A stretch of 64,000 nucleotides of DNA, from positions 3,826 to 67,825 of the forward strand of contig SVTR01000004.1 of NCBI GenBank assembly GCA_015063685.1. Direction: 5' to 3'. The translations under genes were made by a program, and so were the position numbers. The DNA is from Oscillospiraceae bacterium (GTDB lineage Bacteria > Bacillota > Clostridia > Oscillospirales > CAG-272). Below are positions 1 through 64,000 of this stretch, piece by piece. How positions within the stretch are numbered: position 1 is the stretch's first letter; each line of letters begins with the position of its first letter. The notes below the pieces were generated by a model that saw only the letters and a program-made list of their open reading frames with translations, ran no database searches and had not been told where the DNA came from.

Positions 1-506
1 AGATCGTAGCTATCGGAGAGATAGGCCTTGACTATTATTGGGAACCCATGGACAAGCCTTTGCAAAAGGCCTTCTTTGAGGGACAATTGGAGATTTCCTG
101 CGAGGTAGGGCTACCCGTCCTGATCCATGACCGCGAGGCTCACGGTGACTGCTTTGAGACGGTGCTGAAATATCCCAAGGCAAGAGGCGTGTTCCACGGC
201 TACAGCGGATCGGCCGAGATGGCTCGGGAGCTGATCAAGCGAGGATGGTATATCGCCTTTGGTGGGACAGTCACCTTCAAAAATGCCCATCGGGTTAGGG
301 AAGTGGCGGCATCGGTTCCCCTGGATCATCTGCTCTTGGAAACAGATTGCCCCTATATGGCACCCGTCCCCCATCGGGGCAAGGTTTGCCATTCGGCCAT
401 GATCCCCCATATCGCTGAGGTGATGGCAGATTTGCACGGCGTCACCCCCGAGGATATCTCACGGATCACCACCGAAAACGCCAAGCGGTTGTTTGATCTG
501 CCTTAA
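1..506 (+). CDS. TatD family metal-dependent hydrolase, C-terminal part (5' end is upstream of the window)
   Basis: The frame is open from base 3; IVAIGEIGLDYYWEP precedes the listed Met at 48. Motifs IGEIGLDYY, HGYSGS and LLETDCPYMAP are typical of TatD/YcfH. Confidence 0.85.
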   Translation, partial: IVAIGEIGLDYYWEPMDKPLQKAFFEGQLEISCEVGLPVLIHDREAHGDCFETVLKYPKARGVFHGYSGSAEMARELIKRGWYIAFGGTVTFKNAHRVREVAASVPLDHLLLETDCPYMAPVPHRGKVCHSAMIPHIAEVMADLHGVTPEDISRITTENAKRLFDLP

Positions 507-569
507 AGGATATCCGTTGCCCGCCGCTCGGAGGGTACCGAAAAGCAAAAAGAAAATTAAAATATTCAT

Positions 570-602
570 CCCCCACGCATTGTGACAAACTTTGCGTGGG
601 GG
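570..602 (+). terminator. Hairpin after the TatD gene
   Basis: CCCCCACGCA-loop-TGCGTGGGGG followed by TTATGTTAT. The T-tract is weak. Confidence 0.4.
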
Positions 603-655
603 TTATGTTATACTGAGGAAAAACAAGAGCCACAAAGCAGAAGGGAAGTGAAAAT

Positions 656-1168
656 ATGACTGAGCGCGCATCCTTCCTTTGGGATACCGCAGGTGCAACC
701 GTCACGGTATATATCCGAGGCGAGATAGACCACCACACGGCGGTGACCGTCCGAAATGGGATTGACGCCATGCTTTTTGAGAACCGTCCTGCCAGGATGA
801 TCCTGGATCTGTCCAAGGTAGGATTCATGGATAGCTCCGGGCTGGGGCTAATCATGGGGCGGTTGTCTGTGATGAAATCCTTGGGCGGGACCATGACCGT
901 CCGCAATCCCAGCCGTGAGACCGAGGCCATATTGACATTGGCGGGGATGGAGCGGCTGATTCGTATTGAATACACGGAGGGTGTGTCGTCGGAAGCCGCA
1001 GACGCGCTTCGAAAAAAAGCTTACGAGCCGCCGAAAATGGCGACTGCTTCTGTCGTTTCTTTGGAAGGCATCGGGAGGAGCAATAGAAGAGAACATAACG
1101 GACAAGCTCGGCAAAGAAAAAGCACCCGCAAAGGCAGAAGCGCGAAGGTGCCGGGCGATTCCGCTTAA
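656..1168 (+). CDS. spoIIAA: Anti-sigma F factor antagonist SpoIIAA (STAS domain) with an unusual ~60-aa basic C-terminal tail
   Basis: STAS core with the FMDSSGLG phospho-serine motif. It lies immediately upstream of spoIIAB and sigF. RBS GAAGGGAAG lies before the ATG. Confidence 0.9.
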   Translation: MTERASFLWDTAGATVTVYIRGEIDHHTAVTVRNGIDAMLFENRPARMILDLSKVGFMDSSGLGLIMGRLSVMKSLGGTMTVRNPSRETEAILTLAGMERLIRIEYTEGVSSEAADALRKKAYEPPKMATASVVSLEGIGRSNRREHNGQARQRKSTRKGRSAKVPGDSA

Positions 1169-1195
1169 TATCTATTAGGGAAGGAGGAAAAGAAA

Positions 1196-1693
1196 ATGAG
1201 TCGGAAAAAGAGTATTTTCAATGGCAAGGTGATCAATAAAATGCAGTGCAGATTCCCCGCGTTGTCGGTGAATGAAGCCATGGCGCGGGCCACGGTGGCG
1301 GTATTTGTGTCTCAGCTTGACCCCGAGATCACAGAGCTTGCGGATATCAAGTGCGCGGTTTCGGAGGCAGTCACCAATTGCATCGTCCACGGCTACCGAA
1401 GCTGTGAAGGGATGATCACCGTGACGGTCAGCATTCTGGAGGGGCGTGTTGTCAAGATCGAGATCAAGGACAAGGGCTGTGGGATTCCTGACGTCAAGCA
1501 GGCCAGGACGCCCTTGTATACCACCGATGCGGCAGGGGAGCGCAGCGGTATGGGCTTTACCGTCATGGAAAGCTTTACCCATGCCATGCGGGTCACCTCC
1601 AAGGTTGGCTTGGGCACCACGGTCACGCTCTATAAATGCCTGGGGACGCCTCCGTCGATCGAGGGGAGCGGCCGCAGACGCGGTGGATCTTGA
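1196..1693 (+). CDS. spoIIAB: Anti-sigma F factor SpoIIAB (serine protein kinase)
   Basis: HATPase boxes EAVTNCIVHGY, DKGCGIPD and GMGFTVM. RBS GGAGGAAAAGAAA precedes the ATG. Operon position is between spoIIAA and sigF. Confidence 0.9.
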   Translation: MSRKKSIFNGKVINKMQCRFPALSVNEAMARATVAVFVSQLDPEITELADIKCAVSEAVTNCIVHGYRSCEGMITVTVSILEGRVVKIEIKDKGCGIPDVKQARTPLYTTDAAGERSGMGFTVMESFTHAMRVTSKVGLGTTVTLYKCLGTPPSIEGSGRRRGGS

Positions 1694-1745
1694 GGATCTC
1701 TGCTACATAACCTGCCTTTTGGCAGACAGAAAGGAGACAAGATCC

Positions 1746-2558
1746 ATGTGGGAGTCTACGCAAAGCATCATCATGTCAGAGGAGATATCCAAGGAGACGA
1801 TGGGGGAAGAGAGCCCGAACAACAAGGATGACGGACGGTTTGCGCGGAATATGGCGCTGATCCGTCGAGCGCAAGACGGCGACGAGGAGGCCATGGAGCG
1901 GCTGGTGATAGAGAATATGGGGCTTGTGCGAAGCGTGGCGGTGAAATTCAGAGATCGCGGGACGGAATATGAGGATCTTGTGCAGATTGGCACCATGGGC
2001 ATGATCAAAGCCATCCGCAGCTTCGATTGCTCTCGTGGCACCACCTTTTCCACCTACGGTGTGCCGCTGATCATCGGAGAGATCCGACGCCACTTGCGGG
2101 ATGACGGCCTCATCCGTGTCAGCCGAGGCTACCGTCATCTGGGGATGCTGCTCATGCGGGAGCGTAACCGTATTGCCGCCGAGGAGGGACGGGAAGCTAC
2201 CATCGGTGAGCTGGCCGAAGCCTGCGGTGTCACCCGTGAAGAAGCGGCCACCGCCTTGGACGCCTTGACGCCGGTCACCTCCTTGTCGGATAACGCCTAT
2301 GGAGAGGACTCGCCGGAGCTGGGAAACGTCATCCCGGATCAATCCGAGGCGGACGATATGGCGCGCCGACTGGACGCTATCGCCTTGGCGCAGGTCATTG
2401 AGACCCTGCCGCCGGATTGGAAAAAGATCATATTGCTCCGCTACTATCGCAATATGACCCAGCAACGAGTGGCTGATCTTATGGGACTGACCCAGGTGAA
2501 GGTATCCCGAGAGGAAAAGAAGATCATGGCCTATATGCGGGAGCAGTTGGGTGGATGA
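1746..2558 (+). CDS. sigF: RNA polymerase sporulation sigma factor SigF
   Basis: Lies inside listed ORF 1446..2558. ATG at 1746 is preceded by AAGGAG at 1731-1736. Region 2 DLVQIGTMGMIKAIRSFD and region 4.2 TQQRVADLMGLTQVKVSREEKKIM are present. Confidence 0.9.
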   Translation: MWESTQSIIMSEEISKETMGEESPNNKDDGRFARNMALIRRAQDGDEEAMERLVIENMGLVRSVAVKFRDRGTEYEDLVQIGTMGMIKAIRSFDCSRGTTFSTYGVPLIIGEIRRHLRDDGLIRVSRGYRHLGMLLMRERNRIAAEEGREATIGELAEACGVTREEAATALDALTPVTSLSDNAYGEDSPELGNVIPDQSEADDMARRLDAIALAQVIETLPPDWKKIILLRYYRNMTQQRVADLMGLTQVKVSREEKKIMAYMREQLGG

Positions 2559-2575
2559 AGCGTTTTGAGCACAAT

Positions 2576-2630
2576 AAAAAAGGGGGCAGAGCCCGAGTCG
2601 GAGGACCCGACCCGGCTCTGCCCTTTGGGT
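2576..2630. terminator. Bidirectional rho-independent terminator between convergent sigF and the membrane-protein gene
   Basis: GGGCAGAGCC (2584-2593) pairs with GGCTCTGCCC (2614-2623). It is flanked by an A-run on the left and TTTGGGTTT on the right. Confidence 0.6.
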
Positions 2631-3776
2631 TTATTCGGCGTTTGTGGGATAGCTGATATCTCCGTCGATGCAATGTACCACCATCGAGGGAGGAACAATA
2701 GAGCTTTCCATGTTAAAGAATGCGCGGAATTCCTCCATGGTACCGTCGTAGGTCAGGGAGGTAATGCCCATATAGAGCATGATCTCAGGATCTGTGACGC
2801 TGAGTCCCGTCAAGGTTTTGGGAAGCTTGACAGTCACGGCATCCTTCAAGTGATCGCTGTGCCCGGACAGATACTTTTCCACATTGGGATCGGTGATATT
2901 ATGCTCATCGGCCATCTTTTGGATCTTCAGAAGATCAGCATAGCACCACTCAGCAGTATACCAGGGAGCCGCCAGGGCGATGAGAGAGGATGTCCGAGCC
3001 AAATCAATAGCGGTGGCCTTGGGATCCAGCACGTAGACGTTTGTGTATTCACAAATGGGATAGTACTGAAGGAGCTCTTCTTTCATCTCTGTGTTGGTAC
3101 AGAATTCCAATCCTTTCAGTTGGAAATAAGACATGAACAACTTGTAATAGAAATTATTGCGTGCTACCTCTTCATCTGTCTGATCAGGCGTGTCACGGTA
3201 GAAATCCAGTACGGCGGCGCGGATCTTTTCAAAGTCCTCTGCGGGGATATAAGCGGGGATATTGTAGGAGGGGGTCAGGGAAAGGCCGACAACCGTGTCC
3301 CCGTCGGGGGAGGTTTCGGGGATATTGACGGTGTAGCTTCCCTCGTACAGGATGTTGACCGTGATGCCGCTGACACGACAGGTGCCGTCGCCGTTGGAGA
3401 GATAGGTGATCTTGTAGGGCATATCGGGGGTCATGCCCTGATAGGTGTCCAGATCCAGGGTGGAGGGATCGAAAACAGTCTCAGCGGAGGATTCGGCTTC
3501 GGTTTCGGGGGCATCGGTTACCGTTACTGAAGGATCATCCACGGTTCCCGCAGGGGTACCCCAAGGATCCTGACCTACACGCAGGATGACAGCCATCACC
3601 GAAAGCGCTACCACGGCGCAGATGCAGGCCACACCCCAGCCGCTGTTGAAGAAACGGCTGACAGCGCTTGCTCCGCGGCGCTTTGGGGTCTGAAGGCCGA
3701 GATGATCGGGCATGGATTCCAGAATGTATTTGTCCCGTACCTGGGAGAGTGCTTTGAATTTGTCATAACGTGTCAT
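2631..3776 (-). CDS. Single-pass membrane protein, putative regulatory partner (anti-sigma-like) of the upstream ECF-like sigma factor
   Basis: Start chosen at MTRYDKF (ATG 3776), which overlaps the sigma stop codon as ATGA. It has ~45 cytoplasmic aa, a TM segment GWGVACICAVVALSVMAVIL and a ~300-aa ectodomain. Confidence 0.6.
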   Translation of the reverse strand: MTRYDKFKALSQVRDKYILESMPDHLGLQTPKRRGASAVSRFFNSGWGVACICAVVALSVMAVILRVGQDPWGTPAGTVDDPSVTVTDAPETEAESSAETVFDPSTLDLDTYQGMTPDMPYKITYLSNGDGTCRVSGITVNILYEGSYTVNIPETSPDGDTVVGLSLTPSYNIPAYIPAEDFEKIRAAVLDFYRDTPDQTDEEVARNNFYYKLFMSYFQLKGLEFCTNTEMKEELLQYYPICEYTNVYVLDPKATAIDLARTSSLIALAAPWYTAEWCYADLLKIQKMADEHNITDPNVEKYLSGHSDHLKDAVTVKLPKTLTGLSVTDPEIMLYMGITSLTYDGTMEEFRAFFNMESSIVPPSMVVHCIDGDISYPTNAE

Positions 3777-4309
3777 GATTTGTAACCTCTTTCTGTAAGA
3801 TACTTCCTCAGGTGCTCCCGCGTTCTGTGCAGGCGCACCGAGACGTGATTGGGGGTTAGTCCATAGGTCGCCGCCAGGGCTTTGACGGAGCAAGCATGCC
3901 AGTAGCGTCCAAGGAACAGCTTGCGCTCCAAGGGTTCCAGTCCGTCAAGAAAGGTGTTGAGGGTATCGCCGAAGCCTACCTCCTCCCTGTCGGGAATACA
4001 TTCGGCCAGCTCGTCCAGAATCTGCTCCATGTCAATGTGTTTGGCGCGGCGCTGATTCTGACGGTATCGGTCAATGGAGAGATTTCTTGTAATGCGGCAA
4101 AGGAAGGCCTTGAAAGCGTTGGGGCGCTCGGGCGGAATGGTCTGCCATGCCCTGACCCAAGTGTCGTTGACACATTCTTCGGCGTCCTGACGGTTGTGCA
4201 GGATACCCATGGCTACGCCGTGGCAAATTCCGCCGTACTTGATGGAGGTCTCCACCACCGCGGCATCGTCTCGCGCCCAGTATAGGTCGATGATCTTATT
4301 GTCTTCCAT
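3773..4309 (-). CDS. Sigma-70 family (ECF-like) RNA polymerase sigma factor
   Basis: Region 2 DAEECVNDTWVRAW and RNLSIDRYR; region 4 ATYGLTPNHVSVRLHRTREHLRKYL. It is a paralog of 31193..31747. Confidence 0.85.
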   Translation of the reverse strand: MEDNKIIDLYWARDDAAVVETSIKYGGICHGVAMGILHNRQDAEECVNDTWVRAWQTIPPERPNAFKAFLCRITRNLSIDRYRQNQRRAKHIDMEQILDELAECIPDREEVGFGDTLNTFLDGLEPLERKLFLGRYWHACSVKALAATYGLTPNHVSVRLHRTREHLRKYLTERGYKS

Positions 4310-4482
4310 AATTTACTCCTTTCGTGAGGGTGGTTTTCAATCGTTTCGGCGGATGGGGCTTTTGCGGGACGCTGTATGGGAATTTGCCTTCAGCCGACCA
4401 ACGATTGTTTCCATCCTCTGCCACCTATGACGAACCGAAATGCCAAAATCTTACAGACTTTTCAAAAAATGACGAAGTTTTT

Positions 4483-4517
4483 AAAAAAGCAGATACCTCT
4501 TTGAGAAGGTATCTGCT
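4483..4517 (-). terminator. Rho-independent terminator ending the MBL-gltX-glnS-DUF1294 transcription unit
   Basis: GCAGATACCT pairs with AGGTATCTGC, followed by TTTTTT on the minus strand, 9 nt after the DUF1294 stop. Confidence 0.65.
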
Positions 4518-4525
4518 TTCTGTGG

Positions 4526-4822
4526 TTAAAAGGCAAAAATGCCGAAATGGAAGCCTGCAAAGATCAGCGCGGCATGCACCAGGATGATGAGGGGAATGCC
4601 CACCATGAAGCTGACGTGCTTGGTCTTGTGGCGGATGAGCAGCATGCAAAGGAACATGGCTACAGAGCCGCCCAGGGCAGAGAAGATGAACAGGCTCTTT
4701 TCGGGAACACGGAATTTGACTTTGTTCAGCTTGGAAAACGTCTTGTCGTAAATACAGACGATGATGGAGATCAGGGAGATGATACCGAGATAAATAAGCA
4801 AAATCTTGAGGGGGGTGTTCAT
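4526..4822 (-). CDS. DUF1294 family small membrane protein
   Basis: 98 aa with three hydrophobic helices and the motif RVPEKSLFIFSALGGSVAMF. RBS AAGGAGG. It starts 12 nt after the glnS stop. Confidence 0.75.
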   Translation of the reverse strand: MNTPLKILLIYLGIISLISIIVCIYDKTFSKLNKVKFRVPEKSLFIFSALGGSVAMFLCMLLIRHKTKHVSFMVGIPLIILVHAALIFAGFHFGIFAF

Positions 4823-4834
4823 AGGAGTCCTCCT

Positions 4835-6493
4835 TTATTTTTTGGCGTTGTCTTTCAGTGAAACCACCTGATTGTAGGTATTCTCGTTCTTCACGTCCTT
4901 ACAGAAGTAGCCGAAACGGACGAACTGGAATCGCTCACCGCCCTCGGCGTTTTCCAGAGAAGGCTCCACCATAGCGCCTTCGATCTTGGTGAGGGAGTTT
5001 TCGTTGAGGAAATCCAAATAGGTCTTGCCCTCGGGCACATCGGCGGTGTTCTCGATGTTGAACAGGCGGTCATACAGCATGAGAGTGGTGGGACGCGCGT
5101 ACTTGGCGGACAGCCAATGGATGGTACCCTTGATCTTTCGGCCGTCCACGGGCATACCGCTGCCCGTTTCCAGATCGGCGGTGGCGTGGATGCATCTCAC
5201 GCTACCGTCTTCATTCTTCTCGATCTCGCCGCACTTGATGATATAGCCACCCATGAGGCGAACCTCACCCTCGGGCTTGAGACGGAAAAACTTAGGCGGA
5301 GGCACCTCGGCGAAGTCATCGGCATCGATGTAGACCTCGCGGGTCATGGGGACCTCACGACTACCCAGCTCAGGCTTCTGAGGATGGTTGGGGAGGGTAA
5401 TCATTTCCTCCTTATCCTCGGGATAGTTGTCGATGACCACCTTGATGGGATGGGCGATGGCCACGCGGCGCAGGGCGTTCTCATTGAGATCGTCACGGAC
5501 ACAGGCCTCCAGCTGACGGATATCTACGGTGTGGTCGGTGTTGGTGACACCTGCCTCGCGGACGAAGGTGAACAGGGCGTTCGGGGTGTAGCCGCGGCGG
5601 CGCAGGCCCTTCAGGGTGGGCAGACGGGGATCGTCCCAGCCGTCAACAAAGCCCTCCTCCACCAGCTGACGGAGATAACGCTTGGACATGACGGTGTAGG
5701 TGATGTTCATGCGGCCGAACTCCCACTGGTGGGGCTTCTGCTCAAAGCCGATCTTCTCCACCACCCAGTCGTAGAGGGGTCTGTGGTTGCGGAACTCGCT
5801 GGAGCAGAGGGAGTGGGTGATGCCCTCCAGAGCGTCCTGGATGGGGTGGGCGAAGTCGTACATGGGATACACGCACCACTCATCCCCCTGACGGTGATGG
5901 TGGATGTGCTTGATGCGGTAGATGACGGGATCGCGGAGGTAGGGGTTGTCCGAGGAGGGGTCGATCTTGGCACGCAGGGTGCGGGCACCGTCCTCAAACT
6001 CGCCGTTCTTCATGCGCTCGAAGAGCTCCAGGTTCTCCTCCACGCTGCGGTTGCGGTAAGGAGACTCCTTGGAGGCCTGGGCGCGGTCGGTGCCCTTGTA
6101 GTCGGCCAGATCATCCTTGGACAGGTCGCAGACGTAGGCGTCGCCCTGCTTGATGAGCTGGACGGCGAACTCGTAGCACTTGCCGAAGTAGTCCGAGCCG
6201 TAGTACACGCCGCCCGTGGGGGTGGCACCCAGCCACTCCAGATCCTCGCGGATGGAGCGGACAAACTCGTCGGACTCCTTGGCGGGGTTGGTGTCGTCGT
6301 AGCGGAGGTTGAACAGACCGCTGTACTTGTTGGCCACGTCGGTGTTGACGCAGATGGCCTTCACGGATCCGATGTGGAGGTAGCCGTTGGGCTCGGGAGG
6401 GAAGCGGGTGTGGATCTTCAGATTGGGGTTGTTTTCAAGATCCACGTCAATAATGTCGTGAATGAAATTGGAATGCTTGACTTCGTTTTCCAT
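4835..6493 (-). CDS. glnS: Glutamine--tRNA ligase
   Basis: HIGH motif PEPNGYLHIGS, KMSKS motif VMSKR, and N-terminal NFIHDIID as in GlnRS. Start taken at MENEVK (ATG 6493) inside listed ORF 4835..6523. Confidence 0.92.
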   Translation of the reverse strand: MENEVKHSNFIHDIIDVDLENNPNLKIHTRFPPEPNGYLHIGSVKAICVNTDVANKYSGLFNLRYDDTNPAKESDEFVRSIREDLEWLGATPTGGVYYGSDYFGKCYEFAVQLIKQGDAYVCDLSKDDLADYKGTDRAQASKESPYRNRSVEENLELFERMKNGEFEDGARTLRAKIDPSSDNPYLRDPVIYRIKHIHHHRQGDEWCVYPMYDFAHPIQDALEGITHSLCSSEFRNHRPLYDWVVEKIGFEQKPHQWEFGRMNITYTVMSKRYLRQLVEEGFVDGWDDPRLPTLKGLRRRGYTPNALFTFVREAGVTNTDHTVDIRQLEACVRDDLNENALRRVAIAHPIKVVIDNYPEDKEEMITLPNHPQKPELGSREVPMTREVYIDADDFAEVPPPKFFRLKPEGEVRLMGGYIIKCGEIEKNEDGSVRCIHATADLETGSGMPVDGRKIKGTIHWLSAKYARPTTLMLYDRLFNIENTADVPEGKTYLDFLNENSLTKIEGAMVEPSLENAEGGERFQFVRFGYFCKDVKNENTYNQVVSLKDNAKK

Positions 6494-6557
6494 AGTTTTT
6501 TCAAGCAAGGCAAAACCTTGCATCCTTTCAAAGGATATAGATCAGTTTGAGGGGGCG

Positions 6558-6639
6558 GCGGGCGACCGCAGGTCGCCCCTACGATGTGCATGGGGTGTTT
6601 GGGGGAGATTTTGGGGTAGGGGCGATCTGCGATCGCCCG
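6558..6639. repeat. Pair of REP-like hairpins (GGGCGAnC...GnTCGCCC plus CTAC/GTAG), tail to tail
   Basis: GCGGGCGACCGCAGGTCGCCCCTAC (6558-6582) and GTAGGGGCGATCTGCGATCGCCCG (6616-6639). The same family occurs at 16.7, 33.8, 49.5 and 51.7 kb. Confidence 0.7.
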
Positions 6640-6642
6640 TTG

Positions 6643-8328
6643 TTACAGGGAAAAGGCGTCCAGACGGGCGAAGACTCTGTCCTTGCCCAGCAGCTGCATG
6701 ACGGTATAGAGATCGGGGGCGTTGAGCTTACCTGTCACAGCCAGACGGAGGAAGCCCGACACGTCGGCCACACTGCCCTTGAAGGCAGTGGGATCGGCCT
6801 TGTAGGCCTTCATGTCGGCAGCGTAGCCCAGATCAGTTGCGATAGCCTTGACCTTGTCGAACCACACGGGCATCTCGTCAGCGGGATCGTAGGAGGCCTT
6901 AAACGCGGTGATGGCGGCCTTCACGTCATCCATGTCGGTGCCCTCGGGGAAGGTATCCTTGATCTCAAAGAGCTCATCGTAGAAGAAATCCAGGTAGGGG
7001 CGGACGTCGGTCCAGACGGTGAAGTCCTTGCGGGGCTTCTTGCCGCCGCGGCCGATGGCGAAGATGGCCTTGGCGTAGTCGGGATTCGCGGTGATCAGAG
7101 CGTTCATCTCGGCATCGTACTCCGAAGCCCACGCGGTGTACTTGGCGTAGACCTCCTCGGCGGTCATGCGGGAGAGGACGTTCTTGGAGACGTCGTTCAG
7201 CTTCTGGAAGTCGAAGAGACAGCCCGAGGCCGACATCTTCTTGACGTTGAAGGGGAAATCGGTGTAGGGCAGGGTGGTGTTGGCGGCTCTCCACTCCTCG
7301 TAGTTGGAGTTGAGCAGGGTCAGCACGTACTCGGCCACGGCCTCGGGGGCATAGCCCATCTTGGCGTAATCGTCCAGGTTGGCGCCCATGTCCCGCTTGG
7401 AGAGCTTCTTCTTGTTGCCGTTCTCGTCCAGACGCATGATCTGGGAGATGTGCATATACTTGGGAGCCTTGAAGCCCAGGTAGTAGAAGAGCTGGAGGTG
7501 CTTGGGCAGGGAGGGGAGCCACTCCTCGCCGCGGATGACGAGGTTGGTGCCCATGAGGTGGTCGTCCACCGCGTGGGCGAAGTGGTAGGTGGGGATGCCG
7601 TCGGATTTCAGAAGCACGAAATCCTCGTCGTTGACGGGCATTTCCAGCTTGCCGCGCACCAGATCCTGGAAGGTGATCTTCTTTTCGCCGTCACCATCGG
7701 ACAGGAGACGCAGCACCCAGGGATTGCCCGCGGCCAGATTGGCCTCCACGTCCTCCATGGTGAACTCACGGTGGGACAGCATCTCGGCCCGTCTTGCGGC
7801 GGCCTCAGCCTCCCAGTCCACGCTCTTGATCTCGGCCTTCTTGTCGGTCTGCTTCAAGGCCTCCAGCTCCTCCTCGGTGGTGAAGACGGGGTAGGCCTTG
7901 CCCTCGGCCACCAGCTTCTTGGCGAAGACGTGGTAAAGATGGGCGCGGAGACTCTGCTTGTAGGGGCCGTAGTCGCCGATATCGGTTACCTTGCCGTCGG
8001 GGCCCAGGATGGCGCCCTCGTCGAAGTGGATGCCGTAGCGCTCCAGGGTGGTAATCAGACCCTCGGCGGCACCGGGAACCTCACGCTTGGCGTCGGTGTC
8101 CTCAATGCGGAGGTAGAACACGCCCCCCGACTGGTGCGCCAGACGCTCGCCCACCATGACGGGAAACAGACCGCCGAAGTGGACGAAGCCCGTGGGGGAG
8201 GGGGCGAAGCGGGTTACCTTGGCACCCTCGGGGAGACTGCGGGCGGGGAATCGGGCCTCGCATTCCTCGGGCGTTTCGGTGACGTGAGGAAACAGTAAGT
8301 CAGCTAACTTTTGATAGTTCATATCCAT
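6643..8328 (-). CDS. gltX: Glutamate--tRNA ligase (long form)
   Basis: HIGH motif PSPTGFVHFGG, KMSKS motif KLSKRD, and RIEDTD. Confidence 0.92.
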   Translation of the reverse strand: MDMNYQKLADLLFPHVTETPEECEARFPARSLPEGAKVTRFAPSPTGFVHFGGLFPVMVGERLAHQSGGVFYLRIEDTDAKREVPGAAEGLITTLERYGIHFDEGAILGPDGKVTDIGDYGPYKQSLRAHLYHVFAKKLVAEGKAYPVFTTEEELEALKQTDKKAEIKSVDWEAEAAARRAEMLSHREFTMEDVEANLAAGNPWVLRLLSDGDGEKKITFQDLVRGKLEMPVNDEDFVLLKSDGIPTYHFAHAVDDHLMGTNLVIRGEEWLPSLPKHLQLFYYLGFKAPKYMHISQIMRLDENGNKKKLSKRDMGANLDDYAKMGYAPEAVAEYVLTLLNSNYEEWRAANTTLPYTDFPFNVKKMSASGCLFDFQKLNDVSKNVLSRMTAEEVYAKYTAWASEYDAEMNALITANPDYAKAIFAIGRGGKKPRKDFTVWTDVRPYLDFFYDELFEIKDTFPEGTDMDDVKAAITAFKASYDPADEMPVWFDKVKAIATDLGYAADMKAYKADPTAFKGSVADVSGFLRLAVTGKLNAPDLYTVMQLLGKDRVFARLDAFSL

Positions 8329-8375
8329 TGGTTTATGTCATCCTTTCGGAAATAATCTGTTGGTTTTTTGCCCTG

Positions 8376-9020
8376 TTAAAAATACATGACGTTGTCAAGG
8401 GCGAGGGACAGTTTAGCGCTGTCACCGTGGCCGGGGTAAATGGTCAGCCTGCCCTCCAAGGTGCGGAGCAGACCCAGGGATCGAAACAGGGTGTCACGAC
8501 TGCCGCCCCAAAGATCCCAACGGCCGATGTTATCGGCAAACAGGGTGTCTCCTGTGACCAGGATGCGGGCGTTGCCCGTGGGTTCCACACAGAGGTAGCA
8601 AACCGATCCGGGGGAATGGCCGGGGGTGTGGATCACCTTGACCTTACCGCCGCCCAAGGGGATCTCGTCTCCGTCCCTGAGGAGAACGTCGGCGGGGGCG
8701 TAGACCCTGTTCTGACCGAAAAAGAAGGTAAATCCGTTCTTTTCGCCATCGGTGAGCATAGGCGCGTCGCCCTCGTGGATGTAGACCTTGAGGTCAATAC
8801 CCTCTGCCTTTGCGGAGGCGCGCAAGGTATCTACGGACAGGATGTGGTCAAAATGACCGTGAGTGAGCAGAATGCCCATGGGAGTCAGGTTTTCCTCCCG
8901 GAGCCGTTGTAAAATAGACGATGCTGCCGCGCTGGGGTCGATGATAAAGGCTTGTCCTCCTTGCCGCAGGATGTAGCAGTTGGAGGCAAAGGAGCCGGGA
9001 AACAGGTTGATGATCTCCAT
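8376..9020 (-). CDS. MBL-fold metallo-hydrolase (glyoxalase II-like)
   Basis: THGHFDH motif and 214 aa. RBS AAGGAGGG. Confidence 0.85.
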   Translation of the reverse strand: MEIINLFPGSFASNCYILRQGGQAFIIDPSAAASSILQRLREENLTPMGILLTHGHFDHILSVDTLRASAKAEGIDLKVYIHEGDAPMLTDGEKNGFTFFFGQNRVYAPADVLLRDGDEIPLGGGKVKVIHTPGHSPGSVCYLCVEPTGNARILVTGDTLFADNIGRWDLWGGSRDTLFRSLGLLRTLEGRLTIYPGHGDSAKLSLALDNVMYF

Positions 9021-9051
9021 AGCGTCCCTCCTTGCAAAAAATACACATTAT

Positions 9052-9080
9052 ATTATAACACAGATTTTACGTCTTGTCTA
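9052..9080 (-). promoter_or_regulatory. Sigma-A type promoter for the MBL-gltX-glnS-DUF1294 operon
   Basis: On the minus strand: TAGACA, 17 nt, TATAAT, with an extended TGT upstream of -10. Confidence 0.55.
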
Positions 9081-9127
9081 CAGTGAAGCAAAAAAAAGTT
9101 GGGCGGCGAAGAATTTTTTGAATAAGA

Positions 9128-9158
9128 AAGGGGCTGTCTCGTAACGAGACAGCCCCTT
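9128..9158 (-). terminator. Rho-independent terminator after the 766-aa lipoprotein gene
   Basis: AAGGGGCTGTCTCG-TAA-CGAGACAGCCCCTT, then a T-rich stretch on the minus strand. Confidence 0.65.
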
Positions 9159-9167
9159 GGGAATGCT

Positions 9168-11429
9168 TTATTCAGTATCAACGTTACCGTTGCCCTCAGC
9201 GGGAGGCAGGGTCACGGCTTCCTTTTCGTCCAGATAGAACTGAGCGTATACGGTATTAGCAGTCTTGAAGTCCTCAAACTTTGCGTATGCGCAGTTCTCA
9301 AAATCGTTGAACGCCAGGTTGTCGAAGTTTGCAGTAACGAATTCCTTACCTGCGGCGAGATAGTCCTCGTAAGAGCCGACCTTAGCCTTGGCGAAATTAG
9401 CGGTCATGTAGTAGGTGCTCTTCAGATTCTTCAGCTTGCCGGAGGTTGCGGTTGCTTCCAGGTTGAATACCAGGGGAACAACGGGAAGGTCTTCCATCAG
9501 CATATCCTCGGCAGCGTGAAGCAGAGCGGTCTTGGAGGCCAGATAGTTCTTGGCATCGGTGGATACGTTGTACTCGTCGTAAACGGCGGTGACGGTATCG
9601 TACATAGCCTTTTCAAGAGCTGCGTTCTGCTCGGTGCTTTCGAACTGGTTGAAGTAAGTGGTGGCCAGTACGCCGCTGGGAGAGTTGAACTTGTCGTAGT
9701 ACTGCAGGAAGTATACGGCTTCCATCAGGTTGTTGTACTTCTCAGAGTCGTAGCCGGTGATGTGAGGAGTCAGCTGATAGTTAGAGGTATCAGACATGTC
9801 CATGGCCTTGCCGGAGAAGGGCTTGGCGAAGGGAGACAGCATGGAATAGGGATCAGCGGAGTAAGCAACGCTATCAAAGATGATGGCTTCGAAGCTGCCA
9901 CTTGCCAGATCCTGATTATACAGGTTATCGCAGATATCCTTGGGCGTCTCGCCGGTGTACTTGTAGTAGTCGTTGTTGGTGATGGTGCCGCGGGGATTCA
10001 GGGTAACCTTGAAGCCGAGAGCGGTCCAAGCCTCGGCTACCTTGGTAGCGATCAGCTCGTGAACCTCATCGTATGCTGCATAGGTCAGAGAGAAGGAGTA
10101 CTTGCCGGCCTTGATGCCTGCCTCGCTGAGGAGAGCGGCTGCGGCGATGGGGTCGGTCTTGAGGGAGTCGTAAGCAGAAGAAGCCGCATCGCGGAAGGAG
10201 GTCTTCTTGCTGTTGCTGTCAAACACACCGGTGGGGACATAGCCGGTAGCGGCCTGCGCGTACACGATAGCCTCAGCCAGAGCTTGACGGTCAATAGCCA
10301 TGGAGAGCGCCTGTCTGACCTTTGCATTGGCAAACAGAGCGGAGCCCTCATCAGAGCCGTCCTTGATCATGGCTTTCTGATTGAAGTAAATGGCGTTGGT
10401 GGACAGGGAGGTTTCGGCAACCTTCACGTCCTTGGTCAGAGCATTGTCACCGCTGCGCAGAGACAGGGGAACGTCGCTGACGTACAGAACCACGCCGGCT
10501 TCGTAAGCGGCAGCCAGCTGATCGTCGGTCAGAGAGCAGTCCACGCAGATTCTGTAAGGAGTAACGGACTTGAACAGGCTGACGTCCTCTTCGTTTTCAC
10601 GATAGTAGTATACGTTACGCTCCAGGATGAAGTCGGTGACCTTCTGACTGGAGAAGCTACCGCCGATGGTCAGCTCACCGTCATCGTTGTACTTGGGCTC
10701 GCCATTTTCGTCAACTTCAATGTAAGTAGGATCCTCGTATTTGACGGTGACATCGCTGATCCAGTTGATACGACCCAGCTTGAAGGGACCGCTGCACACC
10801 ATGGTGCCGGGCTTCTTTGCCCAGTCGTCAGACTTGGAAACGATATCGTCACGCAGAGGAGCCAAAGCAAGGCTCGTCAGGTTCAGAAGGAACTGGTTGT
10901 AGTTGACCTTACCTTCGAACTGGATCTCCAGAAGCTGCTCCTCGGAGGGATAGATAGCCACGTCGTCAATGGAGGCATCGCCTTCCTTGGCGGCACGGGC
11001 ATTCTTGATATCGAACAGAAGAGACGCGGCTTCCTGGTCGGCGTCAACCTCAAGGAGACGCTTCCAAGCGAAAACGATGTCGTTTGCGGACACGGCAGTA
11101 CCGTCAGACCAGTGAGTGTCCTTCAGACGGAGATACATCTTGTACTCGCCGGCGCTTTCGTTTTCCTCGGTCCAGTATTCCTTGACAAGGGACTTCTGTA
11201 CCTTGCCGTTCTTATCTAACGTAAACAGGGTGTCGAACATCAGGCCGACAACCTTGGCCAAAGCTTCATTCTTGTACGCCTTGGCAGGGTCGAGGTCATA
11301 AACGTTATCAGTCAGGTACACGGTGATGTACTGGCCCTTGTAATCCTCGTCCTCGTTCTTGCTACAACCAATAAAGGTGGTCAGCAGGGTGGCGGCGCAA
11401 AGAAGCAACGCTAAAATACGCTTCATCAT
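9168..11429 (-). CDS. ABC transporter substrate-binding lipoprotein (family 5, peptide/nickel type), unusually large, with no transporter genes adjacent
   Basis: Lipoprotein signal MMKRILALLLCAATLLTTFIGCS, with start at ATG 11429 after GAGGAGGA. Family-5 SBP-like sequence continues throughout. Confidence 0.8.
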   Translation of the reverse strand: MMKRILALLLCAATLLTTFIGCSKNEDEDYKGQYITVYLTDNVYDLDPAKAYKNEALAKVVGLMFDTLFTLDKNGKVQKSLVKEYWTEENESAGEYKMYLRLKDTHWSDGTAVSANDIVFAWKRLLEVDADQEAASLLFDIKNARAAKEGDASIDDVAIYPSEEQLLEIQFEGKVNYNQFLLNLTSLALAPLRDDIVSKSDDWAKKPGTMVCSGPFKLGRINWISDVTVKYEDPTYIEVDENGEPKYNDDGELTIGGSFSSQKVTDFILERNVYYYRENEEDVSLFKSVTPYRICVDCSLTDDQLAAAYEAGVVLYVSDVPLSLRSGDNALTKDVKVAETSLSTNAIYFNQKAMIKDGSDEGSALFANAKVRQALSMAIDRQALAEAIVYAQAATGYVPTGVFDSNSKKTSFRDAASSAYDSLKTDPIAAAALLSEAGIKAGKYSFSLTYAAYDEVHELIATKVAEAWTALGFKVTLNPRGTITNNDYYKYTGETPKDICDNLYNQDLASGSFEAIIFDSVAYSADPYSMLSPFAKPFSGKAMDMSDTSNYQLTPHITGYDSEKYNNLMEAVYFLQYYDKFNSPSGVLATTYFNQFESTEQNAALEKAMYDTVTAVYDEYNVSTDAKNYLASKTALLHAAEDMLMEDLPVVPLVFNLEATATSGKLKNLKSTYYMTANFAKAKVGSYEDYLAAGKEFVTANFDNLAFNDFENCAYAKFEDFKTANTVYAQFYLDEKEAVTLPPAEGNGNVDTE

Positions 11430-11741
11430 GGTGTGATCAATCCTCCTCGAGTATTTGAACGGGCGCATCTACAGACACTAACCCATCCTATTTTTTATCT
11501 CCTACCTATTATATCATACAATCCCTTTTTTATCAATAAGATAATGAATATGTTTTTTAGTTTCGGACGGTTGCACAACTTCAAAGAGGAAAAACTGTGC
11601 AATTTGCATACGGATTTTGGGGATTTTCGGAGAAGAATTTTGTATAGAGGGAATCCGAATGCGGGAAAATAGAGACGGATGTGCTCTTGACCGTGAAAAT
11701 GCGGGTACCAAAGGGCAGATAGGGCGAAAAAGGGGGAGCGT

Positions 11742-12623
11742 ATGGAGAAAGCTTTGAGAGGTAACTACAGCAGAACAGACCTTGCCTGTGAGAGCCGAGG
11801 ACCTGCCGATACCTGCGAGGAGACGGTGGTTTATCCCGTGCCCGGCGAAGAAGGGATCAACGTGCAGCGCTGCCTGGATGCTGACGGAGCACGTTACACA
11901 ACCTTTTTCTGCGGGCGGATGACCCTTATGGGGGAGGCCATGATCTCGGCCTTTGGAAAGCTTTTGGGCAATGAGATGGTCAAGATGGCCGAGGGGATGA
12001 TCGGCGGCCCTCTCGGGGGGCGTACCCGGGTGCTGGTGGCAGGGCTGGGCAATCCCGATATGACCGCGGACGCCATCGGCCCGGGGACGGTACGGCGCCT
12101 GACCGCCACCCGTCACCTGAAGATCTACGATGAGGGTATGTACCAAGCCTTAGGCTGTTGTGAGCTGGCTGCCATGTCTCCCGGGGTTTTGGGTCAAACG
12201 GGGATCGAGTCGGGGGAGCTGGTACGGGGGGCGGTGACCCACGTAAAGCCCCACTTGCTGGTGGCGGTGGATGCCTTGGCGGCGCGGAGCTGTGACCGTC
12301 TGGCCGCCACCGTGCAGCTATCTGACCGAGGCATATCTCCGGGGGCCGGGGTGGGAAATTTCCGTCTGCCCATGGATCACAAAACCATGGGATGTCCCGT
12401 TCTCGGGGTGGGTGTGCCCACGGTGGTGGACTCCGCTACCCTGATATATGACGCACTGATCCAAGGGGGCATGAAAGCGCCCTTTCCTGAAGGGCTGACG
12501 GCGGTTTTGGAGAACGGGCGAAGCTTTGTGGTGTCCCCGAAGGATAGCGACTGCATTACCGAGATCACCTGCCGCCTGCTGGCCAAAGCCATTGACCATG
12601 CCTTCGGGGTGGGGGAATTGTAG
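11742..12623 (+). CDS. gpr: Germination protease GPR (spore endopeptidase)
   Basis: RTDLACE, GLGNPDMTADAIGP, VAVDALAA and LSDRGISPGAGVGN motifs. Lies adjacent to spoIIP, as in many Clostridia. Confidence 0.9.
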   Translation: MEKALRGNYSRTDLACESRGPADTCEETVVYPVPGEEGINVQRCLDADGARYTTFFCGRMTLMGEAMISAFGKLLGNEMVKMAEGMIGGPLGGRTRVLVAGLGNPDMTADAIGPGTVRRLTATRHLKIYDEGMYQALGCCELAAMSPGVLGQTGIESGELVRGAVTHVKPHLLVAVDALAARSCDRLAATVQLSDRGISPGAGVGNFRLPMDHKTMGCPVLGVGVPTVVDSATLIYDALIQGGMKAPFPEGLTAVLENGRSFVVSPKDSDCITEITCRLLAKAIDHAFGVGEL

Positions 12624-12783
12624 GGCATCTCTAAAAACTCATCGCACAACGTTATGGCGGTGCTTTTTTTGGCATACGTCACAAAATTCTTTTGTGTAGG
12701 GTCAACTATGCGTGCAGATTTTGGTTTAGTCTGACGAAAAAATCCCTCGCATCTTGCCGCACGCTGAGTATGCAGAGATGCCC
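12623..12783 (+). mobile_element. MITE-like 160-bp element (family B), copy 1
   Basis: Imperfect terminal inverted repeats GGGCATCTCTAAAAACTCATCGCAC and GCACGCTGAGTATGCAGAGATGCCC. TGTA is duplicated on both flanks (12619-12622 and 12784-12787). The element starts on the last base of the gpr stop codon. Confidence 0.7.
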
Positions 12784-12861
12784 TGTAGCATGAAACGGGC
12801 GGGACGGGCATATGCTTTGATAAAAGGGCATCTTTGAGCCAAGAAAAAGGAGCGTGTTCCC

Positions 12862-14181
12862 ATGAAAAAGAAAACCTCTCCGCCGAGGGCATTGCCGCCC
12901 CCGAAGGGCAAACTTGAGGATTGCGAGATCATCACCTCGGAGGATGCTCTCAAATACAAATCCTGTGAAATTCCCATAGCTGATCCGCAGACGTCGGGGA
13001 AGGCCGAATCTCAAAGCGCACGGAAGACCCAAAAGGGAAGCCGTAGCGCTTGGATCTCCTGCGGATGTATGATCTTTGGGCTGGTGCTTCTGCTGTTTCC
13101 CTTCGTGGGACGGGTCATATCCTCAGCCGACGGCGCGTTGACGTGGCAGGCTATGGGGGAAAAGGCCATGCTCGGATTGCTGTCCTACGGTCTGCCGCCT
13201 GTCAATGCCCCCTTTTTTGAGTCCTTGGGTAGTGAATCCGAAACCATCGGCTTTGAGGAAGCAACGGCAACCGATATACCCGGTGAGACGGATACCTTCG
13301 CAGAGGAAGAGACCGTCTCGGGGGATGAGACCCAAACGAACATACCCACCACCGCAGAAACTACTGCCGAGAAAGCCACCGAGGGAGCCTCGGAGGAGAC
13401 CCCGGAATCAGAAGGGCAAAGCATACCCATCGTGACGATGGATATGAGTGAAAAAGAGAAGGGGGCGGCGTATATCGTCGGGGACGAGGCCTGTGGTCCC
13501 CCGGAGGTTCCGTTAGAAAACGTGACGTTCCCCGAAGGGACGGCGGTGCTGCTCATCCACAGTCATCCCTACGAAGCCTACGGTGACGGAGGTGACGAGG
13601 CGTGGTATCGTGATGACGGCTGGGCGGTGGAGATTCCGGAGGAGGGCGGCTACCCTTCCGAGGGTGTGACGGCGCTGGGAAAAGACCTTGCCTTGCTGCT
13701 TCGCTTGCGAGGGATAGAGGTGGTTCACTGTGTTCTGCCTGCCGATGGCGTGCCGTCCCACATGGATACCTACGAAAAGACCCGGGAGGCGGTGGAACAA
13801 CTGCTGACAGAGCACCCTCGGGTAGGGCTGGTCATTGATCTGCGGCGGGGGGCAGAGCGCCTGTCCGACGGTAGCCTTTTGCGCACTCGGGGACGCTATC
13901 ACGGGCAGACCACGGCACAGCTGCGCTTGCTTGTGGATGGCTCCCGGAGAGCGACGGATGACACGCGGGATCTTGCCGCGGCCGTCACTCTGCGGCGATG
14001 GTTGTACCTTGAAGAACCTACCTTGAGCCGTCCTGTGTATCTGCGACAGGGTGAGGGTCTGACAACCGACACGTCGGTGGTGATGCTGACCCTGGAGCTC
14101 GGCACGGCAGGGAATACCTACGAGGAAGCCAATGCCCTGTTGATCCCCCTGGCCGACGCCCTGGCGCGGATGATCGGTTAA
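12862..14181 (+). CDS. spoIIP: Stage II sporulation protein P
   Basis: N-terminal TM segment, acidic T/E-rich linker, and a SpoIIP-like domain (LLIHSHPYEAY, VIDLRRG, LTLELGTAGNTYEEA). RBS AAGGAG. Confidence 0.8.
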   Translation: MKKKTSPPRALPPPKGKLEDCEIITSEDALKYKSCEIPIADPQTSGKAESQSARKTQKGSRSAWISCGCMIFGLVLLLFPFVGRVISSADGALTWQAMGEKAMLGLLSYGLPPVNAPFFESLGSESETIGFEEATATDIPGETDTFAEEETVSGDETQTNIPTTAETTAEKATEGASEETPESEGQSIPIVTMDMSEKEKGAAYIVGDEACGPPEVPLENVTFPEGTAVLLIHSHPYEAYGDGGDEAWYRDDGWAVEIPEEGGYPSEGVTALGKDLALLLRLRGIEVVHCVLPADGVPSHMDTYEKTREAVEQLLTEHPRVGLVIDLRRGAERLSDGSLLRTRGRYHGQTTAQLRLLVDGSRRATDDTRDLAAAVTLRRWLYLEEPTLSRPVYLRQGEGLTTDTSVVMLTLELGTAGNTYEEANALLIPLADALARMIG

Positions 14182-14222
14182 TGGCCGTAGCAGATGATTT
14201 AGACTATAAGCATATTAAAACG

Positions 14223-14262
14223 CACCCGCTCCGAGAAATCTCGGGGCGGGTGTGGTATTTTA
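14223..14262 (+). terminator. Rho-independent terminator after spoIIP
   Basis: CACCCGC..CCGAG-AAAT-CTCGG..GCGGGTG followed by GTATTTTAT. Confidence 0.6.
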
Positions 14263-14293
14263 TGCGGTTGCAGAGGGGGGCAGATAAATTGTT

Positions 14294-14452
14294 GGGCATC
14301 TCTAAATACTCAGCGTGCGGCGAGATGCGAGGGATTCTTTCGTCAGACTAAAAAAATCTGCGCGCATAGTCGTCCCTATGCGAAAGAATTTTGTGACGTA
14401 TGACGGAAAAAGCACCGTCATATCGTCGTGCGATGAGTTTTTAGAGATGCCC
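14294..14452 (-). mobile_element. MITE-like 160-bp element (family B), copy 2, inverted, with no target duplication
   Basis: Same termini as copies 1 and 3 but in reverse orientation. The flanks are TGTT on the left and CATA on the right, so no TSD. It abuts the accessory cassette. Confidence 0.7.
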
Positions 14453-14458
14453 CATATT

Positions 14459-14863
14459 TTATAGTATCCAATGCCATATTTCCAATACAATGATCATGAT
14501 ATTTATGAAAACAAACATTACGGACGAATATCCGTGTTTTCTCCAAATTTTGAGGCAACAATAAAAGCCAAACAAATAGTAGATCTCAAAAAATATGGCA
14601 AAATATTTTAAGTTGGTATGGGCGATCCATAAAGCGATCAGTTGGAGCACCGACAGGTATCCGATTCTTCCGAGGCTTTTGATGGGGGACGTGCCGATAT
14701 ACGACGGCGTATCGTCCGTCACCGTTTGCCGATAATCCTTCCAAAGACTTACTGACAATCTTTTCGCTAAGCGTTCGACGCTACTGCCAAAGGAACTGCC
14801 GTGATGGGGGATGGATGTGTTTCCGTTAGAAAAATCATGATGTAATGGATCGTTGGTCATCAT
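14459..14863 (-). CDS. Small membrane protein (134 aa), third gene of the MutS-like cassette
   Basis: About 60 soluble aa followed by three predicted TM helices. It shares the motif W-(R/K)-x-(K/R)-(H/F)-GYS with the 100-aa neighbour. It starts 12 nt after the neighbour's stop, and the local sequence is AT-richer. Confidence 0.6.
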   Translation of the reverse strand: MMTNDPLHHDFSNGNTSIPHHGSSFGSSVERLAKRLSVSLWKDYRQTVTDDTPSYIGTSPIKSLGRIGYLSVLQLIALWIAHTNLKYFAIFFEIYYLFGFYCCLKIWRKHGYSSVMFVFINIMIIVLEIWHWIL

Positions 14864-14875
14864 TTCACCTCACAG

Positions 14876-15178
14876 CTAAAAAATTCTTTTGATACCCAAT
14901 GCCATGAAACATAGGATGATCACCGAAATGGTCGGCGGCCATGCGGAATAACCGAAGCGTTTGTATACCCTGAGCCATGCGATCATTTGAAAAACGATCA
15001 TGCCTGCCACCGGCATGAGATATGCCAACCAAACCCAAGGCAGAGGCAACAGGCAGTAAGCAACCGCTTGGAGGCATATAAAAAGATACAGCCGCAGCAG
15101 AAGTCCCCTAGGTATGCCGAGATAGCAGGGATAGCGTATTTGATTCAGCTGTCGCCAGTTTGAAATATATCGAAGCAT
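14876..15178 (-). CDS. Small membrane protein (100 aa), second gene of the MutS-like cassette
   Basis: Three predicted TM helices. AWLRVYKRFGYSAWP resembles KIWRKHGYSSVM in the 134-aa protein. It starts 8 nt after the MutS-like stop, with a G-rich RBS. Confidence 0.6.
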   Translation of the reverse strand: MLRYISNWRQLNQIRYPCYLGIPRGLLLRLYLFICLQAVAYCLLPLPWVWLAYLMPVAGMIVFQMIAWLRVYKRFGYSAWPPTISVIILCFMALGIKRIF

Positions 15179-15186
15179 AACCCCCC

Positions 15187-16689
15187 CTATATGATCCCGT
15201 ATTGCTTGGCGATCCTTTCGGCACAGCTGGTACCCTGCGGGTCGTCCTGTGTCACCCGATACGTTCCAAACTCTACGGTCAAGGAGGATATATCGGGACG
15301 ATTAAACAAATTCCTCGCCAAGCTGTGTAGGTGGGTAGAAAACAGCACCTTGGCTCCTGCGTCCATCAGACGGTCAATATACTGCTCCGCGATCACCGCT
15401 GCCTCCTCAGCACCCGTACTGCTAAAAGTCTCATCCATAAAGATCATGGCGTTGGGAATGAGAGCCTTTTGGATCTCGGCAAGGCTTTGGCATTCCTCTT
15501 CAAGCCGACCCATTTTATATTGACCGGCATTGGCACTTGGAAAATGTAGCTTGATTTGTGAAAGCGGCGTGACCTCGGCTTTGCGGGCAGGAATAGGCAA
15601 GCCCAATCCGGTCAACAAATAGCAAATCGCTACCGCGGTGGTGTAAATGCTCTTGCCGCCGCTGTTGGGGCCTGTCAGAATGATGGCCTTGTGGGACGAT
15701 GCAAGGATATAATCGTTGGGGGTGATTTGATCGAAGGGTATATTTTGCGAAAGCAACAGATGGTACATCCCGTAGATTTCAGTATGTCCATCGGCTTTCA
15801 GGGCGGGATAGCAATAGTAGCCGCCCACGTTGGTCAAGACTTGCATGAGACGGTAGGCGGCCAAGATAAAATCAATCTCATTTTTTAGGTTTAGAAGCTC
15901 GTATGCGCATTGCTTGAGTGCCCGTAGACCGCTTTTACGGGCGACCTTGACGGAATCGGTCATCACCTTGTCCATGGCGTTGTTGATCGCCGTGCGGAAT
16001 TGCTGGTTTTCTTCAAAGGTCAGCTTTTTGGAAAGGTGGGTCATGGGCGCGATGCAGGTATAGTCACTCCCCGAAAAGTCCAACCGCAGGAGCTTGTCGA
16101 TCCATTCGCCCGATTTGTAATATTCAGAATTAAATGATACGACCCCTGCTTCAATGGGGCGTAGCTGTGCATCGAGATTGACCCCAACCGTGATGCTCTT
16201 GACGCTCTCAATGGTGACAGATATTTCACGGAGACCTTGAGAAAGCTTTAAAAATTCCTCGGATTCCGAAAGGAGAGTCAGGATGCTTTTAAAACTCGCC
16301 AGTGCTTCACAACTCACATGAACCTTGTGTAACCGCTGCTTTAATTCTTGAATAAGCTCCGTGTAGAAAGATAAAATGACCAGATCTCGCACCTGATGAT
16401 CGACCTCAGATCCTTGTATGTTCTCCTTCCCACTTTGGCAGAGATCCTCCAAAATGTCCAGCTTTTCCTTGAAAAACAGCAGTATTTCCACAAGCGGGGG
16501 TGTTGTGTCAAGTGCCTTGAATAACTGATGTCGGTAAGAGATGACCTCCACACCATCGGTAAAATAAGAGTCGATGCTCTTGGGGAAGAAGCGCATGACA
16601 TCGAGACGATCCACGACCTCTTTGTCTATGGTAATGCTTTTCCTCGGGTTGTGAGCGGGATATAGAAAGCTGTAATCTTCAAAATACAT
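15187..16689 (-). CDS. MutS-domain-V-like ABC ATPase (MutS-related protein lacking mismatch-binding and Smr/nuclease domains)
   Basis: Walker A TGPNSGGKS, Walker B IFMDETFSSTG and FSTHLH, matching the order of MutS ATPase motifs. The N-terminal ~300 aa are helical. RBS AAGGAG. Confidence 0.8.
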   Translation of the reverse strand: MYFEDYSFLYPAHNPRKSITIDKEVVDRLDVMRFFPKSIDSYFTDGVEVISYRHQLFKALDTTPPLVEILLFFKEKLDILEDLCQSGKENIQGSEVDHQVRDLVILSFYTELIQELKQRLHKVHVSCEALASFKSILTLLSESEEFLKLSQGLREISVTIESVKSITVGVNLDAQLRPIEAGVVSFNSEYYKSGEWIDKLLRLDFSGSDYTCIAPMTHLSKKLTFEENQQFRTAINNAMDKVMTDSVKVARKSGLRALKQCAYELLNLKNEIDFILAAYRLMQVLTNVGGYYCYPALKADGHTEIYGMYHLLLSQNIPFDQITPNDYILASSHKAIILTGPNSGGKSIYTTAVAICYLLTGLGLPIPARKAEVTPLSQIKLHFPSANAGQYKMGRLEEECQSLAEIQKALIPNAMIFMDETFSSTGAEEAAVIAEQYIDRLMDAGAKVLFSTHLHSLARNLFNRPDISSLTVEFGTYRVTQDDPQGTSCAERIAKQYGII

Positions 16690-16716
16690 CTTGGAAGCTC
16701 CTTTTGAGGCGTTTTT

Positions 16717-16789
16717 GGGGAGGCCATACAGGGCTCCCCTACAATGTTTCAGAATAAATTTCTACCGTAGGGGCGCGCATCGCGTGTCC
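16717..16789. repeat. Degenerate REP-like hairpin pair
   Basis: GGGGAGGCCATACAGGGCTCCCCTAC (16717-16742) and GTAGGGGCGCGCATCGCGTGTCC (16767-16789). Confidence 0.5.
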
Positions 16790-16849
16790 GTTTGTTTGGG
16801 AGACGACAGATGCGCAAACGGGAGGAGTTTACTCCTCCCGCAGATAAAT

Positions 16850-19444
16850 TTATTCTTCCTTCTTTTTCTCCATGTCCATCATACCGAGCTGATCGCCCAG
16901 AATGACCAGCTTGCCCTCGTCATCCTTCACGTAGTAGTAGCTGGTGCCGCCGTGGACGTTGGGCTGTTTCTCATTGAGGTACTTGTAGTGCCGCTCCATG
17001 CCGTCCTCTATGGGCATATACCCCTCGCCCGTGCCCTCATAGGACACCAGATCGTAGATGCGAATATCCTCGTAGGAGGTGACATAGGTGATGATGCGTA
17101 CAAGACCGATACCGGGGGCGAAGAAGTAGTCCTTATCAGTGTTCTGATAGGTGATGCCGGGACTCTCGTTCTGGCTGGTACGGGCGCGGATGCGGAGACA
17201 GTTTTCAAAGGTGCCGAGGGTGGTGGTCACCGTCTCTCCGCTGTATACGCGGCCGTAGCCGATAAATTCCTTGCCCTGATCCCAGCGTGCGGGGCGGTGG
17301 AACTGAAATTCCTCGTCACGATCTGCATACTCCAGCCACGCGGGATCCCACAAAGCACCCAAGCCGTTTTGCAGGATGTCGTAGATGAAGTTGATGAGGG
17401 TGGCAAAGCAACCGTTGCGGGTGTTCTTCCACTCAAATTCATAGGTGCGATCGCCGCTGGAGATCGTGAACTTTTCCCCAACTTGGGTAACGGGACAGTA
17501 GGTCAAGAAATTCCACACGCCTTCCTGTTTCGCGTTGGGATTTGCATCTGTATCACTTTGGAAAATGCGGTTCATGACGTTGCGGGATACCTCCGCCACC
17601 TTCTTCTCCCAAGGAGTCTGCGCCAAGGCCACGGCGCGGTCATGGTAGGCAGACACGTCCAACGCCACGTGGTCGCTATAGTAATTGTTACGGGCGTACA
17701 GGAGGTTGTCTCGCCATGAGTTCTCGTCGAAGGGCGTACCGAGAACGTAGTAGCGGTAGGAGAGATAGGCCTTGTTGTCCACCGTAGCCGTGACGGTGGT
17801 ACGGAAGGTGTGCTCATATTCCAGCTCCTCGGAGGTGTAGCTCCAGAAGTTGCCCTCGCAGAGGGGGATCCACCCGTGACCGCCGCAAACCTCGTACTCG
17901 CGCAGGGTGATCTTGCCGAACACCTCACCGTCTTGCTCCTTCCATCCGAAGGCCACCAGGCCGATATTGGGCTTATACCACGCCACGAAAACGGGGGCGG
18001 GGTATCTATCCCGGATGGGATTATAGGTGTGCATCTCTACACAGCCGTGGAAATCTCCGCAGGCAGTGGACACCGTGGCGTCGGTGGACACACAGGTGAG
18101 GGTGATCTTGCCCTCACTGTCGGTCACGCTGTCACCGACCTTCATGGTCTCGTCCAGAATCAGACCGTCCGCACGGGAGGATATCCAGAACGCGGAACCT
18201 GCCCACTTAACGTATGACGGAACATCCATGTAGCGCCGATCAAAGCCCGGCTGTTGACTAAAATACAGCTTGTTTCCGCGAATGATCAACTCCTCGGCGG
18301 TACATTCAAGCAGAAATTTGCTTCTGTCGGACAGCAGCTCTCCCACGCCGTCCATGCCCTCCAGGGTGGACCTGGTGAGTGCGATATACAGGGGATTCTC
18401 CGCGCCTGTCTCCAGCGCCAAGGCAAACTCCTTGCGGGCGTTGTCATAATCTTTGGCCTGAAAATAATCGTAGCCCAGCCAGTAGTGGTGGTAGGCCACC
18501 TCCCCGGGGATGTCGTACTTCAAAAGCTCGGGGATGATGGTGTTGTAAACGTAGTCCACCTTCTCCTTGCCCGAATATTTGTCCTTGCCAAAGCCGATGC
18601 ACAGGGCCAGCACCTCTTTGTTATTGCCCTTGATGGCCGCTTCCTTGAGCTTGGCCCGCATCTCGTCGGTCTTGCCGTCGGACAGATACCAGTAGCCCAG
18701 CTTGAGTACGTCGGCCATGGCGTAAAATTTCTTTTCGGAGTCGGGGAGGCTTTCTACCTGGGACAGCACGTCCTTGTAGTCCTCCTCAAACCCCACCTTG
18801 CTGTTCTTCAGCCGCCACTCCTTGAATTCCTCTACACGGCGCATGACGGCCTCTACCAAAGTTTCATGCTTGTTGTTCTTATCCACGTAACCTAATTCCT
18901 TTCTGATCTGGTCTCGCCCCGCGGACAAGCGGCTCTTGACCGTGCCCTCGGCGAGGCTCATTTTCGTTGCGATGTCGCTCACCGAAAGCCCCTCAAAGTA
19001 ATGAAGACGGATGACCGTACCGATCTTTTCTGACAGCTTTTTCACGCAGTCGCGGAGCAGCTCGGTTTCCAGCTTGTCATCATAGTAGCCCGTGACGTCC
19101 TCGGCCTTCTCCGCCAGATAGTTCTCTACCTCGTCGAAGGGGATGTAGTCCTTGTATCGCTTGGCCAGATTGATGGCGCGGTACTTGGCGATACGGCACA
19201 CCCAATGGCCGAACTTGGCGGCATCCTTCAAGGTGTCCAGGCGTTGCCAGGCGCAGAGAAAGGCATCCTGCACCGCGTCCTCGGCGGTGTGGAGATTTCT
19301 CGTTACGGTTTTGGCCATGAGCAGGGCGGCCTTGCGGTGACGGATCACCAATTCCTCAAAGGCGGCCTCGTCCCGCATAAGGGTCAAGGCGACCAGGGTC
19401 TCATCGGTTTGCTCACGGTAGCTGATGGCATGGTTTTGGTTCAT
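16850..19444 (-). CDS. ECF-like sigma-70 factor fused to a ~670-aa C-terminal domain (TPR-like helical part plus a beta-rich part)
   Basis: Start at MNQNH (ATG 19444, RBS AAGAGGAAAAAG) inside listed ORF 16850..19549. Region 2 AEDAVQDAFLCAWQ and region 4 LSVSDIATKMSLAEGTVKSRLSAGRDQIRKEL are followed by a long extension with no obvious TM segment. Confidence 0.8.
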   Translation of the reverse strand: MNQNHAISYREQTDETLVALTLMRDEAAFEELVIRHRKAALLMAKTVTRNLHTAEDAVQDAFLCAWQRLDTLKDAAKFGHWVCRIAKYRAINLAKRYKDYIPFDEVENYLAEKAEDVTGYYDDKLETELLRDCVKKLSEKIGTVIRLHYFEGLSVSDIATKMSLAEGTVKSRLSAGRDQIRKELGYVDKNNKHETLVEAVMRRVEEFKEWRLKNSKVGFEEDYKDVLSQVESLPDSEKKFYAMADVLKLGYWYLSDGKTDEMRAKLKEAAIKGNNKEVLALCIGFGKDKYSGKEKVDYVYNTIIPELLKYDIPGEVAYHHYWLGYDYFQAKDYDNARKEFALALETGAENPLYIALTRSTLEGMDGVGELLSDRSKFLLECTAEELIIRGNKLYFSQQPGFDRRYMDVPSYVKWAGSAFWISSRADGLILDETMKVGDSVTDSEGKITLTCVSTDATVSTACGDFHGCVEMHTYNPIRDRYPAPVFVAWYKPNIGLVAFGWKEQDGEVFGKITLREYEVCGGHGWIPLCEGNFWSYTSEELEYEHTFRTTVTATVDNKAYLSYRYYVLGTPFDENSWRDNLLYARNNYYSDHVALDVSAYHDRAVALAQTPWEKKVAEVSRNVMNRIFQSDTDANPNAKQEGVWNFLTYCPVTQVGEKFTISSGDRTYEFEWKNTRNGCFATLINFIYDILQNGLGALWDPAWLEYADRDEEFQFHRPARWDQGKEFIGYGRVYSGETVTTTLGTFENCLRIRARTSQNESPGITYQNTDKDYFFAPGIGLVRIITYVTSYEDIRIYDLVSYEGTGEGYMPIEDGMERHYKYLNEKQPNVHGGTSYYYVKDDEGKLVILGDQLGMMDMEKKKEE

Positions 19445-19620
19445 CTTTTTCCTCTTTTCGTGAATGTTCGGTGTTGCTTGTTTTCCTATAGAATGATCGA
19501 CCCATGCTGCGCTGGGGGCGCGGTATGCACACTCCCGTGACACCGCCATCGCAGGTGGCTCTGTCTATATGACAACCGCGCAAGGGAAAAGGTTCGGTTT
19601 GTGGAAAAATTTTGTAAAGG

Positions 19621-20430
19621 GGATTGTTTGTCGGCCAAATCGGGGATGCTTAACTTATGCGAGCCGCATACCCGATGGGCGGTTGGTCAGCTAAATTGTT
19701 GTTTATATTCTTCTCAACTTTTCTCTCCACGGCGAGAGAAAAGTTGCAAAAGAAGCGCCGCTTAGTGCAGAACCTACGGTTCTCCCTAAGAACCCAACTC
19801 CCTCGTGACGCACGCAGACCACAGAGGTGGTCTGCTATTGCGTGTTTCTTGTCAGCCACCGGCGGTGGCTCGCCCCCACGGCGGAGCGCCTCGGGGCTCA
19901 TCGAAAAGCCGATTGACATATTTCTGTTGGTCGAACAAGGGAATGTTCAGGGTCAAGTGGCGAAGCTACAGTTCTGATGGCGAATGGACAAATGTTGTTG
20001 TTTTTCAATCAAACGATTATCTCTCGCCGTGAGAACTATGGATTCGATACTATTTTTCAATATTGAATTTCTTCAAACTCACTAACGCTTTCTGAACGGC
20101 ACGGTATGAGCCTCAAGGCGCTCCGCCGCAGAGGCGGGTTATCGGCGTTGGCTGACACGTGACACGCGATAGCCGCTCCACTCCCCATTGGGGAGCGGCG
20201 TGCGTCACGAGGGAGTTGGGTTCTTAGGGAGAACCGTAGGTTCTGCACTAAGCGGCGTTCTTTTGGAACTTTTCTGCCGCCGTGGGCAGAAAAGTGGAAA
20301 GGATGCTAAACAACAATTTACCTGCTTAACTGCCCATCGCGGGATGCGGTACGCACAGGATGCACTACCCCGAGCGATGGCCGCGGCACGGCCGCTAAGC
20401 AACAATTTATCTGCCTAATCACCCACTATG
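19621..20430. repeat. Nested palindromic non-coding repeat locus A (partial 88-nt-type units flanking long-armed element copy 1)
   Basis: Forward AAATTGTTGTTT at 19693 and a degenerate GGATTGTTTG at 19621. Reverse AAACAACAATTT at 20308 and AAGCAACAATTT at 20397. No credible ORF. Confidence 0.8.
19693..20319 (+). mobile_element. Long-armed palindromic element, copy 1 (L arm ~215 bp, core ~190 bp, R arm ~220 bp)
   Basis: A perfect 60-nt inverted repeat, 19756-19815 against 20198-20257. The core (about 19906-20096) reads the same as in the copy at 53.3 kb. Mobility is inferred only from the copy number. Confidence 0.6.
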
Positions 20431-20448
20431 GGGGACGACCATACAATG

Positions 20449-20478
20449 AAAGCCCGCAGGGTCACACCTTCGGGCTTT
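20449..20478 (-). terminator. Hairpin after the cytidylate-kinase-like gene
   Basis: AAAGCCCG-loop-CGGGCTTT, 15 nt after the stop. The T-tract is weak. Confidence 0.45.
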
Positions 20479-20492
20479 GATTTGATATTCAG

Positions 20493-21107
20493 TTAGTTCT
20501 TCTGCGCCGTATCCTGGATGGCCTTCATGATCAGCTCGGTGCAAAGCTCCTCGCCCAAAAGTCCGCTGTCCAGCGCCATGTGGTAGTTGGTGCAGACGCC
20601 CCACTCACGGTCGGTGTGGAAGCGATAGTAATTGCGACGGCGGTTGTCCTTGTCGCGGAGCCGCTGCTCGGGGGTTTTTTCAGTTTGACCGTAGTTCTTC
20701 AGGATATGGGCCACACGATGCTCCATGTCCGCGTGGATGAACACGTGAAGACAGTCGGCGCGGTCGCGGAGGATGAAATCGGCGCAACGACCCACGATGA
20801 CACAGGGCTCCTTGTCGGCCAGATCCTCAATGACGTGGGTCTGTGCCTCGTATAGCCGCTGATAAACAGAGGGATAACCCAGACTGCCCGCGGTGCTCAT
20901 GGCGAGCTGGAAGAGAAAGCTGTTGGAGTGAGAGGCGTATTCCTCATGCTCCTTGATGAAGTCTTCGGAAAGGCCGCTGGACTTGGCCACCTCGGTGATG
21001 AGCTTGTTGTCATAAAAGGCGATGCCCAATCGGTCGGCAACCAGCTTGGCGATGGTGTGTCCGCCGCTGGCAAACTCACGGCTGATGGTAATGATGCGTT
21101 TTTTCAT
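20493..21107 (-). CDS. Cytidylate kinase-like family protein (P-loop NTPase-like)
   Basis: MKKRIITISREFASGGHTIAKLVADRLG is typical of the cytidylate-kinase-like family. Start at ATG 21107 after GGAG. Confidence 0.8.
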   Translation of the reverse strand: MKKRIITISREFASGGHTIAKLVADRLGIAFYDNKLITEVAKSSGLSEDFIKEHEEYASHSNSFLFQLAMSTAGSLGYPSVYQRLYEAQTHVIEDLADKEPCVIVGRCADFILRDRADCLHVFIHADMEHRVAHILKNYGQTEKTPEQRLRDKDNRRRNYYRFHTDREWGVCTNYHMALDSGLLGEELCTELIMKAIQDTAQKN

Positions 21108-21288
21108 AATAATCTCCATCCCGCCGCCATCGGCGGCGCATATATACTTTGAAATTCGACCGTGTCGCTTTTGCGACAAAATGGATGGGGGGCCCACTTT
21201 AGGGAGAATTGTGCGTGAAACGGCAAATTTCGATTTTGGATCGTCGAACGTTCACGCGGCTCCCTCCTGTTTTCACTTGCATAAGAAT

Positions 21289-21317
21289 ATTATACCATAA
21301 AAAATTCGATTTGACAA
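21289..21317 (-). promoter_or_regulatory. Sigma-A type promoter, giving a ~180-nt leader for the cytidylate-kinase-like gene
   Basis: On the minus strand: TTGTCA, 17 nt, TATAAT, with an upstream TGG. Confidence 0.55.
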
Positions 21318-21341
21318 GGGGGATTTTGGAGATTGACAAAA

Positions 21342-21501
21342 GGGCATCTCTAAAAACTCATCGCACGCCGATATGCGGTGCTTTTTCCGTCATACGTCGC
21401 AAAATTCTTTCGCATAGGGCCAACTATGCGTGCAGATTTTTGTTTAGTCTGACGAAAAAATCCCTCGCATCTCGCCGCACGCTGAGTATTTAGAGATGCC
21501 C
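21342..21501 (+). mobile_element. MITE-like 160-bp element (family B), copy 3
   Basis: Termini GGGCATCTCTAAAAACTCATCGCAC and GCACGCTGAGTATTTAGAGATGCCC. AAAA occurs on both flanks (21338-21341 and 21502-21505). Confidence 0.7.
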
Positions 21502-21568
21502 AAAACTTTATCAAATCCGGGAGATGAATAGTTGGTTCCGATTTTTTATAAATCCTCACGCGAAATTC

Positions 21569-21606
21569 AAAAAAGTGGGGAAGGCTTTCAGTGAAAAGCC
21601 TTCCCC
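21569..21606 (-). terminator. Rho-independent terminator after the EF-G paralog
   Basis: GGGGAAGGCTTT-loop-AAAGCCTTCCCC, followed by ACTTTTTTG on the minus strand. Confidence 0.65.
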
Positions 21607-21618
21607 GCGGTCATCATA

Positions 21619-23667
21619 TTACTGCTGCAGAGCGGCAATGACCTTGCTTGCCACGTTAGCGGGCACCTGGTCGTAGCCGGTCTCGGCAAACTCGAACCAT
21701 CCGCGGCCCTGGGACATAGCGCGCAGGGAGATGGGATAGTCAGCGATCTCGGACTTGGGCACCTGCACCTGAATGGTGGTGTAGCCCACCTTGCCCTCGC
21801 AAGGATTCATGCCCATAACGCTGCCGCGGCGCTTGTTCATGTCACCCATGACGTCACCCACGAGAGCATCGGGAACGGTGACCTCCAGATCGCCAATGGG
21901 CTCCAGAAGCACGGGAGCGGACTGCTCGAGGCACTTCTTGTAAGCCAGGTTAGCGGCGGTCTTGAAGGACATTTCATCAGAGTCAACGGCGTGGAAGCTA
22001 CCGTCGTACAGCTCGGCCTTCAGGCGAACCAGCGGGAAGCCTACGGCACCCTTCAGCATAGCATCCTCCAGACCCTTCTGGACGGCGGGGATGAAGTTCT
22101 TGGGCACGGAGCCGCCAACGGTGGCGTCAACGAAGGTCAGACCCTCGTCCTCACCGGGAGCGAAGCGGATCTTGACGTGACCGTACTGGCCGGAACCGCC
22201 GTTCTGCTTCTTGTGCTTGCCTTCAACGTCGCACTTCTTGGTGATGGTCTCACGGTAAGCGATCTTGGGCTCGTCCAGCTTGATGCTGGTGCCGAAGCGG
22301 GACTTCAGCTTAGCTGCCAGCACGGACAGGTGCATGTCACCGATACCGTAGATCAGCATCTGCTTGGTCTCGGGGTTGTTTTCGTAGCGCAGGGTGAGAT
22401 CCTCCTCCAGCATCTTGGCGATGGCCTGGGAGATCTTGGACTCGTCCTTGGCGGTTTCGGGGGTGATACCCTTGCACATGTAGGGCGTTGCGTACTTGGT
22501 AGGAGCGTACACCGTGTCGCCGCTGATGCGGAGGGTGTCGTTGGTGTTGGTATTGGTCAGCTTTGCGATCATGCCGAGATCACCGCATGCCAGCTCCTCA
22601 ACCTCAACCTGCTCCTTGCCCTTCATGATATAGATGTGAGCCATCTTTTCAGTAGTGCCGGTGCGGACGTTGCGGAGGGCCATATCACGGCGGACAACGC
22701 CGGTCATGACCTTGAAGAAGGACATCTTGCCCACGAAGGGGTCAGCGATGGTCTTGTAAACGAAGATGGCGGGATCGCCTTCCACGTCGATGGCCACGGG
22801 CTTGCCGCCCAGATCCTTCTCCACCTTACGGGCGGTAGGACGGGGGAAGGAGCCTGCGATGGCATCCAGCATGGCAACAACGCCCCACATATTGGTGGCG
22901 GAGCCGCAGTATACGGGCACGATGGTACCCTGAATAATACCGTTGTGGAGGGCTTCCTCGGCCTCTTCCTTGGTGAAGGATTCACCCTCGAAGTACTTCT
23001 CCATCAGATCATCGGAGGTGCCGGCCAGAGCCTCGTTGAGGGCGTCCTTATAGTCGTGAGCGGTCTGCTCCCAGTTGATCTTCATAGCAACGCCGGATCT
23101 CTTGCCCTTGTCGTCGTACTTGAAGGCCTGCATATCAATGAGGTCGATCATGGTGACGTCCTTGCCGGTTTCCACGGGGATGAACACGGGGCAGATGGAC
23201 ACGCCGAAGGTGGCGTGGATCTGGTGGAATACACGGGCAAACTTGGTCTCGGGGTCGTCGCACTTATTGATAAAGAAAGCCTTGGGAATACCGGCGGCAC
23301 AAGCAGCGTCCCACGCAAGCTCGGTACCAACCTCAACGCCTGCCTTACCGTCAACCGTAATGACGGCAGCATCAGCCACGCGGACAGCCTGCTTGACTTC
23401 GCCTGCGAAATCCAGGAAGCCGGGGGTATCCAGCACGTTGATCTTGGTATCCTTCCAAGTCATGTAAGCGGGGGTAGCGGACAGCGTAAAGCCTCTTGCC
23501 TTCTCCTCTGCGTCGTAGTCGCAGACGGTGTTACCCTGGGTAACGTTACCGAGACGGTCGGTACCGCCGGTGGCAAACAGCATTGCCTCAGCCAGAGAGG
23601 TCTTGCCGCTGCCGCCATGACCCAGGAGGGCCAGGTTACGAATTTGCTTGGTGTTGAAATCAGCCAT
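21619..23667 (-). CDS. Elongation factor G family GTPase (EF-G paralog)
   Basis: G1 GHGGSGKTS, G3 DTPG, G4 NKCD, and EF-G domains II-V by length (682 aa). Confidence 0.9.
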   Translation of the reverse strand: MADFNTKQIRNLALLGHGGSGKTSLAEAMLFATGGTDRLGNVTQGNTVCDYDAEEKARGFTLSATPAYMTWKDTKINVLDTPGFLDFAGEVKQAVRVADAAVITVDGKAGVEVGTELAWDAACAAGIPKAFFINKCDDPETKFARVFHQIHATFGVSICPVFIPVETGKDVTMIDLIDMQAFKYDDKGKRSGVAMKINWEQTAHDYKDALNEALAGTSDDLMEKYFEGESFTKEEAEEALHNGIIQGTIVPVYCGSATNMWGVVAMLDAIAGSFPRPTARKVEKDLGGKPVAIDVEGDPAIFVYKTIADPFVGKMSFFKVMTGVVRRDMALRNVRTGTTEKMAHIYIMKGKEQVEVEELACGDLGMIAKLTNTNTNDTLRISGDTVYAPTKYATPYMCKGITPETAKDESKISQAIAKMLEEDLTLRYENNPETKQMLIYGIGDMHLSVLAAKLKSRFGTSIKLDEPKIAYRETITKKCDVEGKHKKQNGGSGQYGHVKIRFAPGEDEGLTFVDATVGGSVPKNFIPAVQKGLEDAMLKGAVGFPLVRLKAELYDGSFHAVDSDEMSFKTAANLAYKKCLEQSAPVLLEPIGDLEVTVPDALVGDVMGDMNKRRGSVMGMNPCEGKVGYTTIQVQVPKSEIADYPISLRAMSQGRGWFEFAETGYDQVPANVASKVIAALQQ

Positions 23668-23830
23668 GGTTGTTCACCTTTGTCCGCACACCGCACCCCG
23701 AGCTCTCCCCGGGACGGGACGGACACCTTTCCTTTTATATTTATATATTTTGGTGATTTGTTAGTTCCGAATCGTGTCTACATGCACAATAAATGCTGAC
23801 AAAACAGAGTTTCATTCGGGCAACATGAGT

Positions 23831-23859
23831 ATTATACAGTATTTTGGCACTTTTTTCAA
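23831..23859 (-). promoter_or_regulatory. Sigma-A type promoter for the EF-G paralog (leader ~160 nt)
   Basis: On the minus strand: TTGAAA, 17 nt, TATAAT, with an upstream TG. Confidence 0.55.
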
Positions 23860-23937
23860 TAGATGAAATGTATCTTTTTGTATAGGTGGTGTAGAAATTA
23901 ACGGCGAATTTTTGTGCAATGAGTATAAAATGTACCC

Positions 23938-23966
23938 TTGACAACGCCTGTAACACATGATATAAT
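23938..23966 (+). promoter_or_regulatory. Near-consensus sigma-A promoter for the small DUF3006-like ORF (and possibly pepF)
   Basis: TTGACA (23938-23943), 17 nt, TATAAT (23961-23966), with an extended TGA. Confidence 0.7.
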
Positions 23967-23993
23967 GGAAGAAAAAGAGGGGAGGGAAGCACT

Positions 23994-24170
23994 GTGACAC
24001 CTAAGGATTATCTGATCGTCAAGATCGAGGGCGAGTACGCCTATCTCCGTGAGATCGGGACTACTGATCCTGAAAAGGACGTCTACATCGCTTTAGCACT
24101 CCTGCCCGCAGGGGTGGACGTGGGGGACAAGCTGCATTATGAGATGTTTACCTACACGGTCATCGAATGA
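23994..24170 (+). CDS. Small protein (58 aa), DUF3006-like; absent from the ORF track
   Basis: GTG start 7 nt after GGAGGG. Translation is MTPKDYLIVKIEGEYAYLREIGTTDPEKDVYIALALLPAGVDVGDKLHYEMFTYTVIE. The IEGEYAxL pattern recalls DUF3006. Confidence 0.55.
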   Translation: MTPKDYLIVKIEGEYAYLREIGTTDPEKDVYIALALLPAGVDVGDKLHYEMFTYTVIE

Positions 24171-24250
24171 CGCTCCGGGACATGGAAGGCGCCGCTCCCT
24201 GCCGCTGCTGTAAATCAATTAGCAGACAATAAACAGAAAGGAACCAATCT

Positions 24251-25963
24251 ATGAAATCTATGAAATTCAGAGAAATGCCCTACGTTCGCCCCGACATGGA
24301 GGCGGCCAAGACACAGATTGCCGAGCTGACCGAGCGATTCAGGAACGCCCCTGATTACGCTGCCGCCAAGGCTGTCTTTTTGGAGTATCAGACGGCCGAA
24401 AAGCACCTGCAGACCCTTTGCACCCTGGCCGAGATCCGCCACTCCATCGACACCCGCGACGAGTTCTATGACGCCGAGGTGAAGTATATCGACAACACCA
24501 TGCCTGAGATCCAGGAGTACGCACAGGGTTGGGTGGCCGCCATGATGGCCTCCCCTTATCGCGCGGATTTCGCCCGTGAGTACGGTGATCTCATGTTTGT
24601 CAACGCCGAGATCGCCCTGAAAACCTTCTCCCCCGAGATCATCCCCGAGATGCAGGCCGAGAACGATCTGACCACCACCTATTCCAAGCTCATCGCCTCG
24701 GCGCAGATCCCCTTTGAGGGCGGCGTCTACACCCTCTCCCAGCTCACCCCCTTCAAGACCGACCCCGACGATGCCCGCAGACTGGCGGCGTGGAAGGCTG
24801 AGGGCCAGTGGTACAAGGACAACCAGGCCGAGCTGGATCGCATCTACGACGAGCTGACCCACCTCCGCGACACCATGGGCAAGAAGCTGGGCTACGAGGG
24901 CTACACCACCCTGGGCTACTACCGCATGGGCCGCAACTGCTACACCGAGGCCGACGTGAAGCAGTTCCGCGCCGCCGTGGTCAAGTACCTCGTCCCCGTG
25001 GCAGACGCCATCTACCGCGCCCAGGCCAAGAGACTGGGCAAGACATATCCCTTGAGCTTTGCGGATGCCGCCCTCATGTTCCGTTCGGGCAATCCCCGCC
25101 CCGCCGGCACCGCCGAGGATATTCTGAAGCAGGGCGATAAGTTCTACGACGAGCTGTCCCCCGAGACCTCCGAGTTCTTCCGCACCATGCGGGCGCGGGA
25201 GCTTCTGGACGTCCTCTCCACCGAGGGCAAGCAGGGCGGCGGCTACTGCACGGGCATTATGGACTACGAGGTACCCTTCATCTTCGCCAACTTCAACGGC
25301 ACCCAAGGGGACGTGGAGGTGGTGACCCACGAGGCGGGTCACGCCTTCGCCTGCTGGATGAACCGCGACCGCATTCCCGTGGACTACGTTTGGCCCTCCA
25401 TGGAGGCCTGCGAGGTTCACTCCATGTCCATGGAATTCTTCGCCTGGCCTTGGGCTGAGGGCTTCTTCGGAGCTGACACCCGCAAGTTCCTCTACAGCCA
25501 CCTGGCGGGGGCTTTGACCTTCATCCCCTACGGTACCATGGTGGATCATTTCCAGCATGAGGTCTACGCGAGACCCGACATGACCCCCGCAGAGCGTCAC
25601 GGCGTGTGGAAGGAGCTTCTGGGCGTGTATATGCCTTGGATGAAGCTGGACGGTGAGATCCCCTTCTACGCCGAGGGCGAGGGCTGGCAGAGACAGCAAC
25701 ACATCTACAACAGCCCCTTCTACTACATCGACTACTGCCTGGCGCAGACCGTGGCTCTCCGCTTCTGGGCGCTGATCCAGAACGATCTGGCCGACGCATG
25801 GGCACATTACATGGCCTACACCAAGGAAGGCGGCAGCAAGACCTTCACCGAGCTTCTCAGTCACGCGGGCTTGGAATCCCCCTTCGACGAGGCCTGCCTG
25901 CGGGCTGTCTGTGAGGAGGCCAATAAGTGGCTGAGTGAGTTTGACCTGGGCGGAATCGTGTAA
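24251..25963 (+). CDS. pepF: M3 family oligoendopeptidase (PepF-like)
   Basis: Zinc motif HEAGHAF; 570 aa. Confidence 0.88.
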   Translation: MKSMKFREMPYVRPDMEAAKTQIAELTERFRNAPDYAAAKAVFLEYQTAEKHLQTLCTLAEIRHSIDTRDEFYDAEVKYIDNTMPEIQEYAQGWVAAMMASPYRADFAREYGDLMFVNAEIALKTFSPEIIPEMQAENDLTTTYSKLIASAQIPFEGGVYTLSQLTPFKTDPDDARRLAAWKAEGQWYKDNQAELDRIYDELTHLRDTMGKKLGYEGYTTLGYYRMGRNCYTEADVKQFRAAVVKYLVPVADAIYRAQAKRLGKTYPLSFADAALMFRSGNPRPAGTAEDILKQGDKFYDELSPETSEFFRTMRARELLDVLSTEGKQGGGYCTGIMDYEVPFIFANFNGTQGDVEVVTHEAGHAFACWMNRDRIPVDYVWPSMEACEVHSMSMEFFAWPWAEGFFGADTRKFLYSHLAGALTFIPYGTMVDHFQHEVYARPDMTPAERHGVWKELLGVYMPWMKLDGEIPFYAEGEGWQRQQHIYNSPFYYIDYCLAQTVALRFWALIQNDLADAWAHYMAYTKEGGSKTFTELLSHAGLESPFDEACLRAVCEEANKWLSEFDLGGIV

Positions 25964-26020
25964 AGGAGTACGCAAGGGAAACTTTTTGAGAAAAGTTTCC
26001 CTTGACCCTTCAAAAACTTT
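25964..26020 (+). terminator. Repeated terminator-like module (GGAGTACG plus a CAAGGGAAACTTTT/AAAAGTTTCCCTTG hairpin)
   Basis: The hairpin at 25973-26004 starts directly after the pepF stop. The same module, in the same orientation relative to its gene, follows lysK at 33912-34002. Confidence 0.55.
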
Positions 26021-26055
26021 AAAAAAGTCTTGAGTCTATTTTAAGGAGGTCATCC

Positions 26056-26862
26056 ATGCACAAGCCCTTTGACGACTGGTTTTCCCGCCCGCCTGCTCAT
26101 TGTCATGACGGCGTATACTACTTTGACTCCGACCGTGACGCAGACTACTTTGATGAATCCAATGTGGCGATTTGGCGGGACGGACGCATGAAACGAAACT
26201 TCCACAGCAATTTCTTCCTCGATAACCCCGCCTCCCGCCGTCTTGTGGATCATATCGTCGGGCAAGGCGTTCCCGTGGTGGAGATCGCTTGCGGTCCGGG
26301 TATGGGACTTACTCCATCGGTGAAGCGGTTGGCACCGGGTCACGTATGCCTGGCAACAGATGCAAGCGCCCTTGTGATCGAGGAGTGGAAACGGTATCTG
26401 GACGAAAATGAGACGGTACAGAATCTTGACTTTGCCCAATTTTCCCTTATGGATATTCCGTTTCACAATGACTCGGTTCCTGCCTATTCAAGCTATATCG
26501 GGTTATCCTCTACGCGCAGCGGCGAGGCGGGACATGAGCGGGCGTTGCGGGAAATCTACAGGACCTTGATGCAAAACGGTTTCCTGTATACCGTTGAAAC
26601 GACGTGGACGGACACCGAGGCCATGCTCCGGGTGTTCCGTGAAACGGGAAAGACTCCGTGGAGCGGGCTTGGCTCGGATCACCGCGCCCCCACGTGGCGG
26701 GATAGGTTTCTGCATACCGGCTTTGAGATCCTGAGCGAAGAAGTGTTTGAATCCCGCATCCTTACTGCCGATGATAATGAGTTGGGCGAGGCCGCGGAAC
26801 AGCTGGGAATTGAGATCGGGGTGTTTTCCAAGGCGTATATTCTCCAAAAAGCGTCACACTAA
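26056..26862 (+). CDS. Class I SAM-dependent methyltransferase
   Basis: Motif I VVEIACGPGMG. RBS AAGGAGG. Confidence 0.8.
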   Translation: MHKPFDDWFSRPPAHCHDGVYYFDSDRDADYFDESNVAIWRDGRMKRNFHSNFFLDNPASRRLVDHIVGQGVPVVEIACGPGMGLTPSVKRLAPGHVCLATDASALVIEEWKRYLDENETVQNLDFAQFSLMDIPFHNDSVPAYSSYIGLSSTRSGEAGHERALREIYRTLMQNGFLYTVETTWTDTEAMLRVFRETGKTPWSGLGSDHRAPTWRDRFLHTGFEILSEEVFESRILTADDNELGEAAEQLGIEIGVFSKAYILQKASH

Positions 26863-26929
26863 CCAAGTCAGAATCCTTATCATCTCGAAAAATATCACCC
26901 ACTTACACGCGAAGGGAGACGGACACATC

Positions 26930-27526
26930 ATGAAAAAGAAGCGCACTCAGACCACCAAGGCCAAGATCGTATCGGCGGCGTGGAAGCTGTTTTACGAGCA
27001 GGGCTACGAGGACACCACCGTGGACGACATCGTCTACGAGTCCGGCACCTCCAAGGGTTCCTTTTACCATTATTTCAGCGGCAAGGATGCCCTCCTGTCC
27101 TCCCTGTCCTATCTCTTTGACGAGAAGTATGAGGAGCTGACCGATACCTTCACCCCCGACATGACCGCTATGGACAAGCTGCTGTATCTCAACTACGAGC
27201 TGTTCCGCATGATCGAGAATTCCATTTCCCCGGAGCTTCTCACCCGACTCCTCTCCTCTCAGCTCATCACCAAAAGCGAGAAGCACCTGCTGGATCACGA
27301 CCGATTTTACTATAAGCTTCTCCGCGCCATCTTCCTGGAGGGACAACAAAAGGGAGAACTGGGCACCGACCTTTCGGTCAACGAAATGGTCAAGACCTAT
27401 GCGCTTTGCGAAAGGGCCTTTCTCTACGATTGGTGCTTGGTAGGGGGCGAGTACCCTTTGGCCGAGTACAGCCGCCGCACCCTGCCTCTCTTTTTGAAGG
27501 GATATTTGTCACCTGCGGAGACGTAA
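26930..27526 (+). CDS. TetR/AcrR family transcriptional regulator
   Basis: N-terminal HTH KIVSAAWKLFYEQGYEDTTVDDIVYESGTSKGSFYHYF. Start at ATG 26930 inside listed ORF 26747..27526. Confidence 0.85.
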   Translation: MKKKRTQTTKAKIVSAAWKLFYEQGYEDTTVDDIVYESGTSKGSFYHYFSGKDALLSSLSYLFDEKYEELTDTFTPDMTAMDKLLYLNYELFRMIENSISPELLTRLLSSQLITKSEKHLLDHDRFYYKLLRAIFLEGQQKGELGTDLSVNEMVKTYALCERAFLYDWCLVGGEYPLAEYSRRTLPLFLKGYLSPAET

Positions 27527-27784
27527 AATGCCGAATGAGCCGATTTTGCAAGCATTTTTTTCTTGCCCGTTCACATTTTTTCTTGAAATTTTAAGAAAAA
27601 ATTTTTAGTCGATTTTTGATATCGATTATATTCCGAACTTCGGTCTACACAAAAAGCTGTTTGTTTTCAATGTATTTTGACAACGAACGGCTTTTTTATT
27701 TTGATTTTGTATATAATTCGTTCTGTATTTCAGTCTATTTTGATTTGTGGTATAATATGACATCTTCATGAAATCGAAAGGAAT

Positions 27785-29341
27785 ATGATTATGCAAACCT
27801 CTGAATGGATCATGCTGGCGACCATCGTCCTGTACATGGGCATGATGCTGGCCATCGGCGTTGCCGTTTCCAAAAAGAATAAGACCGCGGGAGACTTCTT
27901 CCTGGGCGGCCGTAAGCTGGGCCCCCTGGTCACCGCCATGAGCGCCGAGGCCTCGGACATGAGCGGCTGGCTCCTCATGGGACTCCCCGCCGTCGCCATG
28001 ATGGGGGGTCTCGCTGAGGCCTCCTGGACCGCCATCGGTCTGGCTATCGGTACCTACCTCAACTGGCTCTTCGTGGCCAAGCGGCTGCGCGTCTACTCCC
28101 ACCGCATCGACGCCTTTACCATCCCCGACTTCTTCTCCCGCCGCTTCGGTGACAAGAACCGTGTCTTGACCATTATTTCGGCCCTTTTCATTGTCATCTT
28201 CTTCATCCCCTACACCGCCTCGGGCTTTGCCGCCTGCGGTAAGCTCTTCTCCTCCCTGTTCGGCATCGACTACATGCTGGCCATGGTGGTCTCGGCTGCC
28301 GTCATCGTCATCTACTGCACTCTGGGCGGCTTCCTGGCCGCCTCCACCACCGACTTCGTCCAGTCCATCGTCATGACCATCGCCCTTTTCGTGGTGGTGG
28401 GCTTCACCGAGGGTCTGGTTCACGGCTTTGACGCGGTATTTGCCAACGTGCAGAGCCTGGACGGCTACCTCGACCTCTTCAAGGGCTTCAACGTGGCCAC
28501 GGGTGAGACCGGCTCCTATGGCGCTTTGCCCGTTGCCTCCACCTTGGCCTGGGGTCTGGGCTACTTCGGTATGCCCCACATCCTGCTCCGCTTCATGGCC
28601 ATCGAGGACGAGAACAAGCTCAAGACCTCCCGCCGCGTGGCCTCTGTCTGGGTGGTCATCTCCATGGGCGTGGCTGTACTGATCGGCGTGGTGGGCTTCT
28701 CCCTCATGAAGACGGGCATCCTCCCCACCTACGCCGACGCCTCCGCCGCCGAGACCATCATCGTGGATATCGCCAAGTTCCTCAGTACCTACGGCTTCGT
28801 TCCCGCCATCACGGGCGGTATCATTCTGGCGGGTATTCTGGCCTCCACCATGTCCACCGCCGACTCCCAGCTCCTGGCCGCCGCCTCCTCGGTGTCCCAG
28901 AACCTCATCACGGAGACCTTCCGGATCAAGATGTCCACCAAGACCAACATGATCATCGCCCGCCTGTCGGTGGTTGTCATCTCCATCGTAGCCATTTTCC
29001 TGGCCGCCAACCCCAACAGCTCGGTGTTCCGCATCGTGTCCTTCGCCTGGGCAGGCTTTGGCGCGGCCTTCGGTCCCGTCATCCTCTGCGCCCTGTTCTG
29101 GAAGCGTACCAATAAGTACGGTGCCATTGCGGGTATGATCGCAGGCGGTGTGACCGTCTTCATCTGGAAGTTCGTGGTTCGCACCCTCTGTGCCGGCACC
29201 ATCCTGGATATCTATGAGCTGCTCCCCGCCTTCATCGTGGGTCTTGTTGTCATCATCGTGGTCAGCCTCTTGACTCCTGCTCCCGACGGGGAGATTACCG
29301 ACACCTACGACGAGGTCAAAGAGAATTGCAAGGGCTTCTGA
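27785..29341 (+). CDS. putP: Sodium:proline symporter (SSS family)
   Basis: FFLGGRKLGPLVTAMSAEASDMSGWLLMGLP and about 13 TM helices. The true start may be the third codon (ATG 27791), given the spacing from AAAGGAA. Confidence 0.88.
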   Translation: MIMQTSEWIMLATIVLYMGMMLAIGVAVSKKNKTAGDFFLGGRKLGPLVTAMSAEASDMSGWLLMGLPAVAMMGGLAEASWTAIGLAIGTYLNWLFVAKRLRVYSHRIDAFTIPDFFSRRFGDKNRVLTIISALFIVIFFIPYTASGFAACGKLFSSLFGIDYMLAMVVSAAVIVIYCTLGGFLAASTTDFVQSIVMTIALFVVVGFTEGLVHGFDAVFANVQSLDGYLDLFKGFNVATGETGSYGALPVASTLAWGLGYFGMPHILLRFMAIEDENKLKTSRRVASVWVVISMGVAVLIGVVGFSLMKTGILPTYADASAAETIIVDIAKFLSTYGFVPAITGGIILAGILASTMSTADSQLLAAASSVSQNLITETFRIKMSTKTNMIIARLSVVVISIVAIFLAANPNSSVFRIVSFAWAGFGAAFGPVILCALFWKRTNKYGAIAGMIAGGVTVFIWKFVVRTLCAGTILDIYELLPAFIVGLVVIIVVSLLTPAPDGEITDTYDEVKENCKGF

Positions 29342-29355
29342 GTCTTTGGTATACG

Positions 29356-29391
29356 GATCCCTCCCGCGCAAAAGTGCGGGAGGGATTTTTG
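29356..29391 (+). terminator. Rho-independent terminator after putP
   Basis: GGATCCCTCCCGC-loop-GCGGGAGGGAT followed by TTTTTG. Confidence 0.7.
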
Positions 29392-29536
29392 TAAGATGTC
29401 CTGCGTTTTTTTCTTTATTTTTTGACAGATAAATTTTATCTTTATCTTGCATTTTCAAAAAAGATATGATATACTAAATATGTATTTTTATCTCGCGGGG
29501 GAAGGATGGTGTTCGCGCAGGCGGACGTACGACAGT

Positions 29537-31051
29537 ATGGCACACGTTGATTCAGCAAGAAACCACGGGATTCGGGAAGGCTTCAGCAACGAAACCTATA
29601 TCCGATTGCAATCCCAGAAGATCCGAGATCGCATCAATGCCTTTGGCGGCAAGCTCTACATGGAGTTTGGCGGCAAGCTTTTCGACGATTATCACGCTGC
29701 CCGCGTTCTGCCGGGCTTTGCTCCCGACGCAAAGCTCTGCATGCTTCAATCCCTGGCTGACGAGGCCGAGATCGTCATCGCCATCAATTCCGCAGATATC
29801 GAAAGCAACAAATACCGGGGAGATCTGGGGATTACCTACGATCGTGAGGTCATGCGCCTCATCGACTGCTTCCGCCGGGTAGGTCTTTACGTGGGCAGCG
29901 TGGTTCTCACCCGATACACGGGTCAGCACTCTGCCGACGTGTTCAAAAAGACCATGGAAAACCTGGGCGTCAAGGTCTACCGCCATTATCAGATCAACAA
30001 TTATCCCTCCGACGTGGCTCACATCGTCAGCGAGGACGGCTTTGGCCGCAACGATTACATCGAGACCACTCGTTCCCTTGTGGTCGTCACTGCTCCCGGT
30101 CCCGGCAGCGGCAAGATGGCTACCTGCCTGTCCCAGCTCTATCATGAGCATAAGCGGGGCGTGGCCGCGGGATACGCCAAATTCGAGACCTTCCCCATCT
30201 GGAATCTGCCCCTCAAGCATCCCGTCAACTTAGCCTACGAGGCCGCCACCGCCGACCTGGCCGACGTCAACATGATCGACCCGTATCATCTGGAGGCTTA
30301 CGGTCAGATCTCCGTCAACTACAACCGAGATATTGAGATCTTCCGTGTGCTAGAAGCCATGATGACCCGTATTTTCGGCAAGTGCCCCTACAAGAGCCCC
30401 ACGGATATGGGTGTCAATATGGCGGGCATGGCCATTTATGACGATGAGGCTGTCAGCGAGGCCTCCAAGCAGGAAATTATCCGCCGCTATTATAAAACCG
30501 CCTGTGCCCGTTGCCGCAGTCAGGCCGAGCCCGAGGAGATCCGCAAGATCGAGCTTCTTATGGATGAAGCCGGCATCACCCCCGAGGATCGTCCCACCGT
30601 TCTGCCTGCCCGTGCCGTGGCCCAGCGGACAAATCGCCCCGCCGTGGCCATTCAACTGCCGGACGGACATACTGTTACAGGTAAGACCACCGATCTTTTG
30701 GGCGCGTCCTCGGCCGCCCTGCTCAACGCCCTCAAATATCTGGCGGATATCCCCGACGAGATCAAGCTCATTTCCCCCGAGGTCATTGAGCCCATCATGC
30801 ACCTCAAAACGCATTTGGGCAGCCGCAATCCCCGTATGCACACCGACGAGCTGTTGATCGCTCTGTCCATCTGCGCCGTGACCGACGATTACGCCGCCCG
30901 AGCCATGGAGGAGCTGGACAAGATGCACGGTAGCGAGGTGCACTCCACGGTGATCCTGGCCCACGCCGACGAAAAACTCTTCGGCAAGTTGGGTGCGCAC
31001 GTCACCAGCGACCCTGTGTTTGAGGAAAAGAAGCTCTATCACGGCGCGTAA
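29537..31051 (+). CDS. DUF1846 (UPF0371) family protein
   Basis: FSNETYIRLQSQKIRDRI..KLYMEFGGKLFDDYHAARVLPGF is typical of the family. The start is uncertain; ATG 29537 was chosen inside listed ORF 29447..31051. Confidence 0.8.
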   Translation: MAHVDSARNHGIREGFSNETYIRLQSQKIRDRINAFGGKLYMEFGGKLFDDYHAARVLPGFAPDAKLCMLQSLADEAEIVIAINSADIESNKYRGDLGITYDREVMRLIDCFRRVGLYVGSVVLTRYTGQHSADVFKKTMENLGVKVYRHYQINNYPSDVAHIVSEDGFGRNDYIETTRSLVVVTAPGPGSGKMATCLSQLYHEHKRGVAAGYAKFETFPIWNLPLKHPVNLAYEAATADLADVNMIDPYHLEAYGQISVNYNRDIEIFRVLEAMMTRIFGKCPYKSPTDMGVNMAGMAIYDDEAVSEASKQEIIRRYYKTACARCRSQAEPEEIRKIELLMDEAGITPEDRPTVLPARAVAQRTNRPAVAIQLPDGHTVTGKTTDLLGASSAALLNALKYLADIPDEIKLISPEVIEPIMHLKTHLGSRNPRMHTDELLIALSICAVTDDYAARAMEELDKMHGSEVHSTVILAHADEKLFGKLGAHVTSDPVFEEKKLYHGA

Positions 31052-31064
31052 TTTCATAACTTCT

Positions 31065-31096
31065 GAAGAAGGATCTTTCGCGGATCCTTCTTTTTG
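31065..31096 (+). terminator. Rho-independent terminator after the DUF1846 gene
   Basis: GAAGAAGGATC-loop-GATCCTTCTT followed by TTTTG. Confidence 0.65.
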
Positions 31097-31192
31097 AAAT
31101 TTTTGGAGAAATTTTCGAGGCAGAGGCAGATTTGCCCTGTGAGCTTCGTTATAGAGGATGAAGGAAAACACGAACAACAAGGAGGTGTGGTC

Positions 31193-31747
31193 ATGGATGA
31201 AAAAGTAACCACCCAAAGCATCGTAGCCCTGTATTTCGCCAGGGACGAGCGGGCTATCCTGGAAACCGACCGTGTGTACGGCAAGTTCTGCCTTGGGTTA
31301 TCCCAAGGCATTGTGGGCAACAAGGCTGATGCCGAGGAATGTGTCAGTGACACATATTTGAAGGTATGGAACACCGTCCCGCCCAAGGAACCCCCATCCC
31401 TGAAATCCTATCTGGCCAGGATCGTCCGCAATCTGTCCATCGACCGCTACCGCCGGAACCGTGCGGCGAGCAAGCATATTGATTTTGAGATCGCCTTGCA
31501 CGAGCTGTCCGAATGTCTCCCTGCCGAGGAAGAGACCCAAGGGGAGGTCATCTCTCTGATGGAGACCTTTTTGCGGGGTGAGGATGCCCTCAGCCGTAAG
31601 CTGTTCATGGGAAGGTATTGGCACGCCCTTAGCGTCAAGGAACTGGCAAATTATTACGGACTGACTCAAAACGCCGTCACCAAGCGGCTGACCCGTACCC
31701 GTGAAAAATTGCGGGTCTATCTCGCCGAAAGGGGGTATACTGTATGA
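31193..31747 (+). CDS. Sigma-70 family (ECF-like) RNA polymerase sigma factor, paralog of 3773..4309
   Basis: ATG 31193 follows GGAGG. It shares RNLSIDRYR, KLFMGRYWHALSVKELA and LTRTREKLRVYLAERGY with the other copy. Confidence 0.85.
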   Translation: MDEKVTTQSIVALYFARDERAILETDRVYGKFCLGLSQGIVGNKADAEECVSDTYLKVWNTVPPKEPPSLKSYLARIVRNLSIDRYRRNRAASKHIDFEIALHELSECLPAEEETQGEVISLMETFLRGEDALSRKLFMGRYWHALSVKELANYYGLTQNAVTKRLTRTREKLRVYLAERGYTV

Positions 31748-33756
31748 CTTACGTCAAGGATGAAATGCTGAATCTTGCGTCACGCATGACGGACATGAGC
31801 GAGGATCTTATCAACGAGAGCGACATCCGAGGCATTGCGGTTGCCAAACCCAAGCGAGAGCGGACGGGGCGATTCTCCGCCTTCATGAACCACCCCGCCA
31901 TGGTGGCGGTGCTGTGCGCCGTGGTGTCCCTTGGTGTGGTGGCGGCTATCGTGATGGCAGGCCAAGGCGGTCCGGACAGACCGCAGCTTGGCGGAACGTC
32001 GCCCGCGGAAACAAAGACATCTTTGGTCTATGCCGAAAGTGAAGAAACGCAGCCGAGCAGGGAAACAGAAGCCTATCCGTCGGACACGAGAAACGAAGAA
32101 CAAACAACCTTGCCTGATGAGATCATCCTTGACAGGGATGTTTACGTCTCCTACAGCTCCAATCAAGAGGGTCTGTACTTATCCGAAGAGCTTTACCCTC
32201 AGCGTAGCAATATATGGACGGCAGGTATCCAAGACGAAATACCGAGCGAAGAAAAAGTGGGCTTCTTTGACACCGCACAGCCGGAGCAATTGAAGAACCT
32301 TCCCACGGCCTATGACATAGACGGCATCTCCCTCCATTTGCAGGGAAAGAGGCAGTTGCGACGTTTCGCGCTTTATGATGCAGACCTTCATTGTCTCCTT
32401 TGGCTATATGAACCCGAAAGCATTGAGGCACAAAATTTGACGGCTGGGACTTATTATGTGCTCCTGTGCGTTGCATGGGAAACCGATAGCCACCGAGGAC
32501 AGGATGAATATACCTTTGCCTTCTCCCTGAAGGATTCGGTCGAGCGTCTGTCCGTTCCTGTTATCCTTGGGGATGAGGCGGAAACCGCCCCGCCCCAAGA
32601 ACCCGAAACCCAACCGTCTCAAAACCTCGACTACACCGCCGAGCTCCAATCTTCCATTTATACTCTGACGGATGACACCATTGATTTTACGCTAACCGCC
32701 ACAAAGCCGGGGGAGATCCTGTATTGGCGCAACAATTTTACCTTGTACCGCACGGAAGGAGACGAGGAAATCCTTGTATACCAATATGAGGGTAATATCA
32801 CTTACGAGGGCTCGGGATATGCGTCCTCGGAGGATGAATACGCCACGGCTACGGGGTGTCTCCTGATGAGCTCTATCCGCGCTTATCAAAAGGAAGAACC
32901 TCTGCACCCCGGCCACTACCGCCTGTATTTCGATGAAAAAGCCTATGACCGCCTGGTCTTTGTGGATTTCGTGCTGATTGAATTAGAAACCACCTTCACT
33001 GAACCCGAAACCCGCTATGAGCCCACCGAGCAAGTGGGAGATTACACCCTGATCCCCCATACCCCCACCGCAGGTATCAATGACAAATACTTCAAAATCT
33101 CCATGACCGCCACCGAGCCGGGCAAGGTACTGACCGCCTCTGCCGCCTATCGTCTGTACCGATTGCACGGCGACGAGGAAGAGCTGATCCACGACTATGA
33201 CGTGGAGCTTTCCGTATATGAAGAACCCGCTTCCCCCAATGACTATGCGATCTATGAGACGGGTGTATCCCTCGTTTGGGCAAAGAGCAACCTGGAGGCC
33301 AAGGGAGATACCCTGACGCCGGGATGGTATCGGGTGAAGTTTGGCAGAGCAACCTTGGATTTTGAGCTGGTTGACAAAACAGGCGCGACCCCCGAAGTCC
33401 ATCCCTTCGCCGAGCTTCCCATTCCCGTGTCGGTGTATACCGCCCCCAGCACCGAGGATATGGCGCTGTACGAGCAGTATGAGCGGGTCTATACAAGCGC
33501 GTATAAGATCGAGCGGCTTTGGGCGGTATTGCAAGGCATGACGGTGACAGAAGCCAACCCGCCCGCGGATATCCGAAGCGGGGATAATTTGGGCATCCAT
33601 GTCACCTACCCCGACGGCACAAAGGGACGCATCTTCTTTTGGGGGGAGGACTTCACGTATTTTTACGTTGATGACAGTCCTTGGTATCAGGTGCCGCCCG
33701 AAGAGGCAGAACGGCTGATGACACAGATCCAAAACGTCCTCAGCGATCCGACGTAA
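31744..33756 (+). CDS. Single-pass membrane protein (670 aa), putative partner of the upstream sigma factor
   Basis: ATGA overlap with the sigma stop. Its N-terminal region and TM segment (RFSAFMNHPAMVAVLCAVVSLGVVAAIV) resemble those of 2631..3776, but the ectodomain is unrelated and has internal repeats. Confidence 0.6.
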   Translation: MTYVKDEMLNLASRMTDMSEDLINESDIRGIAVAKPKRERTGRFSAFMNHPAMVAVLCAVVSLGVVAAIVMAGQGGPDRPQLGGTSPAETKTSLVYAESEETQPSRETEAYPSDTRNEEQTTLPDEIILDRDVYVSYSSNQEGLYLSEELYPQRSNIWTAGIQDEIPSEEKVGFFDTAQPEQLKNLPTAYDIDGISLHLQGKRQLRRFALYDADLHCLLWLYEPESIEAQNLTAGTYYVLLCVAWETDSHRGQDEYTFAFSLKDSVERLSVPVILGDEAETAPPQEPETQPSQNLDYTAELQSSIYTLTDDTIDFTLTATKPGEILYWRNNFTLYRTEGDEEILVYQYEGNITYEGSGYASSEDEYATATGCLLMSSIRAYQKEEPLHPGHYRLYFDEKAYDRLVFVDFVLIELETTFTEPETRYEPTEQVGDYTLIPHTPTAGINDKYFKISMTATEPGKVLTASAAYRLYRLHGDEEELIHDYDVELSVYEEPASPNDYAIYETGVSLVWAKSNLEAKGDTLTPGWYRVKFGRATLDFELVDKTGATPEVHPFAELPIPVSVYTAPSTEDMALYEQYERVYTSAYKIERLWAVLQGMTVTEANPPADIRSGDNLGIHVTYPDGTKGRIFFWGEDFTYFYVDDSPWYQVPPEEAERLMTQIQNVLSDPT

Positions 33757-33770
33757 TATAAAAAAACAAA

Positions 33771-33808
33771 GCCTGTGCTGACCGATTGGTCAGCACAGGC
33801 CGTTTTTG
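33771..33808 (+). terminator. Rho-independent terminator
   Basis: GCCTGTGCTGACC-GATT-GGTCAGCACAGGC followed by CGTTTTTG. Confidence 0.7.
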
Positions 33809-33834
33809 CGGATTTTCAAATGTTAAAAATACTC

Positions 33835-33859
33835 GGGCGGATATGGAATCCGCCCCTAC
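33835..33859. repeat. Single REP-like hairpin
   Basis: GGGCGGATATGGAATCCGCCCCTAC. Confidence 0.5.
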
Positions 33860-33911
33860 GGAATCGGGAAAGCGTTCGGGCAACTGATCTTTGGGGAAAA
33901 CCCCTTTTATT

Positions 33912-33957
33912 AAAAGTTTTGAGGGGTCAAGGGGAACTTTTTCAAAAGTTCCCCTTG
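33912..33957 (-). terminator. Second copy of the repeated terminator-like hairpin module (after lysK)
   Basis: The minus strand reads CAAGGGGAACTTTTGAAAAAGTTCCCCTTGACCCCTCAAAACTTT, matching the module after pepF. Confidence 0.55.
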
Positions 33958-34002
33958 CGTACTCCTCGTACTCCCCGTACTCCTCGTACTCCCCGTACTC
34001 CT
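33958..34002. repeat. Tandem repeat, 5 x 9 bp (CGTACTCCT / CGTACTCCC alternating)
   Basis: Five contiguous units that end on the first base of the lysK stop codon (34002-34004). The unit equals the GGAGTACG box, which is present once after pepF. Confidence 0.85.
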
Positions 34003-36059
34003 CAGTGCAATCTCGTACCCTCGGGCACGCGCTCGTCCACGAAGATGACCTGACAGCCGCAGGCGTTGTTGGTGGCGGCCAGGAGCATACCGTTGGAGGT
34101 CACACCCGTGATACGGGTGGGGGTCAGGTTGGCAAGAACGATGATCTTCTTACCCACCAGCTCGTCGACGGTGTAGTCGTGCTTGATGGAGGACACGATG
34201 ACACGCTCGTCAATGCCGTCAAACAGGGTCAGCTTGTAGCAGGAGTGAGACTTGCGGATCTCCTGCACCTTGACGATCTTGCAAACGCGGATGTCCAGCT
34301 TGGAGAAATCGTCCATGTTCACCATGTCGGTGGAAATGGGCTCCACGGGATCGGGCTCGCCGTAAACCTTCTCCACAGGGGCGTTGGCGGCGGCCTCAGC
34401 GTCAGCCACAGCTTTATCTGCGGCGATCTCGGCCTCGGTCTGACCGTAGGAGAAGTCAAGTAGCTTTACGTAGCGGGCAGGATCAATGGCGTAGAGGAAT
34501 AGATACAGACGGGGGCCGCGCTCCTTGTCGATGAGCAGCTTGTAAACCGTCTTGAAGAAGTTGCCCTGGAGACCCTTCAGCTCCTTCTCGGGCTTGTCCT
34601 CACCAAAGACCTGCTTGGGAATGGCGTAGAGGGCGGTGTTTAGCTCGTCCAGGGTGTAGCCACCGGCGGCCAAATAATCGTGGAGCAGAGCGATCTCGCG
34701 CTTTTCCTCATCGGAGAGGGTGTTGAATACCTCAAAATTACGGGTCTCGCGCAGCTTGTTGACCTGGTCGGGGGCGCACTGCTCCAGCCAGTACTTGGCG
34801 CGGTCGAGACGACCCATGAACTGCTCGGCGGTGTAGGGGGTGCCGATCTTCTCAAAGACGGTCTCCAGCATGGGTACGTTGAAGTCCACGATGGAGCCCA
34901 GCTGAACCAGCAGACCCATGGGCACGGTGCTGACCTCGTGACCCTTGACGTCGCAGTTATACATGATGGCGGCGTTGTGCTCGTTGGATTTGCCCGCGCG
35001 ATATTCCTCATACATCTTGTCGAACTCGAAATACTGGCGGAGAATACCGTCGTCAAAGCAGAAATCAAAGGCCTTGGTGGGCTCGGTCTTGGAGTAGAGC
35101 CACAGAATGACCTCAGGCTCGTAGAGCTTCAGCATGGTGTCGGGGGTGAGGTTCAGACCCGAAGAGCTGGACATTTTGCCCGCCAGGCCCTTGATGCCGA
35201 TGAACTCATAGCCCTGGAACAGGGGAGGCTCGTAGCCGAAGATTTTCTTGGAGATGATCTTGGCGTTGGAGTAGGAGCCGGTGGGAGCGGCGTGATCCTT
35301 TCCGCCGGGCTCAAAGTCCACGCCCTCGTGACGCCAACGCATGGGCCAGTCGATCTTCCAGCCCAGCTTGCAGTTGAAGTTCTCAAGGAAGTTGATATGG
35401 CCGTGATAGCCGCAACGGCAGGTGTAGTCGGCCTCGGTGCAGTCCTCGGAGATGTTCTCCAGGGTGGTGAAGTCGGTGCCGCACTCGGGGCAGAAGACGG
35501 ATACGGGGGAATACTTTGCCTTCTCGGCATCATGCTCTGCCTTGCGCTCTTCCTCGGACTTGGTCATGTCCTTGGTCTTGAAGGAATCCAGGATCTCAAA
35601 GATCTCAGCGCGCTTGCGCAGGGACTCGATGATGGCCTGGGTATAAGCGCCGGAGCGGTACATATTGCCCTGATGGCGGTAGTCCATCTCAATGCCGAAC
35701 TTCTTCATGGACTCAGTAAACTCGGCCTTGAAGTGCTCGGCGTAGTTCTCGTGACAGCCCCAAGGATCGGGGATGTCCACGTAGGGGGTACCGATGTACT
35801 TGTCGTAGGCGTCGCCCACCTTGGCCTGGACGTTGGCGGGGATCTTACGGCAACGGTCAAAGTCATCCCAGGAGAACAGAAGGCGAGCCTTCTTGCCCTG
35901 CTTCTCAATGGCCTTGCAAACGAAAAGGGAGGTGGCGATATCACGGAAGTTACCGATGTGGACGGAGCCCGAAGGGCTGATGCCCGCGGCGCAAACGTAT
36001 TCTTCCTTGTCGGGGTTGCGAGCGATGACTCTTTGTGCGATTTCTTCTGACCAATGCAT
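34002..36059 (-). CDS. lysK: Class I lysine--tRNA ligase fused to a C-terminal Trbp111/EMAP-like tRNA-binding domain
   Basis: ISPSGSVHIGNFRD (HIGH), KMSSSSG (KMSKS) and PDPWGCHENYAEHF are typical of class I LysRS. The C-terminus DIRVCKIVKVQEI...VGKKIIVLANLTPTRITGVTSNGMLLAA resembles the MetRS/CsaA tRNA-binding domain. RBS AAGGAG. Confidence 0.88.
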   Translation of the reverse strand: MHWSEEIAQRVIARNPDKEEYVCAAGISPSGSVHIGNFRDIATSLFVCKAIEKQGKKARLLFSWDDFDRCRKIPANVQAKVGDAYDKYIGTPYVDIPDPWGCHENYAEHFKAEFTESMKKFGIEMDYRHQGNMYRSGAYTQAIIESLRKRAEIFEILDSFKTKDMTKSEEERKAEHDAEKAKYSPVSVFCPECGTDFTTLENISEDCTEADYTCRCGYHGHINFLENFNCKLGWKIDWPMRWRHEGVDFEPGGKDHAAPTGSYSNAKIISKKIFGYEPPLFQGYEFIGIKGLAGKMSSSSGLNLTPDTMLKLYEPEVILWLYSKTEPTKAFDFCFDDGILRQYFEFDKMYEEYRAGKSNEHNAAIMYNCDVKGHEVSTVPMGLLVQLGSIVDFNVPMLETVFEKIGTPYTAEQFMGRLDRAKYWLEQCAPDQVNKLRETRNFEVFNTLSDEEKREIALLHDYLAAGGYTLDELNTALYAIPKQVFGEDKPEKELKGLQGNFFKTVYKLLIDKERGPRLYLFLYAIDPARYVKLLDFSYGQTEAEIAADKAVADAEAAANAPVEKVYGEPDPVEPISTDMVNMDDFSKLDIRVCKIVKVQEIRKSHSCYKLTLFDGIDERVIVSSIKHDYTVDELVGKKIIVLANLTPTRITGVTSNGMLLAATNNACGCQVIFVDERVPEGTRLH

Positions 36060-36136
36060 GGTTGGTCTCCTTTCTCTATATGTGGATTGTTTTAACGTAA
36101 ATCAGCTATGGCGTAAAAAGTGCCCATAGATATTAT

Positions 36137-36165
36137 AGTATAGCATATTTTCCGATATTTTGCAA
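36137..36165 (-). promoter_or_regulatory. Sigma-A type promoter for lysK
   Basis: On the minus strand: TTGCAA, 17 nt, TATACT, with an upstream TGC. Confidence 0.55.
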
Positions 36166-36297
36166 TAGGTTTCGGGGATTTTTAGGGCTTGGCCGGGAAA
36201 TTTATCCGAAATCGCTACGGTGGTGTACGAAAAGAACGGGCATGGCCTTGTCAGAAAGAAAAAATGAGCAAAAACGGAAAAATATTCTGAAAACCTC

Positions 36298-36326
36298 TTT
36301 ACAAACAGAAAATATTATGATATAAT
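36298..36326 (+). promoter_or_regulatory. Sigma-A type promoter for the XRE/S24 regulator, followed by a GTTC-N8-GAAC palindrome (36328-36343)
   Basis: TTTACA, 17 nt, TATAAT. The palindrome sits immediately downstream of -10 and could be an autoregulatory operator. Confidence 0.6.
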
Positions 36327-36375
36327 AGTTCCGAATAAAGAACAAATCGGGAATTTGTGATTTGTGGAGGTGCCT

Positions 36376-37374
36376 ATGACACAGGAAACCTATCTGGATC
36401 GTATCAAAAAAATCAAAAGCGAGAGGAAGATCACCAATGAAAAGCTGTCGGATATGACGGGGATTCCCTTGGGCACCCTGTCCAAGCTTTTGGCGGGTAT
36501 CAGCGATTCTCCCAAGCTTGTCAATATGGTGGCTATTTGCCGCGCCTTGGAATGCTCCTTGGACTATCTCATGACCGGCGAGCCCGAAAACACCAACAAC
36601 TATACCCTGACGGCGGAGGAGATCACCCTGGTGGAGTCCTATCGTATGCTGGACGCTTATGGCCGCTCTTTGACGGCTGTGGTGATTGAAAAGGAGCGGG
36701 ATCGGGCCGCTCGTCAAGCCGCGGAGGAGGCATTGCTTCTGCGAAACGTGGCAGAGCAGAGAAGCACCCGCCGCGGCGGTCGCCGTGCAGGTGATGCCGC
36801 CCAGCGTGCCGTTGCCGCCGCCGTGAAGCAGAGCGAAGCCTATCGCTATCAATTTGACGCGCCTGAAGGGAGCTCTGTCAATGCCGATACACCGATACCT
36901 GCTGTAGCTCCTGCTGTGACGGCACCTACGGTATCGGCCGAGCCTGCGGCTTCGGTTGCGGCTGAACGCAGGATCATCAGGGGTAGTCTCCCTGCCGGCG
37001 TGGGACGCAGACCCATTGATATGTATGATCTGCCTGTATCCGCCGGTACGGGTCAGTTCTTATCCGAGAGCACGGGCACCGAGATCATGATTCCCGCCGG
37101 CCCCAAAACCGAGAATGCGGATTACGCGCTTCGCATTTCCGGTGACAGCATGGAGCCCAAATATCATACCGGAGACGTGCTGTTGGTGGAGGATTGCGAT
37201 TTCGTGGAGGAAGGCGAGCTGGGTATTTTTGTGTTGGACGGCTCGGGCTACTTCAAAAAATACGGCGGCGATCGCCTGATCTCCCTCAATCCTGCCTATG
37301 CTCCCATCATGCTGAAGGACTTTCAAGAGGTGATCTGCTGTGGCCGTGTGGTGGGCAAGCTGAAGCGTAAATAA
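36376..37374 (+). CDS. XRE-family HTH regulator fused to an S24 (LexA/CI-like) self-cleaving peptidase domain
   Basis: N-terminal HTH ITNEKLSDMTGIPLGTLSKLL, a long Ala-rich linker, and a C-terminal GDSMEP...GRVVGKLKRK. ATG 36376 follows GGAGG. Confidence 0.8.
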   Translation: MTQETYLDRIKKIKSERKITNEKLSDMTGIPLGTLSKLLAGISDSPKLVNMVAICRALECSLDYLMTGEPENTNNYTLTAEEITLVESYRMLDAYGRSLTAVVIEKERDRAARQAAEEALLLRNVAEQRSTRRGGRRAGDAAQRAVAAAVKQSEAYRYQFDAPEGSSVNADTPIPAVAPAVTAPTVSAEPAASVAAERRIIRGSLPAGVGRRPIDMYDLPVSAGTGQFLSESTGTEIMIPAGPKTENADYALRISGDSMEPKYHTGDVLLVEDCDFVEEGELGIFVLDGSGYFKKYGGDRLISLNPAYAPIMLKDFQEVICCGRVVGKLKRK

Positions 37375-37419
37375 AGTCAGATGTCCGGACTTTCGGATTT
37401 GGAAAATCCCAAAATATGT

Positions 37420-37469
37420 GCCGCCCGCGGTGTCCTGCTTTGCGCAGAGGATCCGCGGGCGGCTTTTTT
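37420..37469 (+). terminator. Rho-independent terminator
   Basis: GCCGCCCGCGG-loop-CCGCGGGCGGC followed by TTTTTTG. Confidence 0.7.
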
Positions 37470-37677
37470 GTGGTCAAGGAATAAATAACTTGGGGAATTT
37501 TCAAAAACTCCTTGGAGATAGATTCCCAAAGATCGGCCGCGCTTTTGAGAAAAACTCCCGCAAAAACCGAAAAAAATAAAATTTCCTGCAAAATATCTGC
37601 GAAGTTTTGAAGTAAAAAAACAAATCCTTGCGTATATTATAAATGTAGCGAAAGAATACGAAAGGAGTGACGCCGTC

Positions 37678-38727
37678 ATGACGCGGGATACCCTTCGCCC
37701 GGATGAGGAAATCATGCGCGCCCGTTTCAGGGAGCGAGAGGACCGTATTCTGGAAAATTCCCAGTATGCCACCCACAGTTATGAGACCAAGGGCCGGGAG
37801 CGGCCCATGGATCCGTGCCCCATACGAACCGAATTTCAGCGAGATCGGGATCGCATCATCCATTGTCAGTCCTTCCGACGTCTGATGTATAAAACCCAGG
37901 TGTTTCTGGCGCCTGCGGGGGATCATTACCGCACCCGTCTCACCCATACCCTGGAGGTATGCCAGGTGGCGCGAACCATGGCCAGAGCCTTGCGGCTCAA
38001 CGAGGATCTCACGGAGGCCGCCGCCTTGGGTCACGACCTGGGTCACACACCCTTCGGTCACGCGGGCGAGGACGCCTTGCGCCAATGCTACGATCCGGGC
38101 TTTGCTCATTATGAACAGAGTCTTCGTGTGGTGGAGTGTCTGGAAAACAACGGTAAGGGCTTGAACCTGACCTGGGAGGTGCGGGACGCTATCGTCAACC
38201 ATACGGGCAAAAGCGTGGCATCCACCCCTGAGGGGGTGCTGATCAAATATGCCGACCGCATCGCTTATATCAACCACGACATTGACGACGCCTGCCGTGC
38301 GGGGATTCTCCGTCCCGAGGATATTCCTCACGAGATCTGCCGCGTGTTGGGTAATACACACGGCGACCGTATCGACACCATGGTCTCCTCTGTTATCGCC
38401 GCCAGCGACGGCAAGGCAGAGATCTCCATGACCCCTGAGGTGCAGGAGGCAACGGATCAGCTTCGGAGCTTCCTCTTTGAGCGTGTTTATAAAAATCCCG
38501 TGGCCAAGGGGGAAGAGAACAAGGCAAAGGAATTGGTCTATGCCCTCTTCGATCACTTCGTCAAAAATCCCGCGAAGATGCCTCCCTTGTACGTCCATAT
38601 GATGCAAAGCGGGGAGAGTGTGGAGCGTTGTGTGGCCGATTTTATCTCGGGTATGACGGATCGCTATGCCATTGAAACCTATGGGGAGCTGTTCATTCCC
38701 AGGGTTTGGAGGGGGTTGCACGAATGA
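37678..38727 (+). CDS. dgt: Deoxyguanosinetriphosphate triphosphohydrolase-like HD-domain protein
   Basis: FQRDRDRIIHCQSFRRL, HTLEV and HDLGHTPFGHAGE. It lies upstream of dnaG with an ATGA overlap. Confidence 0.85.
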   Translation: MTRDTLRPDEEIMRARFREREDRILENSQYATHSYETKGRERPMDPCPIRTEFQRDRDRIIHCQSFRRLMYKTQVFLAPAGDHYRTRLTHTLEVCQVARTMARALRLNEDLTEAAALGHDLGHTPFGHAGEDALRQCYDPGFAHYEQSLRVVECLENNGKGLNLTWEVRDAIVNHTGKSVASTPEGVLIKYADRIAYINHDIDDACRAGILRPEDIPHEICRVLGNTHGDRIDTMVSSVIAASDGKAEISMTPEVQEATDQLRSFLFERVYKNPVAKGEENKAKELVYALFDHFVKNPAKMPPLYVHMMQSGESVERCVADFISGMTDRYAIETYGELFIPRVWRGLHE

Positions 38728-40514
38728 GGATCCCACGCGAGGTGATGGAGGCCATCAAGGATCGGTGCGACATCGTAGACCTCATCGGGTCTTACGTTAC
38801 GTTGCGTCGCGCGGGCTCCAATTACAACGGCTCCTGTCCCTTTCACAGCGAAAAAACACCGTCATTTACCGTCTTTCCCGACTCCCAGAGCTTTTTTTGC
38901 TTCGGTTGCGAGGCGGGAGGGGACGCCTTCACCTTTATTATGCGCGCGGAAAACCTGGATTATCCAAGCGCCATAGAATTTTTAGCCAAGCGCACGGGGG
39001 TGGACATTCCCCGCTCCGCCGAGGAGGAGAAACGGGGACTTTCCCGTAAGCGTGTGTATGAAATGAACCTCATCGCCGCCCGCTTTTTCAGAGAGTGCCT
39101 GTTCGATCCCGTCATGGGTCGGGAGGGCATGGCTTACCTTCATGAAAAGCGGGGCCTCAGCATCCCCATCATCCGCCGCTTCGGACTGGGCTTTGCGCCT
39201 GACGACTTTACAGCCTTGGTCTCCGTCCTGAAAAAGGAGGGGTACACCGATCAGGAAATGAAGGAAGCCTTCCTCTGCGGCATCAGCCAAAAGAGCGGAC
39301 GGGCCTACGACTATTTCCGCAACCGCATCATGTTTCCCGTCATTGACACCACGGGCAACGTGGTGGCCTTCAGCGGCCGTGACGTGGGCGGTGATTCCAA
39401 GGCCAAGTATCTCAACTCTTCAGATACCCCCGGCTTCCAGAAGCGCAAACACCTGTACGCCTTGAATTTTGCCAAAAATCACTGTGCCGACGAAATGATC
39501 CTTTGCGAGGGTAACATGGACGTGGTGGCGCTCCATGCCGCAGGCTTTGAAAACGCCGTGGCATCCCTGGGCACCGCCCTCACAGACGACCACGCGCGGA
39601 TCATGGCCAAATACACCAAGCAGGTCATCTTAGCTTACGACTCCGACGAGGCGGGGCAAAGGGCCGCCCACCGTGCCATGGGGATTTTTGCCAAGGTGGG
39701 GCTGGACGTGCGCATCCTGCAAATGGAGGGCGCTAAGGATCCGGATGAATTCATCAAAAAATTTGGCGCGGAAAAGTTCCGCCAGCTTTTGAAAAAGAGC
39801 AGTACCGGCTTCAACTTCAAGCTGCAATCGGTGCTGTCCAAGCACGATATCACCCGCCCCGAGGAAAAGATCAAGGCCGCCGCCGAGCTTTGTGAGATCA
39901 TCTCAAGGGTCTACTCATCTGCCGAGCGGGAGGTGTATATCCATGCGGTGTCAGACAAGCTGGGTATCAGCACCGACAGCCTCAAGGGTGACGTGGAGCG
40001 CCTGCAGCGCTTCCATGCCAAGGAGGGCCGTCAACAGCAAATCCGCCAGGCTCAGCTTTCGGCTATGAACCTTGGGGATAAGATCAATCCCGAGGCCGCA
40101 GGAAGCGTGCAAGCCGCGGCGGCTGAGGAGACCATCATTGGTCTGATGCTCATGTACGCGGAGCACCGCAAGGCCATCAGAACCAACGTAGTCCCCTTAT
40201 CTGCCGAGGATTTCGTCACCTCCTTCCACCGCCGTGCCTTTGAGGCCATTATGGCCATGGAAATGGGAGAAGGATTTGAGTTTTCCTTCCTGGGCGAAGC
40301 CTTTACACCCGATGAGATGGGGCGTCTGGCCAAGCTGGAGCAGGCCAGACGGGCCATGACCGAAAACGGCACAGCCGTTCTCCGGGGAGCCGTGGAGGCA
40401 TTGGCCGAGGCCAAGGCGCGTCGGTCGGCTAAGGATGCGGCACCTATGGACAGCCTGCAGATGCTCCTGGCGGGCAAACGAAAAAATATCAGAAAATCTT
40501 CCGATGAGACCTGA
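38724..40514 (+). CDS. dnaG: DNA primase
   Basis: Zinc finger CPFHSEKTPSF..CFGC and Toprim EGNMDV. Start at MRIPREV (ATG 38724) inside listed ORF 38706..40514. Confidence 0.92.
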   Translation: MRIPREVMEAIKDRCDIVDLIGSYVTLRRAGSNYNGSCPFHSEKTPSFTVFPDSQSFFCFGCEAGGDAFTFIMRAENLDYPSAIEFLAKRTGVDIPRSAEEEKRGLSRKRVYEMNLIAARFFRECLFDPVMGREGMAYLHEKRGLSIPIIRRFGLGFAPDDFTALVSVLKKEGYTDQEMKEAFLCGISQKSGRAYDYFRNRIMFPVIDTTGNVVAFSGRDVGGDSKAKYLNSSDTPGFQKRKHLYALNFAKNHCADEMILCEGNMDVVALHAAGFENAVASLGTALTDDHARIMAKYTKQVILAYDSDEAGQRAAHRAMGIFAKVGLDVRILQMEGAKDPDEFIKKFGAEKFRQLLKKSSTGFNFKLQSVLSKHDITRPEEKIKAAAELCEIISRVYSSAEREVYIHAVSDKLGISTDSLKGDVERLQRFHAKEGRQQQIRQAQLSAMNLGDKINPEAAGSVQAAAAEETIIGLMLMYAEHRKAIRTNVVPLSAEDFVTSFHRRAFEAIMAMEMGEGFEFSFLGEAFTPDEMGRLAKLEQARRAMTENGTAVLRGAVEALAEAKARRSAKDAAPMDSLQMLLAGKRKNIRKSSDET

Positions 40515-40578
40515 CGGTCTTCTCGGATCATGAATAATCAGCCCGAGGAAGGATCCCGGGCGAAAGGAAGTAGAAGTA

Positions 40579-41709
40579 ATGAGCGATAAGAAGCATGAAA
40601 TCAAAGAAACCAACCGCGAGGCCGAGGACCGTAAAACTGACATTGAAAAGGTAATCGCGGAAAAGGAAACCCTCACCGAGGCGGATATGGACGCCGTTAT
40701 GGAGGAGATGGGCTACGACGTGGACCGTATCGACGAGCTGTACCTTGAGCGTGCAGGCGGCCCCACGGCCAGCGACATGGCCAACTCCGAGCTGACCGAG
40801 ATCGAGCACGAGGTGGAACAGTTCGGCAGCAGCGAAAACATGGAGCGCATCCTGGAGCAGGAGGGTCTGGTGGACGACCCTGTTCGTCTGTACCTGAAGG
40901 AGATCGGCCGAGTGCCCCTACTGACCCCTGAGCGTGAGCATGAGCTGGCTGAGATCATGATGATGTCCGACGATCCCGACCGGGCCAAGGCCGCTAAAAA
41001 CGAGCTGGTGGAGGCCAACCTCCGTCTGGTCGTCTCCATCGCTAAGCGCTACGTGGGACGCGGTATGTTCTTCCTGGATCTGATCCAGGAGGGTAACCTG
41101 GGTCTGATGAAGGCTGTGGATAAATTCGACTACACCAAGGGCTACAAGTTCTCCACTTACGCCACCTGGTGGATCCGCCAGGCCATCACCCGTGCCATTG
41201 CGGATCAGGCCAGAACCATCCGTATCCCTGTCCACATGGTGGAGACCATCCACAAGGTGTCCCGCTATTCCCGTCAGCTTCTGCAGGAGTATGGCAGAGA
41301 AGCGACCGCCGAGGAGATCGGTGCCAAGATGGGTATGAGCGCAGAGAAGGTTCGTGATATCATGAAAATCGCCCAGGATCCCGTTTCCCTGGAGACCCCC
41401 ATTGGTGAAGAGGAGGATAGCCACCTCGGAGACTTCATCCAGGACGAGGACACCCCCGCTCCCGCCGACGCCGCTTCTCAGGCCATTCTCCGCGAGGTCA
41501 TTGAGCGTGAGCTCAGCACCCTGACCCCCCGTGAGGCTCACGTCATCAAGCTCCGCTTCGGTCTTTATGACGGCCGTACCCGTACCCTTGAGGAGGTGGG
41601 CAGTGAGTTTGACATCACCCGTGAGCGTATCCGCCAGATCGAGGCAAAGGCCCTCAGAAAGCTCCGTCATCCCAGCCGAGCAAGACATTTGAAGGGATTT
41701 TTGGATTGA
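40579..41709 (+). CDS. rpoD: Primary RNA polymerase sigma factor (SigA/RpoD)
   Basis: [30 protein letters not shown], with regions 1.2 to 4.2 present. Position is in the dnaG-rpoD operon. Confidence 0.93.
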
Positions 41710-41915
41710 CGTGACCCCCAATGCGATTTTTTCGTCATTTGATTCAAATTGACAATAAAAAAATCGGAGACTTGCACAAAAAGATCGTAACAAATGACAA
41801 TCCAATAAATCTCAATTTGTGGTTTGTGCTATAAAAAATCGGAACTTTGCCGAAAAGGGATTTGAAAAGTGCGCTCTTTTCTCACGAAGAAGGGAAAAGT
41901 GTTCAAAAAATTCAC

Positions 41916-41944
41916 TTGACAGATTCATAAAAATAGTGTAAAAT
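41916..41944 (+). promoter_or_regulatory. Sigma-A type promoter for the 806-aa lipoprotein gene
   Basis: TTGACA, 17 nt, TAAAAT, with an upstream TG. Confidence 0.6.
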
Positions 41945-42017
41945 ATACTGGTATGAATAGCGCTTGCCGCACCCTCACGGGGCGGATGAGCCATCTATCG
42001 ATTAGGGAGGAAATAGT

Positions 42018-44438
42018 ATGAAACGTAAACTCATATGCTTGACACTGAGCATATTGATGTTGCTGTCTTGCTTGTTGACCGGTTGTTCTCAGGCATCCAA
42101 GAACGGCGAGGGTGAAGAGGAAGCGGTTGATAACAGCGCCAAGACCATTACCATGTGGGTAATGACCAATGATGAGACCGACGAAGAGGCAATGAAGCTT
42201 GTGAACGAGGCCTTCACCAAGATCACCAAGGCCAAGTTTAAGACCAATGTGGTTATCAAGTTCTGCACCGAGGACGAATATTATACAAAGCTCGAGGCCG
42301 CTATTCAGGCCAACGAGGACGAGATCAAGCTGAAGGAACAGCATGACAAGGATCTCCGTGTCTACCTCCGCAACCACAAGAATGAGGGCACCAACGAAGA
42401 GCTGGAAAAGGCATTCTATGCCGCTAATCCTCAGTATCAGAAGTTCCAGGGCGTGGATGACGATCTGGACGATGAGGATGCCGTTGTCACCGAGGAAGAA
42501 ACTGAGCTCAACGATTACGGTATCGTCGAAATCAAGTATCCTGATCCCAAGGAAAACCAGGTGGATATCTTCTACCTCTCCGGCCAGGAGAAGTACATGG
42601 AGTACTATGAGAAGGAGTGGCTGTCTCTTCTGGGTGAAGAGCTTTCCACCTCTTCCAAGAAGCTGACCGACTACATTTCCACTACCCTTCTGAACGGTGT
42701 GCAGCTGGACGGCGGCGTGTATGCTATCCCCAACAATGTGCCCATCGGTGAGTACACTTACATGATGATTGATAAGGAACTCTTCGATCTGTACATACAC
42801 AAGATCTCCAAGGTCAATACCGTGCTGGATCTGGGCACCTTCCTCAACGACGTTACCAACTATAACGCCGATCATGAGTATACTGCCGATTCCGAAGGCT
42901 ACGTAGTTCCTCTGGCCTCCACCTTTGAGGATTGCATGCGTATGCTGGTTTGGTATTGGGAGCTGACCTATACGGATATGTCCGTGTATGAAACCTATTA
43001 CGACGAGGAGCGCGACCGCAACTATGTACTCCAGAACGAGTACGAGATTGAGATCGAGGTTCCCGCTGCCAACGAGGGTGAAGAGCCTACCATCAAGAAG
43101 GAAAAAATGCTGGCCTCCAAGGTAGTTGCCGACAAGCTCTACAAGACCAATGAGGATGGCAAGTACGTGGACAAGGACAATAACGTTCTGGATTACCATT
43201 ACGAAATTGACAACGAGGGCGGCTGGGTCGATAACGGCAAGGCTACCAAGTATGAAGCTCGCGGAGCCGGATCTATCTATCTTGTGGACGAGAACGGCGA
43301 TGCTGTTACCAAAGAGAACGACAAGCGCGTGGTGATCGACGCGGAAACCTCCGTTGACTCTTACGGTAATACCAAGGCAACCTACGACTACGGTTACAAC
43401 GACGCCTCCAATTTCTCTATCCTGGGTAGTCTGCAGCTGGATGCTGCTGCTCGTACCCGTGGCGGTATCAACCTTGGCTTTAACAGCCTGTTCACCCAGA
43501 GCACTTACCGTGACGTGCTGACCAAACTCATGAACTATGAGTTCAAGGGCTATTACGGTGACGTCCAGGAGGGTCAGCGTGCCGCTGTATCCTTCGTGAA
43601 GGGCGATGCTCGTATCAAGCTGGAGTACGAGGAGAACGGTGTTTACGTAGATCCTACCACCAACCGTGAGTACTATGCGCTCGTTGCCGAGTATCCCGAG
43701 GCAACCGCTAAGGAGCTTTACGGTAACATGTTTGCCGTTTACGGAAATTCCGCAAACCTGGCGCGTAGCATGGAGGTTATTACCTACCTGAATACCAATA
43801 CCGACTTCCGCAACCTGCTTCAGTACGGTATTGAGGGTCAGCACTACGAAAAGCAGGAGGTCGTCGAGACCAATGATAAGGGTGTTGAGGTTGTCAAGTA
43901 TGTTATAAAGCCTCTGACCAGTGCTGCCGCTGCTGAAAAGTACGGTGTCTACAGCATGGATATTGAGAAGACCGGTAACTGCTTCATCGCAACCCCCACC
44001 ATGGAGATGGGCGGCGCTGATGCTTGGGTCTATGCTAAGCGTCAGAACAACGACTCTCTGATCAATCCTCTTCTGGGCTTTGATTTCAACACCATGACTG
44101 AGGATGATGACTACGGTCTTGATACTGCGCTCATCAACGAGATGAACAAGCTCAGCGAAGAGACCTGGAATAAGATCATGGATTGCGCTTCCATGGACGA
44201 TCTGAAGTACCTCCTGGAGAACACCACCGACGGTCTTGCCAAGTCCCTCGCTGCCAGCGCAGGTAATGTGAAGCTGAACAAGGCAACCAACCCTGCATAC
44301 GATCCTTCTATGCCTCAGGGTGCCGATGTTCCTGCCGAGGAGCAGGTCGCTGATACCAGCGGTAGCTCGCCCTACACCATTTATCAGAACTGGCTGAATC
44401 AGTACGGCTACGCTTACTCTCCTGTGCCTACGAACTGA
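42018..44438 (+). CDS. Large extracellular solute-binding lipoprotein (806 aa), with no transporter genes adjacent
   Basis: Lipobox LLSCLLTGCS. The N-terminal KTITMWVMTNDETDEEAMKLVNEAF is typical of family-1 SBPs. RBS GGGAGG. Confidence 0.75.
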   Translation: MKRKLICLTLSILMLLSCLLTGCSQASKNGEGEEEAVDNSAKTITMWVMTNDETDEEAMKLVNEAFTKITKAKFKTNVVIKFCTEDEYYTKLEAAIQANEDEIKLKEQHDKDLRVYLRNHKNEGTNEELEKAFYAANPQYQKFQGVDDDLDDEDAVVTEEETELNDYGIVEIKYPDPKENQVDIFYLSGQEKYMEYYEKEWLSLLGEELSTSSKKLTDYISTTLLNGVQLDGGVYAIPNNVPIGEYTYMMIDKELFDLYIHKISKVNTVLDLGTFLNDVTNYNADHEYTADSEGYVVPLASTFEDCMRMLVWYWELTYTDMSVYETYYDEERDRNYVLQNEYEIEIEVPAANEGEEPTIKKEKMLASKVVADKLYKTNEDGKYVDKDNNVLDYHYEIDNEGGWVDNGKATKYEARGAGSIYLVDENGDAVTKENDKRVVIDAETSVDSYGNTKATYDYGYNDASNFSILGSLQLDAAARTRGGINLGFNSLFTQSTYRDVLTKLMNYEFKGYYGDVQEGQRAAVSFVKGDARIKLEYEENGVYVDPTTNREYYALVAEYPEATAKELYGNMFAVYGNSANLARSMEVITYLNTNTDFRNLLQYGIEGQHYEKQEVVETNDKGVEVVKYVIKPLTSAAAAEKYGVYSMDIEKTGNCFIATPTMEMGGADAWVYAKRQNNDSLINPLLGFDFNTMTEDDDYGLDTALINEMNKLSEETWNKIMDCASMDDLKYLLENTTDGLAKSLAASAGNVKLNKATNPAYDPSMPQGADVPAEEQVADTSGSSPYTIYQNWLNQYGYAYSPVPTN

Positions 44439-44527
44439 TCAGAATCGGTTTATGTAATTTAGACCAAAGGGGTAGCCCATCTGTGGATGGTGGGTTACCC
44501 TTTTGTGTGCCAAAGGACGGAAGCTAT

Positions 44528-45169
44528 ATGAAAAAAACGTATACCCACCTGGTGTGGGATTTTAACGGTACCATTCTGGATGATATACAGTTGGGTATCG
44601 ATTGTGTCAATGTCATGCTGAAAAAGCGTAATCTCAAAACCCTGGACAGCGTGGAGGAATACCGCGCCATCATGAGATTTCCCGTGATTGATTACTACCG
44701 CGACCTTGGATTTGATATGAAAACTGAGGACTATTATGATGTCCTGGCACCGGAATGGGTAGCGCTGTATTTGGCCGGAGAGAAAAACTGTCCTATGATG
44801 CCAGGTGTTCTTACCGTACTGGAGGCGGCAAAAGATGCTGGTATCAAGCAGTTGGTAATTTCTGCAACCAAAACAGAGCAGCTGATGAATCAGCTTGGCC
44901 GTCTGGGGCTCGTTTCCTATTTTGACGAGATCCTTGGCTTGGATAATTTTTATGCCGCTTCCAAAACCGAGCTGGCCGCCGCATGGCGCCGGGCTCATCC
45001 TGAGGCGGTGGTGCTGTCTGTAGGAGATACAGACCACGATGCAGACTTGGGCGATGTGCTGGGCGCGCAATGCTTGCTGTATACAGGCGGGCATCAATCT
45101 GAGGAGCGCCTGTTGACTCGAGGAAAGCCTTTGATCCATCATATTGAGGAAATTATGGCGCATTTTTGA
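44528..45169 (+). CDS. HAD superfamily hydrolase (phosphoglycolate phosphatase-like)
   Basis: Motif I WDFNGTILDD and motif IV-like VGDTDHD. Start at MKKTY (ATG 44528) inside listed ORF 44483..45169. Confidence 0.75.
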   Translation: MKKTYTHLVWDFNGTILDDIQLGIDCVNVMLKKRNLKTLDSVEEYRAIMRFPVIDYYRDLGFDMKTEDYYDVLAPEWVALYLAGEKNCPMMPGVLTVLEAAKDAGIKQLVISATKTEQLMNQLGRLGLVSYFDEILGLDNFYAASKTELAAAWRRAHPEAVVLSVGDTDHDADLGDVLGAQCLLYTGGHQSEERLLTRGKPLIHHIEEIMAHF

Positions 45170-45271
45170 CCCAAGGCGGGGCGTCTGCAAGCTTGCCGAA
45201 GCAGCCGCAAAAAATCTTTGCGGAAATTGAAAAAAATCTTTGCTTTGGCAATTTTTTGCCCGCTTTGACGC

Positions 45272-45300
45272 TTGACATACCGAAAACAATGTGATATAAT
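45272..45300 (+). promoter_or_regulatory. Consensus sigma-A promoter for the SH3 lipoprotein gene
   Basis: TTGACA, 17 nt, TATAAT, with an extended TGA. Confidence 0.6.
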
Positions 45301-45408
45301 GAAGATTGTAAAATAGATATCGAGAACGATTTGTCCCAGAGATATCAGAGCTTTGAACAAATCGCGCGGATCATGTTAAAATACTGAGAAATTCAGGGAG
45401 GAAGAAAA

Positions 45409-46203
45409 ATGAAAAAGAAGCTTTTAGTTGTGTTGTTGGCCTCTATCCTGTTGGTTTCCGCTGTTGCTTGCGGCAATGAGGGCGCAGGAGATGAAACGTC
45501 TGCCGGTGCTGACACCAGCATCCAGGTGCCCGGTACCGATGCGGCCGTTCCCGGTACGGAAGCCGTAACCAATGGTAACGGCACTGCTGAAACAAGTAAG
45601 ACGACCGAGACCCAGAAGCCTTCGAACCCCGACTATAATGAAGAGACCCCCACCTTCAAGGATGTGAATAAGACCCTGTACGTTTGGTACGGCAAGGCAA
45701 CCATCCGCACTTCTACCAATACGGATGACGATGAAAATGCAATTGGCTGGCCTGTGGAGGGCACCCTTCTGACCGCCACCGGCGAGAGCGAGAAGTGGTA
45801 TCGCATCCAGTATAAGGAGCAGACCTGCTACATTTCCAAGACTGTCGTTGGTGACAACGCCAAGATCGCAGAGATGACCGAGGTCAACGAGGAGATCGAG
45901 ATCTCCGGTGACGTGAACGTCCGTACTTATCCCTCTACCGATGGCGGCGACCTCACCAAGAGAGGCCTTCTGAAGAAGGGCGCTAAGGTGACCCGCGTGG
46001 CTAAGGGCGAGGAGTGGAGCTGCATCCTGTTTACCGTGGAGTCCGAGACCGAGACCACGGCCGACGGCAAGCCCAAGACCGAGGAAAAGCGCTACTTCAT
46101 CTTCAACGAGTGCATTAAGAATGACGCCGAAACTACTGCTGCTGAGACGACCGTTGCGACTGAAGCCGCAACCGAAGCCGCAACCGAGGGCGCTACTGCA
46201 TAA
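45409..46203 (+). CDS. Lipoprotein with two bacterial SH3-like domains
   Basis: Lipobox LLVSAVACG. Two SH3b-like segments (ATIRTSTN...WYRIQY and VNVRTYPS...WSCILF), with T/E/A-rich linkers. Confidence 0.7.
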   Translation: MKKKLLVVLLASILLVSAVACGNEGAGDETSAGADTSIQVPGTDAAVPGTEAVTNGNGTAETSKTTETQKPSNPDYNEETPTFKDVNKTLYVWYGKATIRTSTNTDDDENAIGWPVEGTLLTATGESEKWYRIQYKEQTCYISKTVVGDNAKIAEMTEVNEEIEISGDVNVRTYPSTDGGDLTKRGLLKKGAKVTRVAKGEEWSCILFTVESETETTADGKPKTEEKRYFIFNECIKNDAETTAAETTVATEAATEAATEGATA

Positions 46204-46217
46204 TAGCTGAATGATCC

Positions 46218-46250
46218 AGAGACTCCTTCTTGCGAAGGAGTCTCTTTTCT
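46218..46250 (+). terminator. Rho-independent terminator
   Basis: AGAGACTCCTTC-TTGC-GAAGGAGTCTCT followed by TTTCTG. Confidence 0.7.
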
Positions 46251-46296
46251 GTGGATTGAACAAAGGCAGAAACCGTAAACTTTTCCTGAAAAGGGC

Positions 46297-46325
46297 TTGC
46301 ATTTTTTAGGATGTTGTGGTATAAT
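46297..46325 (+). promoter_or_regulatory. Sigma-A type promoter for tRNA-Arg
   Basis: TTGCAT, 17 nt, TATAAT, with an upstream TGG. It lies 16 nt upstream of the tRNA 5' end. Confidence 0.6.
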
Positions 46326-46341
46326 ACTGTAGTATTCATAT

Positions 46342-46418
46342 CTACCCGTGGCACAGCTGGATAGCGCGTCAGACTCCGACTCTGAAGGCCAGCGGTTCGA
46401 ATCCGCTCGGGTAGGCCA
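46342..46418 (+). tRNA. tRNA-Arg (anticodon CCG), with encoded CCA
   Basis: Manual cloverleaf. Acceptor stem CTACCCG/CGGGTAG. Anticodon stem TCAGA/TCTGA with loop CTCCGAC. T arm AGCGG-TTCGAAT-CCGCT. Discriminator G plus CCA. The D stem has one A-C mismatch. Confidence 0.85.
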
Positions 46419-46421
46419 AAA

Positions 46422-46452
46422 AGAAAAGTCGCGCAAGCGGCTTTTTCTTTTT
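46422..46452 (+). terminator. Rho-independent terminator after the tRNA
   Basis: AGAAAAGTCGC-GCAA-GCGGCTTTTTCT followed by a T-run. Confidence 0.65.
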
Positions 46453-46590
46453 GTACTCTTCACTATTCTCTTTTCACTCTTCACTTTTCTCTAAATCTCC
46501 GCGCGACTTTTCCAGAGAAGAGATAAGAGAGAAGAGAGAAAAGAAAAGGTAGCTTTTCTCCTGCGCCTTTGGCGCTTTGGTCGAAAAGCA

Positions 46591-46619
46591 TTGATTTTTA
46601 TTATAAAATGTGATATAAT
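46591..46619 (+). promoter_or_regulatory. Sigma-A type promoter of the AT-rich islet
   Basis: TTGATT, 17 nt, TATAAT, with an extended TGA. Confidence 0.55.
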
Positions 46620-46642
46620 GATTATGAAGTGAGGCGAAGACA

Positions 46643-46987
46643 ATGAACAGCCCATTACTTGAAAAATCAATGGATTTTGCAACGCAGATTGTACTCTTCT
46701 ATGAGGAGTTTTTAAAAAGCAAAAAGGATACGACGATTGCAAAGCAATTATTGCGCTCCGCTACAAGTATCGGCGCGAATATAAACGAAGCTATTTACGG
46801 AAACAGCAAAGCAGACTTTATATCGAAATTACATATTTCGCTCAAAGAAACGGGTGAAAGTATTTATTGGATTACCTTGTTGAAGCGCACAAATTTAGTT
46901 ATTTACGATTTTGATAAGTTGCTTTCGTTAGCCGAAGAAATCAAACGTATGCTGATTTCTTCGCTTAATACTGCCAAATCTACTTAA
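46643..46987 (+). CDS. Four-helix-bundle protein (23S rRNA intervening-sequence protein family)
   Basis: The QLLRSATSIGANINEA and LKETGESIYWITLL pattern is typical of this family. 114 aa, encoded by very AT-rich DNA. Confidence 0.8.
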   Translation: MNSPLLEKSMDFATQIVLFYEEFLKSKKDTTIAKQLLRSATSIGANINEAIYGNSKADFISKLHISLKETGESIYWITLLKRTNLVIYDFDKLLSLAEEIKRMLISSLNTAKST

Positions 46988-46995
46988 GAAAATAA

Positions 46996-47430
46996 ATGAA
47001 AATACTATATACTGCATTCAAAGGAAAAAATAATACTTCTTATCAAGTAGCAAGCCGCTTAAATGGAACTGTTTTATTTCTAACCAATTCTTTTCAAGGG
47101 TTGGAAAAAGATATAGCTACCGTTGTAAATGACTATGATGTTGTTTATATGTTGGGGTGTAATAAGTCATTAAACAACAAAATCAAAATTGAAACTTGTG
47201 CCGAATATAACGGAGAACGGATTTTTACAGAATTTGACATATCGGAGCTAAAAAAAAGAATTGACAATAAACTGTCTTATTCTATTTCATATTCTCCTAC
47301 CAAATATTTGTGTAATGCCGCATTTTATCACATGTTAAAGAAAAATAAAAACACCGTTTTTATACATATTCCTTCGATATCGGGAATGAATAATTGTTTG
47401 ATAGAAGATATAATTGAGCTTTTAAATTAA
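46996..47430 (+). CDS. Minimal pyroglutamyl-peptidase I (C15)-like protein, 144 aa
   Basis: MKILYTAFKG resembles the VLVTGFEPFGG start. IETCAEY resembles the catalytic Glu region, KYLCNAAFYHML resembles the GTFVCN catalytic Cys, and VFIHIPS resembles the GFIHVP catalytic His. It is about 70 aa shorter than canonical Pcp and has no clear RBS. Confidence 0.5.
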   Translation: MKILYTAFKGKNNTSYQVASRLNGTVLFLTNSFQGLEKDIATVVNDYDVVYMLGCNKSLNNKIKIETCAEYNGERIFTEFDISELKKRIDNKLSYSISYSPTKYLCNAAFYHMLKKNKNTVFIHIPSISGMNNCLIEDIIELLN

Positions 47431-47512
47431 GCATTTGAATTTATTTAAAAAATCGCAAAGGTTCAAATCCATCGGTTAAAAAGGTAAAATATCTTTTTTG
47501 TACGCGCTTCAC

Positions 47513-47549
47513 AAAAAGAACACCACCCCTCGTGGGTGGTGTTCTTTTT
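47513..47549. terminator. Bidirectional rho-independent terminator closing the islet and the convergent sigma-fusion gene
   Basis: AAAAAGAACACCACCC-loop-GGGTGGTGTTCTTTTT. Confidence 0.7.
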
Positions 47550-47593
47550 GACTATCCTGGCGGTAAGCAGAAGCCTGCGAAAGCCTTCCCCCT

Positions 47594-49186
47594 TCAGCGC
47601 TTTACCCCGAATATCGCCAGATTGGTCGGCTCGTCGGGAACTGTCAACAGTCCCTTGGCAACCATGGCCTCCAGCACGAAGGCCATCACATCCAAACGGT
47701 GATGAATTTTGGCGACATCAGCAACTCCGCACAGGGTGGTGTCCAAATCGTGAGGCACGTACTGCCGTAGCAGAGTCTCAGCTTTATCCGAAATGGAAAT
47801 CATAAAATCGACGATTTTGTCCCGCATAGGTATCATCATTTCCTCCAGTTGCCAAATGCTATCTTCGGTGAATACGGGAAACAGAGGATGCAGTACGCCG
47901 TCGCGACTCTCGATTATATGATCCCTGATCAGCATGGCGATTACCTCGGGATCTTCTTTGGAGGGGCGCCCCAGGATGGCATCACACATGATTTGTCCTT
48001 TTTCTCGGAAGCGGAAATAATCGTATTTTTGGCAGGTGATCGCCACGCGATAATTCACGGCAGAAAACCAAGCGGTGCCCTCTTGATTGCCCGTGCGCCC
48101 TGTAATGCCGCCGAAATGGTGGTTTTCGTAGTTGTTATCGTAACCGAACAAAAATCCGTTCCCTCCAAGGGGAAGCGCAGGCGGATCCGACACGGGGGAT
48201 TTAAAACAACTCATTTCGTATCCCCGATACAGCAGGATATTGAGTATCATCCAAAGAAGGCGGTTGTCATCATCATCTTTACCCGAGAAATCCAGGCGTC
48301 TGACATCCGAGATCCGCGTCTTCACGGCTTCATGCAGCTCGACAGCCAGCGCATCATATTCCGAAATGGTACGCTTGACAAACTCTTTTTCATAAGCGTC
48401 CGTCACGATGATCAGATTCGTGCGATAGCGGTTGCCATTCTTCGTCATCAGCCCCGCCGCTACCAGCGTGTCCAGTTCATCCTCTAAATAGACCGCCGGT
48501 ACGCCTGTTTCTATGGACAGCTCCCCCTCGGTCATAGGTGCATCGTAGGCCGCCAGCATCAAGGCGCCCGGCAGGCGGCGGTCAAATACATGGCCATAAT
48601 GATTGTTATCACCCCAAAAATCCAAGCGGAATACGCCGGGATCATAGCTTTTTTCTCCGTATTTTCTTGTCATATTCATCCCTTCCTTCAATTGCTTTCT
48701 GGCTTGCGCCAGGTGGTATTTCACCATGTCCACGCTGATACCCAGCTCCCGCGCAATGGTAGCGCAGCTTTTCTGCCCCACATAATAGGCTACCGTCACC
48801 TCCCGTCTGTGTCGGGACAGGGTGGCCAGCTCACGCCGTAGAAGATGAAGCTCTTCGTCGGCAGCCTCCTGCTCGGCGTAGGCCGTGGCAGGGGAGGGAA
48901 CATAAACGCCCAATGCCAGCTCACTTCCTTCATCGGGGAGAGCCGATATCCGCTCACGGAGCTTTTGACGGCGCAGATACATATGAAAAGTATTATCGGC
49001 TACTCGCCACACAAAGCCCCAGAAGGCGGCTTCCTCCCGCAGATGGTTTGCCGAGGACAAAACCTGATAGACGATCTCACCGGCCAGATCGTCAGCCTGA
49101 GTTCGATCGTATAGCTTGCCGTAGGCATAGCCATAAATGGCCTTGATATTTTCCGCAAGCAACGCGGCTGCGCGTTTTCTGTCCAT
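47594..49186 (-). CDS. Sigma-70 family factor fused to a ~350-aa C-terminal domain (contains an extra winged-helix-like segment)
   Basis: Start at MDRKR (ATG 49186) 7 nt after AAGGAG. Region 2 FWGFVWRVADNTFHMYLRR and region 4 SCATIARELGISVDMVKYHLAQARKQLKE are followed by MTEGELSIETGVPAVYLEDELDTLVAAGLM and a further ~300 aa. Confidence 0.8.
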   Translation of the reverse strand: MDRKRAAALLAENIKAIYGYAYGKLYDRTQADDLAGEIVYQVLSSANHLREEAAFWGFVWRVADNTFHMYLRRQKLRERISALPDEGSELALGVYVPSPATAYAEQEAADEELHLLRRELATLSRHRREVTVAYYVGQKSCATIARELGISVDMVKYHLAQARKQLKEGMNMTRKYGEKSYDPGVFRLDFWGDNNHYGHVFDRRLPGALMLAAYDAPMTEGELSIETGVPAVYLEDELDTLVAAGLMTKNGNRYRTNLIIVTDAYEKEFVKRTISEYDALAVELHEAVKTRISDVRRLDFSGKDDDDNRLLWMILNILLYRGYEMSCFKSPVSDPPALPLGGNGFLFGYDNNYENHHFGGITGRTGNQEGTAWFSAVNYRVAITCQKYDYFRFREKGQIMCDAILGRPSKEDPEVIAMLIRDHIIESRDGVLHPLFPVFTEDSIWQLEEMMIPMRDKIVDFMISISDKAETLLRQYVPHDLDTTLCGVADVAKIHHRLDVMAFVLEAMVAKGLLTVPDEPTNLAIFGVKR

Positions 49187-49274
49187 GGTGTACTCCTTGT
49201 TTGAATGCATTCGGTTATATAGTGTCGGAGGGAGGGTGGTGGTGAGGGGTGGGAGAAAATAAATTTTGAAAGGT

Positions 49275-49800
49275 AAATTGTTGTTTGCCGGCCGTGCCGG
49301 CTGCCAATGCCGGGGATGTGCATCCCGTGCAAGCTACATCACACGATGGGCGATACAACGGTAAATTGTTGTTTACCACCTGCGGTGGGGGCGGCCGTGC
49401 CGCGGCCAATGCTCGGGGGAGTTCATCCCGTGCCATAGACATCACACGATGGGTAGTTGGTCAGATAAATTGTTGTTTGCGTGGGCTTACTATGAACCCG
49501 TAGGGGCGAACTGCGTTCGCCCGCCGTTCCCCAAAAGCCTTTGCTTATCAATATACTTTTTATTACGGGCGAACACAGTTCGCCCCTACGACCATGTTGC
49601 TCAGAAAACCGTAAACAACAATTTACCGGTTTATTACCCCTCGCGGTATGCGGCTCGCATGGGTTGCACATCCCCGTTTTTGGCCGCGGGCACTGCCCGC
49701 AAACAACAATTTACCGCTTATATCCCATCGTGGGATGTAGATCAACATGGGATACACTACCCCGAGCCAAAGCCCCACCGCAGGTGGTAAGCAACAATTT
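49275..49800. repeat. Mirrored array of ~88-nt AAATTGTTGTTT-units around a central REP pair (locus C)
   Basis: Forward units start at 49275, 49363 and 49467. Reverse-orientation 12-mers end at 49624, 49712 and 49800. The central REP pair is at 49500-49589. Confidence 0.8.
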
Positions 49801-49852
49801 ATCTTCCGCTGTATAAAACAATAAAGGAAAGCCCGCAGGCTTTCCTTGTATG

Positions 49853-50506
49853 TCACCGATAATCAAACCGTTCCCCCGTCTCCATGAGAAAGCACCGGGC
49901 GGCGGTGATCTCGGACAGTCTTGCCTCCATGTCGGCATAGTGAATCTTTTTCACCGCCAAAGTCAGGGTCACCCGATCCGAAAACTCACTGTCGTCGGTC
50001 ACAACACCGTACTTGGGTAGCTCCTGAAGAATAAGCTGATAATCGGAGTAGGTGGTTTCCAGCATAAACTCGGTGTATTTTTCGTAGGTGATGATCTTGG
50101 CTGCCTCCAAGGCGATGGTGGCAGCGTGAGAATAGGCGCGGACAAGACCTCCCACCCCCAAAAGAATGCCGCCAAAATAACGGGTGGTCACCACCACGGC
50201 GTCAAAGACCCCTTTTTTGCGGATAGCCTCCAAGGTGGGAAGCCCTGACGAGCCTTGGGGCTCGCCGTCGTCGGAATACCTTGCCGCCAGCTCGTTGGAG
50301 GTTCCCTTGCTGATGCGGTAGGCCCAGACGTTATGGGTGGCGTCGGCGTACTGCTTTTGCAGGCTCTTGATGAAGGCCATGGCATCCTCTTCACTCTCTA
50401 CGTGGGCGGCATGACCGATAAATTCGGAGCGCTTTTCTTCAAATCTGTCCTCGCCCTCGCCCGCCAATGTGGTATACAGAACGGGAGCGACGCTGTTTTC
50501 ACTCAT
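49853..50506 (-). CDS. yigZ: YigZ/IMPACT family protein
   Basis: KRSEFIGHAAHV, THNVWAYRI and YSDDGEPQGSSGLP. Start at MSENS (ATG 50506) after AAGGAG, overlapping the NUDIX gene by 8 nt. Confidence 0.85.
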   Translation of the reverse strand: MSENSVAPVLYTTLAGEGEDRFEEKRSEFIGHAAHVESEEDAMAFIKSLQKQYADATHNVWAYRISKGTSNELAARYSDDGEPQGSSGLPTLEAIRKKGVFDAVVVTTRYFGGILLGVGGLVRAYSHAATIALEAAKIITYEKYTEFMLETTYSDYQLILQELPKYGVVTDDSEFSDRVTLTLAVKKIHYADMEARLSEITAARCFLMETGERFDYR

Positions 50507-51092
50507 GATTCTTCTCCTTGGGATTATTTTCAAGCGTGGAAACTTCCTCTTCCGTAGGTTGCAGCCAGGCGTCATCTCCGATGATATCGGTCAGCTTGGC
50601 CTTGACAAAGCCGTAGCGCATGGCGCAGGGCGGGGGGATCAGACCCTTGTGGATCATAGTCTCAAATTCACAGAAGGTGACCCACTGGAAATCCACGGTC
50701 TCACCCTCTTGCAGGGTGATGGTCGCATCCTCATCCGCCCTGTCGAGGTGGCAGAGGTAGCAATCCATAAAGGCTGACGGTTCCCGGAGGGTGCCGAGAT
50801 AGATCAGCTCCTCCTTAGGGACATTGATACCCGTTTCCTCCGACAACTCACGCCACGCGGAAGTCAGGCTGTCCTCGCCGCTGAGACCCGAGCCGCCGGT
50901 GAATTCCCAGTAACCGGGATACATCCCTTTGGTAGGGGCGCGGAGGGTCAGAAGCAGGCGGTTGGCCGCATCCACGGTAAACACCGAGACAACGGTATGA
51001 TAGGTGTGGGGCGGCATAGGGTACTGTCGCCCACGGGGATGGGTAATACCCAGGGGGGTGCGGTCTTTATCAAGTAAATCCCAGAGTTCCAT
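50499..51092 (-). CDS. NUDIX hydrolase
   Basis: Nudix box GGSGLSGEDSLTSAWRELSEETGI. Confidence 0.85.
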   Translation of the reverse strand: MELWDLLDKDRTPLGITHPRGRQYPMPPHTYHTVVSVFTVDAANRLLLTLRAPTKGMYPGYWEFTGGSGLSGEDSLTSAWRELSEETGINVPKEELIYLGTLREPSAFMDCYLCHLDRADEDATITLQEGETVDFQWVTFCEFETMIHKGLIPPPCAMRYGFVKAKLTDIIGDDAWLQPTEEEVSTLENNPKEKNHE

Positions 51093-51101
51093 AATGGCTC
51101 C

Positions 51102-51674
51102 TTATATCATGACAATGGATTGTTCGTCGGTCAGCGCTACGACCTTTCGCCCCGCCGTCGTCAGCTCGTCTAGATGGCTTTCACGGGCTGGGGTGAAGTG
51201 GCAGAGCAAGGTCATGTCTGTCAGACCCAAGCCCCGAAGGTCAGTCATGCCCGCGGGCGGGGCATCGTAGCGGGTGACGTGAGTGAGGTCGCCGCAGACT
51301 ATATGCGCTCCTGCGCTTCCTCCGATATATGTCACTCCCGATTGGATATAACGAATGATCTCACGGTCAAAACCACTTTTGCGGATGTGGTCAAGGGTGG
51401 AGAAGGTATTGCCACCACTGATATAGAGGACATCGATGTCCAGGCCAACTGAGGGGGCGGGATCGGCGTAGTCCAGCACGCGGACAAGGGCGGGATCAAA
51501 GCCCAGCTCCGCCATACGGGCGTGATACTTGCCGCCTGTCACCTTGTCGGAGGTGGCTTTTTCGTTGGGGATGAACAGGAGATGGCACTCCGAAAGGGGC
51601 TTCGGGAGGTTGTCCAGAATGACCTGGCGGGAGCGCTCGTTGCGGAAGTCGCAGGAAGATAGAATGAGTTTCAT
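51102..51674 (-). CDS. Peptidase S51 (dipeptidase E-like) family protein
   Basis: ISGGNTFSTL and YIGGSAGAHIV motifs; 190 aa. Confidence 0.8.
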   Translation of the reverse strand: MKLILSSCDFRNERSRQVILDNLPKPLSECHLLFIPNEKATSDKVTGGKYHARMAELGFDPALVRVLDYADPAPSVGLDIDVLYISGGNTFSTLDHIRKSGFDREIIRYIQSGVTYIGGSAGAHIVCGDLTHVTRYDAPPAGMTDLRGLGLTDMTLLCHFTPARESHLDELTTAGRKVVALTDEQSIVMI

Positions 51675-51724
51675 AGCGGCTCCTTGGAATGTTAAGGTGG
51701 AAATTCATTTTGACTAATTCAGTC

Positions 51725-51816
51725 GTAGGGGCGAACTGCGTTCGCCCGCAAGTTAAGACAGATCAAATTTTGATAACGGTGATTGGGATAAGCGGGCGAA
51801 CACAGTTCGCCCCTAC
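51725..51816. repeat. REP pair (head to head), 92 bp
   Basis: GTAGGGGCGAACTGCGTTCGCCCG (51725-51748) and CGGGCGAACACAGTTCGCCCCTAC (51793-51816). These are the same termini and spacing as the pair at 49500-49589, with a different interior. Confidence 0.7.
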
Positions 51817-51839
51817 GGCATCGTAGAAATCGCCACAAA

Positions 51840-53210
51840 CTACCAAGTATCCTCTTCCTTCACGGTCTTGGCATTGGGATCATACTTCTTCATGAGCCCA
51901 TACACTCGATCGTCTACGGTGGCTACCACGGTGACGGCATCGTAGCCGTAGTCTACCGATTCCACGGCGGCTTGCTCGGAGTAGAGGCGGGACAAAGCCC
52001 CTTGCTCGGCGTTGGGAATCACGAAGGTTACGGTGCGCTTTCCGCGGCGGATGATATCCTGAATGGCCTCGGCTAACTCGTCGCATCCCTGACCTGTCAA
52101 GGCTGAGATACACACGGCACGTTTTTGACCGTCGCGGCCGCTGACCTTGTTGGCGGTCACATCCATGAGGCTGACGGCGTCCCCAAAGGCACGGTCACAC
52201 TTGTTAAACACGTACAGGGTAGGCTTACCGCCCGCGCCCAGCTCGTCCAAAAGCTGCTCGGTGACCTCCAGTTGGGAAGCGCACTCAGGGTCGGAAGCAT
52301 CCAGCAGGAGCATGATGATGTCGGCGTAAACCGCTTCCTCCAGGGTGGAGCGGAAGGCATTGACCAGATGGTGGGGGAGCTTTTTGATAAAGCCAACGGT
52401 GTCGGTCAAGAGGACGGACTCACCGCTTGGCAGGGTGAACTTGCGGGTGGTGGGATCTAGGGTGGCGAAGAGCTTGTCCTCCGCCAAAATGCCCGCACCC
52501 GTCAGGGTATTGAGCAGGGTGGATTTGCCTGCGTTGGTGTAGCCCACGATGGCGATCTTGGGCACGCCGCTTCTGTCGCGGGAAGCACGCATGGTGCGGC
52601 GGTTCTTCTCCACCACCTCAAGCTCAGCCTTCAGGGCGTCGATGCGGCGTTTCATGTGCCGTCTGTCGCTTTCCAGCTTGGACTCACCGGGGCCTCGGGT
52701 GCCGATACCACCGCCCAAACGGGACATTTCGATACCGTGACCCGTAAGCCGTGGAGCTGTATATTGCAGCTGTGCCAGCTCCACCTGCAGCTTACCCTCG
52801 GAGGTCACGGCGTGGAGGGCGAATATATCCAGAATCAAAATGGAGCGGTCAATGACGCGGAGGTTGTCCCCTCCGATGTCATCCTCCAGATTGCGGATCT
52901 GCACGGGAGAAAGATCGCAGTCGAAGACCACAAGGCCTATATCATTGTTGTGGCAGAGATCAGCCAACTCTTTGACCTTGCCCGAGCCAATGAGGGTGCG
53001 GGGATCGGGGGTAGTCTTTTGGATCATGCGGGCGAAGGTCTCGCCCCCTGCGGTGTCCAAGAGACGTTCCAACTCGTCCAGGGATTTTTCGGCCTCCTCA
53101 ATACTGTCAGCGGCGGTGCGCTCCTCGCGGGCAACCACGCCCACAAGGACGGCCTTGATGGGGGATTCGTTTTCACCCTTGGATATAATGGTGTTTTTAT
53201 TTTCAGACAT
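51840..53210 (-). CDS. hflX: GTPase HflX
   Basis: GYTNAGKSTLLN, DTVGF and NKCD. The HflX N-terminal domain is present. Confidence 0.9.
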   Translation of the reverse strand: MSENKNTIISKGENESPIKAVLVGVVAREERTAADSIEEAEKSLDELERLLDTAGGETFARMIQKTTPDPRTLIGSGKVKELADLCHNNDIGLVVFDCDLSPVQIRNLEDDIGGDNLRVIDRSILILDIFALHAVTSEGKLQVELAQLQYTAPRLTGHGIEMSRLGGGIGTRGPGESKLESDRRHMKRRIDALKAELEVVEKNRRTMRASRDRSGVPKIAIVGYTNAGKSTLLNTLTGAGILAEDKLFATLDPTTRKFTLPSGESVLLTDTVGFIKKLPHHLVNAFRSTLEEAVYADIIMLLLDASDPECASQLEVTEQLLDELGAGGKPTLYVFNKCDRAFGDAVSLMDVTANKVSGRDGQKRAVCISALTGQGCDELAEAIQDIIRRGKRTVTFVIPNAEQGALSRLYSEQAAVESVDYGYDAVTVVATVDDRVYGLMKKYDPNAKTVKEEDTW

Positions 53211-53245
53211 ATAAATTCCTCTCTTATAGATATGGGCTGTAACAT

Positions 53246-54066
53246 AAATTGTTGTTTACCACCTGCGGTGGGGCTTTGGCTCGGGGTAGTGCATCCTGTG
53301 CTAGATACATCACGCGATGGATGGTTAGGCAGATAAATTGTTGTTTATATTCTTCTCAACTTTTCTCTCCACGGCGAGAGAAAAGTTGCAAAAGAAGCGC
53401 CGCTTAGTGCAGAACCTACGGTTCTCCCTAAGAACCCAACTCCCTCGTGACGCTAGCCGTTTGGCAAAGGCCAAACGGACAACAGCGTGTTTTTTGTCAG
53501 CCACCGGCGATGGCCCGCCCCCACGGCGGAGCGCCTCGGGGCTCATCGAAAAGCCGATTGACATATTTCTGTTGGTCGAACAAGGGAATGTTCAGGGTCA
53601 AGTGGCGAAGCTACAGTTCTGATGGCGAATGGACAAATGTTGTTGTTTTTCAATCAAACGATTATCTCTCGCCGTGAGAACTATGGATTCGATACTATTT
53701 TTCAATATTGAATTTCTTCAAACTCACTAACGCTTTCTGAACGGCACGGTATGAGCCTCAAGGCGCTCCGCCGCAGGGGCGGGCTATCGGCGTTGGCTGA
53801 CACAAAACACGCGATAGCCGCTCCACTCCCTTTCGGGGAGCGGCGTGCGTCACGAGGGAGTTGGGTTCTTAGGGAGAACCGTAGGTTCTGCACTAAGCGG
53901 CGTTCTTTTGAGCCGCTTGCGGCGTCTTTTCATGCCGCCGTGGGCAGAAAAGTGGAAAGAATGCTAAACAACAATTTACCTGCCCAACTACCCATCGCGT
54001 GACGCATTAGGTAGAGGATGCACTACCCCGAGCGATGGCCGCGGCACGGCCGCCAAACAACAATTT
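53246..54066. repeat. Nested palindromic non-coding repeat locus B (one 88-nt unit on each side of long-armed element copy 2)
   Basis: Forward AAATTGTTGTTT at 53246 and 53335. Reverse AAACAACAATTT at 53966-53977 and 54055-54066. Confidence 0.8.
53335..53977 (+). mobile_element. Long-armed palindromic element, copy 2
   Basis: Same L arm, core and R arm order and orientation as copy 1. The core reads identical by eye, and the copies differ mainly in small hairpin cassettes inside the arms. Confidence 0.6.
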
Positions 54067-54091
54067 ATCGTCTCACCAATTCCACAATTTA

Positions 54092-54135
54092 ATAAAAGCA
54101 AAAGGACAGGACGCATACAGCGCACCTGTCCTTTT
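54092..54135 (-). terminator. Rho-independent terminator after rpmE
   Basis: AAAAGGACAGG-loop-CCTGTCCTTTT, followed by GCTTTTATT on the minus strand. Confidence 0.65.
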
Positions 54136-54193
54136 ATCGGTTGACATATTGCCCCCGTGGAAGCATAGGCATCCCACAGGCTCCAAGGAGAGA

Positions 54194-54403
54194 TTACTGC
54201 TTGATACCGGCCAGTCTCTTCTTGAACTTATCCACACGACCGCCAACGTCGACAAACTTCTGCTTGCCGGTGTAGAAGGGGTGGCACTTGGAGCAAATTT
54301 CAACACGCATCTCGCTACCCTTGGTAGAACGAGAAACGACAGTCTCGCCGCAGGCGCACTTGATGGTGCACTCAACGTACTCAGGATGGATACCGTTCTT
54401 CAT
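54194..54403 (-). CDS. rpmE: 50S ribosomal protein L31 (zinc-binding type A)
   Basis: [25 protein letters not shown]. Start taken at the third codon of listed ORF 54194..54409 because of the spacing from GAGG. Confidence 0.9.
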
Positions 54404-54464
54404 TTTCATTTACCTCACTCTTAAATTTCTCATGTTCTTTGACATGGGGTACAAAAGCCTATAT

Positions 54465-54493
54465 ATTATAGCACAAAGGATTTCAAAATGCAA
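54465..54493 (-). promoter_or_regulatory. Sigma-A type promoter for rpmE
   Basis: On the minus strand: TTGCAT, 17 nt, TATAAT, with an upstream TGC. Confidence 0.6.
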
Positions 54494-54557
54494 GGGGTTT
54501 TTGAAATTTTCCCAAAAAACTTTTTTCCTCGCTGCGGATTTGCCCTTTGAGGAAACC

Positions 54558-55004
54558 TCATGCGTCCTTTTTCATACGTGCCGTCCCGCCGCCGTCCTCC
54601 GCGATCAGCCCTTGCTCTATACAGTAGGAGAGGATGGACCGTCGGGTGATGATGCCCATGAACATATCGCGGTCATCTACGACGGGAACAAAGTTTTGCT
54701 CCAGGGCGCGGGTCAGCAGGGCCTCTACGTTAGCGGTGATACGAACGGGCGGCATGCGGTCTTGGGAGATGATATCGTCGATCCGCGCCTGCTCCAGATC
54801 ATGGGTCTCCAGACTCCCCATGCTCATGATGTTCCAAAGAAAGTCACCCTCGCTGATACAACCGCGGTAGCGGCCGTCTCTGGAGATCACGGGGATGGCG
54901 GTGTAGCCGTGTCGGTGCAATTTTTCCATGCCTTGACGGAAACTGCTACCCTCCACAAGATAGGCCACCTGACTTTTGGGTTTCAGTAAAAATGCAATGT
55001 TCAT
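54558..55004 (-). CDS. CBS domain pair protein
   Basis: 148 aa with two CBS-like repeats (IPVISRDGRYRGCISEGD and VPVVDDRDMFMGIITRRS). Confidence 0.8.
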   Translation of the reverse strand: MNIAFLLKPKSQVAYLVEGSSFRQGMEKLHRHGYTAIPVISRDGRYRGCISEGDFLWNIMSMGSLETHDLEQARIDDIISQDRMPPVRITANVEALLTRALEQNFVPVVDDRDMFMGIITRRSILSYCIEQGLIAEDGGGTARMKKDA

Positions 55005-55232
55005 GCTATATCAGCCCCTCCCAGAGCTGTGTTCGTTGGGGCGGCTTGTGGGTATGTCCCACAAGTACAGTCCACGGCCGAAGGGCTTTTTCCGCCAAAA
55101 TCGCGGAAAGCCTTGGCGTGTCCGTTGGCTTATCGGTCGGTACTTCGATTGTATGTGATTGTGTCATCAAAATAGACCGTCTTAGCTCAAAAGATGGCGA
55201 GGACTCAGCAAAGCATGATATTGGAATAGGGA

Positions 55233-56729
55233 TCAGCGACCTCTGCGCTTCAGCCAGATCCCAAGACCCGTGCCAAGGAGAGCCAGGGGCAGAACGACCA
55301 CGGTCATCAGACCTACTACGATGGCAGAGGTTGTGGTTACGCCGTCCAGCACGGGGACAGAGAGGTTGGCCGCGCTGAGGGTGGAATAAATGGAGGTGAA
55401 TCTTTCGTCCTCCACCATCCAGCGCAGAGACATCATGAGATAATAGTAGTTGCCGTGGCTTGCGGCCTTGGCATATTCGTCTGTAAACGCCTTTTCGGAG
55501 GCGAACCAGGTCATATAGGCCTGATCCTTGGTGCCGTCTCCGGCCTCGGTTTCCATGATGCCGCAAGCAGCCACGAATTGAGCGGAAGCGCTGCACAAAG
55601 GCGTCTTGGCGCTGTCCTCGGATACCCGATAGCCGCTTTCAGAGGTGCCCAGCAGCACTTGGGTCTCAACGCCGGAGGGCAGGGGATCGGTAAAGGCGAT
55701 ACCCATGGATTCGGGCATATAAGCGAGATATCCCATAGATCCTACAGCGTTCATGGCGGCGTGATTGGAATTGATGAGAGGTACCAGAAGATGGGCCTCT
55801 CCGTTGTGATAGCTGGTGTTGGTATCTACCACCATACCGTCGGTGGGACTCATACCAAAGAGGGCGCAGACCGACGCCAGGTTTTCAAAGCCCGAGGAGG
55901 CGGGGCCGCTGACCAGGAGGAAGGAACCGCCGTTTTTGATATAGGCCTTGAGAATATCGGCCTCGTGCTCGGTCAGATCGCTTGTGGGGGAGAAAAGGAT
56001 GATGCATCCGGCATCCTCGGGGAAGGTGGTTTCCTTCCCAAGATCCAACTCCGTGGGCGCAAGATCCGCATTGCTGAAAACCTCATGCAGGGTTTTGGAG
56101 AGGGTCTGCTTTCCTTCGCCTGTCAGGATATAGGGACGGGGGATCAAGGGCTGGGTCACATAATCCAGAGCCGAGGTCAGGAGGGCCTCACCCTTGAAGT
56201 AACGGGTGGTGGCGGCCTGATCCATATCGGTGCTGTAAAGGTTATGGTAATAAGTGTACTCAGCCTCTGTCATTTCATAAGTATAGCCCACACCGGAGTT
56301 GATGAATTCATTGACATAATAATACATATCCGAGGCGTCAATGATCTGATAGCGGCGCCCACTCTCTACGATGAGACTGCCGTTGCTCACGGTTCGGGAG
56401 GTATACTTCTTGAGAAAATCGGGAGACGTGGAGGGATTGACGGATCTAAGGGAAAGATGATCGCTGGCATTCAGATAATTGAGCAGGAACATGCTCATGG
56501 ATTCATTGGGTAGCTCATTTTCATAAATCCAGTAGATGGTGATATCCTCGTCTATGCCTGCGACGAAATTCTTTGTATCTCGGGAAACCTTGTGCATTTC
56601 AACGCCGGTGACGTCAAAGCGGGTGAAATCCGAGGGGATTTGATAGGCAAGCACGCTGATGAGTATGGCGGCACAGAGGACAGCCGCGCTGATTACAAAG
56701 GCGCGGACAGGTTTATGAAAGCTTTTCAT
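55233..56729 (-). CDS. GldG-like auxiliary component of an ABC-2 transport system
   Basis: N-terminal and C-terminal TM anchors around a large extracytoplasmic domain. It directly follows the ABC-2 permease and ATPase genes. RBS AAGGAGG. Confidence 0.7.
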   Translation of the reverse strand: MKSFHKPVRAFVISAAVLCAAILISVLAYQIPSDFTRFDVTGVEMHKVSRDTKNFVAGIDEDITIYWIYENELPNESMSMFLLNYLNASDHLSLRSVNPSTSPDFLKKYTSRTVSNGSLIVESGRRYQIIDASDMYYYVNEFINSGVGYTYEMTEAEYTYYHNLYSTDMDQAATTRYFKGEALLTSALDYVTQPLIPRPYILTGEGKQTLSKTLHEVFSNADLAPTELDLGKETTFPEDAGCIILFSPTSDLTEHEADILKAYIKNGGSFLLVSGPASSGFENLASVCALFGMSPTDGMVVDTNTSYHNGEAHLLVPLINSNHAAMNAVGSMGYLAYMPESMGIAFTDPLPSGVETQVLLGTSESGYRVSEDSAKTPLCSASAQFVAACGIMETEAGDGTKDQAYMTWFASEKAFTDEYAKAASHGNYYYLMMSLRWMVEDERFTSIYSTLSAANLSVPVLDGVTTTSAIVVGLMTVVVLPLALLGTGLGIWLKRRGR

Positions 56730-56745
56730 GGTGTCTGTCCTCCTT

Positions 56746-57630
56746 TCAAGCCTGGCGACGCTTGTGCTCGGACCGGACGGTCAGGAACACGAAAAATGCT
56801 GCAAAGACCAAAAGCACAACGACGGAATACAGATCTACAAAGCCGCTCTGCACGACCCATTCGTATTGGTAGAACGGCGAAAACTGGAAGGCGATGAAGG
56901 GGAACAGGCCCTCATAAAGCCCCCATTTCAGTACCATGTCCAAAAGATAGGAAACGCAAAGGACAAGGGCCGCTGCGGCGGCGGTAATACAGGTGGCGGC
57001 TACGTTTTTGGTAGAGAACCACGCGATGGCTATTCCGATCAACGCGACCACGCCGAAACAGATGAAGGAAGCCGGGGCAGAATAGGGGAGATAGCTGATC
57101 AGGGTGGGGGCGAAGTACAGCACAACGCAGGTGGCCATACCCGTGACGGCGGCCACGGACTTGAATTTCGTCAGAGACGAGATGAACAGGCAGAGAGCCA
57201 GAAGCGCCGCGCCAAGGAAGAAATACATCAGAATGGTGGTGTATGCCCACGCGAAGTTGACCTTTCCGAAGGTGCTGAGCAACAGGGGGTAAAGGGCTAT
57301 GATGACCATGGGCACGGCAAACACGGTCAGAAGCGCCAGATACTTACCCAGGATCACAGTCAGGGGCTTCAGGGGAAGCGCACGGTAGAGCATGTCTGTT
57401 CCGTGCTTTCGGTCATCTGCCATGCTTCTCATGCAAAGGATGGGCACCATCAGCATGAGCACGTATTCACAATAACCGCCGGACCAGGCATAGGCCAGAT
57501 CCGCCAGGCCATAATTTAAGTTGATGATAAACATCATAGCGCCCATCACCACCAGCAAAACCGCGGCAAACAAAAAGCCGTATACGTTGTTCAGATAGGC
57601 TTTGATTTCACGTTTATATACTGCGATCAT
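56746..57630 (-). CDS. ABC-2 type transporter permease
   Basis: Six predicted TM helices. Start chosen at MIAVYKREIKAY (ATG 57630); the listed ORF extends to 57651. Confidence 0.75.
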   Translation of the reverse strand: MIAVYKREIKAYLNNVYGFLFAAVLLVVMGAMMFIINLNYGLADLAYAWSGGYCEYVLMLMVPILCMRSMADDRKHGTDMLYRALPLKPLTVILGKYLALLTVFAVPMVIIALYPLLLSTFGKVNFAWAYTTILMYFFLGAALLALCLFISSLTKFKSVAAVTGMATCVVLYFAPTLISYLPYSAPASFICFGVVALIGIAIAWFSTKNVAATCITAAAAALVLCVSYLLDMVLKWGLYEGLFPFIAFQFSPFYQYEWVVQSGFVDLYSVVVLLVFAAFFVFLTVRSEHKRRQA

Positions 57631-57631
57631 A

Positions 57632-58606
57632 TCAGTCTGTATCCTCCTCATACTCCGCCTCTTGTACCTCGTCGGCCGCTTGAGTCAAGGTCAGAAAAGC
57701 TTCCTCCAAGGATTGGTCATTGGTTTCCACGGACAGCACGGTATGCCGTGCCTGGGTCAAAGCGAAGGTCAGCCGATTGCCAACCCCCGGCGCGCCGTCG
57801 GTGACCACTCGAAGCTCGGCGGATTCTGCGGTTGCTTTCATAACGGTGACGGACAGAACGCCCTTGACCTCCCCCAGTAGCTCCCGTACCCCCGCGCCGT
57901 CTCCTTGGATCGTGACGGTCAGGGCAGAGGCATCCTCGGGACAATCCAGCATTTCGGGAACGTCATCGGCGATCACCCGTCCCTCGGACAGGATGATGAT
58001 GTGGTCACAGTAGGAGCGGATATCTGCCAGCACGTGGCTTGACACCAGCACGCTTTTGGTTTGTCCCAGCTTTTGAATCAGCTCCCTGATCTCAACGACC
58101 TGCCTGGGATCCAGTCCTTCGGTGGGCTCGTCCAGCAGAATGACGTCGGGGGCGCCCATCAATGCCTGAGCCAGCCCCACCTTTTGGCAATAGCCTCGGG
58201 ACAGGTTGCGGATGAGACGATCCTGTACGCCGAGAAGCCCCGTCACAGATAGAGCTTCCTTGATTTGGGCGTGAAGGCTTTCGCCCTTGACTCCCCGGGC
58301 AAGCCCCACGAATTCCAATGCCTCGTAAGGCGTCAAATCGGGGAACAGCGCCGGATCCTCGGGGAGATAACCGATTTGTTTTTTTGCCGCGAGGGGCATT
58401 TTGGCAATATCATAGCCGTTGATGAGCACCAGTCCCTCGGTGGGCTCCAGTGCCCCTGCGATCACGTTCATGAGGGTGGATTTTCCGGCTCCCCGAGGCC
58501 CCAACAGGCCGTATATTTTTCTGTTTCTGACCGTAAAGCTGACATCGCTCAAGGCCGCTATGGGATTTGAGTCGTAATGTACGGTTACGTTTTTGATTTC
58601 TACCAA
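57632..58606 (-). CDS. ABC transporter ATP-binding protein
   Basis: Walker A GPRGAGKST, signature LSRGYCQ and Walker B ILLDEP. TTG start 7 nt after GGAGGA. Confidence 0.88.
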   Translation of the reverse strand: MVEIKNVTVHYDSNPIAALSDVSFTVRNRKIYGLLGPRGAGKSTLMNVIAGALEPTEGLVLINGYDIAKMPLAAKKQIGYLPEDPALFPDLTPYEALEFVGLARGVKGESLHAQIKEALSVTGLLGVQDRLIRNLSRGYCQKVGLAQALMGAPDVILLDEPTEGLDPRQVVEIRELIQKLGQTKSVLVSSHVLADIRSYCDHIIILSEGRVIADDVPEMLDCPEDASALTVTIQGDGAGVRELLGEVKGVLSVTVMKATAESAELRVVTDGAPGVGNRLTFALTQARHTVLSVETNDQSLEEAFLTLTQAADEVQEAEYEEDTD

Positions 58607-58658
58607 AGCTCATTCCTCCGTGTATTCGGTATGCGGCATGCCGCATATATCTACCTAT

Positions 58659-58688
58659 ATTATACATCATACACCTGTGAAGTGTCAA
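58659..58688 (-). promoter_or_regulatory. Sigma-A type promoter for the ABC-2 operon
   Basis: On the minus strand: TTGACA, 18 nt, TATAAT, with an upstream TG. Confidence 0.5.
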
Positions 58689-58758
58689 GGGGCTGATACA
58701 TTTTTGACGGTTTTATGATTTTGTATCTGTGAAAAAATTCTTTCGATTGGGGGATACA

Positions 58759-58792
58759 ACAAAAGGACCGGATCCATCTCAGGATCCGGTCC
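58759..58792 (-). terminator. Rho-independent terminator after the 1090-aa surface protein gene
   Basis: GGACCGGATCC-loop-GGATCCGGTCC, followed by TTTTGTTG on the minus strand. Confidence 0.65.
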
Positions 58793-58821
58793 TCGGATGT
58801 CGGAAGAAACGGGCTTCGGGA

Positions 58822-61800
58822 TTATGCCTCGTCGTCCTTCTTCTTCTTGGCAAGAGCGATAGCAGCAGCGGCGGCAGCCGTGCCGATCACGCCCAGGGAT
58901 GCGGAAATGGTAGAACCACAGCCCTCCTCTACAGGAGCGGTATCGCTACCCGTGGCGGTGTCGACGGCAACGGAACCGTCAGCCTGACCTTCGGTTGTCT
59001 TTTCATCCTCCGCCTTGGTCTCGGCTTGAGTGTCTACGGTTGCTGCGGTATCCTTTTCGGCCTCGGTATCAGCCTCAGTGACAGCCTCGGTCTCAGCCCC
59101 AGATTCAGCATCGGTGGCAGCCTCGGTATCCTCAGAGGGCTCAGTCTCGGGCTCTGCGTCGGGGGTAGTCTCGGGCTCGGTTTCGGTATCGGTGACATTA
59201 CCGGTAGCGTTTGCCTCGGTGGAGATATAGCTGTACTTGAAGCGTGCGCCGGGAGCTACGTCGCCGGAGATGTAGAAGTCCATGATATCGCCGGAGAACT
59301 TGGTGTCGTCGCCCTCGTCGTGGACGTTGTCGGTCCAAGAGAAGTTGATGGTGTAGTCGTTGCCGGAAAGGCCCAGATCGGACTTGGCCACCTTCACGGT
59401 CATGTAGCGGCCGTCCACCTTGTACTCGCAGTCAACTACCTTTTCGGAAGCGTAACCCTCGCCGGTGAACTTCTCCAGCACTACGGTCTCAGCGGAAGCG
59501 GCGGACTTGTTGACGACGTATTCAAAGGTCTCCCAGCCCTGATTGGCCTGGTCGGTGTCGATGTAGAGATTCATCCACAGGTTGTCGGTATAGGGGGTGA
59601 TGTCCTCGGCGCACTCCACGTGGAAGTAGACGTACTCGTCATCGCGGGCGATCTGCGCGCCGATGATATCATTACGACCGGAGGTTTCGGTATAGACCAG
59701 CGTACCGTAGCCGGGGGCGTTTCTATCCTCGGTGTTGCCGATGTAGGCGGCGTAGTAGGGCTCAACGCTTTCCCACTGATCATGACCTGCGGCCATGTCG
59801 ATGGTGGCGCTCAGGCTGGGGGTGGGGATGGCGCGGGCGCCCTTGAACTGACGAACGTAGTTCACCAGTTGATAGTAATAGTGATCCTTCAGCGCACCCT
59901 TGGTGGGCTCGATGTCGCGGGAGAATTCGTCATTGTACTGATCGGGGAAAGCGTTTTCCACGGCGGCGGGGTTGCCCTCGTTTTCGGGCCATACCTCATA
60001 GCGACCTACGCGGAACTCATTCCAGCCGGTAACGAAGATGACCTTGGGATCTACCTCCAGAGCATACTCGAACTGCTCCGCGAAGTTGTAGCCCCACTTG
60101 GAGGCCTCAGCACCCTCCACCTCGTAGCGGTTGGGGTACTTGGAGGTATAGGAACGGCCGGCGATGTGGTTGCCGCTCATAGCGGCCAGCATCTTGTTCT
60201 CGTAGTCGTGGTTCATAGCGATGCCGACGGTCATTTGCTCCACGATACCCTTTCTCGCATCACCTTTGTTGGCGTAGTAGAGCGCCTGAGGATACATAGA
60301 CAGCCAACCCCAGTTGGCGTAAGCGGTCTTGTCTACCACGTAACCGGGCTGACCTGCGCGGAAGGTGAAGAAATTAGAGATCTCCTTCTCCACGGGAGAG
60401 GCGGAGGGCTTTACGGAGTTCTTGATCGCCATGAGCATGGGCTTATCATCCCAGTAGAACCACAGATTGTTCCACTTGCCCGCGCGGAAAATATCCAGGT
60501 ATAGGGATTGGAGCTGGGTGTTGGTGTAGCTTTCATCCCAGAAGGGCAGCATGAAGGATACCTTGGGGGCTTTCAGACCGTCCTCCATGGCGTCGGACCA
60601 TTCCTCCATGAGGGGGGTGTAGGCGTTGCGCCAGGTCATCTCGGCATTGGTGTTGTCGGTGAAGATCACGTCTACGCCCGCGTTGGTGAGCAGCTCTGCC
60701 TGCTTGCGGAGCACCCACTTGTCATCGCCGCGGTAGAAGCCGTAGATGGACTCGTTCCACCAGTAGGAGGTGGTTTTCAGATCCTTCCAAAGCGGATTGT
60801 CCCAGTCGCGCATGGCATCGGGGTACTGCTCGGAGAGCTTTTGCAGGTTGGCGGGGACGTCATTGGTAAAGCCGTCAATGTGCCAGGTCCAGTAGAACAT
60901 AGCCAGGGTCTTGTCATCCTTGAGATCGCCAACGTCAGCGTTGGTCAGGGACACACGGCCCAAACCGTCGGTAAATACCCAGGTGTCGGGCATGACGGGG
61001 TGAGTGTAAATGAGGCTATCCTCAGGGATGACGTAAGCGGGGGGCGCTACGTGGTCGCCCGTGACCGTGTCTTCGGGCTTTTCACATTCCATAAAAAATT
61101 CATCCTTTTCTTCGTTGAATATGATCTGCATGATGGGGTACTGAATATTGGTCTCCACAGGGAAGCCGTCGCGATAGACATAGCCCTTGAAGTTTTCCAC
61201 ATTGTTGTAGACGTACATCGCGGGAGCTTTGTTGTAGTTGTGGGCGATGAACAGGTAGTCACCTGCAGGCACCTCGTCAAAGGTGACACCCTGCATGGCG
61301 TTGTCTACCATCTTGACGCGGCCCGTGGCTACGGGATCCTCGGACACAGTCTTTTCATAGGTGCCCTTCCAGGCGTAGACCGACATATCTACTTCCATAT
61401 CGGTGGCCATGTAGGTAGCCATTTTGAACTGCACACCCACGAAGGAGGAGGCCACGTTCAGACGCATACCGAAGGGACCGTTCATGTTGAAAACAGCTTC
61501 ACCGGTGTTGCCGGTGTAGGGGTACTTGATGTTGCGGATTTCGCCGGAGGGCTCGCAATTGCCGAAGGGCTCCAGCATAGGATTGGTCATTCTGATCTTC
61601 AATTCGGGTTCTCCTCTCTGCTCAAGTCCGTTGAGGTACAAAAAGCCTTTGGAATCCGAGGGGCTCATGTTGGTCCATACACCCACGTCGGCACCGCCGT
61701 CGGAGATGTGGAACAGATACTCACCGGCGGGCTGGGGATCAAACTCCACCCAGTGATACTGGCCGTCCTTCAAAGGATTGTATGCCTGCTTGGCAATAGG

Positions 61801-62094
61801 CTCGGAGGCGATGGTTTTGTCATAACCGCCCAGCCATTTATACACAGACAGGGTGGCGTAGGAGTCGGTTTTTGTCCAGGTGGGCATAGCAAAACCGAAT
61901 CCCGTGAACTCGCCGTTGATCATGGCGCGGTAGGAGTATGTCTTGCCTACACGGACAGGCTCACGGGTACCCGTGCCGTTCTGAATGCTGATATCCTCAG
62001 CGGCATACACGGGGATGACCATGCTGAAGGCACTGCCTACCATCAAAAGACACAGAAGCAGCGCAAGCAAACGCTTGATGGTTGATGATTTCAT
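58822..62094 (-). CDS. Large secreted, C-terminally membrane-anchored multidomain protein (putative carbohydrate-active enzyme)
   Basis: Signal peptide MKSSTIKRLLALLLCLLMVGSAFSMVIPVYA. Two N-terminal repeats (LSVYKW..PAGEYLF and MSVYAW..PAGDYLF). A central FYWTWH-containing region resembles TIM-barrel glycosidases. An acidic T/E/A linker is followed by a C-terminal TM segment and KKKKDDEA. Confidence 0.75.
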   Translation of the reverse strand: MKSSTIKRLLALLLCLLMVGSAFSMVIPVYAAEDISIQNGTGTREPVRVGKTYSYRAMINGEFTGFGFAMPTWTKTDSYATLSVYKWLGGYDKTIASEPIAKQAYNPLKDGQYHWVEFDPQPAGEYLFHISDGGADVGVWTNMSPSDSKGFLYLNGLEQRGEPELKIRMTNPMLEPFGNCEPSGEIRNIKYPYTGNTGEAVFNMNGPFGMRLNVASSFVGVQFKMATYMATDMEVDMSVYAWKGTYEKTVSEDPVATGRVKMVDNAMQGVTFDEVPAGDYLFIAHNYNKAPAMYVYNNVENFKGYVYRDGFPVETNIQYPIMQIIFNEEKDEFFMECEKPEDTVTGDHVAPPAYVIPEDSLIYTHPVMPDTWVFTDGLGRVSLTNADVGDLKDDKTLAMFYWTWHIDGFTNDVPANLQKLSEQYPDAMRDWDNPLWKDLKTTSYWWNESIYGFYRGDDKWVLRKQAELLTNAGVDVIFTDNTNAEMTWRNAYTPLMEEWSDAMEDGLKAPKVSFMLPFWDESYTNTQLQSLYLDIFRAGKWNNLWFYWDDKPMLMAIKNSVKPSASPVEKEISNFFTFRAGQPGYVVDKTAYANWGWLSMYPQALYYANKGDARKGIVEQMTVGIAMNHDYENKMLAAMSGNHIAGRSYTSKYPNRYEVEGAEASKWGYNFAEQFEYALEVDPKVIFVTGWNEFRVGRYEVWPENEGNPAAVENAFPDQYNDEFSRDIEPTKGALKDHYYYQLVNYVRQFKGARAIPTPSLSATIDMAAGHDQWESVEPYYAAYIGNTEDRNAPGYGTLVYTETSGRNDIIGAQIARDDEYVYFHVECAEDITPYTDNLWMNLYIDTDQANQGWETFEYVVNKSAASAETVVLEKFTGEGYASEKVVDCEYKVDGRYMTVKVAKSDLGLSGNDYTINFSWTDNVHDEGDDTKFSGDIMDFYISGDVAPGARFKYSYISTEANATGNVTDTETEPETTPDAEPETEPSEDTEAATDAESGAETEAVTEADTEAEKDTAATVDTQAETKAEDEKTTEGQADGSVAVDTATGSDTAPVEEGCGSTISASLGVIGTAAAAAAIALAKKKKDDEA

Positions 62095-62159
62095 AAAATA
62101 AAATCTCCTTTCAAGGAAGGGCTGATGGGGGAAAGCCGCACCCGCCCTTTGTTGGCTAT

Positions 62160-62188
62160 ATTATACAATGTTATGACCTCTTTGTCAA
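62160..62188 (-). promoter_or_regulatory. Consensus sigma-A promoter for the surface protein gene
   Basis: On the minus strand: TTGACA, 17 nt, TATAAT, with an upstream TG. Confidence 0.55.
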
Positions 62189-62267
62189 CTAAAAAAATGT
62201 ATTTTGCGCAAAAAGGGGAGAATTTTTTTTGCTTGGATGATCTGAAGGGTATCTCTAAAGAAAAAGA

Positions 62268-62296
62268 TTGACTTATCCGCCGATTTGTGTTATACT
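62268..62296 (+). promoter_or_regulatory. Sigma-A type promoter for truA
   Basis: TTGACT, 17 nt, TATACT, with an upstream TGT. Confidence 0.55.
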
Positions 62297-62342
62297 TTTC
62301 TTATGGCCTCGGATGAGGCTCGAAATCAAGGGGAGGTGCGGG

Positions 62343-63149
62343 ATGAAGCTCTTATTGTATCTTTCATATGACGGATCCGGATTCTGCGGATACCAGGCGC
62401 AGAGCCACGGAAACACGGTTCAGCAGACGCTGAACGCGGCAACCGAAGCCGTTTTCGGCCATCCCTGTGACGTCACCGGCTGCAGCCGCACCGACAGCGG
62501 CGTCCACGCCCATATGTTCTGTGCTACCGTCACAGGGCAGGGAGGTACCCCTCTTGTCACTACCATCCCTTTGGATAAGCTCCCTGCGGTGTTGAATATT
62601 CACCTGCCCGATACCATTGCCGTGGGCTATGCCTGCCGCGTACCCGAAGATTTTCATCCCCGTTATTCGGTCAGCTCCAAGGAGTACGTATACAAGATTT
62701 ATAACGCGCCCCACCGCTGTCCCTTTGAGCATAAGCGGAGCTGGCATATCCCTCAGCATCTCGATGAGGATGCTGTGGCCCAAATGGATGCCGCCGCCCG
62801 TTGCTTTATAGGGAAGCGAGATTTTTCGGCTTGCATGGCGTCGGGCTCCGAGATTGAGGACAGGGTGAGAAACGTCATGTCCGCCTCGGTCAGACGGGAA
62901 GGAAATTACGTATATTTTACCGTCCGTGCCGACGGCTTTCTTTACAACATGGTACGCATCATGACGGGGACGCTTTTGGACGTGGCGTTAGGCAAGATTC
63001 CCGCCCACTCCCTGCCGGAACGCCTGGCTTCTCTGGATCGCCGTGCCATGGGACGCACCGCACCCGCGGAGGGCCTTTATCTTCATCGTGTCTTTTACAA
63101 CGATCCGTCCGTTCCCGGTTACGTAGGAGGTGATGACCGTGAGTGCTAA
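62343..63149 (+). CDS. truA: tRNA pseudouridine(38-40) synthase
   Basis: YDGSGFCGYQ and the catalytic RTDSGVHA. Start at MKLLL (ATG 62343) after GGGGAGG, inside listed ORF 62268..63149. Confidence 0.9.
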   Translation: MKLLLYLSYDGSGFCGYQAQSHGNTVQQTLNAATEAVFGHPCDVTGCSRTDSGVHAHMFCATVTGQGGTPLVTTIPLDKLPAVLNIHLPDTIAVGYACRVPEDFHPRYSVSSKEYVYKIYNAPHRCPFEHKRSWHIPQHLDEDAVAQMDAAARCFIGKRDFSACMASGSEIEDRVRNVMSASVRREGNYVYFTVRADGFLYNMVRIMTGTLLDVALGKIPAHSLPERLASLDRRAMGRTAPAEGLYLHRVFYNDPSVPGYVGGDDREC

Positions 63150-64000
63150 GCGACCTAATGGCAAGCATCCTCTCCGCCCCCTGTGGCAACGGCTATATGC
63201 CTTTATCAAGCGGTTTTCCCGCTTGCCGGAGGAGGAAAGTATAGAGCCCATTGATTTTTCCGCACCCTCTGTCCCCTATTATACTAACCTGGCGGAGCGG
63301 TTCAACCTGGCGCGCATCGTTCTGTACATGGTGCTTTTCGTGTTTGTTGTGGTGACGGTGGTCAGCAGTCGCCATCTGATTACCTATGAGAATCTTTACT
63401 ATCTGGTCAAGGACGTAGGTGCCGCTACTCTGACGGCGCAGTCCCAGGCCGATCATTTGAACTATCCCGTGTCCGGTGTCTCGGCGGATTTTGGCCTGTA
63501 TCGCGGTGGCCTTACCATCGCGGGCAGTGAGGAGATCACGGTGCTCAGCGGCTCGGGAAAGCAGACCCTTTCGGAAAATGTTTCCCTGGCCGCGCCCCAG
63601 ATCCGCACGGGAGAACAATATTTTGTGACCTTCAGCCGCGGAGAGCGGGATTTTTCGGTTTACAACGCTTTTGTCCGTGTGAAGAAGGAAGCGACCGAAT
63701 TCCCCGTTTACGATGTCTGCATGGGGCGTGACGGCGCCTACGCGGTGCTGACCCGCTCGGCTGATTATACGTCTGAGGTCATTTTTTATGATGCGGATAT
63801 GACCAAGCGCCTGGCCGTGCGCCGTATCGGCTATGTGACGGCCATGTCCGTCAGTCCTGATGGCAGTACCCTGGCGGTGGTGTCGTTGGAGCTGGGGGAC
63901 AACGGCTATACCACTAAGGTGAGCTTTGTGCGTAGCGATGGCACCGAAAAACAGGTGCTTCTGTCCGACACTACCGCGCTGAGCGCCGAATTTCTGTCCG
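63133..64000 (+). CDS. Single-pass membrane protein with a beta-rich extracytoplasmic domain (tentatively DUF5711-like); 3' end is beyond the window
   Basis: The frame is open from ATG 63133 (or GTG 63139, which is better spaced from GGAGG) to the window end, which is why it is absent from the ORF track. TM segment IVLYMVLFVFVVVTVV. It overlaps the truA stop. Confidence 0.6.
   Translation, partial: MTVSAKRPNGKHPLRPLWQRLYAFIKRFSRLPEEESIEPIDFSAPSVPYYTNLAERFNLARIVLYMVLFVFVVVTVVSSRHLITYENLYYLVKDVGAATLTAQSQADHLNYPVSGVSADFGLYRGGLTIAGSEEITVLSGSGKQTLSENVSLAAPQIRTGEQYFVTFSRGERDFSVYNAFVRVKKEATEFPVYDVCMGRDGAYAVLTRSADYTSEVIFYDADMTKRLAVRRIGYVTAMSVSPDGSTLAVVSLELGDNGYTTKVSFVRSDGTEKQVLLSDTTALSAEFLS

Follow-up and report, generated by a model that had tools for sequence, protein, structure and literature searches.

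An operon of a MutS-domain-V ATPase and two paralogous small membrane proteins with three transmembrane (TM) helices each, s1 and s2, lies on the minus strand of the window, the 64,000-nt stretch of DNA analysed here. This composition, put forward in the preliminary description, is real. The genes and surrounding features are listed below in the direction of transcription, with the evidence in brackets.

19566..19597, minus strand: candidate ECF-type promoter of the sigma fusion, CCGAACC-N17-TTGTCATATA, with AAAATTTT in front (conservation)
16850..19444, minus strand: sigma-70 ECF-type fusion (Pfam, NCBIfam, orthologues of 862–863 aa)
16820..16839, minus strand: GC-rich hairpin GGGAGGAG-TAAA-CTCCTCCC directly past the sigma-fusion stop (sequence, conservation)
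16717..16739, minus strand: hairpin GGGGAGCC..GGCCTCCCC just 5' of the ATPase ribosome-binding site (RBS) (alignments)
15187..16689, minus strand: MutS-core ATPase gene, 500 aa (ORF, Pfam MutS_V, AF2, Foldseek, dN/dS)
14876..15178, minus strand: s1 gene, small membrane protein of 100 aa (ORF, RBS, hydropathy, HMM, dN/dS)
14459..14863, minus strand: s2 gene, small membrane protein of 134 aa (ORF, RBS, s1-only HMM, orthologues, dN/dS)
14221..14254, no strand assigned: strong 15-bp hairpin with T-runs on both strands, between the convergent spoIIP and the cassette (terminator scan)

The ORF coordinates agree with the three close-set minus-strand genes described previously, with gaps of 8 and 12 nt, and a Shine-Dalgarno-like sequence precedes each of them (AAAGGAG for the ATPase, GGGGGG for s1, and GAGGTG for s2). 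The reported AT-richness is genuine and moderate in size. The GC content of the cassette is 0.41–0.49 compared to 0.541 for the whole window, and its GC3 is 0.51–0.59 compared to 0.665 ± 0.074 for 35 long ORFs. Similarly, the cassette was AT-richer than its flanks in four of the seven lineages examined, with the maximal contrast in Paenibacillus (L010, GC3 0.34 vs. 0.68). The idea of an acquired islet also held with respect to composition: the cassette deviates in its bases, and its surroundings change from one related genome to the next. Each of the three genes evolves under purifying selection (dN/dS 0.07–0.17 for the ATPase, 0.09–0.19 for s1, and 0.08–0.30 for s2), which is far beyond the expectation for chance ORFs.

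The ORF of the sigma fusion itself runs to 19549 and encodes 899 aa, with Met36 as the probable true start. ECF regions 2 and 4 were located at approximately residues 60–220 of this ORF, and the C-terminal domain comprises ~640 aa. In L001, L097, and L183, the gene directly upstream of the ATPase encodes an orthologue of 862–863 aa. Within this clade of 77–100% identity, the sigma fusion and the cassette move together as a four-gene block, a linkage missed in the preliminary description.

The site CCGAACC-N17-TTGTCATATA is invariant in four genomes despite diverging flanks and occurs once in the 64-kb window. It is therefore a candidate promoter for the sigma fusion and, by inference, for the whole block. 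No ECF-type promoter was found directly upstream of the ATPase gene, so sigma control of the ATPase would rest on read-through of the hairpin behind the sigma fusion. The U-tract of this hairpin is weak or absent. L001 and L097 preserve the structure through compensatory changes, and the lack of a T-run hints that transcription continues into the ATPase gene. The second hairpin belongs to a block of ~55 nt that L001 shares almost unchanged, and in L097 it forms a perfect 8-bp stem with compensatory changes. The hairpin downstream of s2 is likely a bidirectional terminator that ends the operon. A promoter of the ATPase gene's own (TGAAAC-N16-GTAT) was considered and rejected, as it is not conserved in L001, L097, and L183. 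A fluoride or other riboswitch in the leader was likewise rejected, with no Rfam match at the gathering threshold (11000–22000) or at E ≤ 10 (16600–16900).

The ATPase and its MutS-like relatives

The 500-aa protein is a MutS core alone, consisting of lever, clamp, and ATPase, with intact catalytic residues. The motifs GPNSGGKS, IFMDETFSSTG, and FSTHLH were all found in the order reported earlier. Pfam MutS_V (PF00488) matched residues 336–473 with 63.7 bits (cutoff 30.2), and this domain V score, together with the Walker A, Walker B (DE), and TH motifs, places the protein in the MutS family. Across 21–24 family members, Walker A K346, Walker B D419/E420, T452, and H453 do not vary. As had been proposed, mismatch-binding, Smr, and nuclease domains are missing: searches of Pfam, NCBIfam, PADLOC, and PHROGs yielded no domain besides MutS_V.

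The AF2 model (pLDDT 78, pTM 0.77) comprises a helical lever domain (approximately residues 47–161 and 225–287), a beta hairpin at the clamp position (165–187), and the ABC-type ATPase domain V (300–500); the C-terminus lies ~10 residues past domain V. With this model, Foldseek returned full-length matches to MutS2 and MutS (E ~1e-17), in agreement with a MutS core fold of lever/core helices, clamp, and domain V. The N-terminal half showed no sequence similarity to any solved structure, the PDB profile match being confined to positions 262–525.

The MutS2 structures of Bacillus subtilis and Thermus (PDB 7qv3, 9a5o, 7vuf, 9kce) were matched with E-values of 3e-18 to 5e-16 and a TM-score of ~0.5 on the 463-residue Thermus core. 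They share the helical core/lever, the small clamp, domain V, and conserved dimerisation helices, and neither protein has a mismatch-binding domain. In contrast to MutS2, the ATPase lacks KOW and Smr, its MutS signature-like motif has lost the 'ST', and a membrane partner is obligate. Accordingly, no Smr match was found, and TIGR01069 scored 81.6 bits against a cutoff of 400. Assignment to MutS1 fails similarly (no MutS_I or MutS_II in Pfam; TIGR01070 51 vs. 642 bits, NF003810 70 vs. 480 bits). KamC, the lysine 5,6-aminomutase reactivase (NF052383), is another stand-alone MutS-like ATPase of ~508 aa with a non-DNA job. Its model reached 64.8 bits over the ATPase domain against a cutoff of 300, and no locus examined had kamDE or B12-enzyme neighbours. 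The hairpin at the clamp position is the best-conserved part of the family, yet it is not basic; the ligand is therefore probably not duplex DNA. A role of the cassette in DNA repair is likewise improbable.

Two groups of relatives were distinguished. The first, referred to as main-type, comprises MutS_V proteins of ~540 aa in Oscillospirales and other Clostridia that are 30–34% identical to the window ATPase over the full length and have the motifs KSITVGVNLDAQLRP..EAGVVS, GRLxEEC, DETFSST, and STHLH in common with it. They are encoded in a conserved core context (PHP – MutS_V – AsnC/Lrp – aminotransferase – L28). Both types coexist in one MAG (L006 vs. L045/L050). In contrast to the window type, the main-type has no adjacent 3-TM gene in ~73 loci. 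Main-type proteins nest within the radiation of ATPases with an s1-like partner (s1-type; NJ tree), and this core paralogue in Oscillospirales has lost the membrane partner. A C-terminal tail as replacement membrane anchor was rejected, as some s1-type proteins carry the tail too. Main-type proteins are annotated as hypothetical or as 'DNA mismatch repair protein MutS'.

The second group consists of tandem MutS-like pairs, which the family HMM matched from profile position ~6 (E 1e-45 to 1e-69, 21–30% identity). The homology is full-length and includes the N-terminal half; size (~500–520 aa) and a domain-V-only annotation are also shared. Whereas the window has a single MutS-like gene, the pairs are two adjoining paralogous genes whose stop and start codons overlap, an arrangement that suggests heterodimers. 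No s1-like partner accompanies them, whereas the window gene has a membrane partner and no riboswitch. A fluoride riboswitch (RF01734) precedes the tandem pairs in L150 and on a Klebsiella plasmid; none was found in the window leader or in 17 other s1-type loci. Ion-transport genes and genes for fluoride-sensitive enzymes accompany several of the pairs behind such riboswitches; the neighbours include crcB, eno, ion pumps, a P-type ATPase, a Mn efflux pump, and DUF190, and a cation:proton antiporter is co-operonic. A mutS was listed among the genes of the crcB motif, i.e., the fluoride riboswitch (Weinberg 2010; PMC2864571), and tandem MutS-like genes of the MutS4A/MutS4B type have been described (Lin, Nei & Ma 2007; PMC2190696). 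The tandem loci were equated with Lin's MutS4 by the described arrangement rather than by direct sequence comparison. The paper on the Enterobacter fluoride island does not cover MutS-like genes.

The small membrane proteins and their linkage to the ATPase

Three hydropathy peaks in both small proteins agree with the three TM helices predicted for each. The AF2 model of s1 shows long helices at 24–43, 47–75, and 82–99 with low confidence (pLDDT 59). The protein has no acidic residues and carries a conserved N-terminal motif, RYPCYLxIPR, predicted to be cytoplasmic, as well as the motif W-L-R-x-Y-K-R-F-G-Y-S in the TM2–TM3 loop. s2 consists of a soluble N-terminal extension of ~45 aa, three TM helices, and the loop motif WRKHGYS. 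The common GYS motif noted previously is present in both (YKRFGYS and WRKHGYS), but the formula given for it was one position too long and should read [WY]-[RK]-[KR]-[FH]-G-Y-S.

The suspected paralogy was borne out. Although s1 and s2 matched each other only at E = 0.008 in pairwise BLASTP, an HMM built from 100-aa-type proteins alone detected five of five 134-aa orthologues (E 2e-4 to 4e-3; noise at E > 1) and the window s2 at E 5e-4. s1 is fast-evolving and was duplicated into s1 and s2 in the window's lineage. Orthologues of s2 are restricted to the window's own clade (L001, L097, L183, L006-8, L181), and in the 46% subclade s2 is shortened to 59 aa (remnant in L002). Neither protein resembled any transporter family, the one match being weak and sub-threshold (DUF5684). 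Among holins only Phage_holin_3_6 was hit (E = 1.9), with no PHROG match, and the C-terminus, where a holin has a charged tail, is 4 residues long. No s1-MutS fusion proteins were found, and a profile search of 1.84 billion representatives gave just three true s1 homologues.

The pair of ATPase and s1-like protein was present in every one of at least 25 loci of the clade, which cover ~17 deep lineages with ATPase identity down to ~30%. Of the trio whose co-occurrence was checked, ATPase and s1-type protein are thus always paired, but s2 accompanies them only in the window's own clade. The s1-like ORF lies downstream of the ATPase in the window clade and L110, and upstream in L003, L010, L025, L087, L088, L090, L099-L105, L107, and L109. 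It was absent from all ~73 main-type loci, from 24 of 24 environmental single-gene relatives, and from the tandem pairs. Since the ATPase is never without this specific 3-TM protein in one large clade, its action would lie at the membrane, which argues against classical DNA repair. The pairing appears undescribed, with many gut Clostridia and Paenibacillus as hosts. A metagenome scan with a single protein gave no match, and the relatives that an alignment-based scan brought up were all ≤33% identical.

The pair shifts between genomic contexts along with the upstream regulator. No two of four close relatives have the four-gene block in the same setting, and ~15 other lineages have their loci among housekeeping genes; RNase P RNA adjoins L003, tRNAs adjoin L097, and L088 has a pyrophosphatase gene on one side and an Mrp antiporter operon on the other. 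Apart from L088, no consistent ion, envelope, or transport theme was seen near s1-type loci. An environment-responsive regulator is usually found upstream: the ECF sigma fusion in the window, L001, L097, and L183; XRE-TPR proteins with full-length homology directly upstream in L002/L098/L184 (4-nt overlap), L006-8/L181, L103, and L104; and AraC in L109. This linkage could be partly incidental, because the regulators are non-homologous between lineages and XRE-TPR genes are abundant in these genomes. A sensor domain common to XRE-TPR and the sigma fusion was rejected (hhalign probability 0.1%).

Possible functions of the cassette

We regard the cassette, tentatively and with somewhat less than even confidence, as an accessory operon, linked to a regulator, that encodes a membrane-docked ATPase complex of the MutS fold and does not serve mismatch repair. 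The cassette would most likely mediate an inducible response to envelope or ion stress (or conflict), by analogy to the related tandem MutS-like pairs, which share fluoride-riboswitch operons with ion transporters. Transcription of the four-gene block would start at the ECF-type promoter in front of the sigma fusion once the large C-terminal domain senses a cue, with XRE-TPR taking the place of the sigma fusion in most relatives. The ATPase would dimerise via domain V, as MutS and MutS2 do, and may dock on an s1/s2 hetero-oligomer via the cytoplasmic motifs (N-terminal PxYLxIPR, loop [WY][RK][KR][FH]GYS); this physical complex is inferred from co-conservation. Driven by ATP, the lever/clamp arms could then open and close at the inner membrane face, acting on a ligand or being triggered by it.

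The cassette ATPase is a new variant among the orphan MutS paralogues, and its novelty is the co-conserved 3-TM partner. These paralogues (MutS3, MutS4, MutS5, and the fluoride-regulon 'mutS') have been catalogued since 2007–2012 without any function, and the cassette offers a concrete, testable handle on them. It is conceivable, if rather doubtful, that the MutS-fold ABC ATPase and its dedicated 3-TM subunits form an unrecognised membrane machine (sensor-plus-pore immunity or an ATP-gated channel/exporter), in which case the pairing would be ancestral in the clade, with partner-less descendants including the core Clostridial gene and the fluoride-regulon MutS-like genes as wider kin. If so, solving this cassette would tell what orphan MutS paralogues do. 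As a defence system, the complex would represent a new class whose sensor is of the MutS type; as a machine for stress or ions, it would tie MutS-fold ATPases to membrane physiology and help to explain the relatives beside fluoride-resistance genes. Either way, the annotation 'DNA mismatch repair protein MutS' should be treated with caution for such genes.

The preliminary description had proposed a defence or conflict module, which is possible, not established. An anti-phage or abortive-infection function, to which we assign a rather low probability, would have the ATPase sense phage nucleic acid or protein and activate s1/s2 to depolarise or permeabilise the membrane, with the XRE or sigma regulator holding the cassette silent until needed. 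Defence systems are commonly built from parts such as ABC/SMC-type ATPases and small TM effectors. RexA/RexB and the TM-effector CBASS and retron systems likewise place a cytoplasmic NTPase or sensor gene beside small multi-TM proteins, often with an XRE-type regulator, and the cassette shares this two-part logic. The AT-rich composition in four of seven lineages and the changing context of the block fit such a module. In the 70% subclade, the slot by the XRE gene is filled by three different defence-like genes: a Metallophos-nSTAND gene (PADLOC PDC-S60, 2.5e-27), a weak-NACHT protein of 1355–1364 aa, and DUF2971 (PDC-S31, 1.2e-25), with a Rep gene nearby. These neighbours fit the anti-phage reading equally well and count against the stress-response operon that we favour.

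However, defence-like neighbours were seen in that subclade and not in the other lineages (1 of ~17), whose loci lie among housekeeping genes, and the association with defence islands is weak overall. The PADLOC check turned out negative: the ATPase, s1, s2, and the sigma fusion had no match at E ≤ 0.1, and no model matched the three cassette proteins or six diverse family members, the relatives yielding only P-loop-level noise. Among 115 other neighbours, chiefly generic HTH, ABC, and methyltransferase matches were obtained. Full-length members were absent from 50,697 phage and 72,556 plasmid records, and with only five weak loci in IMG/VR, carriage by mobile elements was rejected. Furthermore, s1 and s2 have no holin or PHROG similarity, and the conserved cytoplasmic motifs of the TM partner, which abortive-infection systems do not share, suggest stable docking. 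The sister group is a core gene; these nearest relatives and the fluoride-riboswitch genes are no less suggestive of stress physiology than of defence. The earlier statement that no system of such composition has been described stands, with none from PADLOC and nothing relevant on a MutS-like plus membrane defence system in the literature searched.

A non-canonical ABC-like membrane machine appears improbable. Here, the ATPase dimer would provide the nucleotide-binding domains (NBDs), and an s1/s2 hetero-oligomer a gated or energised channel or transporter for an ion or toxic solute. MutS domain V belongs to the ABC-class ATPases, and paired paralogous small membrane proteins, as found in the cassette, are typical of small channels and exporters. 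The cytoplasmic loop motif of s1/s2 resembles the NBD-docking loops of ABC permeases, in position only. The ion genes, co-operonic antiporter, and riboswitch control of the tandem pairs and the Mrp operon abutting L088 also favour this reading. Nevertheless, s1 and s2 resemble no transporter family, the tandem pairs and main-type proteins manage without an s1-like partner, most s1-type neighbourhoods lack a transport theme, and no riboswitch is present.

We see only a slight chance for a membrane-sited nucleic-acid transaction, be it repair, recombination, or segregation in sporulation or MutS2-like rescue of ribosomes bound to the membrane, with s1/s2 as mere anchors. The full-length structural match to MutS2 and MutS, lever and clamp included, and the spore-forming host lineages would suit it, whereas the lack of mismatch-binding, Smr, KOW, and nuclease domains, the non-basic conserved hairpin, and the deleted 'ST' speak against it. 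In addition, an accessory, compositionally deviant cassette argues against a core DNA function. Sporulation genes nearby in 3 of ~17 lineages (gpr and spoIIP in the window, spoVAC in L002/L098, yunB in L003) would favour it as well; being convergent or unlinked, absent in most lineages, and at about chance level for Clostridia, they were judged coincidental.

A reading of the small ORFs as miscalls, or as membrane genes with no relation to the orphan ATPase beside them, which their missing family annotation and the scarcity of detectable homologues in large databases might suggest, has a negligible probability and is effectively refuted by the co-conservation data, i.e., a partner adjoining every s1-type locus down to ~30% ATPase identity and in inverted gene order, dN/dS values of 0.07–0.30, conserved RBSs, and tight or overlapping spacing.

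The cassette and its MutS-like ATPase

The preliminary description had placed three tightly spaced minus-strand genes in DNA that is AT-richer than its surroundings. Coordinates, sizes, strand and gaps (8 and 12 nt) were confirmed for all three open reading frames (ORFs):

16689..15187, minus strand: ORF, MutS-core ATPase, 500 aa
15178..14876, minus strand: ORF, small membrane protein s1, 100 aa
14863..14459, minus strand: ORF, small membrane protein s2, 134 aa

A Shine-Dalgarno-like sequence was found 5' of each gene. The GC content of the cassette is 0.41–0.49 compared to 0.541 for the window, and its GC3 is 0.51–0.59 compared to 0.665 ± 0.074 for 35 long ORFs. The dN/dS values of 0.07–0.30, determined with orthologues at 57–86% identity, show that the ATPase, s1 and s2 genes are all under purifying selection.

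All ATPase motifs quoted in that description were found in the 500-aa protein. Pfam MutS_V covers residues 336–473 (63.7 bits, cutoff 30.2), which places the protein in the MutS superfamily. No further domain was detected in the cassette proteins with Pfam, NCBIfam, PADLOC, or PHROGs, and the ATPase is as domain-poor as had been proposed, lacking any domain that confers the known MutS1 or MutS2 activities. An AF2 model built from 24 family members (pLDDT 78, pTM 0.77) comprises long helices (residues 47–161), a beta hairpin (165–187), further helices (225–287), and an alpha/beta ATPase domain (300–500). In Foldseek, the whole chain aligned to MutS2 of B. subtilis and Thermus and to MutS proteins of E. 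coli and human (E 3e-18 to 1e-15); sequence profiles reached solved structures via the C-terminal half only. Based on the model and the whole-chain alignment, the protein is a MutS "core" consisting of lever, clamp, and domain V.

No family member departs from the Walker A Lys, the Walker B Asp-Glu, or the Thr-His motif, so the ATPase should be catalytically active. The best-conserved stretch is the hairpin at the clamp position (KSITVGVNLDAQLRPxEAGVVS...ILRLDF), which is not basic. In the alignment, the 'ST' of the MutS signature-like GRSTF is deleted in the family, giving GR--LEEEC with an invariant Cys. The score of the window ATPase was far below the cutoffs of all NCBIfam equivalogs (MutS, MutS2, KamC), and an identity as MutS1, MutS2, or KamC was rejected.

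Co-conservation of the ATPase with s1

A protein search yielded ~500 full-length relatives of the ATPase. Loci (given here as L-numbers) were drawn from the encoding contigs, one genome per GTDB species, metagenomes, and viral contigs. Genomic contexts came mostly from MAG contigs, and genes in fetched loci were called by simple ORF rules. All six-frame ORFs of the collected loci were scanned with an s1-family HMM.

An s1-like ORF with three transmembrane (TM) helices was directly adjacent to the ATPase gene, on the same strand, in every locus of the window's own clade and in every deep sister lineage, where ATPase identity falls to ~27–36%. It lies downstream of the ATPase gene in the window, L001, L097, L183, L006-8, L181/182, L002, L098, L184, and L110, and upstream in L003, L010 (Paenibacillus allorhizosphaerae), L025, L087, L088, L090, L099-L105, L107, and L109. 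The version in L111 probably has four TM helices. The HMM found no s1-like ORF in about 73 loci of the main type, a tight clade of ~540-aa paralogues, nor in 24 environmental single-gene relatives or in tandem pairs of MutS-like genes. Of the trio, whose co-occurrence the preliminary description had suggested checking, the ATPase/s1 pair thus held in all s1-type loci, whereas s2 is confined to the window's clade and has decayed to a remnant of 59 aa in the 46% subclade (L002/L098/L184).

In a neighbor-joining tree, a crude distance tree without support values, all s1-type proteins formed one clade with the main type nested within it. This topology suggests an ancestral partnership that was lost in the main type. 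A conserved partnership of this kind is described neither in PADLOC, Pfam, or NCBIfam nor in the literature searched, in agreement with the earlier remark that no system of such composition was known. The association of the ATPase with a 3-TM protein is solid, testable, and previously unnoticed.

Both s1 and s2 show three hydropathy peaks, and the low-confidence AF2 model of s1 consists of three long helices. Their proposed paralogy was upheld at profile level: BLASTP gave a weak match (E=0.008), but an HMM built from s1-type sequences alone recovered every s2 orthologue (E 2e-4 to 4e-3; noise from E>1). The loop motif common to both is [WY][RK][KR][FH]GYS. Among 1.84 billion representatives searched exhaustively with a profile, only three further s1 homologues and no s1 fusion proteins were found. 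The s1 family is narrow, fast-diverging, and overlooked by standard annotation.

Regulators and repeats around the pair

Upstream of the ATPase gene, the following elements were identified:

16850-19549, minus strand: ECF sigma fusion gene, probable true start Met36 at 19444 (ORF, orthologues)
19597-19566, minus strand: candidate ECF-type promoter, AAAATTTT...CCGAACC-N17-TTGTCATATA, kept upstream of the sigma gene in 4/4 genomes
16717-16839, minus strand: two hairpins in the 160-nt spacer between sigma fusion and ATPase genes, with compensatory changes in L001 and L097

The sigma fusion combines an ECF sigma factor with a ~640-aa C-terminal domain matching no known domain. Its gene lies immediately upstream of the ATPase gene in the clade at 77–100% identity (window, L001, L097, L183). 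Beyond this four-gene block the flanks differ per genome: spoIIP and gpr in the window, aconitase in L001, and three tRNAs followed by another sigma gene in L097. The upstream genes also differ in each of the four genomes. The promoter motif, which occurs once in the window, and the ~110-nt 5' UTR of the sigma gene are both kept across relatives whose flanking genes all differ.

The first spacer hairpin is GC-rich, lies 3' of the sigma stop codon, and lacks a proper U-tract; the second immediately precedes the ribosome-binding site of the ATPase gene. Neither matches an Rfam family. L097 has two copies of a GTAGGGGAGGCC-type hairpin, and the element might serve as an attenuator or stabiliser, or be REP-like. 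Transcription presumably reads through the hairpin, in which case the sigma fusion would drive the cassette.

The upstream gene in the 70% subclade (L006-8/L181), the 46% subclade, L103, and L104 encodes an XRE-HTH protein with TPRs (350–380 aa), homologous over its full length between lineages. In L002, L098, and L184 this gene overlaps the ATPase start by 4 nt. The regulator in L110 is of the XRE type and common to the others in the HTH domain only, and that in L109 is of the AraC type. As the XRE and sigma-fusion proteins have no common domain and XRE-TPR proteins are abundant in genomes of these lineages, the regulators look locally recruited, with the ATPase/TM pair as the constant core. 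Composition data agree: regulator genes have host-like GC3, whereas a higher AT content marks the pair in the window, L001, L097, L006, L010, and L088; L002, L003, and L087 do not show this enrichment.

Two kinds of repeats were observed. A ~165-nt element is present in three copies, 89–94% identical (12623-12783, 14283-14452, 21342-21512), one of which begins 6 nt past the stop codon of s2, and L039 contains a related copy. The element ends in inverted repeats of ~20 nt (GGGCATCTCTAAA...TTTAGAGATGCCC), RNA folding indicates strong structure (z = -8.2), and no Rfam family matches; it looks MITE-like. A ~750-nt non-coding element (19670-20411) has a second copy with 91% identity 34 kb away (53312-54069), partial copies at 49271-49807, and fragments at other sites as well as in a different Oscillospiraceae MAG (L037). 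It consists of long internal inverted repeats with arms of 68–82 nt, 78–91% complementary. Its position is immediately upstream of the sigma-fusion promoter, so that repeats of two kinds bracket the four-gene block.

Relatives and putative function

The main-type gene is conserved, single-copy, and without a membrane partner in many Oscillospirales and Clostridia genomes (L009, L012-L086; e.g. L086 1706-5882). Its context is conserved and housekeeping: PHP phosphoesterase, MutS_V, AsnC/Lrp regulator, aminotransferase, ribosomal protein L28. Both types occur together in one MAG (L006 with L045 and L050).

More distant full-length relatives (21–30% identity, family HMM E 1e-45 to 1e-69) are pairs of adjacent ~500–520-aa genes with overlapping stop and start codons. 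They resemble the tandem MutS4A/B arrangement of Lin, Nei and Ma (PMC2190696), a likeness based on the published description rather than on reference sequences. A fluoride riboswitch lies directly upstream of the pair in L150 (2147-2206). On the Klebsiella pneumoniae IncFIB/HI1B plasmid NZ_CP017986.1 (L179), another (1645-1705) heads an antiporter-USP-MutS-MutS operon neighbored by a P-type ATPase, crcB, gpmA, eno, and a DHHA2-domain gene that is likely ppaC by comparison with an Enterobacter island. These loci agree with the listing of mutS among crcB-motif-regulated genes (Weinberg et al., 2010; PMC2864571). The pair on an Alicyclobacillus plasmid (L180) is flanked by a Mn efflux pump and DUF190. 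Although homologous to these MutS4-type genes, the window ATPase locus lacks both of their defining traits, tandem duplication and riboswitch: no fluoride riboswitch or other Rfam element was found in s1-type loci, and none in the window leader even at E<=10.

In the metagenomic contig L099, a tandem pair (2264-5355) and an s1/s1-type ATPase pair (7610-9644) lie within 7.5 kb (2264-9644), separated by a NUDIX gene, a c-di-AMP riboswitch (6088-6221, minus strand), and a PdaC/DUF3298 gene that overlaps the s1 start.

At the sequence level, the cassette combines a MutS-core ATPase that should be catalytically competent with an obligate 3-TM partner, present here in duplicate, and with a linked, apparently environment-responsive regulator. 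We propose that the sigma fusion would induce the operon and that the ATPase would dimerise as MutS and MutS2 do. It may dock on an s1/s2 hetero-oligomer via the cytoplasmic N-terminal PxYLxIPR motif and the loop motif and undergo an ATP-driven clamp cycle at the membrane; the ligand of this cycle is probably something other than duplex DNA. The module might act inducibly in envelope or ion stress or in conflict. In an attractive, sharper version by analogy, a MutS-type ABC ATPase would gate or energise a small s1/s2 channel; the company that the tandem relatives keep with ion-transport genes would fit this.

The defence role proposed in the preliminary description appears unlikely. The composition of the cassette and its shifting contexts speak for such a role, as do the occupants of the slot divergent from the XRE gene in the 70% subclade. 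Three different defence-like genes were found there: a Metallophos-nSTAND protein (PADLOC PDC-S60, 2.5e-27), a 1355–1364-aa weak-NACHT protein, and DUF2971 (PDC-S31, 1.2e-25) plus two unknown genes. A Rep gene is nearby. The defence-like genes beside the XRE-ATPase-s1-s2 block are:

L006 1337-4390
L007 317-4411
L181 158-4225
L008 1187-4417

This slot looks like a variable defence hotspot in the related species. However, no PADLOC model matches the three cassette proteins or diverse relatives, and no full-length family member was found among 50,697 phage or 72,556 plasmid records. The 115 neighbors from ~20 other s1-type loci gave mostly generic matches and housekeeping genes (PADLOC, Pfam), and the s1 gene of L003 directly follows RNase P RNA. 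Furthermore, holin features are absent from s1 and s2, whose conserved cytoplasmic motifs resemble docking sites, and the nearest relatives of the ATPase are a core gene and genes of fluoride-stress operons.

Follow-up and report, generated by a model that had tools for sequence, protein, structure and literature searches.

The two long palindromes singled out by the initial annotation of this 64,000-nt stretch of Oscillospirales DNA (hereafter the window) belong to an abundant, previously undescribed modular non-coding repeat family of gut Clostridia. We consider it likely that this is a non-autonomous, MITE/BIME-like mosaic repeat family of which the 627-bp element is a foldback-type member, and the family is probably mobile as DNA. 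The outer side of every module is bounded by a 13-nt A/T-rich motif (TAAATTGTTGTTT on the left, AAACAACAATTTA on the right), and the family is present in at least seven other Oscillospirales MAG species, giving at least eight uncultured genomes in all.

The two imperfect palindromes of ~630 bp (B elements, originally placed at 19693-20319 and 53335-53977) are real and share a common architecture. Their arms (in copy 1, ~19693-19901 and ~20106-20319) are reverse-complementary, with 81% agreement over ~215 nt, and include the previously noticed perfect 60-nt inverted repeat (19756-19815 against 20198-20257), for which 60 nt is the maximal perfect extent. The cores, judged identical by eye in the first reading, are indeed so: the 204 nt at 19902-20105 recur exactly at 53547, and the whole core lies inside the longest exact stretch common to the two copies (261 nt, from 19871 and 53516). 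Overall the copies are 91% identical and their differences are not scattered: besides a few point changes, one hairpin has been swapped in the left arm and one small hairpin inserted in the right. Both cores contain the 12-bp palindrome TTCAATATTGAA (at 20056 and 53701) and the degenerate third copy of the motif that had been described there (19992-20003 and 53637-53648, two mismatches). Similarly, the description of the arms as chains of hairpins was borne out, as the intra-arm hairpins show compensatory changes across genomes, with double changes in 12 of 59 predicted pairs. The element boundaries, on the other hand, had been drawn too narrowly, for the structure continues outward into ~88-nt units with the same terminal motif. 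The features at the two copies are as follows:

19604-19692: degenerate (old) A unit left of copy 1 (nhmmer with the A-unit profile, 19636-19690, E = 7e-4)
19692-19901: B element copy 1, left arm, beginning with the terminal motif TAAATTGTTGTTT at 19692-19704; its hairpins are CAACTTTTCTCTC/GAGAGAAAAGTTG, GAACC/GGTTC, a variable GC hairpin and GCCACC/GGTGGC
19902-20105: B element copy 1, core of 204 nt, with the degenerate motif copy at 19992-20003, an internal inverted pair CTACAGTTCTGA / TGAGAACTATGG and the palindrome TTCAATATTGAA at 20056-20067
20106-20320: B element copy 1, right arm, terminating in AAACAACAATTTA (20308-20320)
20321-20409: A unit right of copy 1, consisting of body, GC triloop hairpin and motif (nhmmer E = 1e-22)
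20410-20440: what is probably left of another, truncated A unit (TCTGCCTAATCACCC...), judged from its sequence
53245-53333: A unit left of copy 2 (nhmmer E = 3.3e-21), its outer motif 34 nt from the HflX start codon
53334-53978: B element copy 2 (left arm 53334-53546, core 53547-53750, right arm 53751-53978)
53979-54067: A unit right of copy 2 (nhmmer E = 2.5e-21), 91% identical to the right unit of copy 1
54068-54092: probable short decayed remnant with a degenerate motif, CCACAATTTAA, at 54082-54092, adjoining the L31 terminator

The terminal motif defines the family. Its 12-mer AAATTGTTGTTT occurs 19 times in the window at two or fewer mismatches, against 3.8 occurrences expected, and the 13 motif copies with at most one mismatch are confined to three intergenic clusters; an extension along the source contig beyond the window revealed no further ones. 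Each A unit of ~88 nt combines a conserved body with a GC triloop hairpin of 5-6 bp, separated by 1-2 nt from the motif that follows it. The motif lies on both sides of all 49 distinct A units that we compared, as direct repeats, and immediately ahead of it 38 of these units carry a perfectly paired GC stem of 5 bp or more, drawn from nine different stem sequences (such a stem was present in 9% of shuffled controls). A units are without terminal inverted repeats of their own, are always preceded by ...AATTTA, and have dissimilar hairpins at their left and right ends, while the B, C and other cores have the 13-nt motif at both ends, as terminal inverted repeats. The order of motifs is (+)n then (-)m, with n and m from 1 to 3, in all 18 complete clusters from the window and the MAG loci; the numbers of units on the two sides of the core are independent, and 10 of the 18 clusters are asymmetric.

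The third cluster of the window, at 49274-49801, was absent from the initial list. In it, a 160-nt core is flanked on each side by a pair of A units:

49274-49361 and 49362-49465: left A units (nhmmer E = 2.5e-21 and 1.3e-20), the second with two tandem GC hairpins
49466-49625: C-type core, consisting of motif, inverted GTAG-tagged REP hairpins (49499-49523 and 49566-49590) and motif
49626-49713 and 49714-49801: right A units (nhmmer E = 3.4e-19 and 3e-18)

The C core thus holds a REP dimer, that is, a GTAG/CTAC tag with a GC-rich hairpin dimer (49499-49590), and we found homologues of it at six other loci (L026, L035, L075, L082, L093 and L117). REP dimers with the GTAG tag and without the motif also lie at 51722-51843 and 6546-6640 of the window. 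Neither the B arms nor the A units qualify as GTAG-tagged REPs when tested for tag and hairpin. In this cluster, the units to the left and right of the core pair as X Y core X' Y' and not in nested order. Additional core types, beyond B and C, occur in other genomes.

The window has a third cluster and other Oscillospirales MAGs contain dozens of copies, so that the element is not confined to the two copies initially described. In the fetched stretches, which had been selected for the motif, there is one cluster every 1-8 kb, and the genes between clusters are ordinary housekeeping or metabolic genes. The same modules are found in both orientations beside unrelated genes, and clusters coincide with breaks in synteny between congeners. 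In other genera, the identity of B arms is 77-89%; for instance, the right arm of copy 1 is ~89% identical over 175 nt to a right arm in MAG RGIG8736 (locus L038), a member of another genus in which the B core is also partly conserved. This cross-genus conservation equals that of a housekeeping gene, and it could reflect selection rather than selfish spread. Beyond these genomes, blastn revealed no similarity to the element in plasmids and phages, and the tandem-motif pattern had only AT-rich chance matches in viral contigs, none of which fitted the A-unit profile. A metagenome contig collection gave no matches to the B-arm or A-unit pattern, but evidently this collection is without the relevant samples, because JGI contigs obtained otherwise do contain the pattern. 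Full-text literature searches with the motif string returned unrelated primers only, and a search for MITE or REP elements of Oscillospiraceae/Ruminococcaceae found no reports.

Comparison of orthologous sites revealed that the family is present or absent according to species and that its interiors turn over. Between the L31 and HflX genes, the site is filled in the window and at three other loci (L113, L116 and L117), and it is empty (~120 nt) at L111, L112, L115, L118 and L120, where no motif is found within 4-11 kb; the congeners with the empty site have 84-89% HflX DNA identity. In the same comparison L119 has a single degenerate motif copy with two mismatches. At the IMPACT-sigma538 site, the outer junction (AACAACAATTTA abutting C.TTT...CCCCTCACC) is conserved in four species, and the interiors are wholly different: A-A-C-A-A, A-E-A (an E-type core with one A unit per side), C only, and a REPIN with other hairpins. 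Decay is most advanced in the outermost pieces (19604-19692, 20410-20440 and 54068-54092), and a relic at 4327-4408 of the window is orthologous to a full element in L093. The comparisons of filled with empty sites (L111/L115 against the window at L31-HflX, and L093 against the window at 4327-4408) gave no empty site that aligns cleanly; TA, common to both flanks, is the sole candidate target-site duplication, but it is also part of the motif, and the flanks in these comparisons are either too diverged or hold decayed relics.

How might such clusters be built? Within the reading that we prefer, a non-autonomous MITE/BIME-like family, we propose that the 13-nt motif is recognised by an enzyme encoded elsewhere in the genome. 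New members would insert into the centre of resident members and, consequently, push the older halves outward to decay; deletions between direct repeats of the motif could subsequently shorten the arrays, and gene conversion among the many copies might reshuffle modules. Insertion, deletion and conversion together would yield (+)n core (-)m clusters whose junction to the flanking DNA is fixed. Gene conversion, or else another mode of insertion, is needed where L113 and L117 are compared, since their outermost units differ next to nearly identical flanks. Central nesting also requires an uninterrupted A-A' palindrome, of which none was found in ~250 kb, and the order X Y core X' Y' in the third cluster counts against nesting. 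For the cell, the elements may do nothing sequence-specific: they lie between the upstream terminator and the ribosome-binding site of the next gene, are probably carried passively as long hairpins in read-through transcripts, and would supply homology for recombination and rearrangement. Searching for the enzyme, we detected no transposase or recombinase by Pfam among ~45 ORFs of the window and the inter-cluster genes of the MAG loci, no Y1 transposase by tblastn with an IS200 TnpA query in ~1 Mb of fetched DNA, of which ~250 kb came from genomes carrying the family, and no parent IS or autonomous element in the window or in the ~250 kb of loci from carrier genomes.

Alternatively, the clusters may be assembled in the manner of cassettes, which we think unlikely. 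On that account the motif and its adjacent hairpin would be the substrate of an HUH/Y1 enzyme (RAYT/TIRYT-like) or of a site-specific recombinase; single-ended A units would integrate beside an existing motif and regenerate it, giving head-to-tail arrays that flank a palindromic core, and two such modules joined head-to-head would make up a B or C core. This would suit the position of every A unit between direct repeats of the motif without a terminal inverted repeat of its own, the lack of an intact A-A' palindrome, and the independence of unit numbers on the two sides. It would also suit outer flank junctions that are invariant even between close relatives whose adjacent modules differ, and the conserved subterminal hairpin, with its compensatory stems, only 1-2 nt from the motif. 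In addition, the same mosaics hold GTAG REP dimers, which are proposed substrates of Y1 transposases (PMC3733652, PMC6006769). However, no HUH or recombinase gene was found in the DNA searched, and the motif-adjacent hairpins differ completely among the A, B and C modules and lie 1-20 nt from the motif, a variability that a hairpin-reading Y1 enzyme is not expected to tolerate. The hairpins at the left and right ends of an A unit are dissimilar, unlike the ends of IS200/IS605, and the decay of the outermost units argues against addition at the outer junction. Slightly more doubtful is a more far-reaching form of the idea, that the motif is the recombination site of a dedicated putative HUH/Y1 enzyme or site-specific recombinase which, in an integron-like manner, assembles and reshuffles arrays of hairpin modules around palindromic cores in most intergenic regions of some gut Oscillospirales, their outer junctions remaining fixed over long evolutionary periods.

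Could the elements instead act as RNA? We found no coding, RNA-family or promoter signals within them. As had been stated initially, there is no plausible ORF, the mirror ORFs lacking a Pfam match even at E = 0.1, nor do the elements belong to a known Rfam family, a gathering-score scan of the 64 kb (Rfam 15) having returned a single tRNA. The whole B element is predicted to fold as a rod, with MFEs of -391.6 kcal/mol for the plus strand and -368.9 for the minus strand (z-scores of -26 and -29, respectively), and either such a rod in read-through RNA or extrusion of a cruciform is physically possible. A functional structured RNA or 5'-UTR device, in which the rod or hairpin chain controls how the message of the downstream gene (the sigma-factor fusion or HflX) is stabilised, processed or translated, would account for these very stable predicted folds and for the compensatory changes that keep the intra-arm hairpins. 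Moreover, all three clusters of the window lie just upstream of minus-strand genes, and at 12 of 68 outer ends the distance to a start codon that has a Shine-Dalgarno sequence is only 18-37 nt, which means that those elements must be in mRNA. An element also precedes the orthologous sigma-fusion gene in another genus, and the B arms are highly conserved across genera. Nevertheless, we regard such a device as very improbable. With the threshold relaxed to E = 10, a scan of 19500-20500 still found no Rfam match (no score was better than E = 1.1), the mismatches between arms are mostly transversions, G-U pairs show no consistent strand bias, and the plus strand folds better than the minus strand, which is the co-transcribed one. 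Furthermore, the indifference of the modules to orientation and neighbouring gene, the close relatives without an element upstream of HflX, and the wholesale replacement of interiors between species all speak against it. A terminator reading of hairpin plus motif was also rejected, because on neither strand is the A/T-rich run on the correct side of the hairpin, and because no terminator-like site lies inside the elements, the sole match being the L31 terminator in the flank. We found no support for a dedicated RNA, and in our reading the element is not a new RNA gene or switch.

Inversion of the core, raised initially and since read as an invertible promoter, fared no better. An invertible DNA switch or cruciform regulator, in which recombination between arms flips the core or extrusion modulates local transcription, is suggested by the long inverted arms with their 60-nt perfect stretch and by the B element upstream of HflX, which is oppositely oriented in L113 relative to the window. 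We judge it highly improbable, as neither core nor arms contain a promoter-like site, there is no recombinase in the 64 kb, and the core has one orientation in both window copies and in contigs of the same species. Opposite orientation was found only between species (87% HflX DNA identity), which independent insertion explains equally well.

That segmental duplication or an assembly artefact explains the two copies, as their shared 261-nt identical stretch and a metagenome contig resembling a chimera of them (L108) might imply, is effectively refuted by their different neighbours (the sigma-fusion and cytidylate-kinase-like genes for copy 1, HflX and L31 for copy 2), by the independent recovery of the same loci from several samples and by homologous elements in other genera. 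L108 is unusable as evidence for recombination, because the identical core (261 nt) exceeds assembler k-mer sizes.

The family has practical consequences as well. MAG and metagenome contigs typically start and terminate inside clusters, and the family is a main reason that short-read assemblies of these gut and rumen Oscillospirales fragment every few kilobases.

Which known systems, then, does the family resemble? It shares with the REP/REPIN/BIME mosaics of E. coli and Pseudomonas a high copy number of intergenic palindromes in mosaic clusters, placement between same-direction genes and downstream of terminators, variation of module content at orthologous sites and, in the C core, a GTAG-tagged REP dimer inside a longer palindrome. 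GTAG REP dimers within longer palindromes, such as GTAG-15 of Anabaena variabilis, and clustered TIR repeat families have been described (PMC3733652). It differs in that REP orientation alternates regularly in BIMEs, with conserved linkers between the REPs, whereas the order here is (+)n(-)m in all 18 complete clusters, in that the unifying feature is the A/T-rich terminal motif and not the GTAG tag, which B arms and A units lack, and in that the host is a Firmicute in whose fetched DNA no RAYT was found.

The initial annotation did not recognise the element as any IS, MITE or Rfam family; this holds with regard to Rfam but not to MITEs, since the architecture is MITE/BIME-like. As with nested or foldback MITEs and the Correia elements and mosaic intergenic regions of Neisseria, the members are non-coding, have terminal inverted repeats, exist in many copies, differ in presence or absence between relatives, lie inside operons where they would form RNA hairpins, and place several internal sequences under one terminal repeat; copies occupy unrelated loci in the window and the MAGs, and the L31-HflX site is filled or empty. 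Unlike MITEs, the family yields no clean target-site duplication from filled/empty pairs and no parent IS in the loci searched, its arms reach an unusual length (215 nt) and each consists of a chain of conserved hairpins, and its single-ended A units form arrays. The same genomes also carry a classical MITE (D-type) with clean 4-bp duplications and an ATTGTT-like target preference, which behaves quite differently; its palindromes abut CAACAATTTA at several loci and were considered as family members before the 4-bp duplications identified them as a separate MITE.

In eukaryotic foldback elements, long inverted arms are built of modular sub-repeats, and the very small dispersed repeats of cyanobacteria are tiny palindromes that insert into one another; both resemble the family in architecture only, belonging to other kingdoms or lineages and having no sequence relationship to it. 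An IS200/IS605-derived PATE has no terminal inverted repeats, has subterminal hairpins that are alike at the two ends, and inserts 3' of a short target; A units lack terminal inverted repeats and always follow ...AATTTA, but their end hairpins are dissimilar, and B and C do have terminal inverted repeats. An integron attC reading was rejected, because GNYYAAC is at one end of a unit only and no unit has an inverse-core/core pair (RYYYAAC...GTTRRRY); the same-strand order across a whole cluster is GTTRRRY...RYYYAAC, and the window encodes no integrase. TIRtron/TIRYT systems consist of a Y1-transposase gene between TIRs, copies of which occur as dimers and clusters (PMC3733652), and the family is like them in its TIR-type repeats, partly self-complementary tracts, dimers or clusters and co-existing REPs; unlike them it has no linked Y1 gene here, and we offer the comparison as a lead only.

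In its general nature the family belongs with bacterial MITEs and REP/BIME mosaics, and by itself it does not reveal a new kind of system. For Firmicutes it provides a compact parallel to the REP/BIME and Correia systems, with an unusually clear grammar, namely one terminal motif, several module types, conserved outer junctions and fast interior turnover. Given closed genomes and long-read data from populations, it could reveal how mosaics of this kind grow and shrink, and which enzyme drives them.

We read the palindromes of this stretch as members of a family of non-autonomous repeat DNA, most likely of the MITE or REP-BIME kind, in which every module is bounded by the same 13-nt terminal sequence (the motif). 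The 12-mer AAATTGTTGTTT occurs 19 times in the window with up to two mismatches, against 3.8 expected, and the 13 of them that have no more than one mismatch are confined to three intergenic clusters. These are built of B elements (long palindromes of two arms and a core), A units (modules of ~88 nt) and a C core, as follows (forward-strand coordinates):

19604-19692, degenerate A unit outside B copy 1
19693-20319, B element, copy 1
20321-20409, A unit outside B copy 1, ending in the motif
49274-49801, a cluster of two A units, then a 160-nt C core, then two A units
53245-53333, A unit outside B copy 2, ending in the motif
53335-53977, B element, copy 2
53979-54067, A unit outside B copy 2, ending in the motif

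The initial annotation had described two segments of one long-armed architecture, and so we found them, with arms of ~215 nt that are ~81% complementary, a perfect inverted repeat in copy 1 (19756-19815 against 20198-20257) that extends for exactly the 60 nt reported, and cores that are indeed identical (19902-20105 reappears without a difference at 53547). Both segments contain the palindrome TTCAATATTGAA and a degenerate third motif copy, no Pfam family matches the mirrored ORFs, and the suggested rod fold is predicted for either strand (minimum free energies of -392 and -369 kcal/mol, z-scores of about -26 and -29). The limits given for the element did not stand, however, because A units with the same motif lie outside them and the structure is both larger and more modular. 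Similarly, the statement that no IS, MITE or Rfam family was recognizable holds for Rfam, to which the palindromes have no match, but not for MITEs, given the kind to which we assign the family.

The two B copies are 91% identical overall, with a longest exact common stretch of 261 nt, and their differences are clustered rather than dispersed: a left-arm hairpin exchanged wholesale (GCAGACC..GGTCTGC in copy 1, GCCGTTTGGC..GCCAAACGG in copy 2), a small extra hairpin (GCCGC-TTG-CGGC) inserted into the right arm's first hairpin, and a few point changes. The element upstream of HflX in a different sample of the species (L108 1-790 against window 53200-53995) has the left arm and core of copy 2 followed by the right arm and A unit of copy 1, which reflects either gene conversion between the two B copies or an assembly chimera via the 261-nt identical core. 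Tiny triloop GC hairpins in A units and B arms (CCACC-GCA-GGTGG, GCGGC-ACG-GCCGC, GGCGGC-ACT-GCCGCC and GCCGC-TTG-CGGC) act as swappable or insertable sub-modules, at times doubled in tandem (e.g., window 49425-49453, 53914-53925 and 19813-19834).

The C core is an inverted pair of GTAG-tagged GC hairpins, that is, a REP dimer, with the motif on each side. GTAG-tagged, REPIN-like dimers (GTAGGGGCGAAC..GTTCGCCC) also occur without the motif at window 51722-51843 and 6546-6640, and congeners of the window species (L118, L120) carry orthologous motif-less dimers between HflX and an S51 peptidase gene.

The window represents core chromosome from a spore former of the class Clostridia. Its GC content is about 55%, and among its genes are those for tRNA synthetases, DnaG, RpoD, EF-G, sporulation proteins and several sigma factors. 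Each of the three clusters has a minus-strand gene on either side and lies past the terminator hairpin of the upstream gene, just ahead of the next:

Cluster 1, upstream a cytidylate-kinase-like gene, downstream an 899-aa sigma-70 fusion
Cluster 2, upstream an IMPACT-family gene, downstream a 538-aa sigma-70 fusion
Cluster 3, upstream ribosomal protein L31, downstream HflX

Promoter-like sites were found neither in nor around the B elements of the window, nor terminator-like sites inside them. Among 68 cluster outer ends, 12 lie 18-37 nt from a start codon, which places the cluster within the mRNA unless it contains an undetected promoter; clusters are probably carried in host read-through transcripts, and any regulatory effect is putative. 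Each of two minus-strand genes directly downstream of a cluster encodes a sigma-70/ECF-type protein with a long C-terminal extension (899 aa, 16850-19549; 538 aa, 47594-49210), and in RGIG8736 (L008) the ortholog of the former (71% amino-acid identity) has a cluster upstream too. Window 46000-48000, which may be an islet, is AT-rich (41% GC against about 55%), adjoins tRNA-Arg(CCG) (46342-46418) and includes a small ORF whose product belongs to the 23S rRNA intervening-sequence protein family.

A search for pairs of motifs spaced 65-95 nt apart, with each species represented by one genome, gave many chance matches, and repeated ones in uncultured Clostridia/Oscillospirales MAGs: RGIG8736, RGIG8715, RGIG3848, Eubacteriales T1900044586, Oscillospiraceae SIG529 and SIG684, and Faecousia. 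Nothing in the plasmid or phage collections resembles the element. An A-unit profile yielded 49 distinct A units, each with the motif both before and after it; in 38 of the 49 (9% in shuffles) a perfect 5-6-bp GC stem with a triloop stands 1-2 nt ahead of the motif, in nine different sequences. B arms recur at 77-89% identity in RGIG8736, RGIG8715, SIG684 and a congener of the window species, with compensatory changes in their internal hairpins, and C cores recur widely. In all 18 complete clusters a plus-strand run of one to three motifs precedes a minus-strand run of one to three, the counts being unequal in 10; the core types (B, C and at least three others, in L022, L053/L079, L064/L076 and L113) have only the motif in common. 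MAG contigs typically open on right-hand units and close on left-hand ones, and for the window's own species the contig breaks fall within B; this is how dispersed repeats behave. Clusters occur once per 1-8 kb in the fetched stretches, whose selection was motif-biased, against once per 21 kb in the window, and the genes between them are ordinary.

Between related genomes the interiors of clusters turn over rapidly. Congeners with 84-92% HflX DNA identity differ in element content at L31-HflX: clusters of different contents are present in the window, L113, L116 and L117, L119 has one degenerate motif copy, and in L111, L112, L115, L118 and L120 only about 120 nt separates L31 from HflX, with no intact motifs in 4-11 kb. 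Between the IMPACT and 538-aa sigma genes, the junction AACAACAATTTA|C.TTT..AAA..TTTTCC..CCCCTCACC is kept in four species while the interior is wholly different in each. Decay is greatest in the outermost pieces of clusters, and the ortholog of a short decayed palindromic relic at window 4327-4408 is a full cluster in RGIG8736 (L093 4716-5118: C core, REP dimer, A unit). Synteny breakpoints between congeners fall at clusters. The L31-HflX-NUDIX-IMPACT segment (window 49800-54600) is inverted relative to L115, with breakpoints in element-bearing intergenic regions.

An unrelated MITE family of about 160-215 bp (window 21342-21501, 12623-12787 and 14296-14462; also L003, L020, L035, L082, L114, L117 and L120) has the TIR GG(G/T)(A/C)A(C/T)CTCTAAAAACTC and clean 4-bp target duplications (AAAA, TGTA, AACA three times, CATA, TATT, TGAA). 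A preference for ATTGTT-like targets is suggested by three copies that interrupt the 13-nt motif at AAACAACA|ATTTA. At window 14296, a copy of this MITE adjoins a solitary TAAATTGTTG (14286-14295), and L113 and L114, with 99% identical HflX genes, differ by one rearrangement whose breakpoint is such a MITE inserted in the motif.

What processes could have produced these clusters? The shared motif would be recognized by an enzyme whose gene lies elsewhere, and we read B elements as foldback-type members, with homologous arms inverted around a core. Younger elements would nest centrally, displacing older halves outward to decay; deletion between directly repeated motifs, always leaving one at the flank, would explain the conserved junctions and unequal sides, and gene conversion among family copies would explain why hairpins are swapped and why unit pairs match only in part (as in L113). 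In our model these three processes together would account for most features. The model has its weak points: cluster 2 shows a unit order that does not fit nesting, L113 and L117 differ in their outermost units, and the A-A' palindrome was not found intact, no uninterrupted facing pair of A units having been found. A further weak point is that we found no target duplication or parent element for the motif family.

The main rival keeps the repeat-DNA reading and takes the motif as a site of recombination or cleavage where an HUH/Y1-like enzyme or a site-specific recombinase adds single-ended modules; the window holds no recombinase or transposase. Were clusters assembled as cassettes, their interest would far exceed the modest interest of the repeat family as now read. 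Selection on a long RNA duplex is argued against by arm-arm mismatches that are mainly transversions, by G-U pairs without consistent strand bias and by the weaker fold of the strand that would be co-transcribed with the flanking genes. A terminator reading of the hairpin plus motif fits neither strand, and the units lack the inverse-core/core arrangement of attC sites.

The motif-bounded family appears to be undescribed, and its kind is well known. For specialists its interest lies in a very clear grammar, in one motif common to REP-containing and unrelated modules, and in outer junctions conserved across species despite fast interior turnover. Parts of this picture have precedents in REP dimers inside longer palindromes and in clustered TIR families beside Y1 transposase genes (PMC3733652; PMC6006769).
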